This document shows, piece after piece, positions 1 through 64,000 of a stretch of 64,000 nucleotides of DNA. This DNA comes from a virus. The notes beneath the pieces were generated by a model that was not told the origin of the DNA, ran no database searches, and saw only the letters and a list, made by a program, of their open reading frames with translations. How positions within the stretch are numbered: the stretch's first letter is position 1; each line of letters opens with the position of its first letter. The position numbers were made by a program, and so were the translations under genes. The DNA lies in the IMG/VR virus record IMGVR_UViG_3300030110_003594, positions 32,001-96,000 of that record, one strand, 5' to 3'.

Positions 1-3000
1 AGTTCAGCTAAACCAGTTAAACCCTCCATTGCTGATAAAGTAAATCTATTTTCTTGTATTGCTGCATTTTTAAACTTACCTGAATCTATACTTGTAAACA
101 AAGCATTGTATTCTAAATTGTTAGGTGCTATAAATATACTTTTAATCCACTCTAATATACGTGTAAATAAACTTTTTACTTCTGAACTTGCTCTGGATGA
201 TCTTGGGTTTGTTTTAAATTTTTCAAATTCATCTGCTAAATATTCTTCAAATACTCTATCATTAAGATCTTTATCATTTAGAACTGCATATGATTTTGAT
301 AAACCTTTCAATATAGATCTAGCTTGCTCCATTGTTTTAACAAATGTTCCAGGTAAAATTTCATAGCCTTTTGCAGATCTCATTTGTTTTAATACATCTG
401 TTTTTGCAAGAGATAGATATTTTTTAATTTCTTGTTCAGTTAATAACATTCTAAACACCCCGTGAAATGCTTCATGGTATCTATATGAAGTTTGTCTTCC
501 TGTATATATATGACCTCTAAGAGATTCAATTCCATCAGATACATTCTTGAGTGACATAACAAATGCACCAAGAGTAATACCATTAGCTTTTAATCTTCTT
601 GCTAAACCATCTACATCTTGTATATTTATAAAGTCAGGTAAGTTTCTTTGTGCCCATTCAAGAAAGATATTTATATCTTCAACATCTCTACTATCAAAAT
701 TATCTACTACCTTATATCCTAATTGACTTTCTAATTTAGTTAGTTCTGAATTTAGTTTAGATAACTCTTCACTTACATCTAACATATCTTCTACTTGTAA
801 ATTTAATTTACCTTTTGATATTGTTGGATTTGCTTCTTTTATTTGAGCTCTATATTCATTTTCTAATTGTCTTTTCTTAGCTGCTATTTCTTTTTTCTTA
901 TCTTCTATCTTTGTTATAATATCAGGATTATCAGATTCTGCTTGATTACCTTCTTCATCCTTTTGTGTTGCAGCATCTTCAGATGAAATCTCATTATCTG
1001 ATACAAGACTTTGTCCATGTGATTCTTCCCATGCTTTGACAATCATTTGTTCTTGAGTACTTAATTTATCACCTGTAATAAGTTTTTTTCTTATAGCATT
1101 TATAATACCATCTGGAATATTTTCAAATTCTTTTTGCATTAGATCTTGAAATATTTCATTTGTAACTGGAGTTTCAGCACCAGTTCTATCTGGATCTATT
1201 CTATTTTGTTGATCTGGACTTAACCTATCCCACATCTTAGGATTCATTACTGTTTTATAATCATTAACTTTATCAGATGTAACAGTATCTTTTGGGTTTA
1301 AATTGTCTAAAGCTTCTAATGCAGTAATATTTTCATCAGCTTTTATATTTAATTTTTTACTAGCTGGACCCCACATTTCTGCTTTTTCATTCCATTGTTC
1401 AAATATAACTGAACCGTCTAAATAAGTTTTAGCTTTATATTTAATAGTTGTTACACCATCTTCAAAAGTATAAGTAAATTCTTCTGTTCCAACAGGAATT
1501 TGATCATCTTTATATCTTGGATTTTCATTTTGTCTTTCTATTTCTTTATCATAGAATTCTTCTGAAGAATCTTCTTGTGTTTGATCAATTTTAAAACCAG
1601 ATAATTGATTTGCTATATTTACATCATTTGTATAATTTAAATCAGCTATTTGTCCCCATACAATATCTGGTATTACTCTTGCTGATACTCCAGCATTTAT
1701 TAAATCCATTGGATCTGAAATATTCTTAGGAAGATTAGGAGTGAAACTATCTGTCTTTACTGTTATAGGCATTTCTACAAATTCTCCTTTACCAGTTTTT
1801 TTATGTAAAGCTTTTTCATCTTTTTCATTTGCTTTCCAATTTGCATTTAATGTTTCAACAAATGTTTCTGCACTTACAACACCTTCCATAATAGCAGCAT
1901 CAAGAGCTATTGTTCTTGTTATACCTTCAGCAAGTAACATCTGTTCTCTTTCAACTTTAAATATTAATTGACCAAATTCATTGAAGAATATACTTACATC
2001 ATCTCCTACAACATCTGATAGTATATAAAAACTTTCATTTAACTCTTGATTAATCCTTTCTACAAATGCTTTAGAAGCTGGCTTATCAATGTATTTACCA
2101 TCTTTAAGATTATGTTTTAATATCTCCTGTTGTTTATTTTTAATATCTTGAGCAATATCAGCTATAGCTTCATTAGGAAATCTATCTACTTTTAATTCAA
2201 AGAAATGTATATCACCATTTGGAAGTTTTATAACTTGAACATATCTTCCCATGTTTAGATCTCCAACACTGTTAAGACCTCTTGCTTGTAAAGCATTTAA
2301 TATTTCATTATCTATTTTTCTACCTTTCTTACTACCTGGATCTATAGTCCACATTCTTGATGATGCTCTTCTTCCAGTAGTACGTGATCTACGTGTATCA
2401 TATATAAGAATTTCACCCTCATATGTATTTGAATTTTCATCTAGATCAGCCCATGGTGTAGATGCATTTTTACCTTTTAATGTTGGATTACCTTTACTAT
2501 CAATTCTATATCCAGTATATCCTCTAGTGACATTTAATTCTATATTTTTTAATTCACTTATTTTAATTTTTGAAGCCTGTGAACCTTCTAGTTTATCTGA
2601 TAACTCTTTAGTAATTAATTCAGCCTTAGCATAGTTTCTTCTAATTCGTGCAGCTATTTCATTTGCATCCTGACCTTTTGGTATGATAAATAATCTTTTA
2701 GCTTGTTCAGTTGTAATTTGAGATCCAACTATAACTGATCCGTCTGTATCAAATAATATAGATACACCTAACCCCATTAGTTTACCAATAGGTTTATTAC
2801 CTGACATTATAGTTACTTCAAACTCATTTTGACCTTGTTTAATTAATTCATTTACTGAATAATTTTCATTTGCTGGTTTAAATTTTAAGTTTCCTGACTC
2901 AAGATCTTTTTTAAATTTATCATAGTTAGGATTTCTTTCAACAAGAAGTGTTAAATTATTTCTTTGTTCTGGAGTTAAATTTTTAAGATTATCTTGAAAC

Positions 3001-6000
3001 TGTTGATCAACATCTTCAGGAGTTGGATACATATTATGTAATGTATAACCTGGTAAAACTTTACCACCATCAAATGGATATATTTTTATAGGTTCATAAG
3101 CTGTAAGTTTTGTAGTTAATGAACTTGTTAGATCTACTTGTTCATCTCCTTTCTTTTTCCATTTTTCATTTTTAAACTCTTGTTCAGTAAGATAACGTCT
3201 ATCATCTTCACCTTTTTTTGATTTAGCTTTATCTATAGGAACAATGTATAGATTGTTATTATTTCTAATCATTCTTGGATTAGATCTAACCATCCATTCT
3301 TTTCCTCCAGAATCTACAATAATATCTGTTGTTGAAAAAGTTTGACCTGCAAATTCAAAAGTACCATCTTGTGGCATATTGTTAAGCAAATATTTTAATG
3401 CTGCAAGAGCATCTGCTTTTTTAGCATAAGTTCTTTTTATAAACTTATTATTAGGATCTAAATTTTTATATTTATCAACTACATTTACTGCTGAAGTTCC
3501 TGGTGTTGAGGTATCTACTATACTGTAATATACACTAGGTTTATTAGTGTCTTCATCATATATAGTTGTTTCTATAACTGTTATTCCAGTAGCTTTATCT
3601 GTATTTATTACTTTTTCATTAGACTGTAGTTTGTCTTTTTTAAGACCCTTGTCTTTTGATAATATTGTAGATACATCAGAAATACTAACTCCGTTCTTAG
3701 TTAAAATACCATTAGTTCCTATAACTAAAGGATTTCTTTGATTTGCAATTATCCAATCATCTAATGTAGGATTTTTTTCTTTTACTTCAGCAGACTCAGC
3801 CTGATACATTTCATTTAGTTCATATCTAGACTTTATAATATTTTTACCACCTTTATCAGATGCCACCCATTTATTTTTATCTAATAGAGGGCCTTGTTCA
3901 GAACTCCAACCTTTTTTATATTCAAGATAAGCATTGTCAATAATTTCTTGAGTTCCTTTATCTTGCATATAGAATTGTTGATATTTTGATCTACCAACTA
4001 TACTATCAAAATCTGGTTCTTGATTTTCATCAGATGCTTCTTCATTTTTTGTTTGTTCAGATTCTTGTCTTTCTTCTGATGTTTCATCAGTTTTTTCAGC
4101 TTTATCTACTCTTTGAGCTTCTCTTAAATTTTGTTGGAAACCTTCTATAATTGTCCAAGATGTAGGATCACTTTCTTTTGTTATTTTACCTTGATCATCA
4201 AAATATTCTGTAGGCATTGTACCATCTTCAAAGAATTTTTTTGTTTGAACTGGATCAGGTTGAATTCCTTTTTCTGCTAATGCTTTTATAAATTCCATAC
4301 GCTCTTTATGAGCATAATATTTTTTAACTCTTAATAGTAGATTATTTTTATCTCTATGTGATTCCCATACAGATTTCATAATATCAGATAATCTTTCTGT
4401 AACTTCATTTAAATTGGAAGGATCCATAAGAACTGACATAGCTTTATGATAATCTGTTGCTCTACCTTTTAAGTAATTCCAATCTACTATCTTTTTTAAT
4501 GTTTCATCTAATTTTTCATTAACTACAAAATCATCATTTGTTTCAGCTAAAAATTGTAAATAAGCTACAAATGCTGGTTTAAGTTTTTTTATTTTTCTTT
4601 TATCAAATCTACCTATATTTCTACTTTTTGTTCTATATACTACTCCATCTTGTTCACGCTGATCATAATACATCTGACCATTTGTATATGCTTGATTTTC
4701 AGGTGCCATTATAACATCATAGTAGTTTTGTAAAAGCTCTAATTTCTTTTTCTTTTTCTTTTGTAATTCTTTTTCTTCTGGTGTTTTAGCTTCTAAAGCA
4801 AGTTCTTTTTTTAATAATGCTAATTCTTTTATTAGACCTTCTCTAGTTGTTAATGCAGCTATATCAGTTGCAGAAATACTTTTTAATACTGGATCAGAAG
4901 ATAGTGAATCATAAATATCATTTGCTCTTATTAATGATTGTTCAAATGTGTCTTTAGTAAACATCATCATCATCTTTGCATTTTCAAATGCAAATGATTT
5001 TATTTCTTCTTCATGATATTTTCTTGTTCCTTTCTTATACCTTTTAGGATCAAATGGATTTACATACTCATCTTTTAATTTATTATAATTAGTTTCAATC
5101 TCATCCATTCTATTTAACATCCTATCAATACGTCCTCTAATTTTTTGAGGAGTTGAAGAAACAGAACTGAATGCTTCTTTTAAAGCTACATCATCTAATT
5201 TTTGAAAATCTTTCATTTGATCTTTAAAGTGATGTAGTTGACCACTTGCCATTACAGTATATAAGTGTGAAAATATAGAATGATCATTAAAGTCCATAAA
5301 GCTAGTTATATCATTAGCTCCTGCTGCTTCAAACATTGCACTGTTTAACTCTTTCTGAGTCATAGCATTTAACTTCTTAATATCAAAATATTGAGAAGGA
5401 TCATTATATATTTTATTTAATCTCTCTACAGTATTTGCTACTTGCTCATCTCTTTTTGCTCTATAATCAGCAAATTCTGTAGTACCCATTACTTTATCTT
5501 TACCCCATCTAAATAAATTTGGGGTAGTTTGCATAAGGAATTTTTGAGGTCCTTGAACTAATCCCCCCATTAAAAATCCTGACATAAATGTATGCAATCC
5601 TTGACCACTCATTTGTGATCCTACACCTCTTTTAACTGCATCCATAACAGACATAGCTGTAGGTCTATCTGTATAATCATAATCTCCAATCCATGATTTT
5701 CTAGCATTTTGATAATCTTCAGTCATATCAGCTAGCTTAACATCTAAATCAATACCCATAGGAGAATCATATAGACTTTTATAATATGCTTTAACACCAT
5801 TAGCTGTAGCTTCTTGTGAAAGTTCTTGAACACCTTCTGCAAGATTTGCTGTAGAATATTTTAATGCAGTAGCACCCATATGTTTAAAGCTTCCTTTAAA
5901 TCCAGCCTTCCACATTCTTCTCATATTCTCACCAATAATCCATTCTCTACCAAATTCTTTAAATGGATTTTTAGCTCCTTTAGCTGCTGATTTATATACT

Positions 6001-7559
6001 CTACTTAAAGATTGATCCATTAGCTGACCCAAAGGTCTAAATCCTCTTAATGCACCGTCTAATACTAATTTATTGCTTAAGAAAATAATAGGAAGATTTG
6101 TTAATTGAGTTGTAAATGCTGCAGCTCTAGCATCACTTACAATCATTTCCATTTCTTCTACAGATGGATCTTCTCCATCTTTCATATTCATAACTTCTTT
6201 ATATAATTCTTCACGCATTTCCATCTCCACTAATCCACCTTCCATTTTAGATTCTGCCCAAGCTAAATTAACTGCTCTTAAATCTCTATAGAATCCACCA
6301 GCAAGTCTAGAAGCTTTAGCCATTTGTGTTAAATTATCACCTGCTTTAGCTGAAGTTCTTATAGCTTTTAATTGATATAATGTTTCAGGACCAAAAAATC
6401 TAGCCATTCCCATACCAAGTGCTCTTCCACCAGTTTTAGCTGCTTGCCAAAAAGCTTTTGCATTATCAAAACTTTTAAGTTTTTGTAACATTTTAGCACC
6501 ACCTGTTGACATTCCCTTTAAAGTAGTAAATAGTTTACCAAGTCTAATGGCATTAGCACCTGTTCTTGCGGCTGCTACACCACTAGCTGCTCCACCAGAA
6601 AAATATGTAGCAGCAGCTAATACCGCTTCTTCTAATGCAATACTAGAAATAATTCCCATTGTATAAGAACTATTTAAAAATAAATCATTAAAGAATCCTC
6701 TAGTTCCACCACTACCTGATCTACCAATTCTCATTGCATCATCCATAGTTTGTGCACCTAACATATCTGCTTGAGTTATATCTCCTGAGAACATATCACC
6801 TATAGATCTCCAACCTGATGTAAATGCTGGTCCAAAAGTTGCAGACCATTGTCCTCTTGTTCTTGTAAAGTTATCCCATTTACTAGAGTTTGCTTGATAG
6901 TAAGTTTCATTATCTGCAAAAGGATGAAATCCTAGATCTGCAAATCTAGGGTGTCTATAATATCTATCTAAATTATATCTTCTAGCACTATAATAAAAAG
7001 GATCTTTATATCCAGGTGTCATATTAGGCTTAGTTGCTTTTGTAAATTCAACAGCATGAGATAAATAAGCTTTTATTCCGTTTGAAGTACTAAGATCTGG
7101 AATACCACTACTTTGTCTAAAAGGATCATAGTCTGTTCCTGATCTTCCAGGAAATAAACTATCTAAATCATTATTAGAAAATAAAGCAGGATATTTATTT
7201 AAATCAACAGCAGCAGCATCTATCATATCTCTGAAGGGTTGATTTATTTCTAGATTAGGCATCCCTTGTGTTTGAATTGCATCATTTACTGCATCATCAA
7301 AAAGTATAGGATCATAACTACCCATATCTGGATATGCATTATCAAAATTTACTACATCAGTACCAGGTCCTTCTATTTTTGTTAATCTAGAAGGTTGTAA
7401 ATTAGAAAGATCCATTTCTGGATCTACCATTGAAGAAGGAGATAATGGTTGATCAATATCAGGTGATGGTTGTACATCATCTGTATTAACTGGTGAAGTC
7501 ATGTTTAATGCTTCTTCAGTTATATTTCCGCTATCTTCAAAATTAGTTTGATCTGCCAT
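1..7559 (-). CDS. Giant virion cargo/ejection-type protein (>=2519 aa, 3' end outside window) with a zincin-like metallopeptidase domain
   Basis: ATG at 7559 (MADQTNFEDSG...). The same frame is open at the left edge (...NRFTLSAMEGLTGLAE), and the track lists no minus-strand ORF here, as expected if the stop lies outside the window. It has hydrophobic Gly/Ala segments (LAAATYFSGGAASGVAAA, FMSGFLMGGLVQG), then HEAFH at 462-476 followed by EEYLADEF and LFTRILEWIKSIF, typical of crAss-like giant proteins. Confidence 0.85.
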   Translation of the reverse strand, partial: MADQTNFEDSGNITEEALNMTSPVNTDDVQPSPDIDQPLSPSSMVDPEMDLSNLQPSRLTKIEGPGTDVVNFDNAYPDMGSYDPILFDDAVNDAIQTQGMPNLEINQPFRDMIDAAAVDLNKYPALFSNNDLDSLFPGRSGTDYDPFRQSSGIPDLSTSNGIKAYLSHAVEFTKATKPNMTPGYKDPFYYSARRYNLDRYYRHPRFADLGFHPFADNETYYQANSSKWDNFTRTRGQWSATFGPAFTSGWRSIGDMFSGDITQADMLGAQTMDDAMRIGRSGSGGTRGFFNDLFLNSSYTMGIISSIALEEAVLAAATYFSGGAASGVAAARTGANAIRLGKLFTTLKGMSTGGAKMLQKLKSFDNAKAFWQAAKTGGRALGMGMARFFGPETLYQLKAIRTSAKAGDNLTQMAKASRLAGGFYRDLRAVNLAWAESKMEGGLVEMEMREELYKEVMNMKDGEDPSVEEMEMIVSDARAAAFTTQLTNLPIIFLSNKLVLDGALRGFRPLGQLMDQSLSRVYKSAAKGAKNPFKEFGREWIIGENMRRMWKAGFKGSFKHMGATALKYSTANLAEGVQELSQEATANGVKAYYKSLYDSPMGIDLDVKLADMTEDYQNARKSWIGDYDYTDRPTAMSVMDAVKRGVGSQMSGQGLHTFMSGFLMGGLVQGPQKFLMQTTPNLFRWGKDKVMGTTEFADYRAKRDEQVANTVERLNKIYNDPSQYFDIKKLNAMTQKELNSAMFEAAGANDITSFMDFNDHSIFSHLYTVMASGQLHHFKDQMKDFQKLDDVALKEAFSSVSSTPQKIRGRIDRMLNRMDEIETNYNKLKDEYVNPFDPKRYKKGTRKYHEEEIKSFAFENAKMMMMFTKDTFEQSLIRANDIYDSLSSDPVLKSISATDIAALTTREGLIKELALLKKELALEAKTPEEKELQKKKKKKLELLQNYYDVIMAPENQAYTNGQMYYDQREQDGVVYRTKSRNIGRFDKRKIKKLKPAFVAYLQFLAETNDDFVVNEKLDETLKKIVDWNYLKGRATDYHKAMSVLMDPSNLNEVTERLSDIMKSVWESHRDKNNLLLRVKKYYAHKERMEFIKALAEKGIQPDPVQTKKFFEDGTMPTEYFDDQGKITKESDPTSWTIIEGFQQNLREAQRVDKAEKTDETSEERQESEQTKNEEASDENQEPDFDSIVGRSKYQQFYMQDKGTQEIIDNAYLEYKKGWSSEQGPLLDKNKWVASDKGGKNIIKSRYELNEMYQAESAEVKEKNPTLDDWIIANQRNPLVIGTNGILTKNGVSISDVSTILSKDKGLKKDKLQSNEKVINTDKATGITVIETTIYDEDTNKPSVYYSIVDTSTPGTSAVNVVDKYKNLDPNNKFIKRTYAKKADALAALKYLLNNMPQDGTFEFAGQTFSTTDIIVDSGGKEWMVRSNPRMIRNNNNLYIVPIDKAKSKKGEDDRRYLTEQEFKNEKWKKKGDEQVDLTSSLTTKLTAYEPIKIYPFDGGKVLPGYTLHNMYPTPEDVDQQFQDNLKNLTPEQRNNLTLLVERNPNYDKFKKDLESGNLKFKPANENYSVNELIKQGQNEFEVTIMSGNKPIGKLMGLGVSILFDTDGSVIVGSQITTEQAKRLFIIPKGQDANEIAARIRRNYAKAELITKELSDKLEGSQASKIKISELKNIELNVTRGYTGYRIDSKGNPTLKGKNASTPWADLDENSNTYEGEILIYDTRRSRTTGRRASSRMWTIDPGSKKGRKIDNEILNALQARGLNSVGDLNMGRYVQVIKLPNGDIHFFELKVDRFPNEAIADIAQDIKNKQQEILKHNLKDGKYIDKPASKAFVERINQELNESFYILSDVVGDDVSIFFNEFGQLIFKVEREQMLLAEGITRTIALDAAIMEGVVSAETFVETLNANWKANEKDEKALHKKTGKGEFVEMPITVKTDSFTPNLPKNISDPMDLINAGVSARVIPDIVWGQIADLNYTNDVNIANQLSGFKIDQTQEDSSEEFYDKEIERQNENPRYKDDQIPVGTEEFTYTFEDGVTTIKYKAKTYLDGSVIFEQWNEKAEMWGPASKKLNIKADENITALEALDNLNPKDTVTSDKVNDYKTVMNPKMWDRLSPDQQNRIDPDRTGAETPVTNEIFQDLMQKEFENIPDGIINAIRKKLITGDKLSTQEQMIVKAWEESHGQSLVSDNEISSEDAATQKDEEGNQAESDNPDIITKIEDKKKEIAAKKRQLENEYRAQIKEANPTISKGKLNLQVEDMLDVSEELSKLNSELTKLESQLGYKVVDNFDSRDVEDINIFLEWAQRNLPDFINIQDVDGLARRLKANGITLGAFVMSLKNVSDGIESLRGHIYTGRQTSYRYHEAFHGVFRMLLTEQEIKKYLSLAKTDVLKQMRSAKGYEILPGTFVKTMEQARSILKGLSKSYAVLNDKDLNDRVFEEYLADEFEKFKTNPRSSRASSEVKSLFTRILEWIKSIFIAPNNLEYNALFTSIDSGKFKNAAIQENRFTLSAMEGLTGLAE

Positions 7560-7570
7560 ACTGAAGGTTT

Positions 7571-10500
7571 TTATTTAGAGTTTTTCTGATTCCAAAGAGT
7601 TTTCTTGGTTACGTTTTCTTTTGCAATATTCATTAAATACTGATCCATATTTACAACTAAAGCATCTAATTGATTTGCATCAACATCTAATATTATACTT
7701 GTAACATCATTAGCTGTAATTGCTCCTGTTTTTTCATCAAATAAATATGTTGTAGTTTCTTGTACATATTGTCCTTTTGAATTTGGATATATTGTATAAC
7801 TACCACCATTTAAAACAGGAAGACTATTATAAAATCCATCATCTTTAATCATTAGATCTGCATAAGATAATAATTGATTTGTAGATTTATAAGGATTGCT
7901 ATCTGCAGTTTTTGGTATTGTTATTGTAATACCATGCTTTTTAAAAGTTTCAAATGCATCTTCATCAAAGTTATCACCCACTCCAAAATAATCTTTATAT
8001 GTATTTGCATAATTTGCACCTACTCTTACATTATATCCAGCTATATCTGTTTCTTGATCAGGACCACCCACCTTTTCTACATATGTAGTATTTATATAAG
8101 GTCTACCTTTTGTCTTATCTATTACACCAGTATTTATCTGAAACATTATAGCTTCATATACTGACTTAACATTTTCCATTTGGCTTTCATCTACACCTTC
8201 TTTACCTTTTGTTATTTGTGTAGTAGTCTTATCTAAATTATTTCCAAGACTAAATGTATATCCATCAGCTGATGCTGATAATTCTTGAGTAGCATTTAAA
8301 AGAGATTTTATTTGATTTAAAGCTATAGTTGATGGAGATGCTGCATCATACGTTGTACTATATGTAGTATATCCTGCTTCTCCAACACCTTCTTCTGGTT
8401 GACCAATTAGCTGACCTCTTAAATTATAAACATGACCTAACTCAGGTGCATCTGCTGATCCCATTATAGCATTCATATTTTTCATAATTCCATCATAATA
8501 GTCAGCACCATCTTCTATTGCTTTTTCACGGTTAAATTGCCATGCAGTATCTAGATCTTCCATGTCCATTACTTCATTTCCACTAGTAGCAGATACATAG
8601 TCATCATCCCAATAATTCCAAGCAATATGCTCTTTATCAGTTCCAGTTATAGGAATCCAGTAATCTCTCTTCTTTCTTAAAAAGAAATCATAATCATGTT
8701 TATCTTTATTAACATTATTATCTGCACTAAGTTGAGCTCTTTCATTTGCGTCAAGTCCCACCATATCTGCAAATATAGATTGGTATTCTTCTTTAGTAAC
8801 AAATCTTCTTACTGGAGAACCTTTACCATCTAATATAGGTTCAATTATTTGACCATTATTTTTCATCTCTACAACTTCCCACCATTGATTACCTTTTCTT
8901 AGTGCATCTATTTCTCCTTGTGTTAATAATACTGGTGGAATTGAATTTTCTTGTCCTTGATATGTAGATGAATTTATTGTTTCTTTATCTACAGTTAAAG
9001 CATAATCATGTACTGTATTATATACTTTATTCATCTCTTCAACCTTTTCATTAAATCTTGTTCTTCCCTCTATTATACTTTTATATTGTTGATGAAGATT
9101 TGAAACTACTGATGGATCTTTTATATTTAATTTTGCTAGATCATAATTTAATTGTGATCCATTTTCTGTTGTAATAAGATTAGTATATTTATCTCCTATG
9201 TTTTTTAATAGTCTATCAAATTCAGCTCTATTAGTTGAACCTGTTGTTGTAAGATCTGCCCAAGCTGTTGCTAATGGTGATGTCTTTGTTGTAGTTTTTC
9301 CTGTACCTTCATCATAGAATTGATATGTAATAGTACCTCCTTTATTTATAAATTTAGATTGTTGTAATTCTGTAGGTAATAATTCAATTGCTGTTTCTAT
9401 AAATGATATTTCACTTTTTGTTAAATTGTTACCAAGTTCTAAAGTAGCTTCATTATTTTCATTAAGTATATCTACATGAGATCTTTCTTTCTTTGAAATT
9501 TTACCATCGTTATTAGCATCATAACCTGTTAATGAACCACTTATTTCTGCACCACCTGTACCTGTAAATACGCCTCCATTTGTTAAGCCTAGTACATTAC
9601 CAGTGTTTTGACTTTCTAATGAAGATTTATATTTAGCTAATTCAATATCAGCTTGTGCTTTAATAGCTATTTTATTTAGATCATATTGATGTTGAATAGC
9701 CATTCTATTAAGATCATATCTATGTTGATGTTCCATTTTTTTAAATGGATTGGCTTCAAATGTTTGTTCAGCATCTACTTGACTATATGCTATTGCAGCA
9801 GCGTTCATTTTAGGACCCATTACACTAGCCATATATGCAGAGTATGCTTTATTCATAAGACCATCTAAATCAGATGTAGGTCCTTTTTGATTCATAATTC
9901 TACTTTTAACAGCATCTCTATTAGTCTTAGCTAATCTCATATTAAACTGTGATAGTAACCATGCTTCTTCTTCAGCTGATCCTGGAACTATACCATATTC
10001 TTTTTTATAAGCTTCCCAGTTTCTTGCTGCTATTTGTTCTTTTGTAAGTTCTGATTCTTTTTCAACCAGATCTTTCATATCTGCTTTTGTCTGTGTACCT
10101 AGTATTTCATCTGCCCATGCTTTTTTAGCATTTTCTATACTTCCATATTTTTGAATATTTTCTGGATTTTCTGCAAATTGTCTTGATCTTACTTTAGCTT
10201 CTGTTAAAAGTCCTCTCATTACAATAGGATCTTTCATTACAGTATTTTTTAAATATTCAGCAGCTGGATTTCTATATATAGGAATTGGATTATTATTATC
10301 ATCAAGCTTATATTTATCACCATATATAGGATTTCCATTAGGATCTTCTCCTATTACTTCTCTTTCATATCCAGCAATTTGTCTAGTAAGTGCTGTTCCA
10401 TTTTTAGTGGTAATAATCCAATCACCTTCTAATGTAGTTTGTTTAATAGATAGTTCACTATCTTTTAATGATTCAAAAGATCTTTCATATATATTAGGAT

Positions 10501-11011
10501 TTTCAACATAAGTAGGCATTCCTTGTTTTAATGCATCTTGTGCTGTTCCATTTTTAAAATCTTCCATTTGATATTTAAGATCTTGAACACCAACTTGCCA
10601 ATATCTATCACGTATTTCTTCACTTGGATCCGTCATATAACCATTAGCAGTTTGCATTTCTTTAGAATACAGCTTGGTAAATGCTAAATCTTTTACTACA
10701 GATTTATCTTCAAAGAAAGGTTTAAATAATCCTTTAGCAACATCTACATTTTGTTGTAATGATAGATCTGTTCCTGAAACTTGCTTTATACCATTACTTA
10801 ATCTATTAGCATATTGCTGTCTAGTACTTTCATTGTCTTCTCTAGATAGAGGTGCATAGACAACTTTGCTGTATAAATTATTAAGTGTTTTAAAATTTGT
10901 GTCATACCTGTCCTGTCTAACCGTTAATACGTCAGATAAGAATTTATAGTCTGGTTTAAATGGTTCCAGAACCGGTATATAATCTGTTACTCCTTTTATA
11001 TAAGTTGCCAT
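7571..11011 (-). CDS. Large virion cargo-like structural protein (1146 aa)
   Basis: Long ORF with a helical N-terminal half, lying in the cargo gene block downstream of the muzzle. Function is assigned from position only. Confidence 0.6.
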   Translation of the reverse strand: MATYIKGVTDYIPVLEPFKPDYKFLSDVLTVRQDRYDTNFKTLNNLYSKVVYAPLSREDNESTRQQYANRLSNGIKQVSGTDLSLQQNVDVAKGLFKPFFEDKSVVKDLAFTKLYSKEMQTANGYMTDPSEEIRDRYWQVGVQDLKYQMEDFKNGTAQDALKQGMPTYVENPNIYERSFESLKDSELSIKQTTLEGDWIITTKNGTALTRQIAGYEREVIGEDPNGNPIYGDKYKLDDNNNPIPIYRNPAAEYLKNTVMKDPIVMRGLLTEAKVRSRQFAENPENIQKYGSIENAKKAWADEILGTQTKADMKDLVEKESELTKEQIAARNWEAYKKEYGIVPGSAEEEAWLLSQFNMRLAKTNRDAVKSRIMNQKGPTSDLDGLMNKAYSAYMASVMGPKMNAAAIAYSQVDAEQTFEANPFKKMEHQHRYDLNRMAIQHQYDLNKIAIKAQADIELAKYKSSLESQNTGNVLGLTNGGVFTGTGGAEISGSLTGYDANNDGKISKKERSHVDILNENNEATLELGNNLTKSEISFIETAIELLPTELQQSKFINKGGTITYQFYDEGTGKTTTKTSPLATAWADLTTTGSTNRAEFDRLLKNIGDKYTNLITTENGSQLNYDLAKLNIKDPSVVSNLHQQYKSIIEGRTRFNEKVEEMNKVYNTVHDYALTVDKETINSSTYQGQENSIPPVLLTQGEIDALRKGNQWWEVVEMKNNGQIIEPILDGKGSPVRRFVTKEEYQSIFADMVGLDANERAQLSADNNVNKDKHDYDFFLRKKRDYWIPITGTDKEHIAWNYWDDDYVSATSGNEVMDMEDLDTAWQFNREKAIEDGADYYDGIMKNMNAIMGSADAPELGHVYNLRGQLIGQPEEGVGEAGYTTYSTTYDAASPSTIALNQIKSLLNATQELSASADGYTFSLGNNLDKTTTQITKGKEGVDESQMENVKSVYEAIMFQINTGVIDKTKGRPYINTTYVEKVGGPDQETDIAGYNVRVGANYANTYKDYFGVGDNFDEDAFETFKKHGITITIPKTADSNPYKSTNQLLSYADLMIKDDGFYNSLPVLNGGSYTIYPNSKGQYVQETTTYLFDEKTGAITANDVTSIILDVDANQLDALVVNMDQYLMNIAKENVTKKTLWNQKNSK

Positions 11012-11015
11012 ATTA

Positions 11016-11023
11016 CAAAGATA
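11016..11023 (-). promoter_or_regulatory. Bacteroidota sigma70-type -7 element TATCTTTG
   Basis: Exact TAnnTTTG match, 4 nt upstream of the ATG at 11011. Confidence 0.5.
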
Positions 11024-11070
11024 ATAAAATTTTATAAGTTTTAAACATCATATCAATACACTTTTTAAGT

Positions 11071-14000
11071 TTAATTTCCAAACCAATTTCTTAATTCTCC
11101 TCCTTTTTTTAATATTCTGCTCTTTCTATTTGTTTCTCTTCCCCATCTTGCTGTCTTACCTCCTGGGTAACCACTTGCTATAATAGGTGCATTTTGCTGT
11201 GCAAATGTTGTATTGCTTTTACTAGTGTTAGGTATATTATACATTGGTAATCTATCCCACTGATCTTCAGGAAGTATCTTCTTAAGCTCAGTTATAGTAT
11301 TTTTATAATCCTCTAAAGATGTTTTAGGATCTTTATAGTTAGGATCTGCATAAAAAGCTTTAGGATCTGTAATATTAATCATACCTCCTGTAGAAGGATC
11401 AATATCAAACTGAGGATAAATACTATTTAGATTAGCAGTGTTTGCTCTATTAGTATAAGCAGCTTGTAACTGTGTTGTAATAGCAGCATTAGCTTTTCTA
11501 AGTGAATTATCATAGTTCTCCTCTGTTAATACAGTATTATCATATAATTGTTTTAACTCATTATTATTTAATACTTGAGTTTTATACTGTAATTCTGCAT
11601 TTTTAACTTTAATATCATTTGCTGTTTTAATATTATTAGTATGAACTTTATTCACTGCATCAGCAATTTGTGTTGCTGCTTTACCTTGTGCTGCAAGTGC
11701 TGCAGTAATACCTCTTTTACTTCCACCAAATGCTCCAGCTGCATCAGCTACTATTGAAGCTTGCTCACCTATTGCAGCAATTTCTCTAGTAGGATCATCA
11801 AATGTTGCATCAATTTGAATTTGATCATATTGAGGTGCCCATGGATAACGTTTCTTTAAACTCATTTTAGCATCCATTGCATTAGCTAATCCAAGTTCAT
11901 CTTGTAACCAGAAAGGTGTATCTTTTTTTGTTGGTGGTGGTATTTTTGTTGGTGGTATTGGTTTATCACATTTACAACTGTTAGCTGGATCCTCTTCATT
12001 GTATGGTGTCCATGTACCTCCTACCTCTACACATGCAGCTTCCATTCCTTCTGCATTTGCACATGGTGTTCCAGGAGTTTCTTCAAATTGTGACTCATAC
12101 TGTTGATTAGTTGTATTACCAAAAAAACCATCAGCTGGTGATATATTCATAGTAACTGGTTTACCATTTATATCTAAAAATTGTGTAGTCTGATCAGCAA
12201 CACCAGTTTGCATAAATTCATCATAAGATTCTTCATTCAATACTAATGCTTGTCCACCAACATAGCCTGCTTGTACATGTTTTATTTGATCTTGAGTTAA
12301 TGGTGGTAATTCTTCATTATCTGCAAAATACTTATTATACATAAAGTTAGCATCTTGTTCTTTTCCATCTTTCTTCCAAAATTTACCATCAATCTCTCTA
12401 CATCCACTTTCACCTTTTGTACATGGTACATAATTATATAATCTATCCCATGATGGGTGACTTAATTCTTCTTGAGATAAATTGTTTTTTAAATAATCAT
12501 TTTGTTTTTGGTATCTAGCATATAATTCATGATATTCATCTTCTGCTAGTGGTGTAAGTCCTTTAGTCTTTGCATAATCTGAATAAGCTCTATATCTATC
12601 AGCTCTATAACTTTCTTGATCATCTGATAAATATCTATCTGACCAAACTGAGGTTCCTCCTTGATATGTTGAAGATGTACCTTCTGTATCTTCACGTGAT
12701 ACATTAATGTTTTCTATTTTTTGATCTATAGTTTCTGTATCTATACCAAGAATAGTTTTAGCTAATTGTATTTTTACAGGATCTCCACTCTTAAGCATTT
12801 TTTCTAACTGCTTTATTTTATATGTTTTACCTTCAAACTCTATACTCTTACCTCTTTTAGCTAATGGTAATTCATCATCTACTTGATTAAAGAAATCTTG
12901 AAGATAATTTTCACCACCCATATTCATATTAATATTACTTCCACTTATAGTTCCAATTTCTGGACTGACTTCTTGTTCTAGTACTGGAGAATTTGATAAC
13001 TCAAACTTCATTTTTAATATTTCATTTTGATACCTTAATATAAGACTTTGAATATGCATTCTTGCATCTTCTGACATTTCTGGTGAAAGCATTTGTTGGT
13101 GCATTGCATTTATTTTCATTTCTGCTTGCAAAATATATTGTTTAAGAGCTTCTTTTTTGCTTAAATTTTTTGTTTCACCTTGAGGAGATACTGGAGTTCC
13201 TCCTTTTTGGAATGCCCATTGAGCTCCTACATAATATGGATTTTCTGTATTTGAATAATCTAACGGTAGTCCTACAGCTTGTCCTGGTGTAGTTGGTTGA
13301 TCTGAAGAAGTATTATCTGAATCAGGAGTTCTAAGAACATAGCCAGGTCTACCTTTTGGATCAGGATCTCCTTCATTAGGTTGATCTTGATTATCTATAT
13401 TATAAATATTTGTCATACTATTATCTGAATCTGAATCTCCATAAGTAGGTTCTTTACCATATACGTTTTTATAAGCTTCTGAATAGTTAGCATCATAACT
13501 AGATGGAGCTGGTCCACCTTTTCTAATATGATCTTCCCATATTTCAACTTTATTAGAATCTACATTACCTGTAACATTAAACATATTCATTTGTTGTTGT
13601 ATACTTGGAATATTTGATAATGTCTTATTAAATTGATCTATATTAGCTTGATAAGCTTTATTATATTGCTCTATTAATTGAGCATTTTGTGATGTTAATA
13701 CTTCAATTATTTGTTCAGAATTTAATACACTAGGATCATTATTTTCTCCTGGATTTCCTGTTTCTACTTCTGGAGCATGTAGTAATTCATCATCATATAA
13801 AGGTAGATTATAATTACTTGGATGTACATATAAATTATCTAAAGGTTGTACATATATACTATCCATATTAAAATTATAACTTGGTATACTATCATTATAT
13901 AAACCATTTTGAGCTTTAGGTAAAGGTTGTCCACCGTTTCTCATTTCATCTTTATGTAGATAACCCATTTCTTTCATACGTAAATGATCTTCATACTTTT

Positions 14001-16425
14001 CAGCCATATAACCTTTTTTAGTTTCTGGATCATACATCATGTGTGGTTCAAATTCTTCTCCTCCTTTTTTCCACAATCCTGTATATTCACCAAGTGCGCC
14101 AATACCATATCCAACATTTTGAAATACACTTGCTACAGGATTAGCTGCTGCCATTGCTTGCAGTTGTTGTCTATTCTTTGCATCAGGATCACTTAAAGTA
14201 TGTTCAGTAAATGAGCTATGATCACCCATAAATAAACCTGTTGGATTCCATTTACTTACTAAACTATCGTATGTATTTCCAACTACATAGTCAGGTTTAA
14301 CATTAGTATCTAATTCTACAGTGGGTGGAATATAAACACCTGTAGTATCTGCTTCATGTACAAATTGATTTTCTGGTATACTTACATTTTCTATACCATC
14401 ATCTGCTTTATATAGATTTCCACCATATTTTTTATTTAAGCCAATTGTATTACCTATTTTATTTACTGCATATCTTAAAGGTGCATAATCTAACCAAGGA
14501 TTTTCTTTATAAATAATATTGTTTAAAAACTCATCTCTAGTGATACCAGCTTTGTTCATTATTTTATTAATATCATTTATATTAACATTATGTTTTTTTA
14601 ATTTATTTTTTGCAAGACTACCTGTTGCAAGATCATAAAGCTCACTTGCACCAAAGTCTTTAAATGAAGGTACTAAACTATTCATAACGTTATCATAGTT
14701 TTCCCATAATTGATATTTATGCCAATCAGAAATACCCTCTAAATTATGCCAATTTTTATTTAACATATTTTTAGGAAGATAGCTTAAACTTTTTATTTTC
14801 TTTACTGTTTTTTCATCTAAGCCTTCAAATACATTTTTCTTTTTCTTTTTGTTTCCTCCTCCTGTTTTTCTAATAGGTATTCCAAGACCTACACTAAATT
14901 GTGGACTTTGATTAGCAATATCATATCCGCCAGTAAGATTAAGATTCCCAATATTAAAATAACCACCTAATGTATTACTTTGATCTCCCATAAGTGGATG
15001 TGTATAATATGCACCTAATCCATATTGCATTGGATTTCCTCTTCTTCCTCTTAAATAATTTTTATAACTATGAGCATCTCCAATTTCACCTGTGTATCCT
15101 AAAGTTGCAACAAGATTTGCAAAAGGATCAATTGTATTAAGATCTTGACCTTGATTAACTGAAGTCATTCTACCACCTATATTTCCACCAAAATAACCTT
15201 TTAATCCTCCCATACCATGAGAAGGATTAAATGTATAACCACTAGTAAGTCTAGCTGATCCAGTATATTCATCATCTAACATACCTGCTGACATTCCAAA
15301 TCCAAGACCAAAATCGTGCATAGGATCATATTCTCTTTGTCTACAATTTGCAAAACATCTACCTTCTGCATCAACTATTGGAGCATGTGCAGTAAATTCT
15401 TTCATACCTTTACTTTCCACTCCATCTTGTGCTTTGTATAAATTAGATATTTGACCCCCACGTCTTGCCATTGCTGGTTGTTGCATTGGAGGTTGAGGTG
15501 GCATCATACCTGGAGGAGGACCCATAGGTGGCATTCCACCTTGTTGAGGTGGCCCCATTGGAGGCATACCTCCCTGTGGTGACATTCCTTGTGACATTTC
15601 AGCACCAACTGTTCCACCTTCACTTGGTGGTATCATACCTGATTGTTGTGCATCTTGTTGTGCCATAGCTGCTTGTTGTTGCATAGCCATTTCAGCTTTC
15701 ATTTTTAATATCTGCATTTGACTTTCAAAAGGTAACTGTGTCATCATTTGTTGTTCTGCTTCTTGCTGACTAATATCTTGTATTTGTTGAGAGAACTCTA
15801 TTGGATTAATACCCTTTTCTTGAAGATATGGATAAGCTGCTAAAGGTACACCATCTTCAAATCTTTTTTTAGCTTCTTGTAAAAATGCTAATTGAGATAA
15901 TGATTTCTTATTTTTAGTTAACATATATTCAGCTGTATCTCTTGTTATATTGTCAGAATGTTCATCATCTAATAAACCTATAAAATTATTTAATTGATAA
16001 CCTTTAGATACTTTTGCTGGAGTTATTTTCTTTTTAGAATTAATACCCATTTCAGCTAATTCATATCTATCAAGTTTCATACTAGAAGTATCTGAATATA
16101 TAAAAGATTGTGGTGGTAAATTTAACGGGGTACCACCTTTATGATGTCTATTTCCTCCTATATCATATAGTTCAAAATCTCCATCATTATTCATGTCTGT
16201 TAATACTGTCTCACCTTTTTCTGCTTCAAGGTTTGCTTCTTCTCTAGGTACAGGAGCTAATGAGTAATTAACTGAACTAAATGGACTAGCAGCATTTGTA
16301 GAATCCAATGAAGGAACTCCTACTAAACCATAGTTGAATTGATCACCTGTTGTACCCCCGTCCTGGTACACCTTTCCATTTTGCATGGAAAAGCCTTTTG
16401 GTAAACTTTTTATTCTTACTTTCAT
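11071..16425 (-). CDS. Modular virion cargo-like protein (1784 aa) with repeated GG motifs
   Basis: N-terminal ANLEAEKGE...GNRHHKGG...FIYSD segment resembles crAss-like cargo proteins. It also has a Q/P/M low-complexity tract, about 10 xxGG motifs and a helical C-terminus. Confidence 0.65.
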   Translation of the reverse strand: MKVRIKSLPKGFSMQNGKVYQDGGTTGDQFNYGLVGVPSLDSTNAASPFSSVNYSLAPVPREEANLEAEKGETVLTDMNNDGDFELYDIGGNRHHKGGTPLNLPPQSFIYSDTSSMKLDRYELAEMGINSKKKITPAKVSKGYQLNNFIGLLDDEHSDNITRDTAEYMLTKNKKSLSQLAFLQEAKKRFEDGVPLAAYPYLQEKGINPIEFSQQIQDISQQEAEQQMMTQLPFESQMQILKMKAEMAMQQQAAMAQQDAQQSGMIPPSEGGTVGAEMSQGMSPQGGMPPMGPPQQGGMPPMGPPPGMMPPQPPMQQPAMARRGGQISNLYKAQDGVESKGMKEFTAHAPIVDAEGRCFANCRQREYDPMHDFGLGFGMSAGMLDDEYTGSARLTSGYTFNPSHGMGGLKGYFGGNIGGRMTSVNQGQDLNTIDPFANLVATLGYTGEIGDAHSYKNYLRGRRGNPMQYGLGAYYTHPLMGDQSNTLGGYFNIGNLNLTGGYDIANQSPQFSVGLGIPIRKTGGGNKKKKKNVFEGLDEKTVKKIKSLSYLPKNMLNKNWHNLEGISDWHKYQLWENYDNVMNSLVPSFKDFGASELYDLATGSLAKNKLKKHNVNINDINKIMNKAGITRDEFLNNIIYKENPWLDYAPLRYAVNKIGNTIGLNKKYGGNLYKADDGIENVSIPENQFVHEADTTGVYIPPTVELDTNVKPDYVVGNTYDSLVSKWNPTGLFMGDHSSFTEHTLSDPDAKNRQQLQAMAAANPVASVFQNVGYGIGALGEYTGLWKKGGEEFEPHMMYDPETKKGYMAEKYEDHLRMKEMGYLHKDEMRNGGQPLPKAQNGLYNDSIPSYNFNMDSIYVQPLDNLYVHPSNYNLPLYDDELLHAPEVETGNPGENNDPSVLNSEQIIEVLTSQNAQLIEQYNKAYQANIDQFNKTLSNIPSIQQQMNMFNVTGNVDSNKVEIWEDHIRKGGPAPSSYDANYSEAYKNVYGKEPTYGDSDSDNSMTNIYNIDNQDQPNEGDPDPKGRPGYVLRTPDSDNTSSDQPTTPGQAVGLPLDYSNTENPYYVGAQWAFQKGGTPVSPQGETKNLSKKEALKQYILQAEMKINAMHQQMLSPEMSEDARMHIQSLILRYQNEILKMKFELSNSPVLEQEVSPEIGTISGSNINMNMGGENYLQDFFNQVDDELPLAKRGKSIEFEGKTYKIKQLEKMLKSGDPVKIQLAKTILGIDTETIDQKIENINVSREDTEGTSSTYQGGTSVWSDRYLSDDQESYRADRYRAYSDYAKTKGLTPLAEDEYHELYARYQKQNDYLKNNLSQEELSHPSWDRLYNYVPCTKGESGCREIDGKFWKKDGKEQDANFMYNKYFADNEELPPLTQDQIKHVQAGYVGGQALVLNEESYDEFMQTGVADQTTQFLDINGKPVTMNISPADGFFGNTTNQQYESQFEETPGTPCANAEGMEAACVEVGGTWTPYNEEDPANSCKCDKPIPPTKIPPPTKKDTPFWLQDELGLANAMDAKMSLKKRYPWAPQYDQIQIDATFDDPTREIAAIGEQASIVADAAGAFGGSKRGITAALAAQGKAATQIADAVNKVHTNNIKTANDIKVKNAELQYKTQVLNNNELKQLYDNTVLTEENYDNSLRKANAAITTQLQAAYTNRANTANLNSIYPQFDIDPSTGGMINITDPKAFYADPNYKDPKTSLEDYKNTITELKKILPEDQWDRLPMYNIPNTSKSNTTFAQQNAPIIASGYPGGKTARWGRETNRKSRILKKGGELRNWFGN

Positions 16426-16428
16426 AAT

Positions 16429-19400
16429 TTATAATATTTCTATTTGTGCCCCTGCGGCTATTAATTGTTTATATGTATTCATATCTATTTCCATTTCTCC
16501 TCCGTCATTAAAAAATGATCCTCCATATTTAGTCATTGTTGTACCATCAACTACTTTGTCATCTGGTCTAAATATTCCTGTGTTTACATCATAATCACCT
16601 TTCATTCCTGTTATATCTGCATCTCTTGCTGCAAACATATTATCTGATAGATAAGCATTTTGCATCATTGTTTCTTTTCTTTCAGCTTCTTCTCTAGCTT
16701 CAAGAATTCTATTAAGAGGTTTACCTATTCTAACTATACCTTGTCCTATCTTACTATATGTTTGTCCTACCTTACTATCTAAAGCTCTATTTTTAAGATT
16801 CCAAAGTTTATCTCCAAAAGACATACTTGAATCTTTATTATCTTTGTTCAATTGTCTTTCTCTTAACTTTCTTCTCATTTCCTCTTGATCTTGTTCTTCT
16901 TGCCAATCTAAATATTCATTTCTATCATCAAATCCTAATTCTTGTGATTTCTCTAATTCTTTAACATGTTTTCTTTTTCCTTGATATTTAGGTATATTAT
17001 CCATATAATCACTTATTTCAGATTTAGTTTCTCTACTACTTTTTCTGATGTCTGCCATTTTATTTCTCATATATTTATCAGGATCAGTTCTCATTAATCT
17101 ATGATCCATCATGTCTGATCTAAGATCAAAATCTCTTTGTAAATTAGGATCTATATTTATTTCTGGAACATCAAAAGGACTTGTTTGTGTTTCAATTAAA
17201 GATGGATTCTGTATTTTGTCATTCATATCTGCAGTAAATGCATTCCATTCATCCATAGATCTATTGACAGATTGATTATAAGCAAACATTCTATCACTTG
17301 AGTTAAAGAATGGCTCCGTCTTTTCTTGAGGAGTTGTTTGATTATCAAACATATCCATACTAATAGGTGTTGAATATAAATCTGTATTAATATTAAAAGG
17401 ATCAATTTGATTAGTATGTGGATTATATCCTGTATTATAATTATCAATACCAAAAGGAGAACCTGCAAATTGAAATTTAGGTAACTCACCACCTTTATCA
17501 AACCCCCAATAGTTTGCAATATTAGACCAAGTTTTTTTCTTAAAAGGATTTTGCCATTCAAAATCATCAAGTGTTTCACTAACTGGTTTTGTTACATTTT
17601 CATATAGATAATCATTTGTATCCTCAATAGCATCAGATACAGGTACTGTAACGTTATCATACAAATAGTCATTTACATCTGAAAACGTTTCAACTGTTTT
17701 ATCTATTCCATCTGATATAAGGTTTTTAGTCATTTCAATATTTTGCGCTTGCAAAACTCTAAAAGGTTTCATACTACTATGTATTTCTAAACCCTTTTCT
17801 ATTACATCTTTCATAGATAATCCAAGCCATGAATTATCACCAGCAGAAAGTACTGGTAGTACATTTTTATAAAGATTCTCCATCTCTTTAAAATTACCTT
17901 CACCATCTAATACATTTTGTATACTTCTTCTTTCTCCTGTTTGTTTTATTCTTGGAATGTCATCTTGTGTTAAAAGATAATCCATTAACAATGTTGGATC
18001 TGTCATATTTAAAACATTAAACTGTCCATCATTCATATCATCATCTATATCTAAAGCTTTACATACACCATCAGCACAATTACTATCATAGAAATCATAT
18101 TCTGCTGGATCTGTTCTAGGATCAACACTTACAGGAAGAGTTCTACTAGGCCATCCAATATCATATTCTTTACCCATAAAATCAAAGGTAGTCCCAAGTC
18201 TCTGATTTGTACCTGGCTTAAATGTTTGTGCTGTTTTCATAAAGTGATTAAGCTGATCTAATGTAAGTTCTAAATCAACTTCTCTAACACCTCTTTCATA
18301 ATCACCATCAGTATAGTCAGTAAGTGGATTATATTCTTGATCTGCTTCTACCCATCTATTAACATATCCTTTGTGTACAAATTTACCATCTTCTTTTTTA
18401 TTCCAGTTATTAGGAAGATTTTCTTGATCTAGAACAAATGCTTCTATATGTCCTGGAGGCATTCCTCCTACTCCATCCCAACGGTCAGATCCACCTTCAT
18501 ATCCATAAGGATATTGTCTTACTCTAACTGTATATGTTTTTTCTTCTGATCCATAACCACCAAAAGGTTCATAACCATCATCAACACCAGTGGTTGGAAT
18601 TTGGTATCCAGTTTGTGCTTTAGGTAATTCTCCACCTTGTTTTCTACTTAAGTATCCAATATTTAAAGTAGGTAGATTTTTATCTTCCCACCAATTTTTT
18701 ACATTTCTTCCTATTCTAGTTCTATCTCCTAAAAAGTTAAGACCATAATTAATTGCTCCTGTGTATAAACCATCTTTAACACCCTGCTTAACATTTTGCC
18801 AATATGCATCAGCTAAATCACCTTTTTGCAAAACATTATTTTTATTCATAACAATGTCTTTACCAAAGAGATTATCATCCGTACCTCTAAACCATGCAAA
18901 ATTAGGTTCAGAGTGTCCATCTAAAAGTTGTAATCTTTGTTCTTCCCAAGAAGGACAATTTCCTGTTGTACACATTTTGTCATACCAATCAGTTCCTCGT
19001 TGATCTATATAATCCTCATATGCGTTTCTATAATTTTTTCTATTAGTTATTCCTGTATTAAGACCTCTTGTAAGCATACTACCAAGACCAACAGTTCCTG
19101 CTAACTTTAAAGATTGTTCAAGATTAGATCTACCATCTCTTGAATTAACATAATTACCAAGTCCAAATTGTGCTTTAGGTATTGACCCTCCATATCTTTC
19201 ATCATTTCCTGGTCCTAAAATATCATCAATTTCTTCAGGACTCATTCCTCTGGCTAACATAGCTTCTCTTGTCATAGCATTTTCTGGATTTTCTAAGTCT
19301 TCTATATTTTGTGAAACTCCTGTAACAGGTTTACTATATGTTCCATCTGGTCCTACATTAGATATTATATTAGGATTTAAATTATAAGGTACTCCTGAAT

Positions 19401-20649
19401 TAGCAGCATGTTTAGGACTATTTAAATATTCTTGACTATAGTTATAATTATCTGGATTGTTAGGATCAAATGGAATTCCTGAAAACCCTGTTTCAAAATC
19501 TTGTTGATTATATTTTGTAGGATCATCTGGATTTTGTGTTAAATAATCAAAGGCTGAGGAATAATTACCCTCATCATCTACTGTCCATCCTATATGTGTT
19601 GCTCCTTGTTCTCTATATTTATTTTCTAGAATATCTCCTTCAAAACCTTCATGCTTCCTATTAAAAAGACCTTTTCTATAATCAAGATGTCCTGTCTCTC
19701 TAAATAGATCAATATCAAAATCTTTTACTTTAGAATATTTTTCTGGATTTCTTCTATGCCTTTCATCAAGATAATTTTGATAATATTTTTCCTCCATTTG
19801 TTCTTTATCTTTTAAAAACTTACCTGACTTATGAGGTGTTTTAAAAAATTGTTCTGGATCAAAATATAAATCTTCATCAGTTGTATTTGTAAAACCAGCT
19901 TTCATATAATCCCATTTACTACCTGGATCATAATAATTTTCTTTCTTAAAACTTTTTGCTGTTGTATCTATTGCTTTTATTAAATCAAACAATCCTGTAT
20001 CACCTACACCTGATAATAAATTTGCTTCTTCTGGAGATCTAAATTCTTCATCATAGTATACAGCATTTGTTCCTTCTTCTACTTCTTTGTTAGCATTATC
20101 TATTTCACTATCATCATCCTTATCATCATCTTTTGTAGTATTATCTGAAGTTATTGCTTCTGGATATGCTGCATTTAATTTATCTGTTGCTTCTTTATTT
20201 TCTGCTAAACTAATCCATTCTCCTGTTGATCCTTTTTTTCTTGTATACCAAACACCATCAATTATTTTATAGTCATATGCATCATCATGATCAGCATATA
20301 CTCCATCATTTGTTTCAGTGTTTTTCTTTGAAATATTAACAACATTATTAGAAGTGGTAGAACTAGTAGTACTATTGTTAGTAGTAGTATTATTATTATT
20401 ATTATCAACTTCTGTATTAGCAGGGCCAGGACCTGTACCATCAGTATCAGGACCAGTATTACTTTGCCATGCACCACCTTGATATATGTGTTTAGTGTGC
20501 ACACCATTAGCATCTATTTTAAAGTAAACTCCATCTTTACTTATTGTAGATGGATCAACTTGTTGACCTAGTATATTTATCCAGTGCTCACCACCATGTT
20601 CATATGATGGATTAAAACCTTTAATATGTGGATTATTATATAAAAACAT
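16429..20649 (-). CDS. Modular protein (1406 aa) with GG-LPKAQ repeats and a permuted papain-fold (NlpC/P60-like) His...Cys domain
   Basis: Motifs RYGGSIPKAQFG, KQGGELPKAQTG, DKGGELPKFQFAG. GHIEAF (H734) precedes YDFYDSNCADGVCKAL (C858). Confidence 0.6.
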   Translation of the reverse strand: MFLYNNPHIKGFNPSYEHGGEHWINILGQQVDPSTISKDGVYFKIDANGVHTKHIYQGGAWQSNTGPDTDGTGPGPANTEVDNNNNNTTTNNSTTSSTTSNNVVNISKKNTETNDGVYADHDDAYDYKIIDGVWYTRKKGSTGEWISLAENKEATDKLNAAYPEAITSDNTTKDDDKDDDSEIDNANKEVEEGTNAVYYDEEFRSPEEANLLSGVGDTGLFDLIKAIDTTAKSFKKENYYDPGSKWDYMKAGFTNTTDEDLYFDPEQFFKTPHKSGKFLKDKEQMEEKYYQNYLDERHRRNPEKYSKVKDFDIDLFRETGHLDYRKGLFNRKHEGFEGDILENKYREQGATHIGWTVDDEGNYSSAFDYLTQNPDDPTKYNQQDFETGFSGIPFDPNNPDNYNYSQEYLNSPKHAANSGVPYNLNPNIISNVGPDGTYSKPVTGVSQNIEDLENPENAMTREAMLARGMSPEEIDDILGPGNDERYGGSIPKAQFGLGNYVNSRDGRSNLEQSLKLAGTVGLGSMLTRGLNTGITNRKNYRNAYEDYIDQRGTDWYDKMCTTGNCPSWEEQRLQLLDGHSEPNFAWFRGTDDNLFGKDIVMNKNNVLQKGDLADAYWQNVKQGVKDGLYTGAINYGLNFLGDRTRIGRNVKNWWEDKNLPTLNIGYLSRKQGGELPKAQTGYQIPTTGVDDGYEPFGGYGSEEKTYTVRVRQYPYGYEGGSDRWDGVGGMPPGHIEAFVLDQENLPNNWNKKEDGKFVHKGYVNRWVEADQEYNPLTDYTDGDYERGVREVDLELTLDQLNHFMKTAQTFKPGTNQRLGTTFDFMGKEYDIGWPSRTLPVSVDPRTDPAEYDFYDSNCADGVCKALDIDDDMNDGQFNVLNMTDPTLLMDYLLTQDDIPRIKQTGERRSIQNVLDGEGNFKEMENLYKNVLPVLSAGDNSWLGLSMKDVIEKGLEIHSSMKPFRVLQAQNIEMTKNLISDGIDKTVETFSDVNDYLYDNVTVPVSDAIEDTNDYLYENVTKPVSETLDDFEWQNPFKKKTWSNIANYWGFDKGGELPKFQFAGSPFGIDNYNTGYNPHTNQIDPFNINTDLYSTPISMDMFDNQTTPQEKTEPFFNSSDRMFAYNQSVNRSMDEWNAFTADMNDKIQNPSLIETQTSPFDVPEINIDPNLQRDFDLRSDMMDHRLMRTDPDKYMRNKMADIRKSSRETKSEISDYMDNIPKYQGKRKHVKELEKSQELGFDDRNEYLDWQEEQDQEEMRRKLRERQLNKDNKDSSMSFGDKLWNLKNRALDSKVGQTYSKIGQGIVRIGKPLNRILEAREEAERKETMMQNAYLSDNMFAARDADITGMKGDYDVNTGIFRPDDKVVDGTTMTKYGGSFFNDGGEMEIDMNTYKQLIAAGAQIEIL

Positions 20650-20708
20650 TAAGTTACAGTTTACTTTATTAATATACTAAATATTCATGAGATTTACTAA
20701 TGATTCGG

Positions 20709-23700
20709 CTACCTATTGGACCTTAAGATACTTTTCATTACATCTAATTGATGTAGTCCACTTGTTTTTGAATCATTGTAATACATCCTATTTAATTTAT
20801 CATATAATTTATTTGCTTTATTTTCTTGTTTGGTTCCTTTGTATACTCCACTAATATAATCATTATAAAATTGAACTTGATTTTTCATTCCAAATTCACC
20901 ACCAAGTTTACTAAAAGGATTTAAATCTACCTTATCCCACCATTCAGAAACGTTTTCTTTTACTTCACCTAATTCATCTATTACTGCATCAATTTTAGGA
21001 GCTACATTTTTATTATATCCATGTTTTATAGTTTCTCCTAGATTAAGTATTTTTTCTTCAATAGGTTTTTCTTTTATTCTTTTATTTGATTCTGGATTAA
21101 GATCTGAATATTCTCCTTTTACAATAACATTATTATCTACATTATCAATATCAGTTTCTTGTAAATCTATATAATCAATATATTTATTTACCATATTAGC
21201 ATAATCATCACCTCCCGTAGGACTATATTTTTTTGGTAATTCTGTATATATATCAAAGTCTGGATCTTTCTTTTGTGATGAAGATATTTGATTTTGATAC
21301 TCTTTATAAAGAATTGCAATAGTTGCTTTAGCTGAATTTGCTGGATCCATAAGTTGATCATTAGAAGTAATCCCTACTTTTTTAAGAGCTTCTATTTCTG
21401 TTTCATCACGTTCATTCCATCTTATTTGTGTCCAACCAACACTTCTATTATCACCTGTTACACCATATGTTTCATATTTTGATCTGACATCCGGTGATGT
21501 ATCACCAAGATTTAAACCTGTTTTATTAGTTAAATATTTAGTTCCTGCTTTAATAAAATTTTCTGAAGCACTACCTTCATCACCCATACCACTTTCATAT
21601 CCATATATTCCAAAAGCTATTAATGCTAAATCATTATACATATCTCCATCCATTCCTAATTTATCCATCATAAACTTTTTATTATCAGTGAGGGAGTTTA
21701 AAAATGGTTGAGTATTATTTACAAATTCTTCTTCTTCACCTGCTGCTGTTCCATCATATCTTTCAGAATTAGTTTGATAATAGTTTTTATCAAAAGTAAT
21801 ATTAATTGGTTTGTATGTACTTGTCATCTTATTAGCAATTCCATGACCGTCTTGTTCATTACCTTCTGAATCTATATAAGTTTGATATTCTTTTTGATTA
21901 TCTCTACTTGCATAAAAATTAATTTCACCATTTTCATATACAAAATTATTACCAGCATCTTCAGGTAATATAAAAACTTTAGTTCCTTCACCTACATCTG
22001 GATTTTCATATAGTTCTGTTAATGCTGTACAAGTACCATTAATACATCCATTAGTCATTCTATTATTATCACTATTACCATCCTGTAAAGAGTTTATTCT
22101 ATCTACATCTTTTGAACTAGGAACTGTATGAATTACCATAGGAACTTCATCATCATTTGCATTCTTTAAAACAAAAGATGGAGTTGGTCTTCCTTCTCCT
22201 GAATCATCATAATATCCACTATCCTCATTCATTGTTCCTATTGTATAAACACCTGCACCAGTTTGTTTATTTCCTTTAGCCCAATCTATTTCAGATGTAT
22301 AACCTTCAACTTCCATAAGTTCATCTATTGAACCTGCATCATGTTTTTCCATAGCGTTGTTAAGTCCTTCTCTATCTAACTTTACACCGTTATAAAAGAA
22401 TGATCCTTTAGTAACTGTTTGTGCATCTCCTACATTTTCACCTGTTAAGATAGGATAACTTTTAACTGGTTTATCATTACCAGGATAATATAAATGCATT
22501 CTACCTTTTTTCTCATCTACAACAATATAAGGTTTACCTGCAGATTTATTTATCTTTATATTTTGTCCTATTTGTATTTCATCAGCATTAGTTATATTAT
22601 TATCTGATAATAATTTTTCTAGGGTTACTCCATTTTCACTTGCTATAGTAGAAAGATTATCATTCCTTTTTACTGTATAATTAATTTGTTTAGAATTATC
22701 TCCTTCAATTTCATTCATACCTTGTGTAATTCTATCAGCTTGATCCATTTTGTTTATTTGAGTCTTTATAGTTCTTTTACCAGAGTTTTCCCATTTTCCT
22801 TTGTCTGAATTCCACTTCCTTCTATTCCAACTAGTATTTACACCATGATTATCATCAACATTCATTTCTCCTACTTCTGTATATGGTGACTCAATTATTT
22901 TTTTATTTCTGTTTATATTTTTATCATTTGTATTAACATTATCTGGTAATGTTATTTTTTGACCAGGTTGAATTTTTCTTGGATCAGATATATTATTTAA
23001 TGCAGCAATATCTTGGTATCTAACTCCATATTTACTTGCTATTGCTGATAATGTATCTCCACTCTTTATTTCATAAGTAAATGTTGCAGTACTATCATCT
23101 ATACTAGTATTTTCAGAAAGTGATATTCTATCTCCAGAATATATTGTACTTGGATCATCCATATATTTTGGATTTAAAGTTAATATTTCAGATAGTGTCA
23201 TATTGTTAGCTCTTGCTATTCTAGAAAGATTATCTCCTTTTTTAACTACATATGATTTTTGCACAATAGGTTCTCCACCTGTTTGCATTTTAGGTTTAAT
23301 TAAATTAAGTTTTTCTAATTCTTTTTTTGCTAAAGGAGATACTTTACCTCCAGAATTATATGATTCTAATTGTTGATTTAATCTTTGAATTTTTCTTAAA
23401 AATTCTCCACCTAATTTTTTCTTAGGTCCAGGTATTCTTTTTTTTGTTTTAGGATCATAATAAATTCTACCATATAGTTGAGGAGGATTCATATCACCAA
23501 TAGTATTAATAATACCATCTACAACTTTACTACTAGGATTAATATTCCAATTATCAAAATAACTAATGTAATGACCGTGATCATCTTTACCTTTGTCTAA
23601 TTTAAAATTACCTAATACATCTCCGTATAATCCTTTACCTAAATTTGGATTTTCTTTTTCATAAGCATCAAAAAACCAACCATCTTTAGTTCTTATACAA

Positions 23701-25919
23701 CCTTCTTCACCTTTTTTGCATGGTATCATTTCTGGTCTATTATGATAATCTCTAGCAAAATTAGTTATATCACCATCATTTCTATCTGACCAATCTAAAA
23801 TTTTACTTATTCTATTTGATATTTCATCTTCTGTATATTTAGAAGTATAAAAAGTTGTATCTTCATCAGCTCCTTTTGTAGGTCTGTATCTTGATTCCTG
23901 TATACTATTATATGGTTGTTCAAAATTTAACATCATATTAAGAAGATCTATTCTTTCTTTATATGATACTTCTAATCCTTTATTTATATCTGGATTTGAT
24001 TTCAATGCTTCATCTATATTAGCTCTTTTTTGTTCTAGATTACCATAAAGACCTGCTTCTATAACTCTATTAAAGAAATTATCATAATCATGTGGACTAA
24101 TATTTTCTGCAATATTCTTTTTCATTTCATCTCTTAGCCAAGCAATCATACTAGGACCACCCATTGCAGGAGTCAATATTTTATTAAGCGGGTGTTTAGG
24201 ATTAATCGTTTCATTTGCATGATCATGTATTTGCCATACAGGACTTACAACATTTTTAATACCTTCATATATTTTTTTAGCGTTTCCTTTTTCTTCTCCT
24301 CCTTCTTTCTTTTCAAATACATATCTTCCTTCATCATCTATTGTATAATACATTCTATTATATAATGATGCTGGTTGTACTCCTAATATATTTTCTTGTG
24401 CAAAATCAGAAAGTTTTTCCTTCCAACCTCCTTCATATTGATATGGAGATAAATCCCATTTATCATAGTAACTAATGTATTTACCTTTTTTATCTTCTCC
24501 TTGATTTAAAGTAAAGTTACCTAAAACGGAACCATAAAATCCACCAGACTGACCAGTTCCCTCTTCTTCATTTCCAGCTGTTGTTAAAAAAGTTTCAAAA
24601 TCAGGAAACTCAACCCAGCTATAATTATCCTCTATTTGTTTTTTTGTTTCCTTTTCCCATTTTTTATAATTACTACTATTTACAAAATCTTTGTGTTCTT
24701 GTATATCTTTATAGTATATGTACTTATCTGGCTCATCTTCTGCTTTATATTTTAATGTTGTTGCTTGTTTACCATTCCACATATATGGATCATTCTCTGG
24801 ATCATTGCTTTTCTTAAGATCAATTAGCCTATAAAAAAGCTCATAATCAAATTCCTCTTCTAAATTTTCTTCCCAAGCTTTATCTATATCTTCTGGATCA
24901 CCCCGCTCATCTAACAAATAATCCCTATACCAAATGTCTTTTTCAGTTTTTCCTATCCTATTAATATTTTCTTCAATTTCCTGTTCAGTGTATGGTGAGG
25001 AATAATATATATCTCCTTTGTTATGACCTTGAGTAGGAACGTATGTAGTTTGTTGTGGTATTGAATTACCTTCTTGATCAAGACCCATTAACAAATGTAA
25101 TAAATCTCTTCTTTCACCAGTTGCATCTTCACCTATATCTCCAAAATCATATTTTTTATCTTCTTTGGTAAAAATAGCATCATAAAGTCTATCATATGCA
25201 TCTTCATATCCCCATGGATCTATATTATCTGCTATTTTATTTTTTACCCAATCCACACCTTTATCAACTAGATAACTAGTAGTAGGCATAAGAGGACCTA
25301 GTAAATTTATCATGCCTAATCCATCCTGTGCTTTTGGTAGTGAACCTCCATCTTTAAATCTATGTTGTAAAGATATTTTAGGTTTAAATTGTAATGGTAG
25401 TTTTTGTACATTTTGATTTACAAAATATTCATGAGGATCATTTAAGATTGGTGAACCAATATTTAAAGCTAGATCTGTATTTCCAAAATTCTGTCTAATA
25501 CCTAAATCAAACGCACCTTTAAATATAGGATCATTATCCATTGGTAAAATACCAGTTGCATTAAACTGTGTACCTGTTGGAAAAGTATATCCTGCACCAC
25601 CTATCAATTGATTTTCTGCAGGATTATGATGTAAGAATGCACCAATATTTTTTCTTTGTCCTGGATCCCAACTAAAAGTATTTTTTAATGGTATCTCTTT
25701 AACTTTTGTTGTACCCATATTATGTATACCAGAATTAGGAGGTAATAATCTACCATTAGCTAATAATGGAATACTAACATTTGTCATATCTATTTCACCT
25801 GTTGGTGTATCAATATCTATGTAAGGTCTACTCTTAAAAGGAGAATCATCCCTATATCCAAACTTTGATATAAGTTCATTACTTGAAGGTATTTTATATT
25901 TTATTTTTGGTTCACTCAT
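20709..25919 (-). CDS. Modular virion-associated peptidoglycan-targeting protein: duplicated unknown domain, 3x LysM, YkuD L,D-transpeptidase-like, lysozyme-like
   Basis: LysM repeats YVVKKGDNLSRIA, YEIKSGDTLSAIA and YTVKRNDNLSTIA. YkuD-like IVVDEKKGRMHLY...VIHTVP...TNGCIN. Lysozyme/SLT-like GYESGMG...SVGWTQIR...LMDPANSAKAT. Confidence 0.8.
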   Translation of the reverse strand: MSEPKIKYKIPSSNELISKFGYRDDSPFKSRPYIDIDTPTGEIDMTNVSIPLLANGRLLPPNSGIHNMGTTKVKEIPLKNTFSWDPGQRKNIGAFLHHNPAENQLIGGAGYTFPTGTQFNATGILPMDNDPIFKGAFDLGIRQNFGNTDLALNIGSPILNDPHEYFVNQNVQKLPLQFKPKISLQHRFKDGGSLPKAQDGLGMINLLGPLMPTTSYLVDKGVDWVKNKIADNIDPWGYEDAYDRLYDAIFTKEDKKYDFGDIGEDATGERRDLLHLLMGLDQEGNSIPQQTTYVPTQGHNKGDIYYSSPYTEQEIEENINRIGKTEKDIWYRDYLLDERGDPEDIDKAWEENLEEEFDYELFYRLIDLKKSNDPENDPYMWNGKQATTLKYKAEDEPDKYIYYKDIQEHKDFVNSSNYKKWEKETKKQIEDNYSWVEFPDFETFLTTAGNEEEGTGQSGGFYGSVLGNFTLNQGEDKKGKYISYYDKWDLSPYQYEGGWKEKLSDFAQENILGVQPASLYNRMYYTIDDEGRYVFEKKEGGEEKGNAKKIYEGIKNVVSPVWQIHDHANETINPKHPLNKILTPAMGGPSMIAWLRDEMKKNIAENISPHDYDNFFNRVIEAGLYGNLEQKRANIDEALKSNPDINKGLEVSYKERIDLLNMMLNFEQPYNSIQESRYRPTKGADEDTTFYTSKYTEDEISNRISKILDWSDRNDGDITNFARDYHNRPEMIPCKKGEEGCIRTKDGWFFDAYEKENPNLGKGLYGDVLGNFKLDKGKDDHGHYISYFDNWNINPSSKVVDGIINTIGDMNPPQLYGRIYYDPKTKKRIPGPKKKLGGEFLRKIQRLNQQLESYNSGGKVSPLAKKELEKLNLIKPKMQTGGEPIVQKSYVVKKGDNLSRIARANNMTLSEILTLNPKYMDDPSTIYSGDRISLSENTSIDDSTATFTYEIKSGDTLSAIASKYGVRYQDIAALNNISDPRKIQPGQKITLPDNVNTNDKNINRNKKIIESPYTEVGEMNVDDNHGVNTSWNRRKWNSDKGKWENSGKRTIKTQINKMDQADRITQGMNEIEGDNSKQINYTVKRNDNLSTIASENGVTLEKLLSDNNITNADEIQIGQNIKINKSAGKPYIVVDEKKGRMHLYYPGNDKPVKSYPILTGENVGDAQTVTKGSFFYNGVKLDREGLNNAMEKHDAGSIDELMEVEGYTSEIDWAKGNKQTGAGVYTIGTMNEDSGYYDDSGEGRPTPSFVLKNANDDEVPMVIHTVPSSKDVDRINSLQDGNSDNNRMTNGCINGTCTALTELYENPDVGEGTKVFILPEDAGNNFVYENGEINFYASRDNQKEYQTYIDSEGNEQDGHGIANKMTSTYKPINITFDKNYYQTNSERYDGTAAGEEEEFVNNTQPFLNSLTDNKKFMMDKLGMDGDMYNDLALIAFGIYGYESGMGDEGSASENFIKAGTKYLTNKTGLNLGDTSPDVRSKYETYGVTGDNRSVGWTQIRWNERDETEIEALKKVGITSNDQLMDPANSAKATIAILYKEYQNQISSSQKKDPDFDIYTELPKKYSPTGGDDYANMVNKYIDYIDLQETDIDNVDNNVIVKGEYSDLNPESNKRIKEKPIEEKILNLGETIKHGYNKNVAPKIDAVIDELGEVKENVSEWWDKVDLNPFSKLGGEFGMKNQVQFYNDYISGVYKGTKQENKANKLYDKLNRMYYNDSKTSGLHQLDVMKSILRSNR

Positions 25920-28900
25920 TATCTAAAAGATGCATTAATTTTTGTATTAGCTAATTTTAATATCATTTTTCTATCAGCAGATATATTTTTTCTAAGTATA
26001 ACTTTATTCCAGTAATGTCTAAATTTCTTACGTTGTAGCTCTGGTTTATTATAATCTAAGTTTGCTTGATTTAAATCTTTTATATAACCATTTAATTGTG
26101 TTATAAATATTGGCAGATTCCAGTTAGGATCAAACTCACCTCTATCTCTTGTAATATCCCAGAACTGATTAAATCTATATTTCTGTTCTACTTTACTATA
26201 TAGTATTCTTATCTCATTACCTGTAATAAAAGGGAATTGTGTAATTAAAGGTACATTGTTTTTAGGATCTAGTGTTAATGCAAGTTCCCCTGATACTTGT
26301 TCAGTGTTGTGTATTATTGCATGATCAAAATTCCAATCTAAATCATGGAATCTATCACCACAATTATCATCTAAGTTTCCTCTATAGATATAAGATTCTA
26401 ATTGATACTCTACACTTCTAATTGTATTAACAGTTTGACCTACAGCTTCAACCCATTCTATTTCCCATGGATAATTTTCTCCATAATAGTTTGCATATAA
26501 ATCACATCTATCATTATGTTTCCATATACCACCTTTTGTAAATGTTCCATCTAAACAACATTCATAATCATAATGACACATTTTAGGATTAGAGTTAACC
26601 CATAAAGGATCTCCAACACCTGTGGTTGTATTATACCATTTTGCTATACCATTCATAATATCTGAAGGACATATTCCTGTTGTTGTTACAGGTATTGATG
26701 GAAATGGTAATTGAGTTGGATCACATTCACATTCCATTTTTCTACATACACCATTTTTACCCTCAACTACACAACTTTCATTTAATCCTAAAACTTGATG
26801 AGGAGGTGCTGTACCATCTGTTAATTGAGTTATTCTTTCGTATCCTGCAGGACATGAACATACTGGAGGTAATGTACATAAATTATTAGCTAATGTAGTT
26901 GCAAAATCAGTAACAGTAGCTGGAGTTAAACTTAAGTTTTGATAATTTGTATCACCAGCTGTTACTATATCAAAATCAGCCTGATTAGCAGTTCCAGTTG
27001 GATGACAATATAATCCCCAGCTTTCTGAAGAAATAGTTGCTAATCCTGCAGTCTCAGCTGCATTAGCATAACCAACATTAAAACCAGGATTATTTGGATT
27101 TCCACTTGCATCATTATTAGGAAAGCTTGAAGGCATAGCTCCTTGTAAAGATTGATAATATTGAGAAGCGTGAGCTCCACCACCATTATCACCACCATCT
27201 GCCATTATAATACAAATACGTTTATAAGCTGAATGATCTGTTCTATCTCCTAAAGTAGAATTAAGTACACCAGATAACTGTTGTTGTGCATCATCAAATG
27301 CACAAAAGAAACCAGTAGTACCACCATCACCTGGTATATAATCACTTCCCCAAGTTGTTGAAACTGTATAATTAGACATATTTACTTCACCCTCAAGTAC
27401 CCCTCCTGATCCATCTGGAGATGGTGTATGGTTATAATAATCACCACAACTATCCCATGAAGCTAATCCTATTTGAACATCTCCACTATCCATATCAGTT
27501 TTAAATGCCAATACAAAATCATCAACAAAACTTCTAAAATGGTGTAGAAAATCTTCTGTAGAACCTGATTTATCAATAGCAAGTACAATATCTAATTGAC
27601 AATCAAGTTGCTCTATATAAAATTCAACAGGTACTTCATCAACAATTACATCTGCTTCATAACTACCTTGAAATACTTGACAACATGTTTGTGTTGATGG
27701 ATTCCAAGTAAAGCCAGGAGGACAATTTGGTTCAGCCTCAAGATCTTCATAACTATTAGTTGTGAAGAAATGATTTAAACTTGGTATCATTAATTCAGGA
27801 TGCCAATCGTGGAATGACATCCAAGCTTCATATTTAGGATCATAACTTATTGTCCATGATACATCTTCAAAATATGTTTCATCTTGTAATGAAACTGGCG
27901 TTGTATTATCTAACATTTCAACAGGAGCATATTCTCTACATTCACACATATATTGTCCAGCAGAATTTGTTATTAAATCACATGTAGGATCTGCACATGA
28001 ATATGTTGGTGGAGGTGTTACATCATCTATTATTTCAGTTGCTACAGCTATTATATCTGCAACATCTGCAAAAGCTCCTCCATATGCATTACCAGAATTT
28101 GCAAATTCTTCACCATAATTTAAATGTAGATTTGTTGGAGCATTACCACCTGGATCAACAACAACTGAATAACTTTTTTGAGCATATGGTGCATTCATAT
28201 AATCAGGATTATTTAATACATTAGTATTAAACCATGTACATTCATAATCACCTACACTCCAAGTAGTAGTTGTAGTTGGATCACCTGGCCAAACAACATC
28301 AGGAGTTAATGGACTTACACTCATTCCTTTGTATATATCAGTACCTGTAATACCAGCTTCACTATATGAACTACTTACATAAGATATACCTGGACCTCCG
28401 TTTGCTTGTAATATTGAAATACTACCTTCAGCTACTTGACCTCCATCAAATAATGAAATTAAAACTTTAGGAACTGATCTAGAACCTGTTCCATATAATA
28501 AATTTTGTCCATTCCATACTCCTCCTAATATATCTGTTCCATAAGGATTGTCATCACCTTGACCTAAACCTGTAGAAGTTGATACTCCTCTATCTGCTGC
28601 TATTCCATATGTAGATGTTACATCAGGTTGATAACCTGTATTAGCACCATTCCAATCAAATGTTATTCCTGGTGTACCAACCCATTGATTAATAAGTGTC
28701 ATATCACTAGTTAATTCTTGTTGTTCTCCCCAATTCATAAAAGTATCCGGAGAAGAACAATCTGGACAATTACCTGGATTGTTACAATCTGCTGATGTTT
28801 GACCATGATCTGACATTGGAATATCTGAACATCTACCACCACCAAAATGAGTTAATCCAATTCTAATGTTTCCACTTCCTATTTGAGTTGCTAATTGGTC

Positions 28901-31900
28901 AATCATTACTTTTATAAAATTCTGCATATTACCAATATTATTATTGCTATCTACAGAATTTGATGCATCAACTACAAATACAATATCTACTTGACCACCT
29001 TCTTGATCTTCTATTGCAGGATATAAATTTATTTTTTCACACTCTTCACCAACAGGATTTCCAGGATTATATGTAAATCCATCTGGACAACAAGGAGTTG
29101 CAGGAACATTATTACAAGCCGTATTATTATAAACAAATCCTTCACATGGAACAAAATCTATACATTCTGGTAATATACAATTATAATCTTTTTTACTAAA
29201 ATATATTAAATCATAATTTGGATCATATACTGATTGACATCCAATTCCTGCAACAGGATTATCTACCCAGTTATTACAACCTTCCATTCCAGGATATTGG
29301 TTTAAAAGAAAAGATGGTAAGTATTTATTAAACCATTGTTTCATTCCTTTATTAGCAATATTTTCTAAAGATTGTCCATTATATTTAAATACTTTTCCTT
29401 GAGCTTGAGATATATAAAATAATCCAGATGGTGTATTAATAACACTTCTTGCACTTTCACATGATCCATATTCATATGATATATCTGTATTTACTACATT
29501 TTGCATAGGTTGACTAAATAAACCACCATCACCTATTGTAAGTTTAGTTCCTAGATCTGTTTGTAATTGATCTACTCCTTGCCACATTGCTGGTGCAAGG
29601 TTTGGAAATAATATCATTGCACCACTTTTAGATACTGGTTTAATTACATTAACTCTATTTTTAAAGTCTTTATAATTTAACGGTAAGAACACTCTCCAAA
29701 AATCTTTTTTAGCTTCAAGTTGTGCTTGTAATGAATATATAAGTCTTTTAGGATAATGCCTATAACATTTTTCTGATACTAATGGATCATAATCTTTTGG
29801 TTGAATAAATCCAAAAGATATTAATTGACTAAAAAATCTACCTTTACTTAATGAAGAATCATATTTATAAAAATTATCTTTTCTTATAATATCAGCATCA
29901 AATAATGCTTCTACATCTGTATACTCTAACCAATCATAATGTCTTTTTTCATCTACATCTTCCCAATCTCTTAATGCTACATTAATAGTTGATTCAACAA
30001 AAAACTCATTAACACCATTACAATGAGTATACATATATCCATTTTTAATATGAAATATAGAACTACTTCCTGTAGGCATATTAGGTGCAACTTGATTAGG
30101 AGCAGCAGTATTAACTGGTCCACTTGCTGTTGCATCTTCATCTTCACTACTTGAAGAACCAGATGAAGAACCTCCATCATCATCAGCTAAATCACCACCC
30201 GGTCTATCTAAAAAATATAAACCGCTAGGCATAGCTCCTGCTAATCCACCAGGAGTTGAACCTGTTAAAAAACTAAGATTTGTTATTTGTCTTACCATTT
30301 CTGATAATTCAAATTTCTTAGTATCCATCCAATAGATAGGACGTGGAACATTAGATCTTAATTTATAATCATATGCAAACATATCTGGTTGACCTTTTAG
30401 AAAGTCCCAGAAGAATGGCATTATTACTTTTTCTGAATATCTATTTAAATAACAATCTCCTCCATATATTGTAGGAGTTGTAAATCTATTAGCATTATTT
30501 ATTTCACTTCCTGTTAACGGATCTGTTATAATTTCATATGTCCATGGTATAATTTCTCCACTTGAATTATATCTTCTTTGATCTTCAAAATATGATATAC
30601 ATCCTGAAGGAACTTGTTTTATTTGATCTAATTGACCATACTGATTTTTAAATGCAACTTTTAATGCAGTATAATGTGCAGCTATATTTGCTTGTCTATA
30701 TTGTCCAGGATTCCACCATCCACTAAAGTTACCTATAATAAATTTAGAGTTATCCATTTCTCCAACAGGTGCTGGAAAATCTGCTTCTCCAGTTGTAATT
30801 GTATTTATACAAACTGTCTTAGGTCTTTGTAAATTATTAACTCTTACATTTGCTGTTAAATTTTGCATTGATGAACCAACATATCTAGCTTTATTAACTA
30901 ATTGTCTAAATGGTGACCATCCGTCTCTTTGTTGTGTTGCCCAATATAATCCATGCCCACTATATTTCCATGCATAATCTTGCATGCTAACTAAATTATA
31001 TATCATATCTATTACTACTTGTCCACCTTCTGCTGTAAATGACATAAATTGATACAAACCAAATACAAGTTGTGCTAATGATGGAAGAGCTTCAAATCTA
31101 GCTCCTTCAAATTCTACTGATGTATTTGGACCAACATGTCCAGCTGTTGCTGCTGCAGCTGCATTTTCTTCTGTTGCAAATAAAGGTTCATAGAAAAATC
31201 TTTGTGCCATCTTTGGTGCACCTACAACTGTTGATGCACTCAATACACTTTCATTAGCATTCATTCCTGCAAGTGTAGCTAAATTACCTGTTAACATAAG
31301 ACCAGCATTAGCTGCTGCTGCAGCAGTAACTGCCCCAAATCCAGGAGCCATACCTGTAAGTGTTGGTTCAGGAATTTGAATTACTTCATTTGCAGTAACA
31401 AGAGTATAAATATATTCTGCTGCAGTTGCAAAAATAACACTACCTTCAAGATATGTTACAGCACCAGTAATACCTCCAAGATGCGTGTCTAAACTATATG
31501 GACCTCCTTCTCGTCCTATTGATAATGATCTTGCTCCATCCATTTTGGTATTACGTTTACCACGCATTTCTCCAATAGCATAACCAGCACCTACAAATAT
31601 TGCAATCCACATACATACATTTCTAAGAAGTTTATTTTGTGGATGTTTTTCAGATGGTTTAAATCTACCTAAAGAAGTACCTGTAACCATTCCATATGTT
31701 TTTAATTCATACGGAGATAAGAAAGGTTTATTAAAGGATGTTTCTGGTGAATGAAAAGTAAATAAATTTGTTGCTGTATATCCTGCAGAATATGGAGTAT
31801 CAGCTTGTCTATTACCGTTAGCAACATATGAAAAAGTATTACTACCTGATAAATAAGGATCTGAATTACAATCATTAAAAGGATAATTTGGTATAAATCC

Positions 31901-33853
31901 TTGTGTTCCTACAGTTTCATGACCTTGTGCGTTAGGAGGTAAATCATATCTTCTCATGTTTCTTGCTAAACCTTTTGCTATAATAGATTTATTACCTTCT
32001 CTTGAGCCAATTAATATTTCATATCCTACTATATTTGGAATAAGATTTCCTGTTGGTCTTCCATCTTCTGGGCCGCACTCTTCATCTGTTGATGCATTAA
32101 ATCTTGGCCATGAAATATTCATAAATTTAACACCTAATACATTTATAAATTGATTTGGATTACCATCTGCATCTCCAGAACTTCTATCAAGATAATGATT
32201 ATTTGATACTGTAACATCTGAATCTCCATCAATTAATTCTGTCCATGCTGTTGATTCATCAGGAAATTTATGATGTCTTATTGGTTTACCACAAAGATCA
32301 TGGTCTGGACTACCTGTGTTTGAATTCCATCTTGTAGGATCTTGAGGGTATCTTTCTGTAGATTCCCAATATCCCATATGACCTTCTCTAACAACTATTC
32401 CTCCATCTTCTGTTCGTTCAGCATCTTCAATATCAATATTCCAACCATTATCAGCAGTGTTGTGAACTTCAAATAATCTATCACCTTCATACGGTCCTAT
32501 TTCACCATTTTGTACCCATGCTGCTGTACCTAAATCATTATTGCCAGGCCAAGGGTCTAATACATTAGGATTTGCTCCTGCACCATCTTGTATACCTGAC
32601 CAGTTATAAGGAGCTCTTCCTGGAATATGATATGATGAAGATTTTTCACCTGTATTATAAACAAACCTAATAAAGAAAGAATAAACTTCATCTCTCATAA
32701 ATGTAGGTTTATTTCCTCCTTTTGCATAGTAATCAGATGGAAATTGTGTAACAGTCCAATGTGTATGAATCTGATTAGCTAAAGGTTGATAATTAAAATC
32801 AAATTGTTCAGTTGGACCTTGCCTTACTAAATAATCATTAACAACATACATTTTATCTGTTCTTTCATATGCTGGTGTTGTTATTGGTAATGACTCAACT
32901 GGAATTGTTTTTAATTTTTGATTTATATAATCAATATTTATATGTGTTTGTTCTGTACTATAAAAACCTAATTGTTTTGCTTGCTGTTCACCTTGATTAA
33001 AACTACAAACTACCAATTGATAATATTCAAAATTTTTATCTAAATTACTTATATTAACATCTAATCCTGATAACATGTCTTCATGATCAAATAATGGTTG
33101 TACATTTGACATACCATAATAATCACCAACTACTTGATCATTTATAACATATGCAATAAATATTTGATATGATCCATTTCTTAATTGTCCACCATCTGGT
33201 GATTTAGATAATTTAATACATGGAATATCAACTAATGGTGCTAATCTTATTCTTTCACAGTCAAGACATAATGGTTGTATATCTTCATAAATTACACAAT
33301 CAGCACCTTCATCTGAAATAACTTTTCTATGCCAAGGTATATTATCTAAATTTAAAGTTCTAGATGGATTTACAGCGTCATCCCAATATATCTGCCAAGT
33401 ACAATCAAAGTTTTCTTTTGCTGCTCCTGTTATTAAATGTTGTGTATTAAAGTTTAAACAAGGTGTATATACTGGAGTTGAATTTGGAAATTGATCTGAA
33501 CATTGATAACAACTATAATCATTTACCAATGTTTCATATTTACATTCACTATCATCCCATGTACCTATTTCACTTTGTTCATTATTAGTTGAAAATAAAA
33601 CCCATTTATCTCCATATAAATGAATAGCTCCAATAATTGTAAAAGGTGCTGAAGAACATTGTTTATTTGCTGGTTCATTTCCTAATGTACCTATATCACC
33701 ATCTTTAGAATTATTAATAGCATTTCTAGCATGAGTCCATTGATCCTTTCCTACTAAACTAGCATTGGGATCAGTGGTCATCCCTTTAACAAATATATCC
33801 GTATCTATATTTGTAGTATTTTGAGGTTGTGGTGTATTCTGCTTTTCAGCCAT
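25919..33853 (-). CDS. Tail stabilization/muzzle protein with two inserted VWA domains (2644 aa)
   Basis: FVKGMTTD start, FMRDEVYSFFIRFVY, YDPxYxxWxSFHDWHP and position right after the tail tubular gene are typical of crAss-like Tstab/muzzle. MIDAS motifs DASNS and DKSGS. Confidence 0.8.
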   Translation of the reverse strand: MAEKQNTPQPQNTTNIDTDIFVKGMTTDPNASLVGKDQWTHARNAINNSKDGDIGTLGNEPANKQCSSAPFTIIGAIHLYGDKWVLFSTNNEQSEIGTWDDSECKYETLVNDYSCYQCSDQFPNSTPVYTPCLNFNTQHLITGAAKENFDCTWQIYWDDAVNPSRTLNLDNIPWHRKVISDEGADCVIYEDIQPLCLDCERIRLAPLVDIPCIKLSKSPDGGQLRNGSYQIFIAYVINDQVVGDYYGMSNVQPLFDHEDMLSGLDVNISNLDKNFEYYQLVVCSFNQGEQQAKQLGFYSTEQTHINIDYINQKLKTIPVESLPITTPAYERTDKMYVVNDYLVRQGPTEQFDFNYQPLANQIHTHWTVTQFPSDYYAKGGNKPTFMRDEVYSFFIRFVYNTGEKSSSYHIPGRAPYNWSGIQDGAGANPNVLDPWPGNNDLGTAAWVQNGEIGPYEGDRLFEVHNTADNGWNIDIEDAERTEDGGIVVREGHMGYWESTERYPQDPTRWNSNTGSPDHDLCGKPIRHHKFPDESTAWTELIDGDSDVTVSNNHYLDRSSGDADGNPNQFINVLGVKFMNISWPRFNASTDEECGPEDGRPTGNLIPNIVGYEILIGSREGNKSIIAKGLARNMRRYDLPPNAQGHETVGTQGFIPNYPFNDCNSDPYLSGSNTFSYVANGNRQADTPYSAGYTATNLFTFHSPETSFNKPFLSPYELKTYGMVTGTSLGRFKPSEKHPQNKLLRNVCMWIAIFVGAGYAIGEMRGKRNTKMDGARSLSIGREGGPYSLDTHLGGITGAVTYLEGSVIFATAAEYIYTLVTANEVIQIPEPTLTGMAPGFGAVTAAAAANAGLMLTGNLATLAGMNANESVLSASTVVGAPKMAQRFFYEPLFATEENAAAAATAGHVGPNTSVEFEGARFEALPSLAQLVFGLYQFMSFTAEGGQVVIDMIYNLVSMQDYAWKYSGHGLYWATQQRDGWSPFRQLVNKARYVGSSMQNLTANVRVNNLQRPKTVCINTITTGEADFPAPVGEMDNSKFIIGNFSGWWNPGQYRQANIAAHYTALKVAFKNQYGQLDQIKQVPSGCISYFEDQRRYNSSGEIIPWTYEIITDPLTGSEINNANRFTTPTIYGGDCYLNRYSEKVIMPFFWDFLKGQPDMFAYDYKLRSNVPRPIYWMDTKKFELSEMVRQITNLSFLTGSTPGGLAGAMPSGLYFLDRPGGDLADDDGGSSSGSSSSEDEDATASGPVNTAAPNQVAPNMPTGSSSIFHIKNGYMYTHCNGVNEFFVESTINVALRDWEDVDEKRHYDWLEYTDVEALFDADIIRKDNFYKYDSSLSKGRFFSQLISFGFIQPKDYDPLVSEKCYRHYPKRLIYSLQAQLEAKKDFWRVFLPLNYKDFKNRVNVIKPVSKSGAMILFPNLAPAMWQGVDQLQTDLGTKLTIGDGGLFSQPMQNVVNTDISYEYGSCESARSVINTPSGLFYISQAQGKVFKYNGQSLENIANKGMKQWFNKYLPSFLLNQYPGMEGCNNWVDNPVAGIGCQSVYDPNYDLIYFSKKDYNCILPECIDFVPCEGFVYNNTACNNVPATPCCPDGFTYNPGNPVGEECEKINLYPAIEDQEGGQVDIVFVVDASNSVDSNNNIGNMQNFIKVMIDQLATQIGSGNIRIGLTHFGGGRCSDIPMSDHGQTSADCNNPGNCPDCSSPDTFMNWGEQQELTSDMTLINQWVGTPGITFDWNGANTGYQPDVTSTYGIAADRGVSTSTGLGQGDDNPYGTDILGGVWNGQNLLYGTGSRSVPKVLISLFDGGQVAEGSISILQANGGPGISYVSSSYSEAGITGTDIYKGMSVSPLTPDVVWPGDPTTTTTWSVGDYECTWFNTNVLNNPDYMNAPYAQKSYSVVVDPGGNAPTNLHLNYGEEFANSGNAYGGAFADVADIIAVATEIIDDVTPPPTYSCADPTCDLITNSAGQYMCECREYAPVEMLDNTTPVSLQDETYFEDVSWTISYDPKYEAWMSFHDWHPELMIPSLNHFFTTNSYEDLEAEPNCPPGFTWNPSTQTCCQVFQGSYEADVIVDEVPVEFYIEQLDCQLDIVLAIDKSGSTEDFLHHFRSFVDDFVLAFKTDMDSGDVQIGLASWDSCGDYYNHTPSPDGSGGVLEGEVNMSNYTVSTTWGSDYIPGDGGTTGFFCAFDDAQQQLSGVLNSTLGDRTDHSAYKRICIIMADGGDNGGGAHASQYYQSLQGAMPSSFPNNDASGNPNNPGFNVGYANAAETAGLATISSESWGLYCHPTGTANQADFDIVTAGDTNYQNLSLTPATVTDFATTLANNLCTLPPVCSCPAGYERITQLTDGTAPPHQVLGLNESCVVEGKNGVCRKMECECDPTQLPFPSIPVTTTGICPSDIMNGIAKWYNTTTGVGDPLWVNSNPKMCHYDYECCLDGTFTKGGIWKHNDRCDLYANYYGENYPWEIEWVEAVGQTVNTIRSVEYQLESYIYRGNLDDNCGDRFHDLDWNFDHAIIHNTEQVSGELALTLDPKNNVPLITQFPFITGNEIRILYSKVEQKYRFNQFWDITRDRGEFDPNWNLPIFITQLNGYIKDLNQANLDYNKPELQRKKFRHYWNKVILRKNISADRKMILKLANTKINASFR

Positions 33854-33866
33854 GGTAAATTATTTT

Positions 33867-34775
33867 TTAACCTCCCAATGTAGGATGGCTTTTAAACATA
33901 TTATAGTAATTATGATATTGGGCTCTCCTATTTACTTCCCACATTTTTCTCATTTCTTCAAAGTCAGGTGTATTAACAAAACCAAGAGCATTATTTCTTG
34001 CTGCTCTCAATTTACCTTGAATGAATGATAATTGGTTAGATACGTTTTCACCAGAAAATATCATGTTTTCTAAAATTCTTTCTTTTAATGCATATTCATA
34101 ATATTCATTGCAATATGGATGATCTAAAACTAAAAGATTACCCTCATTATCTTCCATAGCACCTTGATAACTTATATAAACATTTCCTGTTTTAAAATTT
34201 GTTATTAAATAATTATCTCTAATTTCAGCAATATTCATTGATTGAATATTAACATTAGGACAATCACATAATACTTTATTTGAATTACTTATTCTTAAAG
34301 GCATATAATTTGAATAAGTTCTATATTGTTCAGCTCCTACAAATTGAACTACCATATATTCATCATATGTTGTTGTTCCATCTTTTGTTGTAGGACATGT
34401 TTGAACAACACAAACATCTTTACATGAATCTGGTGTAAGACATTGATTAGGACCATCTGGATCTGGAACATATTTTGTATATGTAGTATCTACAGTTGTA
34501 CCTGCAGGAGGAGTATTACTAACAGTATATGATCCACAGCAAAAAGCATAATTTAATGTATAAAAATCTTCTGGTAATTGACCTTTACTATGTTCAATAT
34601 CTATGACAGTTTCTTTTGTTCTATTTATTCTAAGACCTAAATCATAGTTTACTCTTGTAGCAACCTTAATTAATTGTTGAGGTTCAATCATACCTTCTAA
34701 TGCTTGAGTTGAAAAATCAACTGATACATCTTCAAGTAATTGATTAAATGTTCTATATTTATGTGATACTGCCAT
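33867..34775 (-). CDS. Tail tubular/ring protein
   Basis: Directly precedes the muzzle. LITNFKTGNVYISYQG...DNEGNLLV motif resembles crAss-like Ttub. Confidence 0.7.
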   Translation of the reverse strand: MAVSHKYRTFNQLLEDVSVDFSTQALEGMIEPQQLIKVATRVNYDLGLRINRTKETVIDIEHSKGQLPEDFYTLNYAFCCGSYTVSNTPPAGTTVDTTYTKYVPDPDGPNQCLTPDSCKDVCVVQTCPTTKDGTTTYDEYMVVQFVGAEQYRTYSNYMPLRISNSNKVLCDCPNVNIQSMNIAEIRDNYLITNFKTGNVYISYQGAMEDNEGNLLVLDHPYCNEYYEYALKERILENMIFSGENVSNQLSFIQGKLRAARNNALGFVNTPDFEEMRKMWEVNRRAQYHNYYNMFKSHPTLGG

Positions 34776-35446
34776 TATCTATTAATATTTATTTTATTAT
34801 CTGAATCTTCTGCAGGAACTTTCATTGTATTTAGCAATTGATTCATAACTTGTGTTTCTATTTCAGCAAATAAAAATTCTGGAATATACATATTTTGTAA
34901 ATATCTTGGAGTACAGTCATCATCAGGATCACAATTCCATTTAGATATATCACCTTCAAAAATACCTTCTATTTTTATAGCATCCCACTCTACGTTTGGA
35001 ACATATATATAATCATTTAACCACCAAAAATATTTTGTTTTATTGTATTTAAATGATGTTGTTTTTGTCATAGAAGCATAAGTTCCAGGATTAGTTGGTT
35101 GCATTTCAATTGAACCATCTATTGAACTTACAGTACGTATAAGTGGTCCCCAATATCCTTCCATAAACATTGGAAGTTTTTCTTTAGTTCTTTTTATTGT
35201 ACATCCACTTTGTATTCCACTACATTTTGCTTCAACCTTATCTACTTCAATTAATTCAACAAAAGGTAGTGATTGCCATACACTATTAAACTTCATTAAT
35301 TTATTGGCATTATCTTGTCTTCTCATTAATAATTGCCCGTATTTTAATATAAGACTATATAGATACCTGTCTGTTACAAATGAGTCTTGTACTTCAGCTT
35401 TTATTGATTCTCTAACTCTAGAGACTACTTGACCTATTGTTGTCAT
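34775..35446 (-). CDS. Tail ring/adaptor protein
   Basis: Size, position and motifs (VTDRYLYSLI; YFWWLNDYIYV...IKIEGIFE) resemble crAss-like ring proteins. Confidence 0.55.
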   Translation of the reverse strand: MTTIGQVVSRVRESIKAEVQDSFVTDRYLYSLILKYGQLLMRRQDNANKLMKFNSVWQSLPFVELIEVDKVEAKCSGIQSGCTIKRTKEKLPMFMEGYWGPLIRTVSSIDGSIEMQPTNPGTYASMTKTTSFKYNKTKYFWWLNDYIYVPNVEWDAIKIEGIFEGDISKWNCDPDDDCTPRYLQNMYIPEFLFAEIETQVMNQLLNTMKVPAEDSDNKININR

Positions 35447-35451
35447 AATTA

Positions 35452-35973
35452 TTATTTATTTTTCTTATACATATCAGCTACCCTCTTTTTATTTTCCATT
35501 CTAATATACTTAGTCCACTTTTTAGGGTAAGACTTAGCAACAGCTCTTTTAAACTGTCTAACAGCTTTAAATTGCCAAAGCTCTCTATTTTTAAAACGGT
35601 ATTTAGTAGAATAATTTGTATAAAATATTTTAGCTACTTTACCATCAGTTTCCCAGTTTTTATTCTGTAAAACTTTACCATATTTTTTAGATAGTGCATA
35701 ATCCGTATTTACACTTTTTGCAGCTGGACATGTCCCTATAAAAATGTATCCCAAAGAATCAGGGAGTTCTACACCATCTCTATTTTCTATAACTTCTTTC
35801 CATATCTTCTCATTAAATAGGTTAATAACTTTTTTAAATTTATCATTATCTATTTGAGAGTATATAGGATTCTTTTCTTTAAATTCATTAATTAAATCCG
35901 CGTTTAAAAGCCCTAATACTTTTTCTCTGTATCTTGGAGCATTCAAATTAGGTTTTTTAAAATTGTTTATCAT
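35452..35973 (-). CDS. IHF/HU-like DNA-binding protein of the tail module
   Basis: GVELPDSLGYIFI and FKAVRQFKRAVAK, in the position of the crAss-like IHF gene before the ring/Ttub genes. Start moved to ATG 35973 because the upstream GTG lies inside a promoter-like motif. Confidence 0.6.
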   Translation of the reverse strand: MINNFKKPNLNAPRYREKVLGLLNADLINEFKEKNPIYSQIDNDKFKKVINLFNEKIWKEVIENRDGVELPDSLGYIFIGTCPAAKSVNTDYALSKKYGKVLQNKNWETDGKVAKIFYTNYSTKYRFKNRELWQFKAVRQFKRAVAKSYPKKWTKYIRMENKKRVADMYKKNK

Positions 35974-35983
35974 ATTATTACCA

Positions 35984-36001
35984 TACACTATAATTTACAA
36001 A
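35984..36001 (-). promoter_or_regulatory. Putative late promoter motif (17/18 match to the 41507/44273 motif)
   Basis: TACACTATAATTTACAAA on the plus strand, upstream of the IHF-like gene. Confidence 0.5.
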
Positions 36002-36022
36002 AAAAAGGTGATTTATTCAAGT

Positions 36023-37204
36023 TTATTCAGGGGAATATGTCAGTTCACATATCTCACCCTTATTAGGAGTATGTAAAGATAAAACTCCTGATCTTCTTGA
36101 TCCTACAAATTTATTATGATAATGCCAATAATCTGTTCTTGATAAACTAGGTAATATCTTTAACATAAATCCTGTATTTTCCTCTGCTGTTTTGTATTCT
36201 ATTTTTTTCTTATGATGTAGGTGTCCTGTATATAATGTTCTATATAAAGTATTACCCCATTCTTTTGGATACTCCATAGAATACAACATTAATGAATTTT
36301 TTGTATTAACATCACCATGTTCAAAAGCAAAGAAGTTATCTCCATATACAAAAACTTTTCTTTCAAGATAAACTATATCCCATATTATATTATCATCTTT
36401 AAAGCATTTTGATAGAGCATGTGCTAAATGAAATGATGATAATCTATCATGATTACCTGGAATATATACTATTTGTAATTCATCACAAAACTGCTTAAGC
36501 CAATTTATACTCCACTGTATTGCATCAAAAGCTTGCATATAAGCATCTGTAGCTGTCATACAGTTATCTAAAGGTGTTCCACTAGTGGTAGTACCACTCC
36601 ATGTATCCATGTTGATTAGATCACCTCCTATAACGTAATATAATTTTTCTAGATGATGTGATCTAGTAGCTCTATCAGCAAGATCTATTATTGTTTCTTC
36701 AAAGCATTTATCAATAGTTTCATTACCTTCCTTACCAAAATGAATATCTTGTAATGATAAAACTCCAGCTGTTTTTATTTTACCTGGAGTTTTTATTCTT
36801 TTAACTAAGTTATGTTTTTTAGGTTTAAAGTCTTTTAATAATTCAACTACATTATCAACTTCATTATCTTTTAACTTTGTAACCATTGCAGATACTCTCC
36901 AATGATCACCCATTTGTTTATTCCAATAACTAGATAATTTCCATTGTGTAGTATCAATATTTAATACCTTAATAATTTCTTCAGGAGATTTAGGTTCAGA
37001 AGAACTGATTACTTCCATCTTTGCTTCTCCTTTTTCTAAATTATACTCATATGATGTAGAATTAGATTCAATAAGTTCTTGTGATTTGACATATTCTTTT
37101 AATTTATCATAGTCTTCTACTGTGATATTTAGTTTCTCTGCACAGTATTCAGAGGTTTTTTTCCATTTAAATGATGTTTTGATTTTTTCTAGTAATGATT
37201 CCAT
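36023..37204 (-). CDS. Calcineurin-like metallophosphoesterase (possible nuclease)
   Basis: All motifs present: DIH, GGD, GNHD, EHG, GHLH. Confidence 0.85.
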   Translation of the reverse strand: MESLLEKIKTSFKWKKTSEYCAEKLNITVEDYDKLKEYVKSQELIESNSTSYEYNLEKGEAKMEVISSSEPKSPEEIIKVLNIDTTQWKLSSYWNKQMGDHWRVSAMVTKLKDNEVDNVVELLKDFKPKKHNLVKRIKTPGKIKTAGVLSLQDIHFGKEGNETIDKCFEETIIDLADRATRSHHLEKLYYVIGGDLINMDTWSGTTTSGTPLDNCMTATDAYMQAFDAIQWSINWLKQFCDELQIVYIPGNHDRLSSFHLAHALSKCFKDDNIIWDIVYLERKVFVYGDNFFAFEHGDVNTKNSLMLYSMEYPKEWGNTLYRTLYTGHLHHKKKIEYKTAEENTGFMLKILPSLSRTDYWHYHNKFVGSRRSGVLSLHTPNKGEICELTYSPE

Positions 37205-37252
37205 AAATATATTTTAATTAAAATTGGTGGCAATATACAAAAAAATATTGTA

Positions 37253-37287
37253 TAAAAAACAGAAGCCCCAGATTTCTCTGAGGCTTC
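37253..37287 (-). terminator. Rho-independent terminator
   Basis: 11-bp stem (one G-U) with a GAAA tetraloop followed by UGUUUUUU on the minus strand. Confidence 0.75.
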
Positions 37288-37330
37288 AAACAATTGCAGA
37301 GTTAAAACCAACAAACTGTCTCCACTTTTG

Positions 37331-37879
37331 TTATGCTATTGTACTTAAAAACAACTCTACTGAGTCACATGTTGCAGTACTTGTAGTTGCTGCAACTTTA
37401 AATTTATATGCTGTACTTGGATTTAATCCTGTTAATTCATATTCTGAAATACCTCCACCTAATGGTGAAGATGTTGCTAATATATAAGCTCCTGCTGCTG
37501 TTCCATAGTACACATTTATTGAAGTTGTACCTGTAGGTACACCAGACCACATTAATTTAACTGTAGTATTAGTAACTGTATCTGCCCATATATGTGCAAT
37601 ATTACTATTCCAACATGCAGGATCTTTTACAAACAAGGCCATTTTTTGTAGTATGAAATCTAATCTTTCTCCTTTATTTACACAGAAAGTTTGACCATTT
37701 GTATTTGTTACACAAAAATTATCTTGACAATATGATACACATTCTGCACATTGTAAATCTTCACATAACTCTGTTGTTGCCTTTCTATCACAATTATTAT
37801 ATGAACAAGGTGTAGTCATTGCATGATCTCTACAAGCACATGGTGATGATTTAGTATTTCCACATATATTACAAGCCAT
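37331..37879 (-). CDS. Cys-rich protein with C-terminal fibronectin type III domain (tail-associated)
   Basis: TVTNTTVKLMW...YELTGLNPSTAYKFKVAA matches the FN3 signature. Cys-rich N-terminus. Confidence 0.7.
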   Translation of the reverse strand: MACNICGNTKSSPCACRDHAMTTPCSYNNCDRKATTELCEDLQCAECVSYCQDNFCVTNTNGQTFCVNKGERLDFILQKMALFVKDPACWNSNIAHIWADTVTNTTVKLMWSGVPTGTTSINVYYGTAAGAYILATSSPLGGGISEYELTGLNPSTAYKFKVAATTSTATCDSVELFLSTIA

Positions 37880-37898
37880 TTTTTTTATTTTTTAATTA

Positions 37899-40800
37899 TT
37901 AGGTACATGTTCCTATATTTTTCCAATGAGGTCCTGATGATCCTGCATCATATTGTGCATAATATTTACCTGTTGTTCCATCATGAATAGCATACCATTG
38001 ATTATTAATTAATTCATTCTTTCCTTTAATGTTTTGTGCAGCTGCAGATCTAGTTGAATATGCTCTAGAATTTAATATAGTTGCAGGGAAAGGTGTTCCT
38101 GGTGGAGTATCTCCTTCAGCTGATGTATATATTGGAGCATGTGTAACTGAACCAGCTGCTGTACAAGCACTTGGTCCATCTACTGCACTATTTCCAAATC
38201 CAACAGCTCCTGCTCCTATTTGACCATATCCTTTAGCAGTAGGTTCATTTACATTACCTGTTGGTAACATATTGAACATTCCTCTAAAATATGTTGTTAT
38301 ATCAGAATTGATAGAATTATCTAATTCTACACCAGATTCTATATAAGCATGTACTGATGTGCTAGTGTTTGTTGTATCTTTTAAACCTGCTACACTAGTA
38401 TGATATGGAATATCTGGACCTGCAACTGCAGCATCTAAGTAGCCAGCAAAATTTAGTCCTGTTACTCCATTCCATTTATATTTTCTTAATCCAGCTTTTA
38501 TACCCATATATTCTTGAGGTGTTAATAATGTTTGACCCTGAACGGCTGCAAACATTTGTAATGCTGCATTAGCTGTAACAGCTGCTTCATCTCCAACAAT
38601 ATTTACAATAACTTGGTCATATGTAAATGGTTTATGAGTAGCTGTCCAAGGTGAACTAGCTAATCCTTGGAAAAGACCTGCCCATGCAGATGCAGAAGTT
38701 CCGTCATTTATATCTGCAATTGCATCCCAATCTTCTTCATATTTATAAGGTATAGAACCACCTGAAGTTGTAGGCCCAAAATTTGTCCAAGATGGACTTG
38801 TTGGTACTGTTGCTAAATCAGTATATGTACCACGTGTACCAACTGATGTAACACCGTTTACAAATGATATAATTTTAATATCCGTTGGATATTCTGCTGT
38901 TGCTCCTGACCAATAAGCTGGAAGTGTTCCTCCACTATTCATTACATTTGTCCACCATCCTCCTACTGTAGGCCAAGTTATAGATTTGTTAGTACCATCA
39001 AATGAATCAAAAGTACCAATATTTTCAACACATGCTTTTACATGTTTTAAATAATCTCCTGATCTATTTCCATTTACAGCAACATAATAAAAATTAGGTT
39101 TAGTACTACCTACAAATGTATTTCTAATATTATTAAATGAAGCTTTAATTTTAATTGCATTAGCTTCATTTATACTTTGTGTATCAAAGAATACTATAAC
39201 ATCACTACTTGTATATCTTATTGGTTTTGCTGGTAATATTGAAACAGCTCTTGATAATACTACAGTACCACAATCATTAGTTAATGAAACAGTAAATGAA
39301 TCAGCTACCATGTTTGTATTATCTTGTATATAATTATATCTTACTTGAGAAGTTGATGTTGCTAAATTTGTTAAAGAACCATGATCTGGTTGTTTAGTAA
39401 TAGTCCAAGAATATGTACCAGTTCCAGAAGTATATCCTACAGCATCTACTGTTACTTCAGTATTTCCTCCTTTATTACAATAATAAACTGGTTGAGGTGT
39501 ATCTAAATATAAACCTGAACAATTACATGCAAATACAACTTTATCTATTGTTTTTGTATTTGTATTAACAGCAGCATATACATATAATAAATTTCCTATA
39601 GGATCTAATAGTGTTCCAAAATATTTGAATCCGCTATCATTATTATTTCTATTAATAGATGTAGGTGACAATGGTGAACCAGTCATACCTGTAACAACAA
39701 GAGGTGCTGTTGCTAGTTCACTATCTATAAATGATCCATTATGTGACCATCCTGATATATCTGTAACTGATGTATCTTGAATTACAATTGGTTCATTTGT
39801 AGTATCAAAACCAACAGTCCATTTTGTTTGAGTTACTCCATCATTATAAAAAGCTAAATCCATTGTATTAGCTCCTGCTTTTAAGAATGTACTTGGAGTA
39901 GCTGTTAAATGCCAAGTTGCATCTGATGATACTCTTGCTTTAGTTGTGCATGTTGGAGCTAATGTTGATACTACTTGAATTGCACATTGAGTTGGTGTTG
40001 AAGATCCTTTTCTTAATACTTCTACAAAAACTTGATATTGTGATGCTCCTGATAAATTTGAAAATGTACCACTTATTCCAGAACTAAATGCTGTATATGA
40101 ACGTGAATCTAGTAATTTACCTGTAGACGTTCTAAGTACTGCTGTTATTGTATGACCTGAATTTGCAGGAATTCTTATATTACTAACAGAAAATGGAATT
40201 GAATCACTTGTAACAGCTCCTATAGTTATATCAGGACATACTAATTCATTATCTATAGTAAAGTTTTGTACCTCTTGGCACATGTTATCTGCATTAGAAC
40301 TACAAAATTCTACTTTTACTGAGTAATTGCTTCCTAAATCTAAATTACCCATATTACCTGCACCTATTGTATATGCAGTATTATTTTGATAATTTCCAGA
40401 TACATCTACATATTTTACTAATGAATTTAATGATGCATCTGTTATAGTTACTTTTGTTCCTTGTGGATTACAATCAGAATATGAAGTAGGTATATTTGTT
40501 CCTTGAAAATCTAAAGCAACAGCTGAGAAAGCACCTTCTGATGTTCTTGTGATAGATCCATTAACAGAATATGTAATATCACCACATAGAGGATTTGCTA
40601 CTGTTTCTTTTATACTTTGTACAGCATTTCTTGTATCATTCAGTGTTACCCATAAATTTTGTACTGATTGTGCTAAGTTTACTGGGTTACCTATAAATTG
40701 AGGTATTGCACTCATTGTTCCACTACCACTTAATTTATCTCTACCTCCTAATGCTGGTGCAACATTTAAAGCTGTATTTATTGCAGCTGGTGTTCCTGTT

Positions 40801-41471
40801 GCTCTTTCTAATTCACCTAAAGTTTGTTCTGTAGCAACTACCACTGATTCTAATCCCATTGGTACACCAGGTGTTCCAACATATGAAGGTATAACCATTG
40901 AATGAGGATTTTCACCACCTCCAGGTGATGTTCCATGTTCATGACAACAATGATTTTCAATATGTGTTATTCTACCTTCGTGATTTGCTACTATTGTATT
41001 AATACTACTTATTGCACTTATATTATCACAAATTTTATTTGCAAGAAGTTGTGCATATCCAAAATTTGAATTTGCATCATATAATGGTAATTCTGTAACT
41101 AATCTACCTGTACCTTCTTCTGTATATTTTAAACATGGAGGTAATGGTATAACACATGAACAAGGATCTGTTGTTTGTCCTGAGTTTTCACAACATCTAC
41201 AAAGCTTATCAACTATGTTTGTTATTAAAGTTTGTACATCATTAGCTTGTCCATATTCACTAATTAAACATCCTTGATTAATTGTAGCTATGTCTACCCC
41301 TGGTGATACACTTGTTGTATTAAGTATTTCATCACATAACTTAGCTATTATAGTACTTATAGTATCTCCTGTGCATACATCAACACATGGCAAATCAGGA
41401 CCTTGCCAAACAACGCAATTTGAAGATGTTTCATCACATCCGTTAGTATTATTTGATTTATTTGGTATCAT
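37899..41471 (-). CDS. Tail fibre/spike-like protein (Cys-rich N-terminus, FN3/Ig-like, degenerate VWA-like)
   Basis: Cys-rich N-terminus, coiled segment, FSNLSGASQYQV (FN3-like), QPDHGSL...DSFTVSL (Ig/cadherin-like) and VIVFFDTQS. Confidence 0.55.
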   Translation of the reverse strand: MIPNKSNNTNGCDETSSNCVVWQGPDLPCVDVCTGDTISTIIAKLCDEILNTTSVSPGVDIATINQGCLISEYGQANDVQTLITNIVDKLCRCCENSGQTTDPCSCVIPLPPCLKYTEEGTGRLVTELPLYDANSNFGYAQLLANKICDNISAISSINTIVANHEGRITHIENHCCHEHGTSPGGGENPHSMVIPSYVGTPGVPMGLESVVVATEQTLGELERATGTPAAINTALNVAPALGGRDKLSGSGTMSAIPQFIGNPVNLAQSVQNLWVTLNDTRNAVQSIKETVANPLCGDITYSVNGSITRTSEGAFSAVALDFQGTNIPTSYSDCNPQGTKVTITDASLNSLVKYVDVSGNYQNNTAYTIGAGNMGNLDLGSNYSVKVEFCSSNADNMCQEVQNFTIDNELVCPDITIGAVTSDSIPFSVSNIRIPANSGHTITAVLRTSTGKLLDSRSYTAFSSGISGTFSNLSGASQYQVFVEVLRKGSSTPTQCAIQVVSTLAPTCTTKARVSSDATWHLTATPSTFLKAGANTMDLAFYNDGVTQTKWTVGFDTTNEPIVIQDTSVTDISGWSHNGSFIDSELATAPLVVTGMTGSPLSPTSINRNNNDSGFKYFGTLLDPIGNLLYVYAAVNTNTKTIDKVVFACNCSGLYLDTPQPVYYCNKGGNTEVTVDAVGYTSGTGTYSWTITKQPDHGSLTNLATSTSQVRYNYIQDNTNMVADSFTVSLTNDCGTVVLSRAVSILPAKPIRYTSSDVIVFFDTQSINEANAIKIKASFNNIRNTFVGSTKPNFYYVAVNGNRSGDYLKHVKACVENIGTFDSFDGTNKSITWPTVGGWWTNVMNSGGTLPAYWSGATAEYPTDIKIISFVNGVTSVGTRGTYTDLATVPTSPSWTNFGPTTSGGSIPYKYEEDWDAIADINDGTSASAWAGLFQGLASSPWTATHKPFTYDQVIVNIVGDEAAVTANAALQMFAAVQGQTLLTPQEYMGIKAGLRKYKWNGVTGLNFAGYLDAAVAGPDIPYHTSVAGLKDTTNTSTSVHAYIESGVELDNSINSDITTYFRGMFNMLPTGNVNEPTAKGYGQIGAGAVGFGNSAVDGPSACTAAGSVTHAPIYTSAEGDTPPGTPFPATILNSRAYSTRSAAAQNIKGKNELINNQWYAIHDGTTGKYYAQYDAGSSGPHWKNIGTCT

Positions 41472-41506
41472 AAATATTCTTTTTACAGCTGTAAATTACT
41501 AATGTA

Positions 41507-41524
41507 TACACTATAATATACAAA
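41507..41524 (-). promoter_or_regulatory. Putative late promoter motif TTTGTATATTATAGTGTA
   Basis: Intergenic 18-mer identical to 44273-44290. Confidence 0.6.
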
Positions 41525-41559
41525 TTTATTAATAAACAACCAAGTGTTTAACTTTACTA

Positions 41560-43647
41560 TTATGTTTCAGGCGTACAATCAACAGTTAATTTTGTACACA
41601 CAACTTTTGTTTCTTCAGGTGTAAGTGTAATATCTATCCTTTGTTGATCACAACCGCCTGTTGTTGTGAAACAATGACATACATCTATAGAGTGTTTTGT
41701 ATTAGTACTAGCAAAATACTCTGTATGAAGATAAAAACCATCTTTATCTGTCATTCCCACTTCTCTGTTATCTATATAAATTGGGTAACATTCAATAGGG
41801 TTACCCTGATCATCTTTAACATATATACTTATACATTCAGCATCATTAATACATTCTTCATCTCCTGGATTCCAAAAGGCTTCTAAGTTTGTTACAAAAT
41901 CATCTTTTTCAAAACCTGAAACTGGTTGATCAACATTATATCCCCAATTATATTGATCAAGTTTACCCTTATTTGCAGTTACATAAGGATTAGTACCAGA
42001 CGTTACTGCTGTTAAAGTACTTACACCATTTGATGGTGCAGATGTTAATAAACCTGAACCAACAGGATTATCTCCTGATGTTATTGCTCCAATTACATGT
42101 AATGGAAATGCTTTATGAGCATCTTGTACAGTTTTTGGATATGCTGGATATATAAAATAATTAGCTTTATAATCTGATCCTTGAGCTAAAAATTTATTAT
42201 GTTCAATTACAAACTTATCATAATCAGCATTCCAACATGGTGTAGTTGCTAATGTTGTTCCATCTGATCCACCACTAGCATGTATCCATGTAGGTGTAGT
42301 ACTATTTTGATCTACATGATATGGTTGTGGGTATGGTTGTGGAGATGTAGCTTCATCAGCAAATATAACAACTAAAAGTTCTTTACTTTGATTTATAGGA
42401 GGAGGACCTTGACTTTTTACCGGTAGACCTGAAGGAGTTACTTCACTACCACTATAAGTTGCAGTAGTAACACCGTTTCCATTATCATACCATTCTATAT
42501 CTAAAGTATTAATCATATAATCTAAAACCCCCCAATACTTCCATGATGATTTTGATGATGGTGGTTGAGCTGAATCAACAGCTCCTCCTGTACCACTTGA
42601 CCAACTTGGATTTTGAGGTCCTATAACTCCTGGTGTTCCTAATCCGTCTGAATAAGCTCCACCACAGAATCCAGCATTATTAAATGCTCCTGTATAAGGC
42701 ATTATAGCCCAATCTAACCATCTTTCTCCATATATTGAAGTATGATATACTCTACCATTAAATGCTCCTATAGCTCTTAAACCATTTAACCATTGTTCAA
42801 CTATAATATGTGTATCTTTAACTTCTGCTACACCTAATGATGTTACATCATAAAAGAAATACATATCTGGATCTTGTCTTCTTCCCTCTCCACAAAATGT
42901 ACAATCTAAACTTATATTATATTTACACCATTCTACTTTTTCTCCAAAATTTGTTAAATTACGTGTAGAACCATCTACAAAAGAATTTGGATTCCATGCT
43001 CCAATAGTTGTAGTTTTTACTTGATATAATTCTGATCCATCTCCATTTTTATCTATAATTATAGTTAATACTTCATCTTCATCAGCACCATTTTTAGGAT
43101 CTGCAGCATTAGTATTTCCATAAGTTGTTATTTTAAAACTATCACCAGGTACTGCAGCAGGAACTTCACCATAACCTACAGTAAGAAATGTAGTAGTTTG
43201 ATTAGCTGATATTGTACCATCATATTTTGCTAACATATAGATCTTAGTTTTTTCACGTACTAAATATGAATCTGCGTCAATAACAGCATCACTAAATTTT
43301 ATAATTTGAGTTTTAGTTGTAGTAATTACTGTAGAACTAAGAGGTGTACAAGGTCTGCATACTTTTCTAACCCAATCAGGAATAGTAGCATTTTCAAATA
43401 ACCACTTATAACTTTCATATCCTGTATCTGTATGATCTGTGTATCCTTTGTCTAGGTATACTGGTAATTTTTTATCATCCCAGTCACAAAGTTCTTTTTT
43501 AGAAGTTATCTTTTCTAATTTATCTAATGAACAACACGGAGACAAGCCATATCTTTCTGATCTCATGTTTCTAAATCTTAGATCAGCAAATTCTTGTTCT
43601 GTCTGTATTTGTTTCTCTATTTCCTCATTTGTCTTTTTGCAACTCAT
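41560..43647 (-). CDS. Structural/tail-associated protein with a degenerate VWA-like domain
   Basis: MYFFYDVTS...LLVVIFADE pattern, similar to the corresponding segment of 37899-41471. Cys-rich termini. Confidence 0.45.
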   Translation of the reverse strand: MSCKKTNEEIEKQIQTEQEFADLRFRNMRSERYGLSPCCSLDKLEKITSKKELCDWDDKKLPVYLDKGYTDHTDTGYESYKWLFENATIPDWVRKVCRPCTPLSSTVITTTKTQIIKFSDAVIDADSYLVREKTKIYMLAKYDGTISANQTTTFLTVGYGEVPAAVPGDSFKITTYGNTNAADPKNGADEDEVLTIIIDKNGDGSELYQVKTTTIGAWNPNSFVDGSTRNLTNFGEKVEWCKYNISLDCTFCGEGRRQDPDMYFFYDVTSLGVAEVKDTHIIVEQWLNGLRAIGAFNGRVYHTSIYGERWLDWAIMPYTGAFNNAGFCGGAYSDGLGTPGVIGPQNPSWSSGTGGAVDSAQPPSSKSSWKYWGVLDYMINTLDIEWYDNGNGVTTATYSGSEVTPSGLPVKSQGPPPINQSKELLVVIFADEATSPQPYPQPYHVDQNSTTPTWIHASGGSDGTTLATTPCWNADYDKFVIEHNKFLAQGSDYKANYFIYPAYPKTVQDAHKAFPLHVIGAITSGDNPVGSGLLTSAPSNGVSTLTAVTSGTNPYVTANKGKLDQYNWGYNVDQPVSGFEKDDFVTNLEAFWNPGDEECINDAECISIYVKDDQGNPIECYPIYIDNREVGMTDKDGFYLHTEYFASTNTKHSIDVCHCFTTTGGCDQQRIDITLTPEETKVVCTKLTVDCTPET

Positions 43648-43664
43648 ATTCTTTTATTTAAATA

Positions 43665-44243
43665 TTAGCAACACACTGAACATGTAATCTTTTTCAGTTT
43701 TGCTTTTGCAAAATTATAAAGCTCCATTCCTTCATTAGGACTTTGACAATATTCAACCTTTGCTTTTGCAGCATCAATTAATGTTCTTATATATTTCATT
43801 TCTCCCATTAAATCTTTAAATGTTGATGAAGGTTCACATGGAGTTACATCCAACTCACATAACTTTTTATAATATGTTGTAAGTATTTCTGTAGTTCTTA
43901 AATGATTATATTCTACATAAACTTTATCATTTGGAGAAAGACTGTATTTAATTATATAAATACCATCATTTATAGATTTTCTTGAAGTAGAACAACTTGT
44001 TGATTGTAATCCTAATGCACACGCATTTAGATTTAATCTACCAAAGCCATCCCAATCTCCTGATGCATCTTTTACAATTGTTGTTTCAATTATTTTTGGT
44101 GCAGTGTAACCTGGTGCCGTTATTGATATTTCAGGACAACTTACTCCTAATTTGGAGTCATATGAACTTGTATCAACAATAGGTAGTATTTCACAATTTG
44201 CACTATCTGGAATGTCTAGACTTAAAATATGTTTAACTGCCAT
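43665..44243 (-). CDS. Conserved structural protein (possible tail hub component)
   Basis: Intact 192-aa ORF. Function inferred from synteny only. Confidence 0.4.
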   Translation of the reverse strand: MAVKHILSLDIPDSANCEILPIVDTSSYDSKLGVSCPEISITAPGYTAPKIIETTIVKDASGDWDGFGRLNLNACALGLQSTSCSTSRKSINDGIYIIKYSLSPNDKVYVEYNHLRTTEILTTYYKKLCELDVTPCEPSSTFKDLMGEMKYIRTLIDAAKAKVEYCQSPNEGMELYNFAKAKLKKITCSVCC

Positions 44244-44272
44244 AAAAAAATTATTTAGAAAAGTATACTCTT

Positions 44273-44290
44273 TACACTATAATATACAAA
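44273..44290 (-). promoter_or_regulatory. Putative late promoter motif TTTGTATATTATAGTGTA
   Basis: Identical to 41507-41524. Lies just downstream of a terminator, so it would restart transcription. Confidence 0.6.
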
Positions 44291-44311
44291 ATATTCTAGA
44301 TTAAATGAAAT

Positions 44312-44341
44312 AAAAAGGGAGCAGATTTTTCTGCCCCCTTT
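44312..44341 (-). terminator. Rho-independent terminator
   Basis: GGGGGCAGA-AAAA-UCUGCUCCC followed by UUUUU on the minus strand, after 44370-45785. Confidence 0.75.
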
Positions 44342-44369
44342 CTAATCTATGTATATAGAGTGTTAACTA

Positions 44370-45785
44370 TTAGTAGTCACCACCTTTGTCAACTAGATCT
44401 GCAACAGTTGCAACAACACCTGAGCCATCAAGTTTCATAATTCCAGCATCAATTGCAATTGCTAACCAATCTGCATCTAATGATGTAGTTGCAGCAGAAG
44501 CACCTGTACATTTAACATATACTTTGTAGTGATATTGATCATTATCAAATACTCCAGAAGGATTGTTAAATCTAGGAACATTGTGTAACAAGTGATAAAC
44601 TCTAAAGTGACCATTACAAGAAGCTCCTGTAGCATCTCTACCTAAGTCACCAATAATTCCACTCATTCCTTCTTGCTCTCTGAATCTACTAGAGTCTCTG
44701 TTTCCTTGATTATAAGGAGATTGTCTGTAATTTTCAGTTTTAAGAATGTCATTAATTCCTGTGTCAGAAGAAGTTCTTCTTTGTTTAAACGCAGTACTTT
44801 CAGTTCCTGTTACATAACCTAAACAAGCAACACATGGTTGACCAACTTCATCTTGTAAATCAGCAGTTGATTTAAGTCCTCCCATTAAATAAAAATCTCT
44901 TGTATCAAATGAACAAGAAGAGAACTGAGTTTGTAATTCACAACTTGTGTTAAGTGTGATTCTTACTTTATACTCATTAGCAGCAACCCATTCTCCTGTA
45001 GCAGATGCAGCAGCTTGATCAGCTGTAACACCTTTTGCACCTCCTTCATAGATTTTTTCTATTTTTGCTTGAGAAGCAGCACCAAATACTGTTGGAGCAC
45101 CTACAGTATTTACTAATAATGTAGCAGTACCTAATTTACTCATAATAGGATCATTATTAAAATGATCTACAAAGTTCATAGCAACAATAGATGGAGCAAT
45201 ACCAGAGTGAGTTGAATCTTGTGTTACACAACACATGTCAACATTTTCTTGTCCAGCAGCTACTCTTGCAGCCCATGCTAAAGCAGGATTTGCTGCAGCA
45301 TCTCCAGAACCTGGCATTGGTAATGAACCAGATAAAGATTGATAAGCATTGTGATTTAATAATCTTAATGCAGCAGTACCTTTAACGTCTACTCTTAAAA
45401 TAGGATCTGTTCCACATGGGAAACAAGACATATATTGAGCAGTAGGTTTAATAAGTACATCAAAAACTTGAGCAGTTTCATCTACACAATCAGTGATCCA
45501 CATATTTGAGATATACTTTTTAAGGATCATTTTTGATTTAGTTGTTTCCTTGTAACCTCCATGTCCTGGATTGTTACCTATTGTATCATTCGCATGGAAT
45601 GATGCTTGTGTTAAATAGAAGCCACCCGCTTGTCCAGCAACTGCTACAGCATTCATTACTTTGTAACCTGAATCTACAAGTGCAAAATGTCCTGAAGTTG
45701 TTAATGAGGCTGAAGTGTCTCCAATTGTTTGGTTATGCGTTTGACACCAAAAGGCTTTGTCAAAAGCATGATTAAAATAAGCCAT
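44370..45785 (-). CDS. Putative auxiliary capsid protein (crAss gene-73-like)
   Basis: Third gene after MCP, followed by a terminator. C-terminal YHLLHNVPRFNNPSGVFDNDQY. Confidence 0.55.
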   Translation of the reverse strand: MAYFNHAFDKAFWCQTHNQTIGDTSASLTTSGHFALVDSGYKVMNAVAVAGQAGGFYLTQASFHANDTIGNNPGHGGYKETTKSKMILKKYISNMWITDCVDETAQVFDVLIKPTAQYMSCFPCGTDPILRVDVKGTAALRLLNHNAYQSLSGSLPMPGSGDAAANPALAWAARVAAGQENVDMCCVTQDSTHSGIAPSIVAMNFVDHFNNDPIMSKLGTATLLVNTVGAPTVFGAASQAKIEKIYEGGAKGVTADQAAASATGEWVAANEYKVRITLNTSCELQTQFSSCSFDTRDFYLMGGLKSTADLQDEVGQPCVACLGYVTGTESTAFKQRRTSSDTGINDILKTENYRQSPYNQGNRDSSRFREQEGMSGIIGDLGRDATGASCNGHFRVYHLLHNVPRFNNPSGVFDNDQYHYKVYVKCTGASAATTSLDADWLAIAIDAGIMKLDGSGVVATVADLVDKGGDY

Positions 45786-45883
45786 AATTTCTAATTTTTG
45801 TGTTGAGCTTTACCTCAACTGGTTAATATTGATATTTATATACACTAATAATATACTACTTTTTCTTTATTTAAACTAATATA

Positions 45884-46630
45884 TTAATTATTTTTTTCTG
45901 CTGATCCTGATCCTCTAATATACTGATTTGCATCATTTATATCCCCTGCAATGATAGAACATGCTTCATCAATTAATAGTTCAACTATATCATCTTTGAA
46001 TTCACATATAACATCTGCAGGTGATTGAACCAGTGTATAAGGATCTGTACAGCCTTCTATTTCTATTTCTCTAGGTCTTCTATAATAAGTAAATACAGGA
46101 TTAATTATATTAAAATCTCTCTGATATATCCTTATATTATTATCTTGTAAAGTACAATAAGTTTCCCCCCATTCAAAATCTGGTCTTTTAAGAGGATCTC
46201 TCATTATTAGATCTACATTAGCAACCTCAGATAAATAGACTGTCATAGACCTTCCTCTTGTTACTGGTCCACCTGCTATTCCATCATCAGCAGGTACAGC
46301 AGGACAGCATTCTGTCACTGCTTCTGCAGATACTCTTTTATATTCAAGATAGTCTTCAGGAAAATTAGTTGACTCAATAAAAGTATCTCCTTGAGTAGTT
46401 ATAAGTCCTAAATTTATTAATAAAGGTTGGAGATCATCTATACGTCTCTTAGACATCTCATCCCCTTCTTTATACATATTGTTTCCATGTAATTGTCTTC
46501 TACACCACTCAATTTGAGCTTTATTAAAAGATTCAACAATTTGCCAGCATTCTATATTATCATAATCATTACTAGCTAATTTATTTAACCTTTGTCTAAA
46601 CTTTATTTGTAGTGTAGTATTATTAATCAT
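45884..46630 (-). CDS. Ring/neck protein (crAss gene-74-like)
   Basis: LNKLASNDYDN...FNKAQIEW...RRIDDLQPLL...YYRRP...CEF motif set. Start placed at ATG 46630, which avoids overlap with the upstream gene. Confidence 0.6.
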   Translation of the reverse strand: MINNTTLQIKFRQRLNKLASNDYDNIECWQIVESFNKAQIEWCRRQLHGNNMYKEGDEMSKRRIDDLQPLLINLGLITTQGDTFIESTNFPEDYLEYKRVSAEAVTECCPAVPADDGIAGGPVTRGRSMTVYLSEVANVDLIMRDPLKRPDFEWGETYCTLQDNNIRIYQRDFNIINPVFTYYRRPREIEIEGCTDPYTLVQSPADVICEFKDDIVELLIDEACSIIAGDINDANQYIRGSGSAEKNN

Positions 46631-46632
46631 AA

Positions 46633-47715
46633 TTACATATTCCAATAATATTCAACTTGACTTAAAAGACCCATTAAATGTTCTTCATTTAAAGGATTTT
46701 TTAGCCACTCTAAACATTGTTCTGATGTTTTACCCATTCTAACAGATCCAAAGTATATAAAGCCATCTGCTTTATTTGTTATTAAACTATAACCACTTGC
46801 ATCTTTTAAAACAGCTTTTAATTTTAAATCTTCCATACTAAGTCTAGAAGCATCTAAAAAAGCTTGTGCTGATCTTCTTTGATTTCTATCGTGTCCTTCA
46901 CCATGTATAAAAGAATCCATAGCTTCATAAATAATATCATTAGCTGTTGATTTATTATATTGTGTACTATTTGCATCACAAACTTTAGCTACATAGAATA
47001 ATTTAGTATTCTCTGAATCATACATAGATGTTAATGAAGCAAGAGCTCTATTTCTTAATTTAGATAATTCTGTTCTTGTACTTACAGTATCTTCTAGTTT
47101 ATCTAAATAAAATTTACAGCCGTTTTTACCTTTTGCTTCTCTTAAATTTTTTGCTACAAGTGAAAAACCACCTGCTTCAATTGCATATATTTTAATTAAA
47201 TCATACGGATCTGCTGCTGGATCTAAATATATTGGATCATTACCTACCCTTAATTTAATTTTACTCCAGAATTCATGATTATCATGTCTAAGTAATTTTA
47301 CTTTATTCCAAAATTCTGGATCTTCTGGATCAATTATATTTGCTGCTAAATCTCTTTCAAGAACTGCTACAGCTTTTCTTATTTCTTTTATTTTTGCTAT
47401 TCTCTTTTCAGAAGATAACTTTTTTATTTCAGGTGCAAATTCATTCAATCCTGTTACATATCTTTTAATTCCGTTTATTTCTAAACAAGATAATTCTTCT
47501 TCATGCATTACACCTTCAAATAGTGACATACCATAATTTTCTAGACCCATATTTTCCATATCTCCATCAAAGTATGTACGTATTGCAATAGATTGATCTT
47601 TACCTTCTTGGTATTTTTCAATCATTGTTAATTCTTTAATTGCAGTATCTGTATACGTTGGTGCAACAGATTCAGCAACTACTTCTTCTACTGTTTCTTT
47701 TTTCTTTTTTGCCAT
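46633..47715 (-). CDS. Conserved protein immediately downstream of MCP (crAss gene-75-like)
   Basis: Synteny. Motifs RYVTGL, EFWSKI, LDPxxDPYDLI, C-terminal EWLKNPLN. Confidence 0.6.
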   Translation of the reverse strand: MAKKKKETVEEVVAESVAPTYTDTAIKELTMIEKYQEGKDQSIAIRTYFDGDMENMGLENYGMSLFEGVMHEEELSCLEINGIKRYVTGLNEFAPEIKKLSSEKRIAKIKEIRKAVAVLERDLAANIIDPEDPEFWNKVKLLRHDNHEFWSKIKLRVGNDPIYLDPAADPYDLIKIYAIEAGGFSLVAKNLREAKGKNGCKFYLDKLEDTVSTRTELSKLRNRALASLTSMYDSENTKLFYVAKVCDANSTQYNKSTANDIIYEAMDSFIHGEGHDRNQRRSAQAFLDASRLSMEDLKLKAVLKDASGYSLITNKADGFIYFGSVRMGKTSEQCLEWLKNPLNEEHLMGLLSQVEYYWNM

Positions 47716-47752
47716 TTTTAGTTTGGTTTTTATTGGTTTTTAAAATGTTTTA

Positions 47753-47791
47753 ATGATATAAGAGGGAGGAATGACCCTCCCTCTCTATCAT
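47753..47791 (-). terminator. Strong hairpin after MCP (attenuator or mRNA-stabilising stem)
   Basis: AGAGGGAGG/CCTCCCTCT perfect 9-bp stem extended by ATGATA/TATCAT. Only a weak U-tail. Confidence 0.55.
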
Positions 47792-47799
47792 ATTAAGTA

Positions 47800-49434
47800 T
47801 TAGAATGATCCTCCTGTTACAGGATTCTTCATTACAATCTTCAATACCTTAGTTGGATCTTTCACCCAAATAGAAGGCATTGTTTGAGTCATCATCACTC
47901 GGTATCCATTAAAGTTACCAGATGAAGCAAACCCTTGAGTTCTTCCCATATAGTCCATAGTACCATTTTGGTAGAACCATTTTAATTGATTATCCCAAGA
48001 TAATTTCAATAAGTGAATATTGTCATTACCTGACTCAGTGATGTCAAAGATAATAAAGCTATAAGAGCTTAATGGTCTTCCATCAATAAGTGGATTTTCA
48101 ATATCATTAGTATGTAAATTGTCAAATGCAGGATTTAATACAAATCTTACGTTTGCCAAGAATGGAATTACATAAGAAGTGAATGCATATCCAAATCCTA
48201 AGTCCATACCTGATCCAGATACAATTCCGTTTGAATCAGCATTGATTACGTAGTTAGTACCTAATCCAGCTGCTTCTGCTGCAATTGCGTCATTAACAAG
48301 TTTCATACCACCAATACCAGTCTGTACAATTAATGTACGTTGTGGATCTGGTCCTTCTAATTCAACTTTACCTTGGTAGAAGTTGTAAAGCTCAGTTTTA
48401 AACATATCTAAGCTGAAAGAAGACTTATTATAGATTCTCTTGTAAGAGTTATCTAATTGCTTCCAAAGACCAACTGACATTCTGATGTCATCCGGCCCAT
48501 CTTGTTTAACTCTACCACCGTGACCCCACATTAAGTAAGTCTCAATGTCACTTGCAATTTTATTCAAGTGAGCAGCTTCTAAGTTAGTTAAGAAAGTTCT
48601 TGATAAGCTTCCATTATCAAATGCTCTACGTACGTAGTCAGCACCCATAATTTCAACCATACTTTCTAATGAAGAAACTGAAGGATCAACGTCTTGGTCA
48701 AATGTTCTCCAAATCTCTGTTACAGGAATAGAACCATCAGCATTCATTCCTCCTTTAAGCATTAAGTCTGCTCTTGAAGAAATAGAATAATGAACGTGTG
48801 CTTCTGCTCCTCCTACAAAGTTGTAGAATTCACGGAAACCTGTTCCTGTTGTTAGATCTGAGAATCTTTCACCATACTCACCACGTGCAGAACCTTTTCT
48901 AAAGAATTTAGTTCCTGATGCTAAGTACTTGTCTGCTAGACCTGCTGTATTATTACTGTTTACAAGTTGTACAGTATAAACAAATCCGTCACCTGATGGT
49001 AAAATATCATCAGCAGTAACGTAAAGTTCTTTACCATTGTACTTGTCATAAGTAATAATGTCACCATGTCCAAATGCTCTCTTACTTAAGAGAATTTTGA
49101 ATGTTTGTCCATCCACACCTCTTGATGTTCCTGAAGCGTCAGTAACGCCATCAATTTTACCAAGTGAATATGGAAGGTCTTGTGCAACGGGAGTTTGCCA
49201 TTTATACTCACCACGTGCGTTGTCCACCATAATTGTATTGTTACCACCAAATGAAGCTAATTGATACAAAGGCATTTCTACCTTTTGTGTCATAGCCCAC
49301 AAGTCAACTGGACCCATATCCATAGGTTCAGCAGAACCCAATAATTGAGTTAAGTGGTAAGAATCAACGTGAGAACTAGCTTTGTAGTTTGTATCTCTAA
49401 GGAAAATCCCATTATTTAATACTGGAGTTGCCAT
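47800..49434 (-). CDS. Major capsid protein
   Basis: 544 aa, downstream of portal and scaffold. Motifs GEYKWQ, GLWKQL, VQTGIGG and FVLNPAFD resemble crAss-like MCP. Codon usage looks like that of a highly expressed gene. Confidence 0.85.
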   Translation of the reverse strand: MATPVLNNGIFLRDTNYKASSHVDSYHLTQLLGSAEPMDMGPVDLWAMTQKVEMPLYQLASFGGNNTIMVDNARGEYKWQTPVAQDLPYSLGKIDGVTDASGTSRGVDGQTFKILLSKRAFGHGDIITYDKYNGKELYVTADDILPSGDGFVYTVQLVNSNNTAGLADKYLASGTKFFRKGSARGEYGERFSDLTTGTGFREFYNFVGGAEAHVHYSISSRADLMLKGGMNADGSIPVTEIWRTFDQDVDPSVSSLESMVEIMGADYVRRAFDNGSLSRTFLTNLEAAHLNKIASDIETYLMWGHGGRVKQDGPDDIRMSVGLWKQLDNSYKRIYNKSSFSLDMFKTELYNFYQGKVELEGPDPQRTLIVQTGIGGMKLVNDAIAAEAAGLGTNYVINADSNGIVSGSGMDLGFGYAFTSYVIPFLANVRFVLNPAFDNLHTNDIENPLIDGRPLSSYSFIIFDITESGNDNIHLLKLSWDNQLKWFYQNGTMDYMGRTQGFASSGNFNGYRVMMTQTMPSIWVKDPTKVLKIVMKNPVTGGSF

Positions 49435-49439
49435 AATTG

Positions 49440-49487
49440 ATTGTTTTTAAAAATTAATAATTATTGTTATTGTTGTTGTTGTTTTCT
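49440..49487. repeat. Leader direct repeat, copy 1 (MCP 5' leader)
   Basis: ATTGTTTTTAAAAATTAATAATTATTGTTATTGTTGTTGTTGTTTTCT, similar to 49910-49950. Confidence 0.65.
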
Positions 49488-49497
49488 TTTATTTTTC

Positions 49498-49902
49498 TTA
49501 TTCAGCTGTACCTAAGAAATATCCCACTCTAATCTGTAGCATATCTTGTGCAGTACCTGCTCCACCTGGATCTGATACAGCGTGTGATACGTGTAATCCT
49601 ATATCAGCAGCAGATGTAGTTTTAGCACCTCCAACAGGTGCAGCACCCATGTTTGTTACTACAGCTTCATCTGTAAGATCAGCCTTAGCTATTGTACCTG
49701 TTAGATCTACACCTCCTCCAGTAACTTTAAGTACTAAAGCACCACTAGAAGTAACAGCTTGTTGACAGTAAATACTTACCTCGTTAACTATTGCATTATC
49801 TGGCAGTTTTGTTGTATTTGCCAAAGTTTGTGCACCAGTTCCTGAAAAATCAGCAAACTTAGCAGTTGCACCTGCATAGTATTTTTTCAAATTTAGTCCC
49901 AT
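49498..49902 (-). CDS. Small beta-rich protein between scaffold and MCP, candidate capsid decoration protein
   Basis: 134 aa, Ala/Gly/Thr-rich, and shares the MCP leader sequence. Confidence 0.45.
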   Translation of the reverse strand: MGLNLKKYYAGATAKFADFSGTGAQTLANTTKLPDNAIVNEVSIYCQQAVTSSGALVLKVTGGGVDLTGTIAKADLTDEAVVTNMGAAPVGGAKTTSAADIGLHVSHAVSDPGGAGTAQDMLQIRVGYFLGTAE

Positions 49903-49909
49903 GATTCAA

Positions 49910-49950
49910 ATTGTTTTAATGATTAATAATAATTGTTATTGTTGTTTTCT
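49910..49950. repeat. Leader direct repeat, copy 2
   Basis: ATTGTTTTAATGATTAATAATAATTGTTATTGTTGTTTTCT, similar to 49440-49487. Confidence 0.65.
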
Positions 49951-49952
49951 AT

Positions 49953-51251
49953 TTATATTCTTTTAAAAATGTTTTTATTTCCTCTTGCAATTTTTCTTTT
50001 AGGTCTTTCAGCTGGAGCTTCTTCAACTGGTGCTGCAGAAGATCTATTGCTTTGTGCAGTCTTTAATTTTCTAACAGTTTGCTCAACAGCTGTGTTTGCT
50101 CCTTTTTTCATTATTTGTGCTTTATATCCATTTGGATCTGCAAGCAACCATAATGCTTCTGTTACTAAGTTATAGTTTGGTTCAACAAACTGATATTTTT
50201 CTAACAGATGACCTAATAGGTTTGTATTCTGTCCATTAATTGATGGATAAGCTGGATTAACTAATCCGTTATAAAGAAGTGATTGTACTTTTTTATCTAC
50301 TTTCATATCACCTACTTTACCATCTTTTAATGTATTATATACATTTTGCATATAGTTTTGTGATGCTTGTTCTTGTTGCTTTCTTTTCATATCTTGTTCT
50401 TGCAACTTTCTTGCAACAACTTTTTCTTGCATCTTATCTAATTTTGGTTTAAACTTGTTTGCTTGAGTTTCAAGCTTTCCAAGATCTTTCCAAACTTCTA
50501 TTTCTTCAGAGATTTCTTCTTGAGTTCCATATCCTGTAGCTCCTAAATATTCTCTAATTATATGTTCCTGATCTTTTTCATTTTTAACATCTAAATCTCT
50601 AGTTTCTTCAACTACAGATAATGCTTTAAATATTCCTTTTAGATCAGTTCCTCCATCTGCAACATATCTTGCTGCAATCTGAAGTTCTTGTGGTAAACTT
50701 TCAAAGAACTGTTTTGGAGTTTCTCTCCTTACTGAATTTGCTTTTTCATCTAAATTAGCCTGAATAAGTTCTTGCCAATCTTTTGCACTATACTCCTCTA
50801 AATCTTTTCCATCATCAAAAGCTAATATTTTTTCCTCATCTATGAGTTTTCTAAAAACATCAGAAACTCCTGTTATAGCTTTTCTTCCTCTTTTTTTAGT
50901 TTCTGTTTTTTCTTCTTCATTTTCTTCAACTTCATTATCTCCTAGGATTTCATTAAGTTGTTCTTCAGAAACTTTAGTTTCAGTATCTTTTGCTTTTACT
51001 TCTTCTTCTTTTTTAGCAGTTTCAGCAACAGTTGGTTCAACTTCTTCAGTTTTTTCTTCAACTTTCTCTTCTGCTGGTTTATCAATAAAAGACATATCAA
51101 TATCTTTTTTTCTACTAAATACATTTGGTTTTTTTGATTCATCTTCTGGTAACGTAATTGAATCTGCTCCAGGAGCACCGTTAAAGATTTCATCAAGGTT
51201 AACCTCTACCTTTTCTACTTTAGTTTCAATTGTTTTTGATTCTTCTGACAT
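49953..51251 (-). CDS. Putative scaffolding protein (crAss gene-77-like)
   Basis: Acidic disordered N-terminus and coiled coil, located between portal and MCP. Confidence 0.65.
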   Translation of the reverse strand: MSEESKTIETKVEKVEVNLDEIFNGAPGADSITLPEDESKKPNVFSRKKDIDMSFIDKPAEEKVEEKTEEVEPTVAETAKKEEEVKAKDTETKVSEEQLNEILGDNEVEENEEEKTETKKRGRKAITGVSDVFRKLIDEEKILAFDDGKDLEEYSAKDWQELIQANLDEKANSVRRETPKQFFESLPQELQIAARYVADGGTDLKGIFKALSVVEETRDLDVKNEKDQEHIIREYLGATGYGTQEEISEEIEVWKDLGKLETQANKFKPKLDKMQEKVVARKLQEQDMKRKQQEQASQNYMQNVYNTLKDGKVGDMKVDKKVQSLLYNGLVNPAYPSINGQNTNLLGHLLEKYQFVEPNYNLVTEALWLLADPNGYKAQIMKKGANTAVEQTVRKLKTAQSNRSSAAPVEEAPAERPKRKIARGNKNIFKRI

Positions 51252-51373
51252 AATATTTTTGGTTTTATTGGTTTTAATATTTGTTGTTTACATATACAAT
51301 ATAATAAAGTTTTTTTTAATAAACCTTAGAAATTTTATATAATATTAAGTTTTTTGGTAGTATATAGCTATCC

Positions 51374-54148
51374 TTATTTTTTCTTCTTCTTTTTAGTTTC
51401 ACTTTCCTTTTTTGGAACATCATATTTGTTTTTATTTTCACGTGCAATCTCAAGATTTGTATTAGCAATTTCACGTTGAGTAGCTAATTTTTGTCTATCA
51501 ACATCTATCTTAGATTGATCAAGTGAAGATTTTCTTGCTGACTCTTCTCTTTTAAAATCCATTTGATCTCTATATTGATCTCTTTGCTCCATATCTTTCA
51601 TTGCATCACGGAAATCACTTTGTTGATTTTGATCAATATCTGTTTGTGCACCATAACCTGCAGCTCTAATTTCAGCAACCATAAGATCATTTTTACGTTC
51701 TTCAGCATTTTGTTGAGCTTGGAAGTCACGTTCAGCTTGTTTTTCTTTAGCTTGTGCTTCAAGTTGTTGTTGTTGCATTTCTTGCTGTTGTTGCATTTGA
51801 GCTTGTTTTTCTGCTTGTGTTTTCTCTTCTGCAGATTTAAGAATGTTTGAAACCTCAGCAATTGATTCAGCTTTAATAACACCTCCAAGATCATAAATAC
51901 TTGCTCCTGTAGTATTATTAGTAAGTGCCATTTGTTTTAATTGATCTAGAATAGCTCTATGATTTGTTTTAGTTGTACAGAATATATTAAAATCTCTCAT
52001 TAATAATTCTGTCCCATTAATAGTAAAGTTTACTTTTTCTGCTTCACTGGATATATAGTTTAATCTTACACTTGGCATTTTACTATGATAGTATTGTGAA
52101 AGATCAGTTCTCATTTGATGTACCCTTGGCATAAGATTATCTGAATGTTGAATAAAGTACATCTCTGTTTGTGCATAAGAAGCTTGTATAGCTTGTTGTA
52201 CACCTGTTGCAGTTTGTCTTGCAACTTCTTGCCCCATTCTTTGTGGATTAACACCAATTGCTTCAAATGCTTGATTCTTGAAATGATTTGCTAATTGAAT
52301 TCTTGACATTAATCTTCCTGACTGTTCAAGATTTAAAGTTTGATAATGATTAAAGTTTGTAGCATTTTCTGTATTAGTAATTGAAGTATCTAATGGTAAC
52401 ATACCAAAATCCTTCATTGCTACATAAGCTTTAGCCATATTATTTTTACCCCAGTCTTCACCCATTGAATGACGTGGTAATGCATTTTGATCAAACATAA
52501 TAACAGTTCCCAACTCATCTACTAGAATATCTGCTATTTGATTATTAACCATATTATAACCTACTTGATAAGGTTTCATTAAATCAACAAGTGATGTTGA
52601 TCTTGTATTTCTATCTGAAAATACTCTTCCTTCAATTGGAAGTTTAACTCCATATAAGTTGTTATCTCCTTTAAATTGGAATTGTACTCTACCTGGAGTT
52701 GCTTTATTTATGCCTAAGTATATTGGATTAAAGTCTGTTCCTGATTCTGTTCTCCAAGAATTAGGTAAATTTCTTCCTATTTTAACTCCACCCCAAACTT
52801 CATTTACCCAGATCCAATCTACATGTTCTCCTTCTGCAAGATTATCTTTTGTTTTATTTTTAAACAGGTTTGTATTATAAATAGGTTTATGTGTTGTTTT
52901 AAAATTTTCATCAACTATTAATTGTTCTACTTCTCCATCTGTATGTACTCTTGTAAGATGTCCCACCTTTCTTTGTGTCTTCCAATAAATAGTGGAAACT
53001 CTTAACATGTCTGTTGTACCCCATGCGTTAATATCTTCTCCTTGACTTAATATTTCACTTACTACATCTCCTCCACCTCCTGGATTAGTTGCCCAGTTTG
53101 TCATAAATTGTCTATATGCTAATGAAGGTGCATTAGTATTCCACTTATGAGATTTAGTAGCATCATAGAATGAACCATCATTTTGTACTGGATAATTCAT
53201 ATAAATAGCTGATTTAGCTGGATGGATAGCCTCTAATGACTCTAATTGTTTTTTAGTCATTAAATATCCATATGTATCTATAACATCTGAAATAGTTAAC
53301 ATTTCACATTTACCACCATAATTAGAATCTGATATATATCTTACATCTGGAGACTTTTGATAAAAGGTGAGAACAGGATTCCATAATTCAACATCATAGT
53401 CATCTTCTAACATACGGAAGTGCCAGAACTCTCTATCACAAATAAGCATATCACGGAATGCTCTTTCTTCAAGTTCCTGCATTTTAAATCTTTCTTCATC
53501 AACTCTCATTTGATGGGAAGCCCATTCTTCTACAAGACTTCTATAATCTTTTGTAAAAAATTCTTCTATTTCAGGTAATGACTTAAGTCTTTCCGGTGCT
53601 AACTGTTCTTGTGCATCAGCTGCATTAGGATCCATTCCCATCTCAATCATTTGTTGAGTAACTTTAGCTTGTGCATCATTTAATAGATTTTCCTCTATTA
53701 ACTTTCTTTTATCTTCCATCATTTCATTATATGAAAGATCATCTACTGCTCTAAACTGAACTCTTGAAAATCTTTTAGAAAATTCTCCTGAAAGAACATT
53801 AATAACATTTGGAATTATAGGATAGAATTTAAGTTCTAAAGCAGACTCATCCTCTTTAGTTAGAACTTCCATTAATTCTTTATATTGATTATCTTCTTCA
53901 ATTATATAATCAGATTTATCAATAATACCTTTTGCAAGTTTATAGTTTTTTAATAATTTTCTTGAATTTCTTCTAAGAAAGTTTATACCTTGTTCTTCTA
54001 ACCAATCCAAATTCCAAGCAGCCCAATCTAAATTCTTTTTCTTTGATGACAAGAATTGAATAGGTTGTGTTAAGCTTGATGTAGCTGGATACTTAGATTG
54101 TTTGGCTTTAGCACCATTCTTCAGTTGAAGAGCATTAAGTATTTGCAT
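51374..54148 (-). CDS. Portal protein
   Basis: 924 aa after TerL. Motifs YPIIPNVINVLSGE, SLVDLMKPYQ and IGVNPQRMG, plus a C-terminal Q-rich coiled coil. Confidence 0.88.
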   Translation of the reverse strand: MQILNALQLKNGAKAKQSKYPATSSLTQPIQFLSSKKKNLDWAAWNLDWLEEQGINFLRRNSRKLLKNYKLAKGIIDKSDYIIEEDNQYKELMEVLTKEDESALELKFYPIIPNVINVLSGEFSKRFSRVQFRAVDDLSYNEMMEDKRKLIEENLLNDAQAKVTQQMIEMGMDPNAADAQEQLAPERLKSLPEIEEFFTKDYRSLVEEWASHQMRVDEERFKMQELEERAFRDMLICDREFWHFRMLEDDYDVELWNPVLTFYQKSPDVRYISDSNYGGKCEMLTISDVIDTYGYLMTKKQLESLEAIHPAKSAIYMNYPVQNDGSFYDATKSHKWNTNAPSLAYRQFMTNWATNPGGGGDVVSEILSQGEDINAWGTTDMLRVSTIYWKTQRKVGHLTRVHTDGEVEQLIVDENFKTTHKPIYNTNLFKNKTKDNLAEGEHVDWIWVNEVWGGVKIGRNLPNSWRTESGTDFNPIYLGINKATPGRVQFQFKGDNNLYGVKLPIEGRVFSDRNTRSTSLVDLMKPYQVGYNMVNNQIADILVDELGTVIMFDQNALPRHSMGEDWGKNNMAKAYVAMKDFGMLPLDTSITNTENATNFNHYQTLNLEQSGRLMSRIQLANHFKNQAFEAIGVNPQRMGQEVARQTATGVQQAIQASYAQTEMYFIQHSDNLMPRVHQMRTDLSQYYHSKMPSVRLNYISSEAEKVNFTINGTELLMRDFNIFCTTKTNHRAILDQLKQMALTNNTTGASIYDLGGVIKAESIAEVSNILKSAEEKTQAEKQAQMQQQQEMQQQQLEAQAKEKQAERDFQAQQNAEERKNDLMVAEIRAAGYGAQTDIDQNQQSDFRDAMKDMEQRDQYRDQMDFKREESARKSSLDQSKIDVDRQKLATQREIANTNLEIARENKNKYDVPKKESETKKKKKK

Positions 54149-54151
54149 ATC

Positions 54152-54220
54152 TTATTTTTTTAGTATATATACTACAGGAATATCTCCCCATGTTGTTGTT
54201 GTTGTCCAATAATTTTTCAT
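54152..54220 (-). CDS. Putative 22-aa micro-ORF MKNYWTTTTTWGDIPVVYILKK
   Basis: ATG overlaps the TerL TGA (ATGA), and the ORF fills the TerL-portal gap. Confidence 0.4.
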   Translation of the reverse strand: MKNYWTTTTTWGDIPVVYILKK

Positions 54221-56409
54221 TTTATATTTTTAAAAGGTGACTTTTTAAATTTTTTACTATTTGACAATTTTCTATTTCTCCCTAAATTCTTAAAAGGGTT
54301 CATAGATAATTTATACAAATTTTGTGAATTATCCAAGTTATTTGCTGACTTATCACTCTCTTTACGTTTTAAATAGCCTCTATTTGACTGTTGAACTCTT
54401 GCAAATGCTATTAATGAAGAAAATGCTACTAGTCTATCCACGTTTAATCCTGGATAATATTGTGACATTTCAGTTAGTAACATTGGATCAGGAATTCTTT
54501 CTATTCCAAAAGTTTGTTTAACTACTTCACCATTGTCATCTAACTCTTCGTCTATTGCTTCTCTTATATATTCTATTGCATAAGAGATTAAATGATTTTT
54601 AAATAATGTACCTGTATTTTTCCAACCATATTCTTGATATACTGTTCTATTTGAACCAAGGTCTTTTAGAAATAAAACTTGTTGTTTAGGTACAAGATAT
54701 TTTTGTTTTCTTCTTGCAATCATATGTTGTATAAACAAAGATATATTATTTTCAACAATAGTCCAAGCTTTATACCATTCTATGATCATTTCTAATCTTT
54801 CATGAGTTTTGTTTATATCATCAAATCTACCACACCATGCTGCAACAATTTTATCTTTCTCAATAAATGTTTCCTTACCATCTGGAGTTTCTCTTGTAAT
54901 TTCTACAGGATTTTTATAAACAAATATACTACATAATGAATCTGATGTAGTTGTCTTACCTTCTGATACAGGGTCAATAGATGCATAATACATTCCAAAG
55001 TCTGGATTCTTAACAGGTCTTTCCCATACAACTATTGATCCTGTTTTATCCTCCATTTTTTTCTTTACAGGAAAATGAGATATAGGTAATTTTTTTGTTC
55101 TACTTGCTACTATTCCTTTTTCATCTCTTTCTAATTTTATAAACTCATATGAATATTCTTTATCCTCAATTTTTTTCATTTGTCTTGCAATTAGATTTTG
55201 AGGAAAAACGGCTTCTTGTCTATAAGCAAATGCTTCTGCTATATTAACTGGTTTCTGAGATATACGTAATTGATATTGCTCAGGTGCTAAATCTTTTTGC
55301 CATTGTGCTCTTTCATCTTCAATTGCTTTGAGAGATTCTTTAATTAATGAATTTCCATATTTATCAATATGTGGAGGCATAGACCATTGTTCTGGAATAA
55401 ATAATCCTGCAACACCTATACCACCTTTATCATCCATAAGATCAGTTTCTACAGCATATATATCATTTGATTGTGGATTAAGAATAAATTCTTTTAATGG
55501 ATTACATTGATTAAGATCACCTACTGATCCTGCTGCAATAAACATACCTGTTGTCATCATACCTGATGTCATAGCTGGTCTGATATACTCATATGTTTGA
55601 TCCATCTTTGGAGCAATACCAGCTTCTTCATGAAAAAAGAAAGTACAAGGTCCACCTACACCTGTTGTTGCATTTTTTTCAAAAGATGCACCTTGTATTT
55701 TAGACATAAGTCCTTTGTTGGTTTTTCTATTATTTATTCTTACTTCTATCTTTTGTTCCCAAAGTAATACTTTTTCTGGAGTACATGGTCTATACCATGC
55801 TGTATGTTCATTAAGAAATGTTTTATATTCATCTAAGAATTTCCAGGATCCTTTATCATTTATATAATCTTTAAGTGATGCTCCTATTTTACATATTGAT
55901 CCTTCTTCAAACCAAAATTGATTTATGATTTTTCCCATATGAAAGTATGAAGAAGCTATTTGTCTTTTTTTTAGAATTGCTGCATGTTTATAATGTAATT
56001 CAGCTAGTATTTCATATAAAGCCATATGATATTGAGCATCTCTTACTTTTGCAAAACCATATTTTTTTTCTTCTTTATCAAAAATTGGTAAGAAGTTTAA
56101 CCACATATAATAATCTCTGGTTAAATAAAATACATTCTTTTTACCATGAAAGAACACACCATTTTTACATTTATCTTTTTGATCTTCCCAATATTTTATA
56201 TAATCTTTAGATCTAAATGGTTTATCACAATAAAATCCTTGTTTATCAAAATTTTTTGCTTGTTCATTAAACAGTAAAGCTGCATCATCAAATTCATATT
56301 GTCCAGGTTCTTTAAAAAGATCAATAAGATACTTAGTGAATTCTTCTCTTGTTTCAAATTCAGTAGTATCCCATTTACCATCTTTATATGTTGGAACTGT
56401 TTTATACAT
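54217..56409 (-). CDS. terL: Terminase large subunit
   Basis: Walker A-like KKRQIASS, Walker B FFFHEEAG, RNase H-like SIDP and a C-terminal Asp. No intein-sized insertion. Confidence 0.92.
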   Translation of the reverse strand: MYKTVPTYKDGKWDTTEFETREEFTKYLIDLFKEPGQYEFDDAALLFNEQAKNFDKQGFYCDKPFRSKDYIKYWEDQKDKCKNGVFFHGKKNVFYLTRDYYMWLNFLPIFDKEEKKYGFAKVRDAQYHMALYEILAELHYKHAAILKKRQIASSYFHMGKIINQFWFEEGSICKIGASLKDYINDKGSWKFLDEYKTFLNEHTAWYRPCTPEKVLLWEQKIEVRINNRKTNKGLMSKIQGASFEKNATTGVGGPCTFFFHEEAGIAPKMDQTYEYIRPAMTSGMMTTGMFIAAGSVGDLNQCNPLKEFILNPQSNDIYAVETDLMDDKGGIGVAGLFIPEQWSMPPHIDKYGNSLIKESLKAIEDERAQWQKDLAPEQYQLRISQKPVNIAEAFAYRQEAVFPQNLIARQMKKIEDKEYSYEFIKLERDEKGIVASRTKKLPISHFPVKKKMEDKTGSIVVWERPVKNPDFGMYYASIDPVSEGKTTTSDSLCSIFVYKNPVEITRETPDGKETFIEKDKIVAAWCGRFDDINKTHERLEMIIEWYKAWTIVENNISLFIQHMIARRKQKYLVPKQQVLFLKDLGSNRTVYQEYGWKNTGTLFKNHLISYAIEYIREAIDEELDDNGEVVKQTFGIERIPDPMLLTEMSQYYPGLNVDRLVAFSSLIAFARVQQSNRGYLKRKESDKSANNLDNSQNLYKLSMNPFKNLGRNRKLSNSKKFKKSPFKNIK

Positions 56410-56674
56410 CTTCTATAGCCCAAACATCTTGTTGTTTAAGTAATATGTGATCTTCATCCATATGTGTTACTTTAACTGGTTGTATAAATTGATTAAACAA
56501 TACAATTTCACCTTCATATATTCCTTTTACATCTTCACCTATACCTACTACAGTTCCTCTATCTTCTTTTTCTTGATTAGATTCTGGAATATAAATTCCT
56601 GTATCACCATAGGTTTCTTTTGCTTTGTGTTGTCTAATTAGGAGTCTATCTCCCACTGGTCTAATTTTGCTCAT
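56402..56674 (-). CDS. groS: Co-chaperonin GroES (Cpn10)
   Basis: IRPVGDRLLI...TGIYIP...GTVVGIG...GEIVLF...ILLKQQDV matches the Cpn10 signature. Confidence 0.9.
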   Translation of the reverse strand: MSKIRPVGDRLLIRQHKAKETYGDTGIYIPESNQEKEDRGTVVGIGEDVKGIYEGEIVLFNQFIQPVKVTHMDEDHILLKQQDVWAIEDV

Positions 56675-56693
56675 TTTAATTTGGTTTTAATTA

Positions 56694-57212
56694 TTACATT
56701 TGGTCATAAGCCAAGCCTTGTCCACCACGTACTTGACTTTTTTGTTCATCTTTCATATCATTATACGCTCCTTTAAATGATTGTCTTATACTATCAAACT
56801 TAGCAGCTGTATTTACTAATGCTGTAAGATTACCATCTCTCCCATGCTCTATTTGAGTTTTTTCCATATATCTTGCTAATCTATCTAACATTGTCTTAAT
56901 ACCTTTATATGCTCTATATGTTGGTGTATGATAAAGTTCTTCACAAAGTTTAATAGCATTTCTTATAGTTTCATCTTCTGGAGATTCTTCTAAACCTACT
57001 TCATCTATTATTAATTCTTCTTTTTCATGTTCTGTCATATTAAAAAAAGGATTCATATCTGGATCTGGACAAGTCATATAAAATATAAATAAATATACCT
57101 CCATATATGTATCTGGATATTTATCCATAATACCTTTAAGTGTTTTTATAGAGTAACAGTGTTCTGATGGAATCACTTTACCATTTTGTACATCAAATAA
57201 TTTTACTAACAT
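56694..57212 (-). CDS. Conserved helical protein upstream of TerL (possible terminase small subunit)
   Basis: 172 aa, ending ...VRGGQGLAYDQM. Function assigned from position only. Confidence 0.35.
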   Translation of the reverse strand: MLVKLFDVQNGKVIPSEHCYSIKTLKGIMDKYPDTYMEVYLFIFYMTCPDPDMNPFFNMTEHEKEELIIDEVGLEESPEDETIRNAIKLCEELYHTPTYRAYKGIKTMLDRLARYMEKTQIEHGRDGNLTALVNTAAKFDSIRQSFKGAYNDMKDEQKSQVRGGQGLAYDQM

Positions 57213-58039
57213 TGTGGATTATCTTTAAGCCACATAACAAGACTATTAACTTCATCTTTTAAATATGGCAATTCATACATTTTAATTTCTTTAATAATTG
57301 GTTCTCCTTGATCATTATACTTAGTGATAGGATAACCAAACTTGTTTTCACCTTCTTTTTCAAATGATACATGCTGTATTTGTAATTTACCTATTTTTAA
57401 TTTAGGATTATGTTTTTTGATTATATATGCATATAAACTTAATTGCAAATTATAATGTTTTAAATTACAATCATCAAGGTTATTAACAGGATTATACATT
57501 TTAGCTGTTATACCCTCCCAATTTGTAAATCCTTTTTCTTTAATTTCTTTATTAGTTTTATAATCTAAAATATTTATTTTACCATTAACAATACTAACAA
57601 GATCAGCCTGTCCACATATACCTAATGATTTTAAATAAACAAAATGTTCAGGGTATACACCATCTTTTAATTTTTGTTCAGGTGCAATCTTTATACCATT
57701 ATCATCTGTTATTGGTCTTACAATTGGAACTTCAGTTCCGTCTCTTTCAATAGTATCCCATTCACATAAATTTTCTTCTCTCTGATCATGGTACCAATTA
57801 CCAAGTTTAATTGCTCTCTGTGTTTCAGTATCCCAGGCATCAGTAATTTCTTTAGGTGTCATACCATACCATTTAGATCTTTTGTTCTTAGATGATTTCT
57901 TAGCTTGACCATCTCTATCAAATTTGGGTTTAAACATACCTACAAAACTAGTAACACTAGTCCATTTAATTTGATCTTTTTCTAGATCTTCATTAAGGCT
58001 TTCATATATATGTCCTTTTTCTTTAAATATTACCGGCAT
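57206..58039 (-). CDS. PD-(D/E)XK nuclease
   Basis: SVT, GNWYH, PEHFVY, GQADLV, ILDYKT and YNLQLSLYAY motifs. Confidence 0.85.
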   Translation of the reverse strand: MPVIFKEKGHIYESLNEDLEKDQIKWTSVTSFVGMFKPKFDRDGQAKKSSKNKRSKWYGMTPKEITDAWDTETQRAIKLGNWYHDQREENLCEWDTIERDGTEVPIVRPITDDNGIKIAPEQKLKDGVYPEHFVYLKSLGICGQADLVSIVNGKINILDYKTNKEIKEKGFTNWEGITAKMYNPVNNLDDCNLKHYNLQLSLYAYIIKKHNPKLKIGKLQIQHVSFEKEGENKFGYPITKYNDQGEPIIKEIKMYELPYLKDEVNSLVMWLKDNPQC

Positions 58040-58442
58040 CTCTCTTTTTTTGTTGTTCTTTTAATTTTTTAAAATGTTCTTCCTTCAATTTATTTATTTT
58101 TGCATCATAAGCTTTTTTAGCTTCATGACTTAGATACACTTGTTTTTTTAATTTATCTTCCATTTCTGGTGTCATAATTGCATCCCATCTTCCTTTTGGA
58201 CAATCAGAAGACATAGCTCTTATTTTAAGACCAATACTACAACCACAATCTGAACAGCAAGGTTGTGTTTTAGGAACTGCACAACTTTTTCCTTCTCTAT
58301 CTAATAAAGGACATATTTTACATTCTTGCCATCTTAATTTAGCAACAGCTTCTATATCATCATTTTTAAAAATTTTATTTTTTATACCTTCAGCAATTTG
58401 ATCTAAATTACCTAATGCACTTAATAGTTTACTTATTCTCAT
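58023..58442 (-). CDS. Small Cys-rich putative zinc-binding protein
   Basis: CKICP...CSDCGC...CPKGRW. Start placed at ATG 58442. Confidence 0.6.
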   Translation of the reverse strand: MRISKLLSALGNLDQIAEGIKNKIFKNDDIEAVAKLRWQECKICPLLDREGKSCAVPKTQPCCSDCGCSIGLKIRAMSSDCPKGRWDAIMTPEMEDKLKKQVYLSHEAKKAYDAKINKLKEEHFKKLKEQQKKRDAGNI

Positions 58443-58788
58443 CTTTAAACTTTTTTTTATTCTCAATATTTTTTTCAATTGTCTCTAATAAATCTTCCAT
58501 AGCTTTTAATTTTTGTTTTACTGGTATAGATTTATCATATCCATCAAATGTCATTTTTTCTAAATTACCTAATATATCTTTATTTCTTTTAATATTGTTT
58601 TTCAATTTACCAACTCTAATTGAAAAGGTACCAAGATTAGGTATGTTAATCTTGGGATGTTTTAAATCTGATAAATTTTTTCTAACTCTATCATAGAAAA
58701 AAAATATAAAATCAGATACTAAATCTTTATGAACCTTTGCTTCTTCAGCAATGTCATCATAGAAGGATTTATAATTCTTGGGATTCAA
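58429..58788 (-). CDS. HU/IHF-like DNA-binding protein
   Basis: DIAEEAKV...KINIPNLGTFSIR matches the HU signature. Confidence 0.7.
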   Translation of the reverse strand: MNPKNYKSFYDDIAEEAKVHKDLVSDFIFFFYDRVRKNLSDLKHPKINIPNLGTFSIRVGKLKNNIKRNKDILGNLEKMTFDGYDKSIPVKQKLKAMEDLLETIEKNIENKKKFKDENK

Positions 58789-59140
58789 TTCCTAAAATTT
58801 TAAAATCTAAAAACAATGTACCTTCAATCTGTATATCCATAGCAGGATTAAGAGATATTGTTTTTTTATTATTTCCTTTTTTTACTATTAGTCCTTTCTT
58901 TTCTGCTTTTGATAAAGCATTTCTACAAGATTGAGGACTTTTAAATATTCCTAATTCAGATATTTTTTCACAAAATAAAGTTAATTCAATTCCTTCCATT
59001 AAAGCTAAAGAGTATAGACAATTCAGATCAGATGTGCTTATTTGAATATTATTAAAGAAGCAGTAGGTAAGGATTTGGTATTGTATAACCTCATCCTTAC
59101 TTACTTTAATCTTTTTATCTATTTTATTAACTAAAGCCAT
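58769..59140 (-). CDS. Putative winged-HTH DNA-binding protein
   Basis: SPQSCRNALSKAEKKGLIVK...ISLNP looks like a helix plus wing. Confidence 0.5.
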   Translation of the reverse strand: MALVNKIDKKIKVSKDEVIQYQILTYCFFNNIQISTSDLNCLYSLALMEGIELTLFCEKISELGIFKSPQSCRNALSKAEKKGLIVKKGNNKKTISLNPAMDIQIEGTLFLDFKILGIESQEL

Positions 59141-59751
59141 GTTGTTGGAATATCATCACTATCAAGCAAAGTATATGTAAAGTTATTACTCCAAGTATCT
59201 CTTGCTTTTCTCATTATTTTCATAAACTTAGTCCAATCATCATTAGCTGCAATTACTTGACAACCTGCTGACCATTTATCTACTTGACTAGATTTTTTAC
59301 CAGCATATTTAGTTGCTCTATGAATATTAATACCAAATAATCCTGTATCTGTATTCTCTGTATTAAGATTATACATATCATCTCTATTATTATCACGGTA
59401 AACTGTTACATTGTTTTGTTGTCCTAATGCTTCATATCTACCTTGATGTTTTCTAATTTTATGAGATTTTGGATATTGTCCAGGTTTTAAAATTGCAGTA
59501 CCTTTACTTTTTAAAATAGGACTATCCATATAATGAGTTCCTGGATCAGTGGTGCAATCAAATTCATGATATTGCCACTCACCATTTATCTTATATGATA
59601 GAGTCATTAAATCATCAAATGCGTTTGTAACCTTATTCTTAGTTAAAGAATTTCTCACTCCAACTATATTTACGTTATAGTCACCAGATTCAAAAAACTT
59701 GTACCCCTTAGTTTCTAGTGCTCTCTTTATATGATCTACACTATACTTCAT
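59131..59751 (-). CDS. Putative endolysin, YkuD/L,D-transpeptidase-like fold
   Basis: NIVGVRN, TTDPG, GQY and GINIHRA...WSAGCQV (His/Cys pair). Start placed at ATG 59751 (MKYSVDH), since the longer track ORF overlaps the upstream gene. Confidence 0.7.
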   Translation of the reverse strand: MKYSVDHIKRALETKGYKFFESGDYNVNIVGVRNSLTKNKVTNAFDDLMTLSYKINGEWQYHEFDCTTDPGTHYMDSPILKSKGTAILKPGQYPKSHKIRKHQGRYEALGQQNNVTVYRDNNRDDMYNLNTENTDTGLFGINIHRATKYAGKKSSQVDKWSAGCQVIAANDDWTKFMKIMRKARDTWSNNFTYTLLDSDDIPTTWL

Positions 59752-60106
59752 TGCTTTGTCTTTTAAGGGTTCTTTTAATTTGTTCTGCTGCTTCAGAACC
59801 TGATACTTTACTTGTATCAAATGACATTTTTTGTTCCTGTGTTGCAGGATTAGCAGGTGCTTCTTCACCATCTTCTGGTGGTGTAGCCATTGTTTGAGCA
59901 ATAAACATTTGTGCTTGTAATCTTTCAGCACGTGTTTTCTCAATGTCTCTTAAAAGTTCTTCATACTCTTTTTGAACTTTAAGGTGAGGAATATTTTCTT
60001 CATAATATGAAGTAATTTCCTTTCTTCTGTTATCTAAATCTTCTTTAGATATGTTTTCTCCACTTGAGTCTTCAACTGGAGATGTTGATTTTTTAGATTT
60101 TGCCAT
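59741..60106 (-). CDS. Hypothetical coiled-coil protein
   Basis: Intact 121-aa ORF with an A-rich leader and a promoter-like element upstream. Confidence 0.6.
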   Translation of the reverse strand: MAKSKKSTSPVEDSSGENISKEDLDNRRKEITSYYEENIPHLKVQKEYEELLRDIEKTRAERLQAQMFIAQTMATPPEDGEEAPANPATQEQKMSFDTSKVSGSEAAEQIKRTLKRQSNEV

Positions 60107-60141
60107 CTTTTAAAATTTTAAATTAATAATTAAATTCTTGG

Positions 60142-60149
60142 CAAATATA
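60142..60149 (-). promoter_or_regulatory. Bacteroidota -7 element TATATTTG
   Basis: Exact TAnnTTTG match in the intergenic region upstream of 60106. Confidence 0.55.
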
Positions 60150-60196
60150 TAAAAAAAGTTTAAATAAAAAAAGTTTAAAGGTTTTTTTTATTTTTT

Positions 60197-60856
60197 TTAA
60201 TGATACCCGTTCAAAAGTTCTAAAAGATTATCTATTGCACTATGTCTATGAGAATCTTCTAATACAGTTTTAAATACATAATCTGAATTAGTTAATTTAG
60301 CCATATCATGATATGCAGACCAATTTTTATCTTTTAGATCTATTTGGTATGAATCACCACAAAATATCATCTTTGAATCTTTACCAAGTCTACCTATACA
60401 CATAGCAAGTTGTGATCTTGTTAGATTTTGAAACTCATCTACTATTACCACACTATTATCAAAGGTTCTTCCACGGAAATGAGCTAAAGATACAAGTTCT
60501 ATACTTTCTTCTTTTTCCATTTTTTCAAGAAGATTAGGTTTATTATAGATTTTACGCATATTAGAACGTATAGGTACAAGCCACGGTTCCATTTTTTCAC
60601 GTTCAGATCCTGGTAAGAAACCATTATCTTCAGTTGATACAGTAGGTCTTGTAATTATTATCTTGTTAAATTGGCGTTTAAAGAATTGATCAAGGGCTAT
60701 TTGAACAGCTAATAATGTTTTACCTGATCCTGCTTTACCAACTACAAAGTTAAAAGGATGTTTTAATATTTCTGTCTTAGCTTTCTTCTGTTCTTCAGAA
60801 AGGCTAAGAGAGAATCTTACAGACCCTTTAGGAGGAGTCTTTTGTTTATTTGTCAT
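60197..60856 (-). CDS. phoH: PhoH-like ATPase
   Basis: GKAGSGKT, IITRP, GFLPG, RGRTFDNS, VDEFQN, GDSYQIDL and HRH motifs. Confidence 0.93.
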   Translation of the reverse strand: MTNKQKTPPKGSVRFSLSLSEEQKKAKTEILKHPFNFVVGKAGSGKTLLAVQIALDQFFKRQFNKIIITRPTVSTEDNGFLPGSEREKMEPWLVPIRSNMRKIYNKPNLLEKMEKEESIELVSLAHFRGRTFDNSVVIVDEFQNLTRSQLAMCIGRLGKDSKMIFCGDSYQIDLKDKNWSAYHDMAKLTNSDYVFKTVLEDSHRHSAIDNLLELLNGYH

Positions 60857-60862
60857 AAATGA

Positions 60863-61078
60863 TTATTTAGATTTAACCTTTTCAAATGTACTAATACCAA
60901 AACAACCCAGTGTTACTAACACAAAAGAATTGTAAATAGTATTATTAATGATAAGCTCTTGACCACAAAGACCGGTTATTAAATCTGTAATAGCAAATAA
61001 TACCATAAGAACAAAAGATGCAAAGCCTACAATAGCTTTCTCATTAATGTCATTTTGATCTTTGAACAATTTCCACAT
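60863..61078 (-). CDS. Small two-TM membrane protein, holin candidate
   Basis: 71 aa, two hydrophobic segments and a basic C-terminus, near the endolysin candidate. Confidence 0.5.
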   Translation of the reverse strand: MWKLFKDQNDINEKAIVGFASFVLMVLFAITDLITGLCGQELIINNTIYNSFVLVTLGCFGISTFEKVKSK

Positions 61079-61080
61079 AA

Positions 61081-61239
61081 TTAAAGTACATTATTAGGTC
61101 CCATTTCCATACCGTAAGGACATCCACATCCTTGCACTTGAGGGCTTTTTACTTGTGTGTTTTTAACTGCTCCTCCTTTTTTGTATAAGCTCTTAGGCAT
61201 AGTCCCTTTTTTTGTTGCAGGTTTAATTTTTTTTGCCAT
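61081..61239 (-). CDS. Small basic protein (52 aa) carrying a YKKGG motif
   Basis: Translated by hand: MAKKIKPATKKGTMPKSLYKKGGAVKNTQVKSPQVQGCGCPYGMEMGPNNVL. Fills the gap between its neighbours. Confidence 0.65.
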   Translation of the reverse strand: MAKKIKPATKKGTMPKSLYKKGGAVKNTQVKSPQVQGCGCPYGMEMGPNNVL

Positions 61240-61241
61240 AA

Positions 61242-61457
61242 TTATTTCTTTTTACGTTTTTTCCAACTAATTCTTTTTGAACTAGTTTTCTTTTTAGCTG
61301 CAGATGTACATTGTGCTTTAGTTGGTCTACAAGCAGGATACGGTCTTTTAGATCCGCCTTTTGCTGACTTTCTTCCACAAGCTTTACCAGTCTTGCAATC
61401 TATCCAACCTTTACCTTTGTTTCTACTAAACCATTTATGTAAGCTTTCTTTAGCCAT
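61242..61457 (-). CDS. Small basic Cys-containing protein (DUF5872-like C-terminal half)
   Basis: LHKWF...WIDCKTGKACGR...YPACRP. Family recalled from memory. Confidence 0.6.
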   Translation of the reverse strand: MAKESLHKWFSRNKGKGWIDCKTGKACGRKSAKGGSKRPYPACRPTKAQCTSAAKKKTSSKRISWKKRKKK

Positions 61458-61615
61458 TATTTTTTCTTTTTAGACTTGTTGCCCCAATTGGCAGCCCCCA
61501 CTTTTCTACATCTTACTAGTGCCCCGGATGCATAAGCTGATGGCCATACACTATATCTTGATCTTACTTTACTATAGCAAGCGTCTCTTTTTGCTTTCTT
61601 CTTTTTCTTTGCCAT
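61457..61615 (-). CDS. Small basic protein (52 aa; DUF5872-like N-terminal half)
   Basis: Translated by hand: MAKKKKKAKRDACYSKVRSRYSVWPSAYASGALVRCRKVGAANWGNKSKKKK. TAATG overlap with the next gene. Confidence 0.7.
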   Translation of the reverse strand: MAKKKKKAKRDACYSKVRSRYSVWPSAYASGALVRCRKVGAANWGNKSKKKK

Positions 61616-61625
61616 AATTACTGTT

Positions 61626-61889
61626 TTAACATTTCCAACGTCTACGTGCTTTACAAATTCTTTTATCTGGAGTTTTACTACAGCTTATATTGTGCATTTT
61701 CATTTGACCTCTAGATCTAGCACAATATGATTTCTTACGTTTACCTCCTCCTGGCTGTGGTGCTTTAAGTTTAGAGCCTGTTTTTTTGTTGATCATTCTA
61801 CGACCCTTAGCTGTAAGCCCACCTTTTTTACTTTTACAACCATTCTTGATAGAACAGCCTTTCATTGCACCTTTATTTTTTCTTGCCAT
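61626..61889 (-). CDS. Small basic protein (DUF6321-like)
   Basis: GGLTAKGR...GSKLKAP...RKKSYCARS...ARRRWKC. Family recalled from memory. Confidence 0.6.
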   Translation of the reverse strand: MARKNKGAMKGCSIKNGCKSKKGGLTAKGRRMINKKTGSKLKAPQPGGGKRKKSYCARSRGQMKMHNISCSKTPDKRICKARRRWKC

Positions 61890-61892
61890 AAT

Positions 61893-62255
61893 CTATCTTT
61901 TTCCACCGTGGTATTCCACGGCATGACCCATTTCTATTAATTTATCATTCACGCAACATTCTTTTTCTTCTACAACTATATGTAGTTTACCAAGAACTCT
62001 TCCAAACTTACCCACCTTCTCACTCTCTATTACAAAATATTTCTCTTCATTTGTTTTTTCCAGTAGATCTATTAACGCTTGCTTTGCAGCAAGACCACGT
62101 TTCTTTTCTTCTAGATCCCGTGTTCTTGATTCCGGTGTATTGATCCCTGCTAATCTAATTCTCTTATGAACTGTAATATCAAACCCCAGGTCAATGATGG
62201 CATCTAAGGTATCCCCATCAACCACTCTATCTAGTTTTGCTTTATAAACGTACAT
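61893..62255 (-). CDS. Thermonuclease (SNase-like)
   Basis: RVVDGDT, IRLAGINTPE and GKFGRVLG motifs. Confidence 0.9.
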   Translation of the reverse strand: MYVYKAKLDRVVDGDTLDAIIDLGFDITVHKRIRLAGINTPESRTRDLEEKKRGLAAKQALIDLLEKTNEEKYFVIESEKVGKFGRVLGKLHIVVEEKECCVNDKLIEMGHAVEYHGGKR

Positions 62256-62583
62256 CTGGTATTATCTCTTTTAATTCATTATCTATTTCCGTCTTGTTGA
62301 TTATATCACGGATCTTAGCACATTTCTCATACTCCTCTTGTTCCACGAAGTAACCCATCATATTTTCCAACGTTTCTATTGACGGCTCTTCTTCCGGTTT
62401 ATGAGCCATGAGAGCACTCATACCATTTCCTGTTTTCTCATCCATTAAATCTTGAAACTTTTTTTCTTTTGTTATTATCATGAATGAATTTCTGAATGCC
62501 GTGTCCACTATTAGATCCTCTAGTTCTAATCTCTGTGCATACGTTAATCCATTAAATTCATCCTCATTATATTCTTCTGACAT
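62242..62583 (-). CDS. Hypothetical protein with UvrB/C-like C-terminal motif
   Basis: EQEEYEKCAKIRD. First gene of the minus-strand module. Confidence 0.55.
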   Translation of the reverse strand: MSEEYNEDEFNGLTYAQRLELEDLIVDTAFRNSFMIITKEKKFQDLMDEKTGNGMSALMAHKPEEEPSIETLENMMGYFVEQEEYEKCAKIRDIINKTEIDNELKEIIPDVRL

Positions 62584-62792
62584 AATTAATTATTTTTTGG
62601 TGAGCACTATTTAATTTGGTTCCTTTTTGTAAAGGATTTATATACCCAATATACAAAAAATTTTTGGGTAATTAAAATGTTTTATGTGTCAAGTGCTTGA
62701 AACCTTCTAACTATCAGCTCCCCGGTTTACTCTTGACGTGTTGTCACCCCCTGTAATATCAGGGGTAATTTTAACCTTAAAAAATTTTTATT
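62584..62792. promoter_or_regulatory. Divergent control region at the strand switch
   Basis: Head-to-head genes, a TTTGTATATTG motif at about 62647-62657 (minus strand) and several inverted repeats. Confidence 0.55.
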
Positions 62793-63083
62793 ATGAAAAA
62801 TGTTTTTTTCCACAAGATAGTAAACAATACTATCGTTGTAAAGAGTCAACCATTGTCAGTCACTAAGACTGAAATCAATGGTGTACAAGTGTTCACAAGA
62901 GAACAAGGTCAGGTGACCTATGGTCTATTGTGTCTCCTTGATGACAAGGGTAATTCCCTTGACCCTTCTTCACTTGGTCTTAAATTAAACCAAGAGATGA
63001 AAGGATTCCGTTTCTCTGAGTCTCCAGTCCTTGACCAAGAGACTAATGAAGAAACTGGAATGTATTGGGTGGAGTCTTATTAA
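62793..63083 (+). CDS. Hypothetical protein, first gene of the plus-strand module
   Basis: 96-aa ORF with an A/T-rich leader and natural-looking composition. Confidence 0.7.
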   Translation: MKNVFFHKIVNNTIVVKSQPLSVTKTEINGVQVFTREQGQVTYGLLCLLDDKGNSLDPSSLGLKLNQEMKGFRFSESPVLDQETNEETGMYWVESY

Positions 63084-63110
63084 AGACTTCTCCTAATCCT
63101 TAAAGACTGA

Positions 63111-63557
63111 TTATACTTACCTGTATAATAAACTCACTCAAACTATGAATACATACTGACTGTGAAGAATCAACTCTATCTTGACTGATATGAGTTCATC
63201 CACCATAAGATATGTATTCATACTGTGGGTTACATCCACATCCACAACCATTATGGTTACACAACCATGATAAATGAAAAGAATGTGGTTAAAAAAATTA
63301 AAATGTGTGTTAATTTGTGAGAGTGTGGTCAATTATACCACAAAACACCACTTATTACCACATTGACAACTGTTATTGACAGTAATATATAATATAGCTA
63401 TCATGAGAGTAATGAACATAGGATGAGTAGAAATACAATTGTCTACCTATAATATGATCTCCTTGACATACTCTTATGTATAGTTATTATGTTATCTCTC
63501 TATAGGATGAGAGTATTAATCACCGTAACATTAATAAAATCCAGTGGATAATACTGG
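63111..63557. ncRNA. Candidate structured RNA or structured-DNA element
   Basis: At least eight hairpins in about 450 nt, including a perfect 12-bp stem 63144-63155/63211-63222. No convincing ORF. Confidence 0.35.
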
Positions 63558-63566
63558 TATAATAAA

Positions 63567-63788
63567 TTGAACAAAGAAAAAAAATTTACATCTTATGATT
63601 CACAAGGACCAACAGATTTTGATATTGTTGGATTCCATTCAGATACAATAGAAGACATATTAAAACTAATAGATTTATTACAAATACTAAAGTTTGAATC
63701 TTTAACTATACCATCTGAAAAACTAGATGAGATAAAACATTACACATTAAAGTTACAAAGATATGTAGATCCATCTATAAAACAGTAA
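63567..63788 (+). CDS. Hypothetical protein
   Basis: 73-aa ORF with TTG start and an A-rich leader. Confidence 0.45.
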   Translation: MNKEKKFTSYDSQGPTDFDIVGFHSDTIEDILKLIDLLQILKFESLTIPSEKLDEIKHYTLKLQRYVDPSIKQ

Positions 63789-63829
63789 AACAACTCACTT
63801 AAATTATTAATCAATTAAATTAAACTGAC

Positions 63830-64000
63830 ATGAAAAAATTCATTAAATATAGTATCCTTAACGTATTGGGAAGAGATATTATGATTCACATCGTATTACC
63901 TGTATCAATGGTAGTATTAGGAATATTAGGTTACACTTGTAATTTACATACTGATCATTATATGATAGGTATGTTTAGTACATTAGTAGTTGCACTTGGA
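63830..64000 (+). CDS. Hypothetical membrane protein (partial)
   Basis: ATG 63830 (MKKFIKYSILNVLGRDIMIHIVLPVSMVVLGILGY...), open to the window end, hydrophobic. Confidence 0.55.
   Translation, partial: MKKFIKYSILNVLGRDIMIHIVLPVSMVVLGILGYTCNLHTDHYMIGMFSTLVVALG

Follow-up and report, generated by a model that had tools for sequence, protein, structure and literature searches.

A recurrent LPKAQ peptide at module joints and N-termini of putative cargo proteins of a marine crAss-like phage

Introduction

Three giant neighbouring ORFs of a marine crAss-like phage carry, over and over, one short peptide built on Gly-Gly and LPKAQ. Is it a site at which polyproteins are cut, an address for protein cargo, or a mere joint between modules? 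Crassviruses carry megadaltons of protein cargo (about 5 MDa), and in the one solved crassvirus virion, that of crAss001, only small cargo pieces are resolved. The window analysed here is a stretch of 64,000 nucleotides from IMG/VR record IMGVR_UViG_3300030110_003594. An earlier note on this DNA had taken the peptide for a di-glycine cleavage site and/or a head-loading signal.

Results

The ORF next to the three cargo ORFs matched the muzzle family PF25731 (crAss_MUZ) with an E value of 8.4e-23, and the genes for portal, TerL and MCP lie upstream of the muzzle and cargo genes (Table 1). The muzzle homolog at 25919..33853 therefore places P0001, P0002 and P0003 in the crAss-type cargo slot, and by analogy their products are probably carried in the particle and injected. 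The three proteins are giant strings of swappable modules, recognised as independent homology blocks, with several unrelated domains on one polypeptide (three LysM domains, YkuD and the papain-like module C). P0001 runs from an N-terminal beta-rich part through two copies of module A, three LysM domains and YkuD to a C-terminal part. P0002 consists of an N-module and modules B, C and D, with a tag before each of the latter three, and in P0003 the N-terminal 210 aa are kept in more than 100 relatives. The fold of module A was left unassigned, the best structural neighbour being a cyanophage pre-ejectosome chain at Z 4.0. Among 50,697 phage records no match to P0002 was found; P0003 had a sole match of 55 aa in the phage collection, to Methylophilales phage Melnitz, and a 22-aa tag peptide, a query too short to be informative, had none. 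No cultured relative was present in that collection. A neighbouring ORF, a zincin-RNA-polymerase fusion of 5198 aa, is without the tag. It contains a zincin-type HEAFH motif at residue 2362, where Pfam gave no peptidase family.

Table 1. Positions of ORFs, modules and tag copies in the window
Feature	Position	Strand	Description
Muzzle protein homolog	25919..33853	minus	2644 aa; PF25731 crAss_MUZ and VWA domain
Cargo ORF P0001	20709..25919	minus	1736 aa
Full tag KDGGSLPKAQDG	25320..25355	minus	P0001 residues 189-200; PSSM 40.4 bits; breakpoint cluster at 188; pLDDT <50
Module A, first copy	24306..25268	minus	P0001 residues 218-538; predicted folded core between two tags
Short tag KKEGGEE	24291..24311	minus	P0001 residues 537-543
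Short tag KKLGGEF	23400..23420	minus	P0001 residues 834-840; conserved C-terminal block begins here
Three LysM domains	22554..23261	minus	P0001 residues 887-1122
YkuD (L,D-transpeptidase fold) domain	21969..22532	minus	P0001 residues 1130-1317
Short tag SKLGGEF	20892..20912	minus	P0001 residues 1670-1676; directly before conserved C-terminal tail
Cargo ORF P0002	16429..20649	minus	1406 aa
Full tag RYGGSIPKAQFG	19162..19197	minus	P0002 residues 485-496; PSSM and breakpoints
Full tag KQGGELPKAQTG	18607..18642	minus	P0002 residues 670-681; PSSM and breakpoints
Module C	17830..18579	minus	P0002 residues 691-940; predicted permuted papain-like, His before Cys
Near-full tag DKGGELPKFQFAG	17461..17499	minus	P0002 residues 1051-1063; start of module D; 35 breakpoints clustered
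Module D	16432..17460	minus	P0002 residues 1064-1406; ends in conserved tail GGEMEIDMNTYKQLIAAGAQIEIL
Cargo ORF P0003	11071..16425	minus	1784 aa
N-terminal leader MKVRIKSLPKGFSMQNG of P0003	16375..16425	minus	Aligns with MK[KR]KVxVKSLPKAQxG at N-terminus of distant homologs
Tag with 2-residue insertion RRGGQISNLYKAQDG	15421..15465	minus	P0003 residues 321-335; six-frame scan and breakpoints
Short tag RKTGGG	14854..14871	minus	P0003 residues 519-524; after beta-rich module
Tag variant KKYGGNLYKADDG	14395..14433	minus	P0003 residues 665-677; PSSM
Short tag WKKGGEE	14053..14073	minus	P0003 residues 785-791
Full tag RNGGQPLPKAQNG	13903..13941	minus	P0003 residues 829-841; PSSM and breakpoints
Short tag FQKGG	13198..13212	minus	P0003 residues 1072-1076
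C-terminal short tag LKKGGEL	11092..11112	minus	P0003 residues 1772-1778; then RNWFGN and stop codon

The consensus of the tag is basic-x-Gly-Gly, followed by x-LPKAQ-x-Gly. The six full copies and one near-copy named in the earlier note were all recovered, within 1-3 bases of where it had put them, and its twelve short forms were found in place (12/12). Its further remark that tags lie near all three C-termini is loosely true, the last short form standing 9, 23 and 62 residues from the ends. P0003 itself starts MKVRIKSLPKGF. At the KKEGGEE position of P0001 most homologs have K-x-GG-x-LP-x-x-Q-x-G, and tags at orthologous joints decay to short forms.

A six-frame scan of the window confined the motif to the three cargo frames. 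Across the 119.9-kb genome the pattern [LIVY][PY]K[AFM][QD] gave seven matches, 7/7 in P0001-P0003. A PSSM built from relatives only scored six sites at 15 bits or more among the 4,926 residues of the cargo ORFs, whereas the remaining 33,779 residues of the genome gave no such site, bearing out the supposition that the motif is more frequent here than in non-cargo proteins. GGE was counted 11 times in the cargo ORFs and four times elsewhere in the genome, and [KR].{0,2}GGE gave 12 overlapping matches (seven distinct sites) in the cargo ORFs versus none elsewhere. A chance origin of the motif in these ORFs is excluded. Plain GG is just 1.9-fold enriched in them, so chance may account for some of the short forms. 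The codons used at 123 instances of the tag match the ORF background, in agreement with the earlier observation that codons differ between copies. Selection on the tag at the DNA level was considered and rejected, codon use being equal to background at most positions (p 0.005 to 0.96).

Scanning of viral contigs, with a pattern that required GG by design, yielded at least 146 matches in at least 118 contigs, and at least 138 of the matches fall in ORF segments no shorter than 300 aa. Judged from these sequences, the tag is clade-wide. Two relatives, G001 (96% complete) and G002 (97% complete), have three and two LPKAQ, respectively; in G004, G005 and G010 the same three-gene block is present with no LPKAQ, and none occurs in the 49 kb searched of crAss001. 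On contigs not homologous to the block, eight ORFs with the tag were compared to Pfam and returned just DUF5754 and two sub-threshold matches. A literature search brought up no account of a tag of this kind, and the full-text matches to 'LPKAQ' were unrelated by title.

Within the tag, LPKAQ is more constant than GG. In 188 PK[AF]Q contexts, leucine at -1 was present in 155, glycine at +5 in 136 and GG in 109, leaving 79 from which GG is absent. The most constant residues are K and Q. LPKAQ is kept across homologs at 30-40% identity, and at the module D junction of homologs (n = 40) GG changes to GA, GS or GR while L-x-K-x-Q stays.

The position of the tag in proteins is biased. In 229 complete proteins, which are mutually related, the first 30 aa contain 26 of the 214 tags, against an expectation of 5.1, and the last 30 aa contain two. 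The N-terminal excess stems mainly from two families and thus represents few independent events. Many relatives have LPKAQ-x-G at residues 10-16 and are without GG. Twenty proteins of the P0003 family start with a tag that has no GG, and this start aligns with MKVRIKSLPKGFSMQNG of P0003; 18 of them open MK[KR]KVxVKSLPKAQxG and two were called from MVKSLPKAQ. Relatives without internal tags nonetheless open MKVKINKLPEGF or MHFKVKITKRLPQAKSGG. In the P0003 family the leader may be no free peptide but the opening strand of a folded domain. Basic-GG was found in the last 30 aa of 87 of the 229 proteins, compared to about 28 expected, and is enriched in the first 30 aa as well (71 of 229).

The description of the cargo ORFs as modular strings with the tag at the joints was confirmed by homology breaks, which show that relatives exchange modules at the tag. 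Breakpoint clusters, defined by BLAST HSP ends and tested against a uniform null, lie within 12 aa of a GG in 18 of 34 cases, where 7.3 were expected (p ~6e-5), and such a cluster is near six of the seven full tags. Modules that are 71-78% identical occupy different positions in different proteins. The tag occurs about once per domain-sized unit, the median inter-tag spacing being 345 aa, and a single gap out of 85 is 60 aa or shorter. AlphaFold modelling of P0001 150-560 also agrees with tags at domain boundaries: the model has a folded core (218-538), and two tags lie in predicted flexible segments outside it, the full tag at 189-200 and GGEE (540-543) of the short tag both having pLDDT <50. 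In pairs that have only the upstream module in common, left-flank identity was 0.41 versus a baseline of 0.20, and in pairs that have only the downstream module in common, right-flank identity was 0.24 versus 0.13; these pairs are related and not phylogenetically independent. In module swaps the left flank goes with the upstream and the right flank with the downstream module, and by this co-variation the crossover point maps within the tag core.

Module C carries GHIE and SNCAD, which are invariant in its alignments (10 and 15 sequences), and has 35 relatives among 1.84 billion representatives. VIA-align placed its model, of mean pLDDT 63.8, closest to 5xn7 (MARTX RID; Z 5.9, rmsd 5.4, 145 aligned), 6v98 (TseH; Z 5.6, rmsd 4.5, 129 aligned) and 2if6 (YiiX; Z 5.2, rmsd 3.8, 121 aligned), all of them below the tool's level of 8. 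Seven of the 11 chains with Z of at least 2 have the permuted NlpC/P60-type papain fold, and the top four score 5.9, 5.6, 5.2 and 4.5. The di-Gly isopeptidase DeSI-1 reached Z 2.3. Foldseek gave nothing at E <=0.001 and a sequence search against the PDB nothing at E <0.3; in Pfam the best match was Lnb_N at E 0.0029, under the cut-off, and 6 of 15 members match Lnb_N weakly. Module C shares the order of His before Cys with YiiX, TseH and RID and differs from them in that its sequence has no significant counterpart in Pfam or the PDB. The predicted structure resembles these three rather than deSUMOylases.

No cognate protease was recognised by family searches. PPPDE (PF05903, Peptidase_C97) had no match in the genome at E up to 1, a search in which the controls never passed the cut-off, and the S77/S78 prohead proteases (PF04586, PF03420) had none at E up to 1. 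PHROGs searches of 19 structural-block ORFs, and Pfam searches of eight, gave no protease family, which leaves room for a divergent protease. A role of module C as a cis-acting di-Gly protease of the PPPDE/DeSI type was considered, with DeSI-1 at Z 2.3 and nothing for PF05903. The module is absent from the tag-bearing G001 and G002, in a search whose positive control found it in 3/3 genomes, so it is not co-distributed with the tag, and it was rejected as the obligatory tag enzyme.

Discussion

The peptide marks joints as well as the very start of proteins, which makes it resemble an address or docking tag rather than a proven site of cutting. We tentatively favour, with a little less than even confidence, a reading in which cargo proteins begin with the tag as their leader, each module start repeats it, and it serves as an address or docking strand within which recombination takes place. 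Its left half (basic-x-Gly-Gly) would close a module and provide a flexible break. Its right half (x-LPKAQ-x-Gly) would be the ancestral N-terminal leader of crass-type cargo, repeated where each module begins, its L, K and Q alternating as they would in a short exposed strand. Each module might be a present or former separate cargo unit. The leader could be recognised by a common partner, most likely the capsid interior or a virion part that lines the portal, the tail barrel or the muzzle, and this recognition would load or position the cargo and point it for ejection; a docking role would make cutting unnecessary. As every unit would have the same joint, crossovers inside the tag would give in-frame functional hybrids, and such hybrids would explain the rapid reshuffling of the envelope-attacking modules (LysM, YkuD, papain-like and beta-rich). 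The enrichment of basic-GG at both termini is loosely explained by a leader.

In the earlier proposal of a cleavage and/or head-loading signal, the two halves fared differently. Di-glycine cleavage is not supported, because GG is dispensable, N-terminal copies are without it, and no PPPDE, S77 or S78 match was obtained. Loading into head or tail is a reasonable reading and gains support because the tag has a strong N-terminal bias. The tag is not a universal loading signal, since the 5198-aa fused protein must, by analogy with crAss001 gp47/49/50, be loaded yet has no tag. The blocks of G004, G005 and G010 and the 49 kb of crAss001 are without LPKAQ, and internal tags are thus dispensable for the basic machine. 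A bolder form of the leader model, which we consider rather doubtful, makes LPKAQ-x-G a portable address code of environmental crassviruses, by which tagged modules would be recruited to a particle receptor and delivered into the host, and exchanged as cassettes.

The tag could also be a processing site at which a phage or host protease cuts the polyproteins, in the head or after ejection, the cut falling behind Gly-Gly, the invariant Gln or the basic residue. This appears possible, if unlikely. About one tag per module joint, at domain-sized spacing, would suit such cutting, as would the short C-terminal tails left by the last GG of P0003 and P0002, the enrichment of basic-GG in the last and first 30 aa, and the K-x-GG right after beta-rich modules, where a cut might free the last strand. 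The papain-fold Cys/His module C is located between two tags, and the HEAFH zincin-type motif lies in the neighbouring 5198-aa putative virion protein. In a preprint on phi14:2 (10.1101/2020.03.07.982082), fused crAss-like virion proteins are said to be 'likely cleaved' and a protease domain of zincin-like type is named, and Iyer et al. (2017, PMC5512222) propose zincin-mediated processing of polyvalent proteins. However, the 5198-aa fused protein, expected to be cut according to the literature, has no tag, and no co-variation with the tag would be expected of the zincin domain, which that preprint assigns to crAss-like phages at large. Of the 188 contexts, 79 are without GG, as are the 20 N-terminal copies of the P0003 family, an orthologous junction has GA, GS or GR in its place while L-x-K-x-Q persists, and tags 10-17 residues after the start codon would release tiny peptides only. 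Neither Peptidase_C97, S78 nor S77 was matched in the genome, nor a PHROGs protease in the 19 structural-block ORFs, and module C is missing from G001 and G002 with their three and two LPKAQ.

Alternatively, the tag might be a passive hinge, a flexible and protease-neutral connector with no partner that is kept since crossovers in a linker are viable. The low-confidence linkers around the two P0001 tags, the crossover point inside the tag core, the 71-78% identical modules at differing positions and the decay of tags to short forms at orthologous joints are all consistent with it. We nevertheless find it improbable: a passive linker has no need of an invariant L-P-K-A-Q, held at 30-40% homolog identity, codon usage equal to background indicates that DNA identity is not under selection, and a hinge has no role at true N-termini, where nothing joins. 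Least credible by far is covalent chemistry, in which the Lys and/or Gln of the tag would be cross-linked or acylated by YkuD or by the papain/transglutaminase-like module C, tying the cargo to peptidoglycan or to itself. K and Q are indeed the most constant residues, P0001 has a YkuD domain, the top structural neighbour of module C is the lysine-acylating RID domain (Z 5.9), and Lnb_N, weakly matched by 6 of 15 module C members, is an acyltransferase family. Against this, the structural scores are modest and come from a model of mean pLDDT 63.8, and module C is missing from G001 and G002. YkuD was rejected as the tag-modifying enzyme, being undetected in the tag-bearing G002.

Known systems offer partial parallels to the tag. 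The capsid-targeting sequence of T4 internal proteins and the payload signals of PVC/eCIS are short, movable N-terminal peptides that address unrelated proteins into a particle; each protein bears a single copy, at its N-terminus, and the T4 signal is removed by the prohead protease. Like the T4 sequence, the tag is a short peptide found at the extreme N-terminus (26/214 versus 5.1 expected), but unlike the T4 and PVC/eCIS signals it is also repeated internally at joints, and unlike in T4, S77/S78 had no match in the genome, with none in the 19 structural ORFs scanned with PHROGs. Core polyproteins of ASFV, adenovirus and poxvirus are processed at Gly-Gly-X and phiKZ head proteins at S/A/G-X-E, sites of about three residues that require a cognate protease. 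The tag resembles these as a recurring short site at joints of predicted internal virion proteins; its conserved part is about 12 residues and GG is dispensable. Di-glycine substrates of the Ub/SUMO-like, ASFV and adenain type have an invariant Gly-Gly, whereas the tag has it in 109 of 188 contexts.

Closer to the locus, C1 (gp45) and C2 (gp46) of Bacteroides phage crAss001 are cargo proteins (Bayfield et al. 2023, PMC10172136). As with C1/C2, the genes of P0001-P0003 directly follow the muzzle gene. The start of crAss001 gp45, MAKKKIKRRGKMPPNIFDTGGQ, is basic with Pro and GG after it and in style resembles how P0003 opens; only this leader style resembles gp45, and no Pfam or PHROG family links P0001-P0003 to gp45/gp46. 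The crAss001 sequence differs by its lack of LPKAQ (49 kb), and P0001-P0003 are 2-3 times longer than gp45/gp46 and have domains of cell-wall enzymes. What is seen bound in crAss001 (PMC10172136) are helices or a folded domain and not a tag peptide. A further likeness is to the polyvalent proteins of phages and conjugative elements (Iyer, Burroughs, Anand, de Souza and Aravind 2017, PMC5512222), which the accessible text of that paper describes as giant, multi-domain and thought to travel with the DNA, with peptidoglycan-attacking domains, rapid mosaicism and a proposed zincin-like processing. That text describes no conserved joint peptide, and 'linker' and 'crAss' do not occur in it. Unlike polyvalent proteins, P0001-P0003 consist mostly of modules of no known family.

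A peptide of about 12 residues at cargo-protein starts and module joints is a concrete, mutable handle on the choice, arrangement and ejection of cargo. It also suggests how the envelope-breaching toolkit diversifies, namely by cassette exchange through crossovers inside the tag. If the tag is merely a hinge, its value would lie solely in annotation, as a helpful rule for locating module boundaries. If it is an address code, it would be a natural, repeatable 'load-and-inject' signal for foreign proteins in crass-type virions and a first handle on the organisation of their cargo of about 5 MDa.

Gene order around the cargo slot

The window covers bases 32,001-96,000 of a virus record (119,868 bp) rated complete by CheckV, and its minus strand holds nearly all large genes. 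P0001, P0002 and P0003, the three adjacent minus-strand ORFs carrying the tag, were assigned to the cargo slot because the cargo genes of crAss001 come after the muzzle gene. The crAss001 paper gives the order there as muzzle, cargo C1 and C2, and then RNA-polymerase proteins (PMC10172136). P0001 contains three LysM domains and one YkuD domain; for P0002 and P0003, neither Pfam nor PHROGs gave a family at the thresholds applied. The three proteins would work in the manner of crAss001 cargo, and they fit the definition of polyvalent proteins. The 5198-aa ORF, next in order after the 1146-aa one, unites a zincin-type HEAFH with DFDID, the motif of the crAss virion RNA polymerase; phi14:2 and crAss001 encode the corresponding proteins separately. 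An exonuclease-family ORF within the tail-gene block is odd company for virion genes.

Genes in downstream order, followed by segments and other ORFs discussed in the text
Feature	Size	Position (window unless noted)	Place	Match or motif
TerL, portal, MCP			first in downstream gene order	phrog_6681, phrog_6547, phrog_11589
Set of virion proteins			between TerL/portal/MCP and muzzle homolog	
Muzzle homolog	2644 aa		after virion proteins	Pfam PF25731 crassvirus muzzle family, E 8.4e-23
P0001	1736 aa	20709-25919	after muzzle homolog	
P0002	1406 aa	16429-20649	downstream of P0001	
P0003	1784 aa	11071-16425	downstream of P0002	
ORF	1146 aa		downstream of P0003	
ORF, minus strand	5198 aa	3-7559 and past window start (genome 23963-39559)		HEAFH residue 2362, DFDID residue 4114
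ORF	393 aa	36023-37204	tail-gene block	DNA-repair exonuclease family phrog_704, E 2e-43
Module C		17830-18579	P0002 residues 691-940	GHIE, SNCAD
P0002 extreme C-terminus		16432-16503	P0002	GGE-x-EID-x-N-x-YK-x-LIAAGA-x-IEIL
All-beta segment		14863-15408	P0003 residues 340-521	
Mini-module	~55 aa	13954-14118	P0003 residues 770-824	
Small ORF	157 aa	L094:5495-5965	another viral contig	tag
Small ORF	256 aa	L104:3529-4296	another viral contig	tag

In this genome the tag is confined to the cargo proteins

All tags listed in the earlier note were located where it had placed them. The full tag combines a left half, basic-x-Gly-Gly, with a right half, LPKAQ-x-Gly; short forms comprise the GG part. It is not a chance pattern, as a six-frame scan of the window matched solely in the three cargo frames, and all seven genome-wide matches to the core pattern lie in P0001-P0003. 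A position matrix derived from 103 tag instances of relatives, the window's own proteins being excluded, found 6 sites of at least 15 bits in 4,926 cargo residues and 0 in the other 33,779. GGE occurs 11 times in the cargo ORFs versus 4 times elsewhere, and [KR].{0,2}GGE at 7 distinct sites (12 overlapping matches) versus 0. Plain GG is only 1.9-fold enriched in the cargo ORFs, so some short forms need not be meaningful. Across 123 distinct tags, codon usage matches that of the ORFs they lie in, so it is the protein sequence that is conserved, as had been proposed.

Three homology searches returned 56, 123 (120 listed) and 24 proteins, all metagenomic and many marine; in most cases the shared part amounts to just one quarter to one third of the query. 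Among relatives the consensus is [KR]-[YDQ]-G-G-[SEDQ]-L-P-K-A-Q-x-G. A degenerate DNA pattern of the tag gave at least 146 matches in at least 118 viral contigs. Of the 146 matches listed, 138 fall within open segments of at least 300 aa (median 1128 aa); cargo-block homology was found at 68 of the 118 listed loci, 44 of which also match the muzzle protein. Whole records of five relatives contain 3, 2, 3, 3 and 3 LPKAQ-coding sites, on a single strand each and within the cargo block wherever the fetched loci reveal gene order. Three near-complete relatives of identical gene order contain 0, as did every record with a reversed-pattern control, and crAss001 has no LPKAQ in 49 kb, gp44-gp50 included. 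The tag also occurs in two small ORFs on contigs without homology to this cargo block, near the start in L094 (MKLNNVQKRLLSQKQVKKPYMMKGGTLPKAQTG...) and, in L104, roughly 87 residues into the open segment; the peptide is thus not restricted to giant proteins. Literature searches by the LPKAQ string and by topic returned no description of it, the LPKAQ-containing papers being unrelated by title, and the polyvalent-protein paper does not mention linkers (PMC5512222).

Tags coincide with module joints

Against its homologs, P0002 breaks into BLAST blocks 1-~497, 485-~675, ~703-~930 and 1053-1406. Their edges coincide with its three full tags, bearing out the earlier placing of tags at module boundaries. 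The middle block shares 71-78% identity with segments of six other proteins, in which its position differs widely. Likewise, P0001 blocks 188-541 and 833-end are bounded at tags, and P0003 behaves in the same way. The count of HSP ends was restricted to those beyond which both proteins run on for 30 residues or more; of 34 endpoint clusters, 18 lay within 12 aa of a GG (7.3 expected; binomial p ~6e-5), and 6 of 7 full tags had such a cluster. Tag spacing is domain size: the gaps have a median of 345 aa and a 10th percentile of 125 aa, and just 1 of 85 is 60 aa or shorter.

P0001 150-560 was modelled with AlphaFold (16-row alignment, mean pLDDT 67.2), and residues 218-538 form a core predicted with confidence. 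Outside it, with pLDDT <50, lie both the full tag (189-200) and the GGEE (540-543) of short tag 537-543. At this joint the tag thus does not lie inside a folded domain, an arrangement that had been named as speaking against a tag function. P0001 residues 200-540 and 560-840 are two diverged copies of a ~330-aa module A, whose predicted fold does not clearly resemble any solved structure (best Z 4.0). At the KKEGGEE site of P0001 the module A alignment consensus has K-x-GG-x-LP-x-x-Q-x-G instead, which indicates that short forms are decayed full tags. Forty homologs were compared at the joint preceding module D, the C-terminal block of P0002: 21 have a full tag, 12 keep GG but have a degenerate right half, and the other 7 lack both.

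Tag pairs, which are not independent of one another, were compared by their flanks. Where only the upstream module was shared (n = 375), pairs were alike at 0.41 over the 9 residues before Leu (baseline 0.20) and at just 0.16 after Gln (0.13); where only the downstream one was shared (n = 384), they were alike at 0.24 after Gln (0.13). The left flank goes with the upstream module and the right flank with the downstream one, which places the swap crossover inside the tag core. The tag is a composite of a module end (basic-x-GG) and a module start (LPKAQ-x-G).

The all-beta segment of P0003, glycine- and aromatic-rich and ending in ...FSVGLGIPIRKTGG, has by its sequence the look of an outer-membrane barrel; it recurs in the proteins P0008, P0009 and others. 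The mini-module, flanked by a tag on either side, shares 56% identity with a hypothetical protein in four Methylophilales phage Melnitz records, the only matches of P0003 among 50,697 phage records.

Tags at protein termini

In 188 distinct PK[AF]Q contexts from 231 proteins (roughly 5 chance occurrences estimated), Leu stands at -1 in 155, Gly at +5 in 136 and a GG pair in only 109. Among the module D junction homologs GG changes to GA, GS or GR, and the P and A positions are variable too; L, K and Q, which occupy alternate positions, are kept. This alternation suggests a short extended strand with one conserved face.

In 229 complete proteins, 26 of 214 tags are found in the first 30 residues after the start codon, versus 5.1 expected under uniform placement, and only 2 within 30 residues of the protein end. 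Twenty distant P0003-family members bear the tag at their very start, without GG; 18 begin MK[KR]KVxVKSLPKAQxG, and the gene call of the other 2 begins at MVKSLPKAQ. In the alignment, every column of this start has its counterpart in MKVRIKSLPKGFSMQNG of P0003. The protein-collection gene call (P0059) starts P0003 13 residues later; most of the listed homologs use the upstream Met. Many P0002-family N-termini read MFF-x-x-NPYL-x-LAK-x-GGSLP-x-[FY]-QG. In relatives without internal tags the third cargo protein starts with MKVKINKLPEGF or MHFKVKITKRLPQAKSGG, and crAss001 gp45 has the same kind of leader (MAKKKIKRRGKMPPNIFDTGGQ). These N-terminal copies weighed most in our reading.

The extreme C-terminus of P0002 is kept in nearly all homologs. 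In tag-less distant relatives (L006-L013) two consecutive cargo proteins end in similar tails, e.g. ...ELLRKAGYTVEELD and ...FMANGGELEYL. The tail may be a second, older terminal signal.

Function of the tag

The earlier note had proposed a cleavage site and/or a head-loading signal. Several results of the sequence analysis argue against cleavage at the di-glycine: GG is the less constant half and is missing from the 20 N-terminal P0003-family copies, searches of the genome for Peptidase_C97 (PPPDE), S78 and S77 gave nothing even with E values up to 1, and a PHROGs scan of 19 structural-block ORFs found no protease family. Moreover, the phi14:2 preprint describes a fused zincin-plus-polymerase crAss-like protein as 'likely cleaved' (10.1101/2020.03.07.982082). 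The 5198-aa ORF, which Pfam does not match, is of this kind, yet LPKAQ is absent from it, which speaks against the tag as cut site. Processing, which Iyer et al. propose for polyvalent proteins (PMC5512222), would fit several other features: each joint has one tag, only short tails follow the last GG, basic-GG is enriched at both ends of the proteins, and this neighbouring ORF contains the zincin motif HEAFH. On balance we regard a processing site as unlikely. A passive hinge and recombination joint seems improbable to us, and a substrate for covalent chemistry highly improbable.

Module C, which lies between two tags of P0002, was considered as the tag's di-Gly protease and rejected as an obligatory tag enzyme. 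It matched deSUMOylase DeSI-1 at Z 2.3 only, and two near-complete relatives bearing 3 and 2 tags lack it; the same search found it in 3/3 genomes known to carry it. Its GHIE and SNCAD motifs are invariant, and it is rare (35 matches among 1.84 billion representatives). In Pfam it hit Lnb_N alone, sub-threshold. The predicted fold has modest confidence (mean pLDDT 63.8), and its structural neighbours are nearly all permuted papain-fold proteins, led by the MARTX RID acyltransferase (Z 5.9), T6SS effector TseH (5.6), YiiX (5.2) and a Bacillus cysteine peptidase (4.5), all under the tool's trust level. Rather than the tag's enzyme, module C is probably an effector that attacks the envelope or transfers acyl groups.

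Our preferred reading, tentative and held at a little under even confidence, is that the tag is an address or docking strand at the start of each cargo unit, placed after a glycine hinge that closes the preceding unit. In working it would be most like the T4 capsid-targeting sequence and eCIS payload signals, but here it is repeated internally. The right half would mark the unit start, the hinge would end the upstream unit, and a common receptor in the particle would read the tag. By analogy with crAss001 this receptor could be the portal, the tail-barrel or muzzle interior, or the capsid lining; according to the crAss001 paper, parts of one cargo chain sit on portal, rings and muzzle (PMC10172136). 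The docking reading has weak points: the polymerase giant protein carries no tag, tag-less relatives do well without internal copies, and the leader of P0003 might belong to a folded structure. The data establish the location of the tag, its flexible setting, N-terminal bias, composite make-up and internal crossovers; it is real, clade-wide and testable, with a function that is still putative. Internal copies would have arisen by fusion of once-separate cargo genes. Given the leader-like N-termini across cargo proteins, the right half looks like an old crass cargo N-terminal leader that one environmental lineage has repeated internally.
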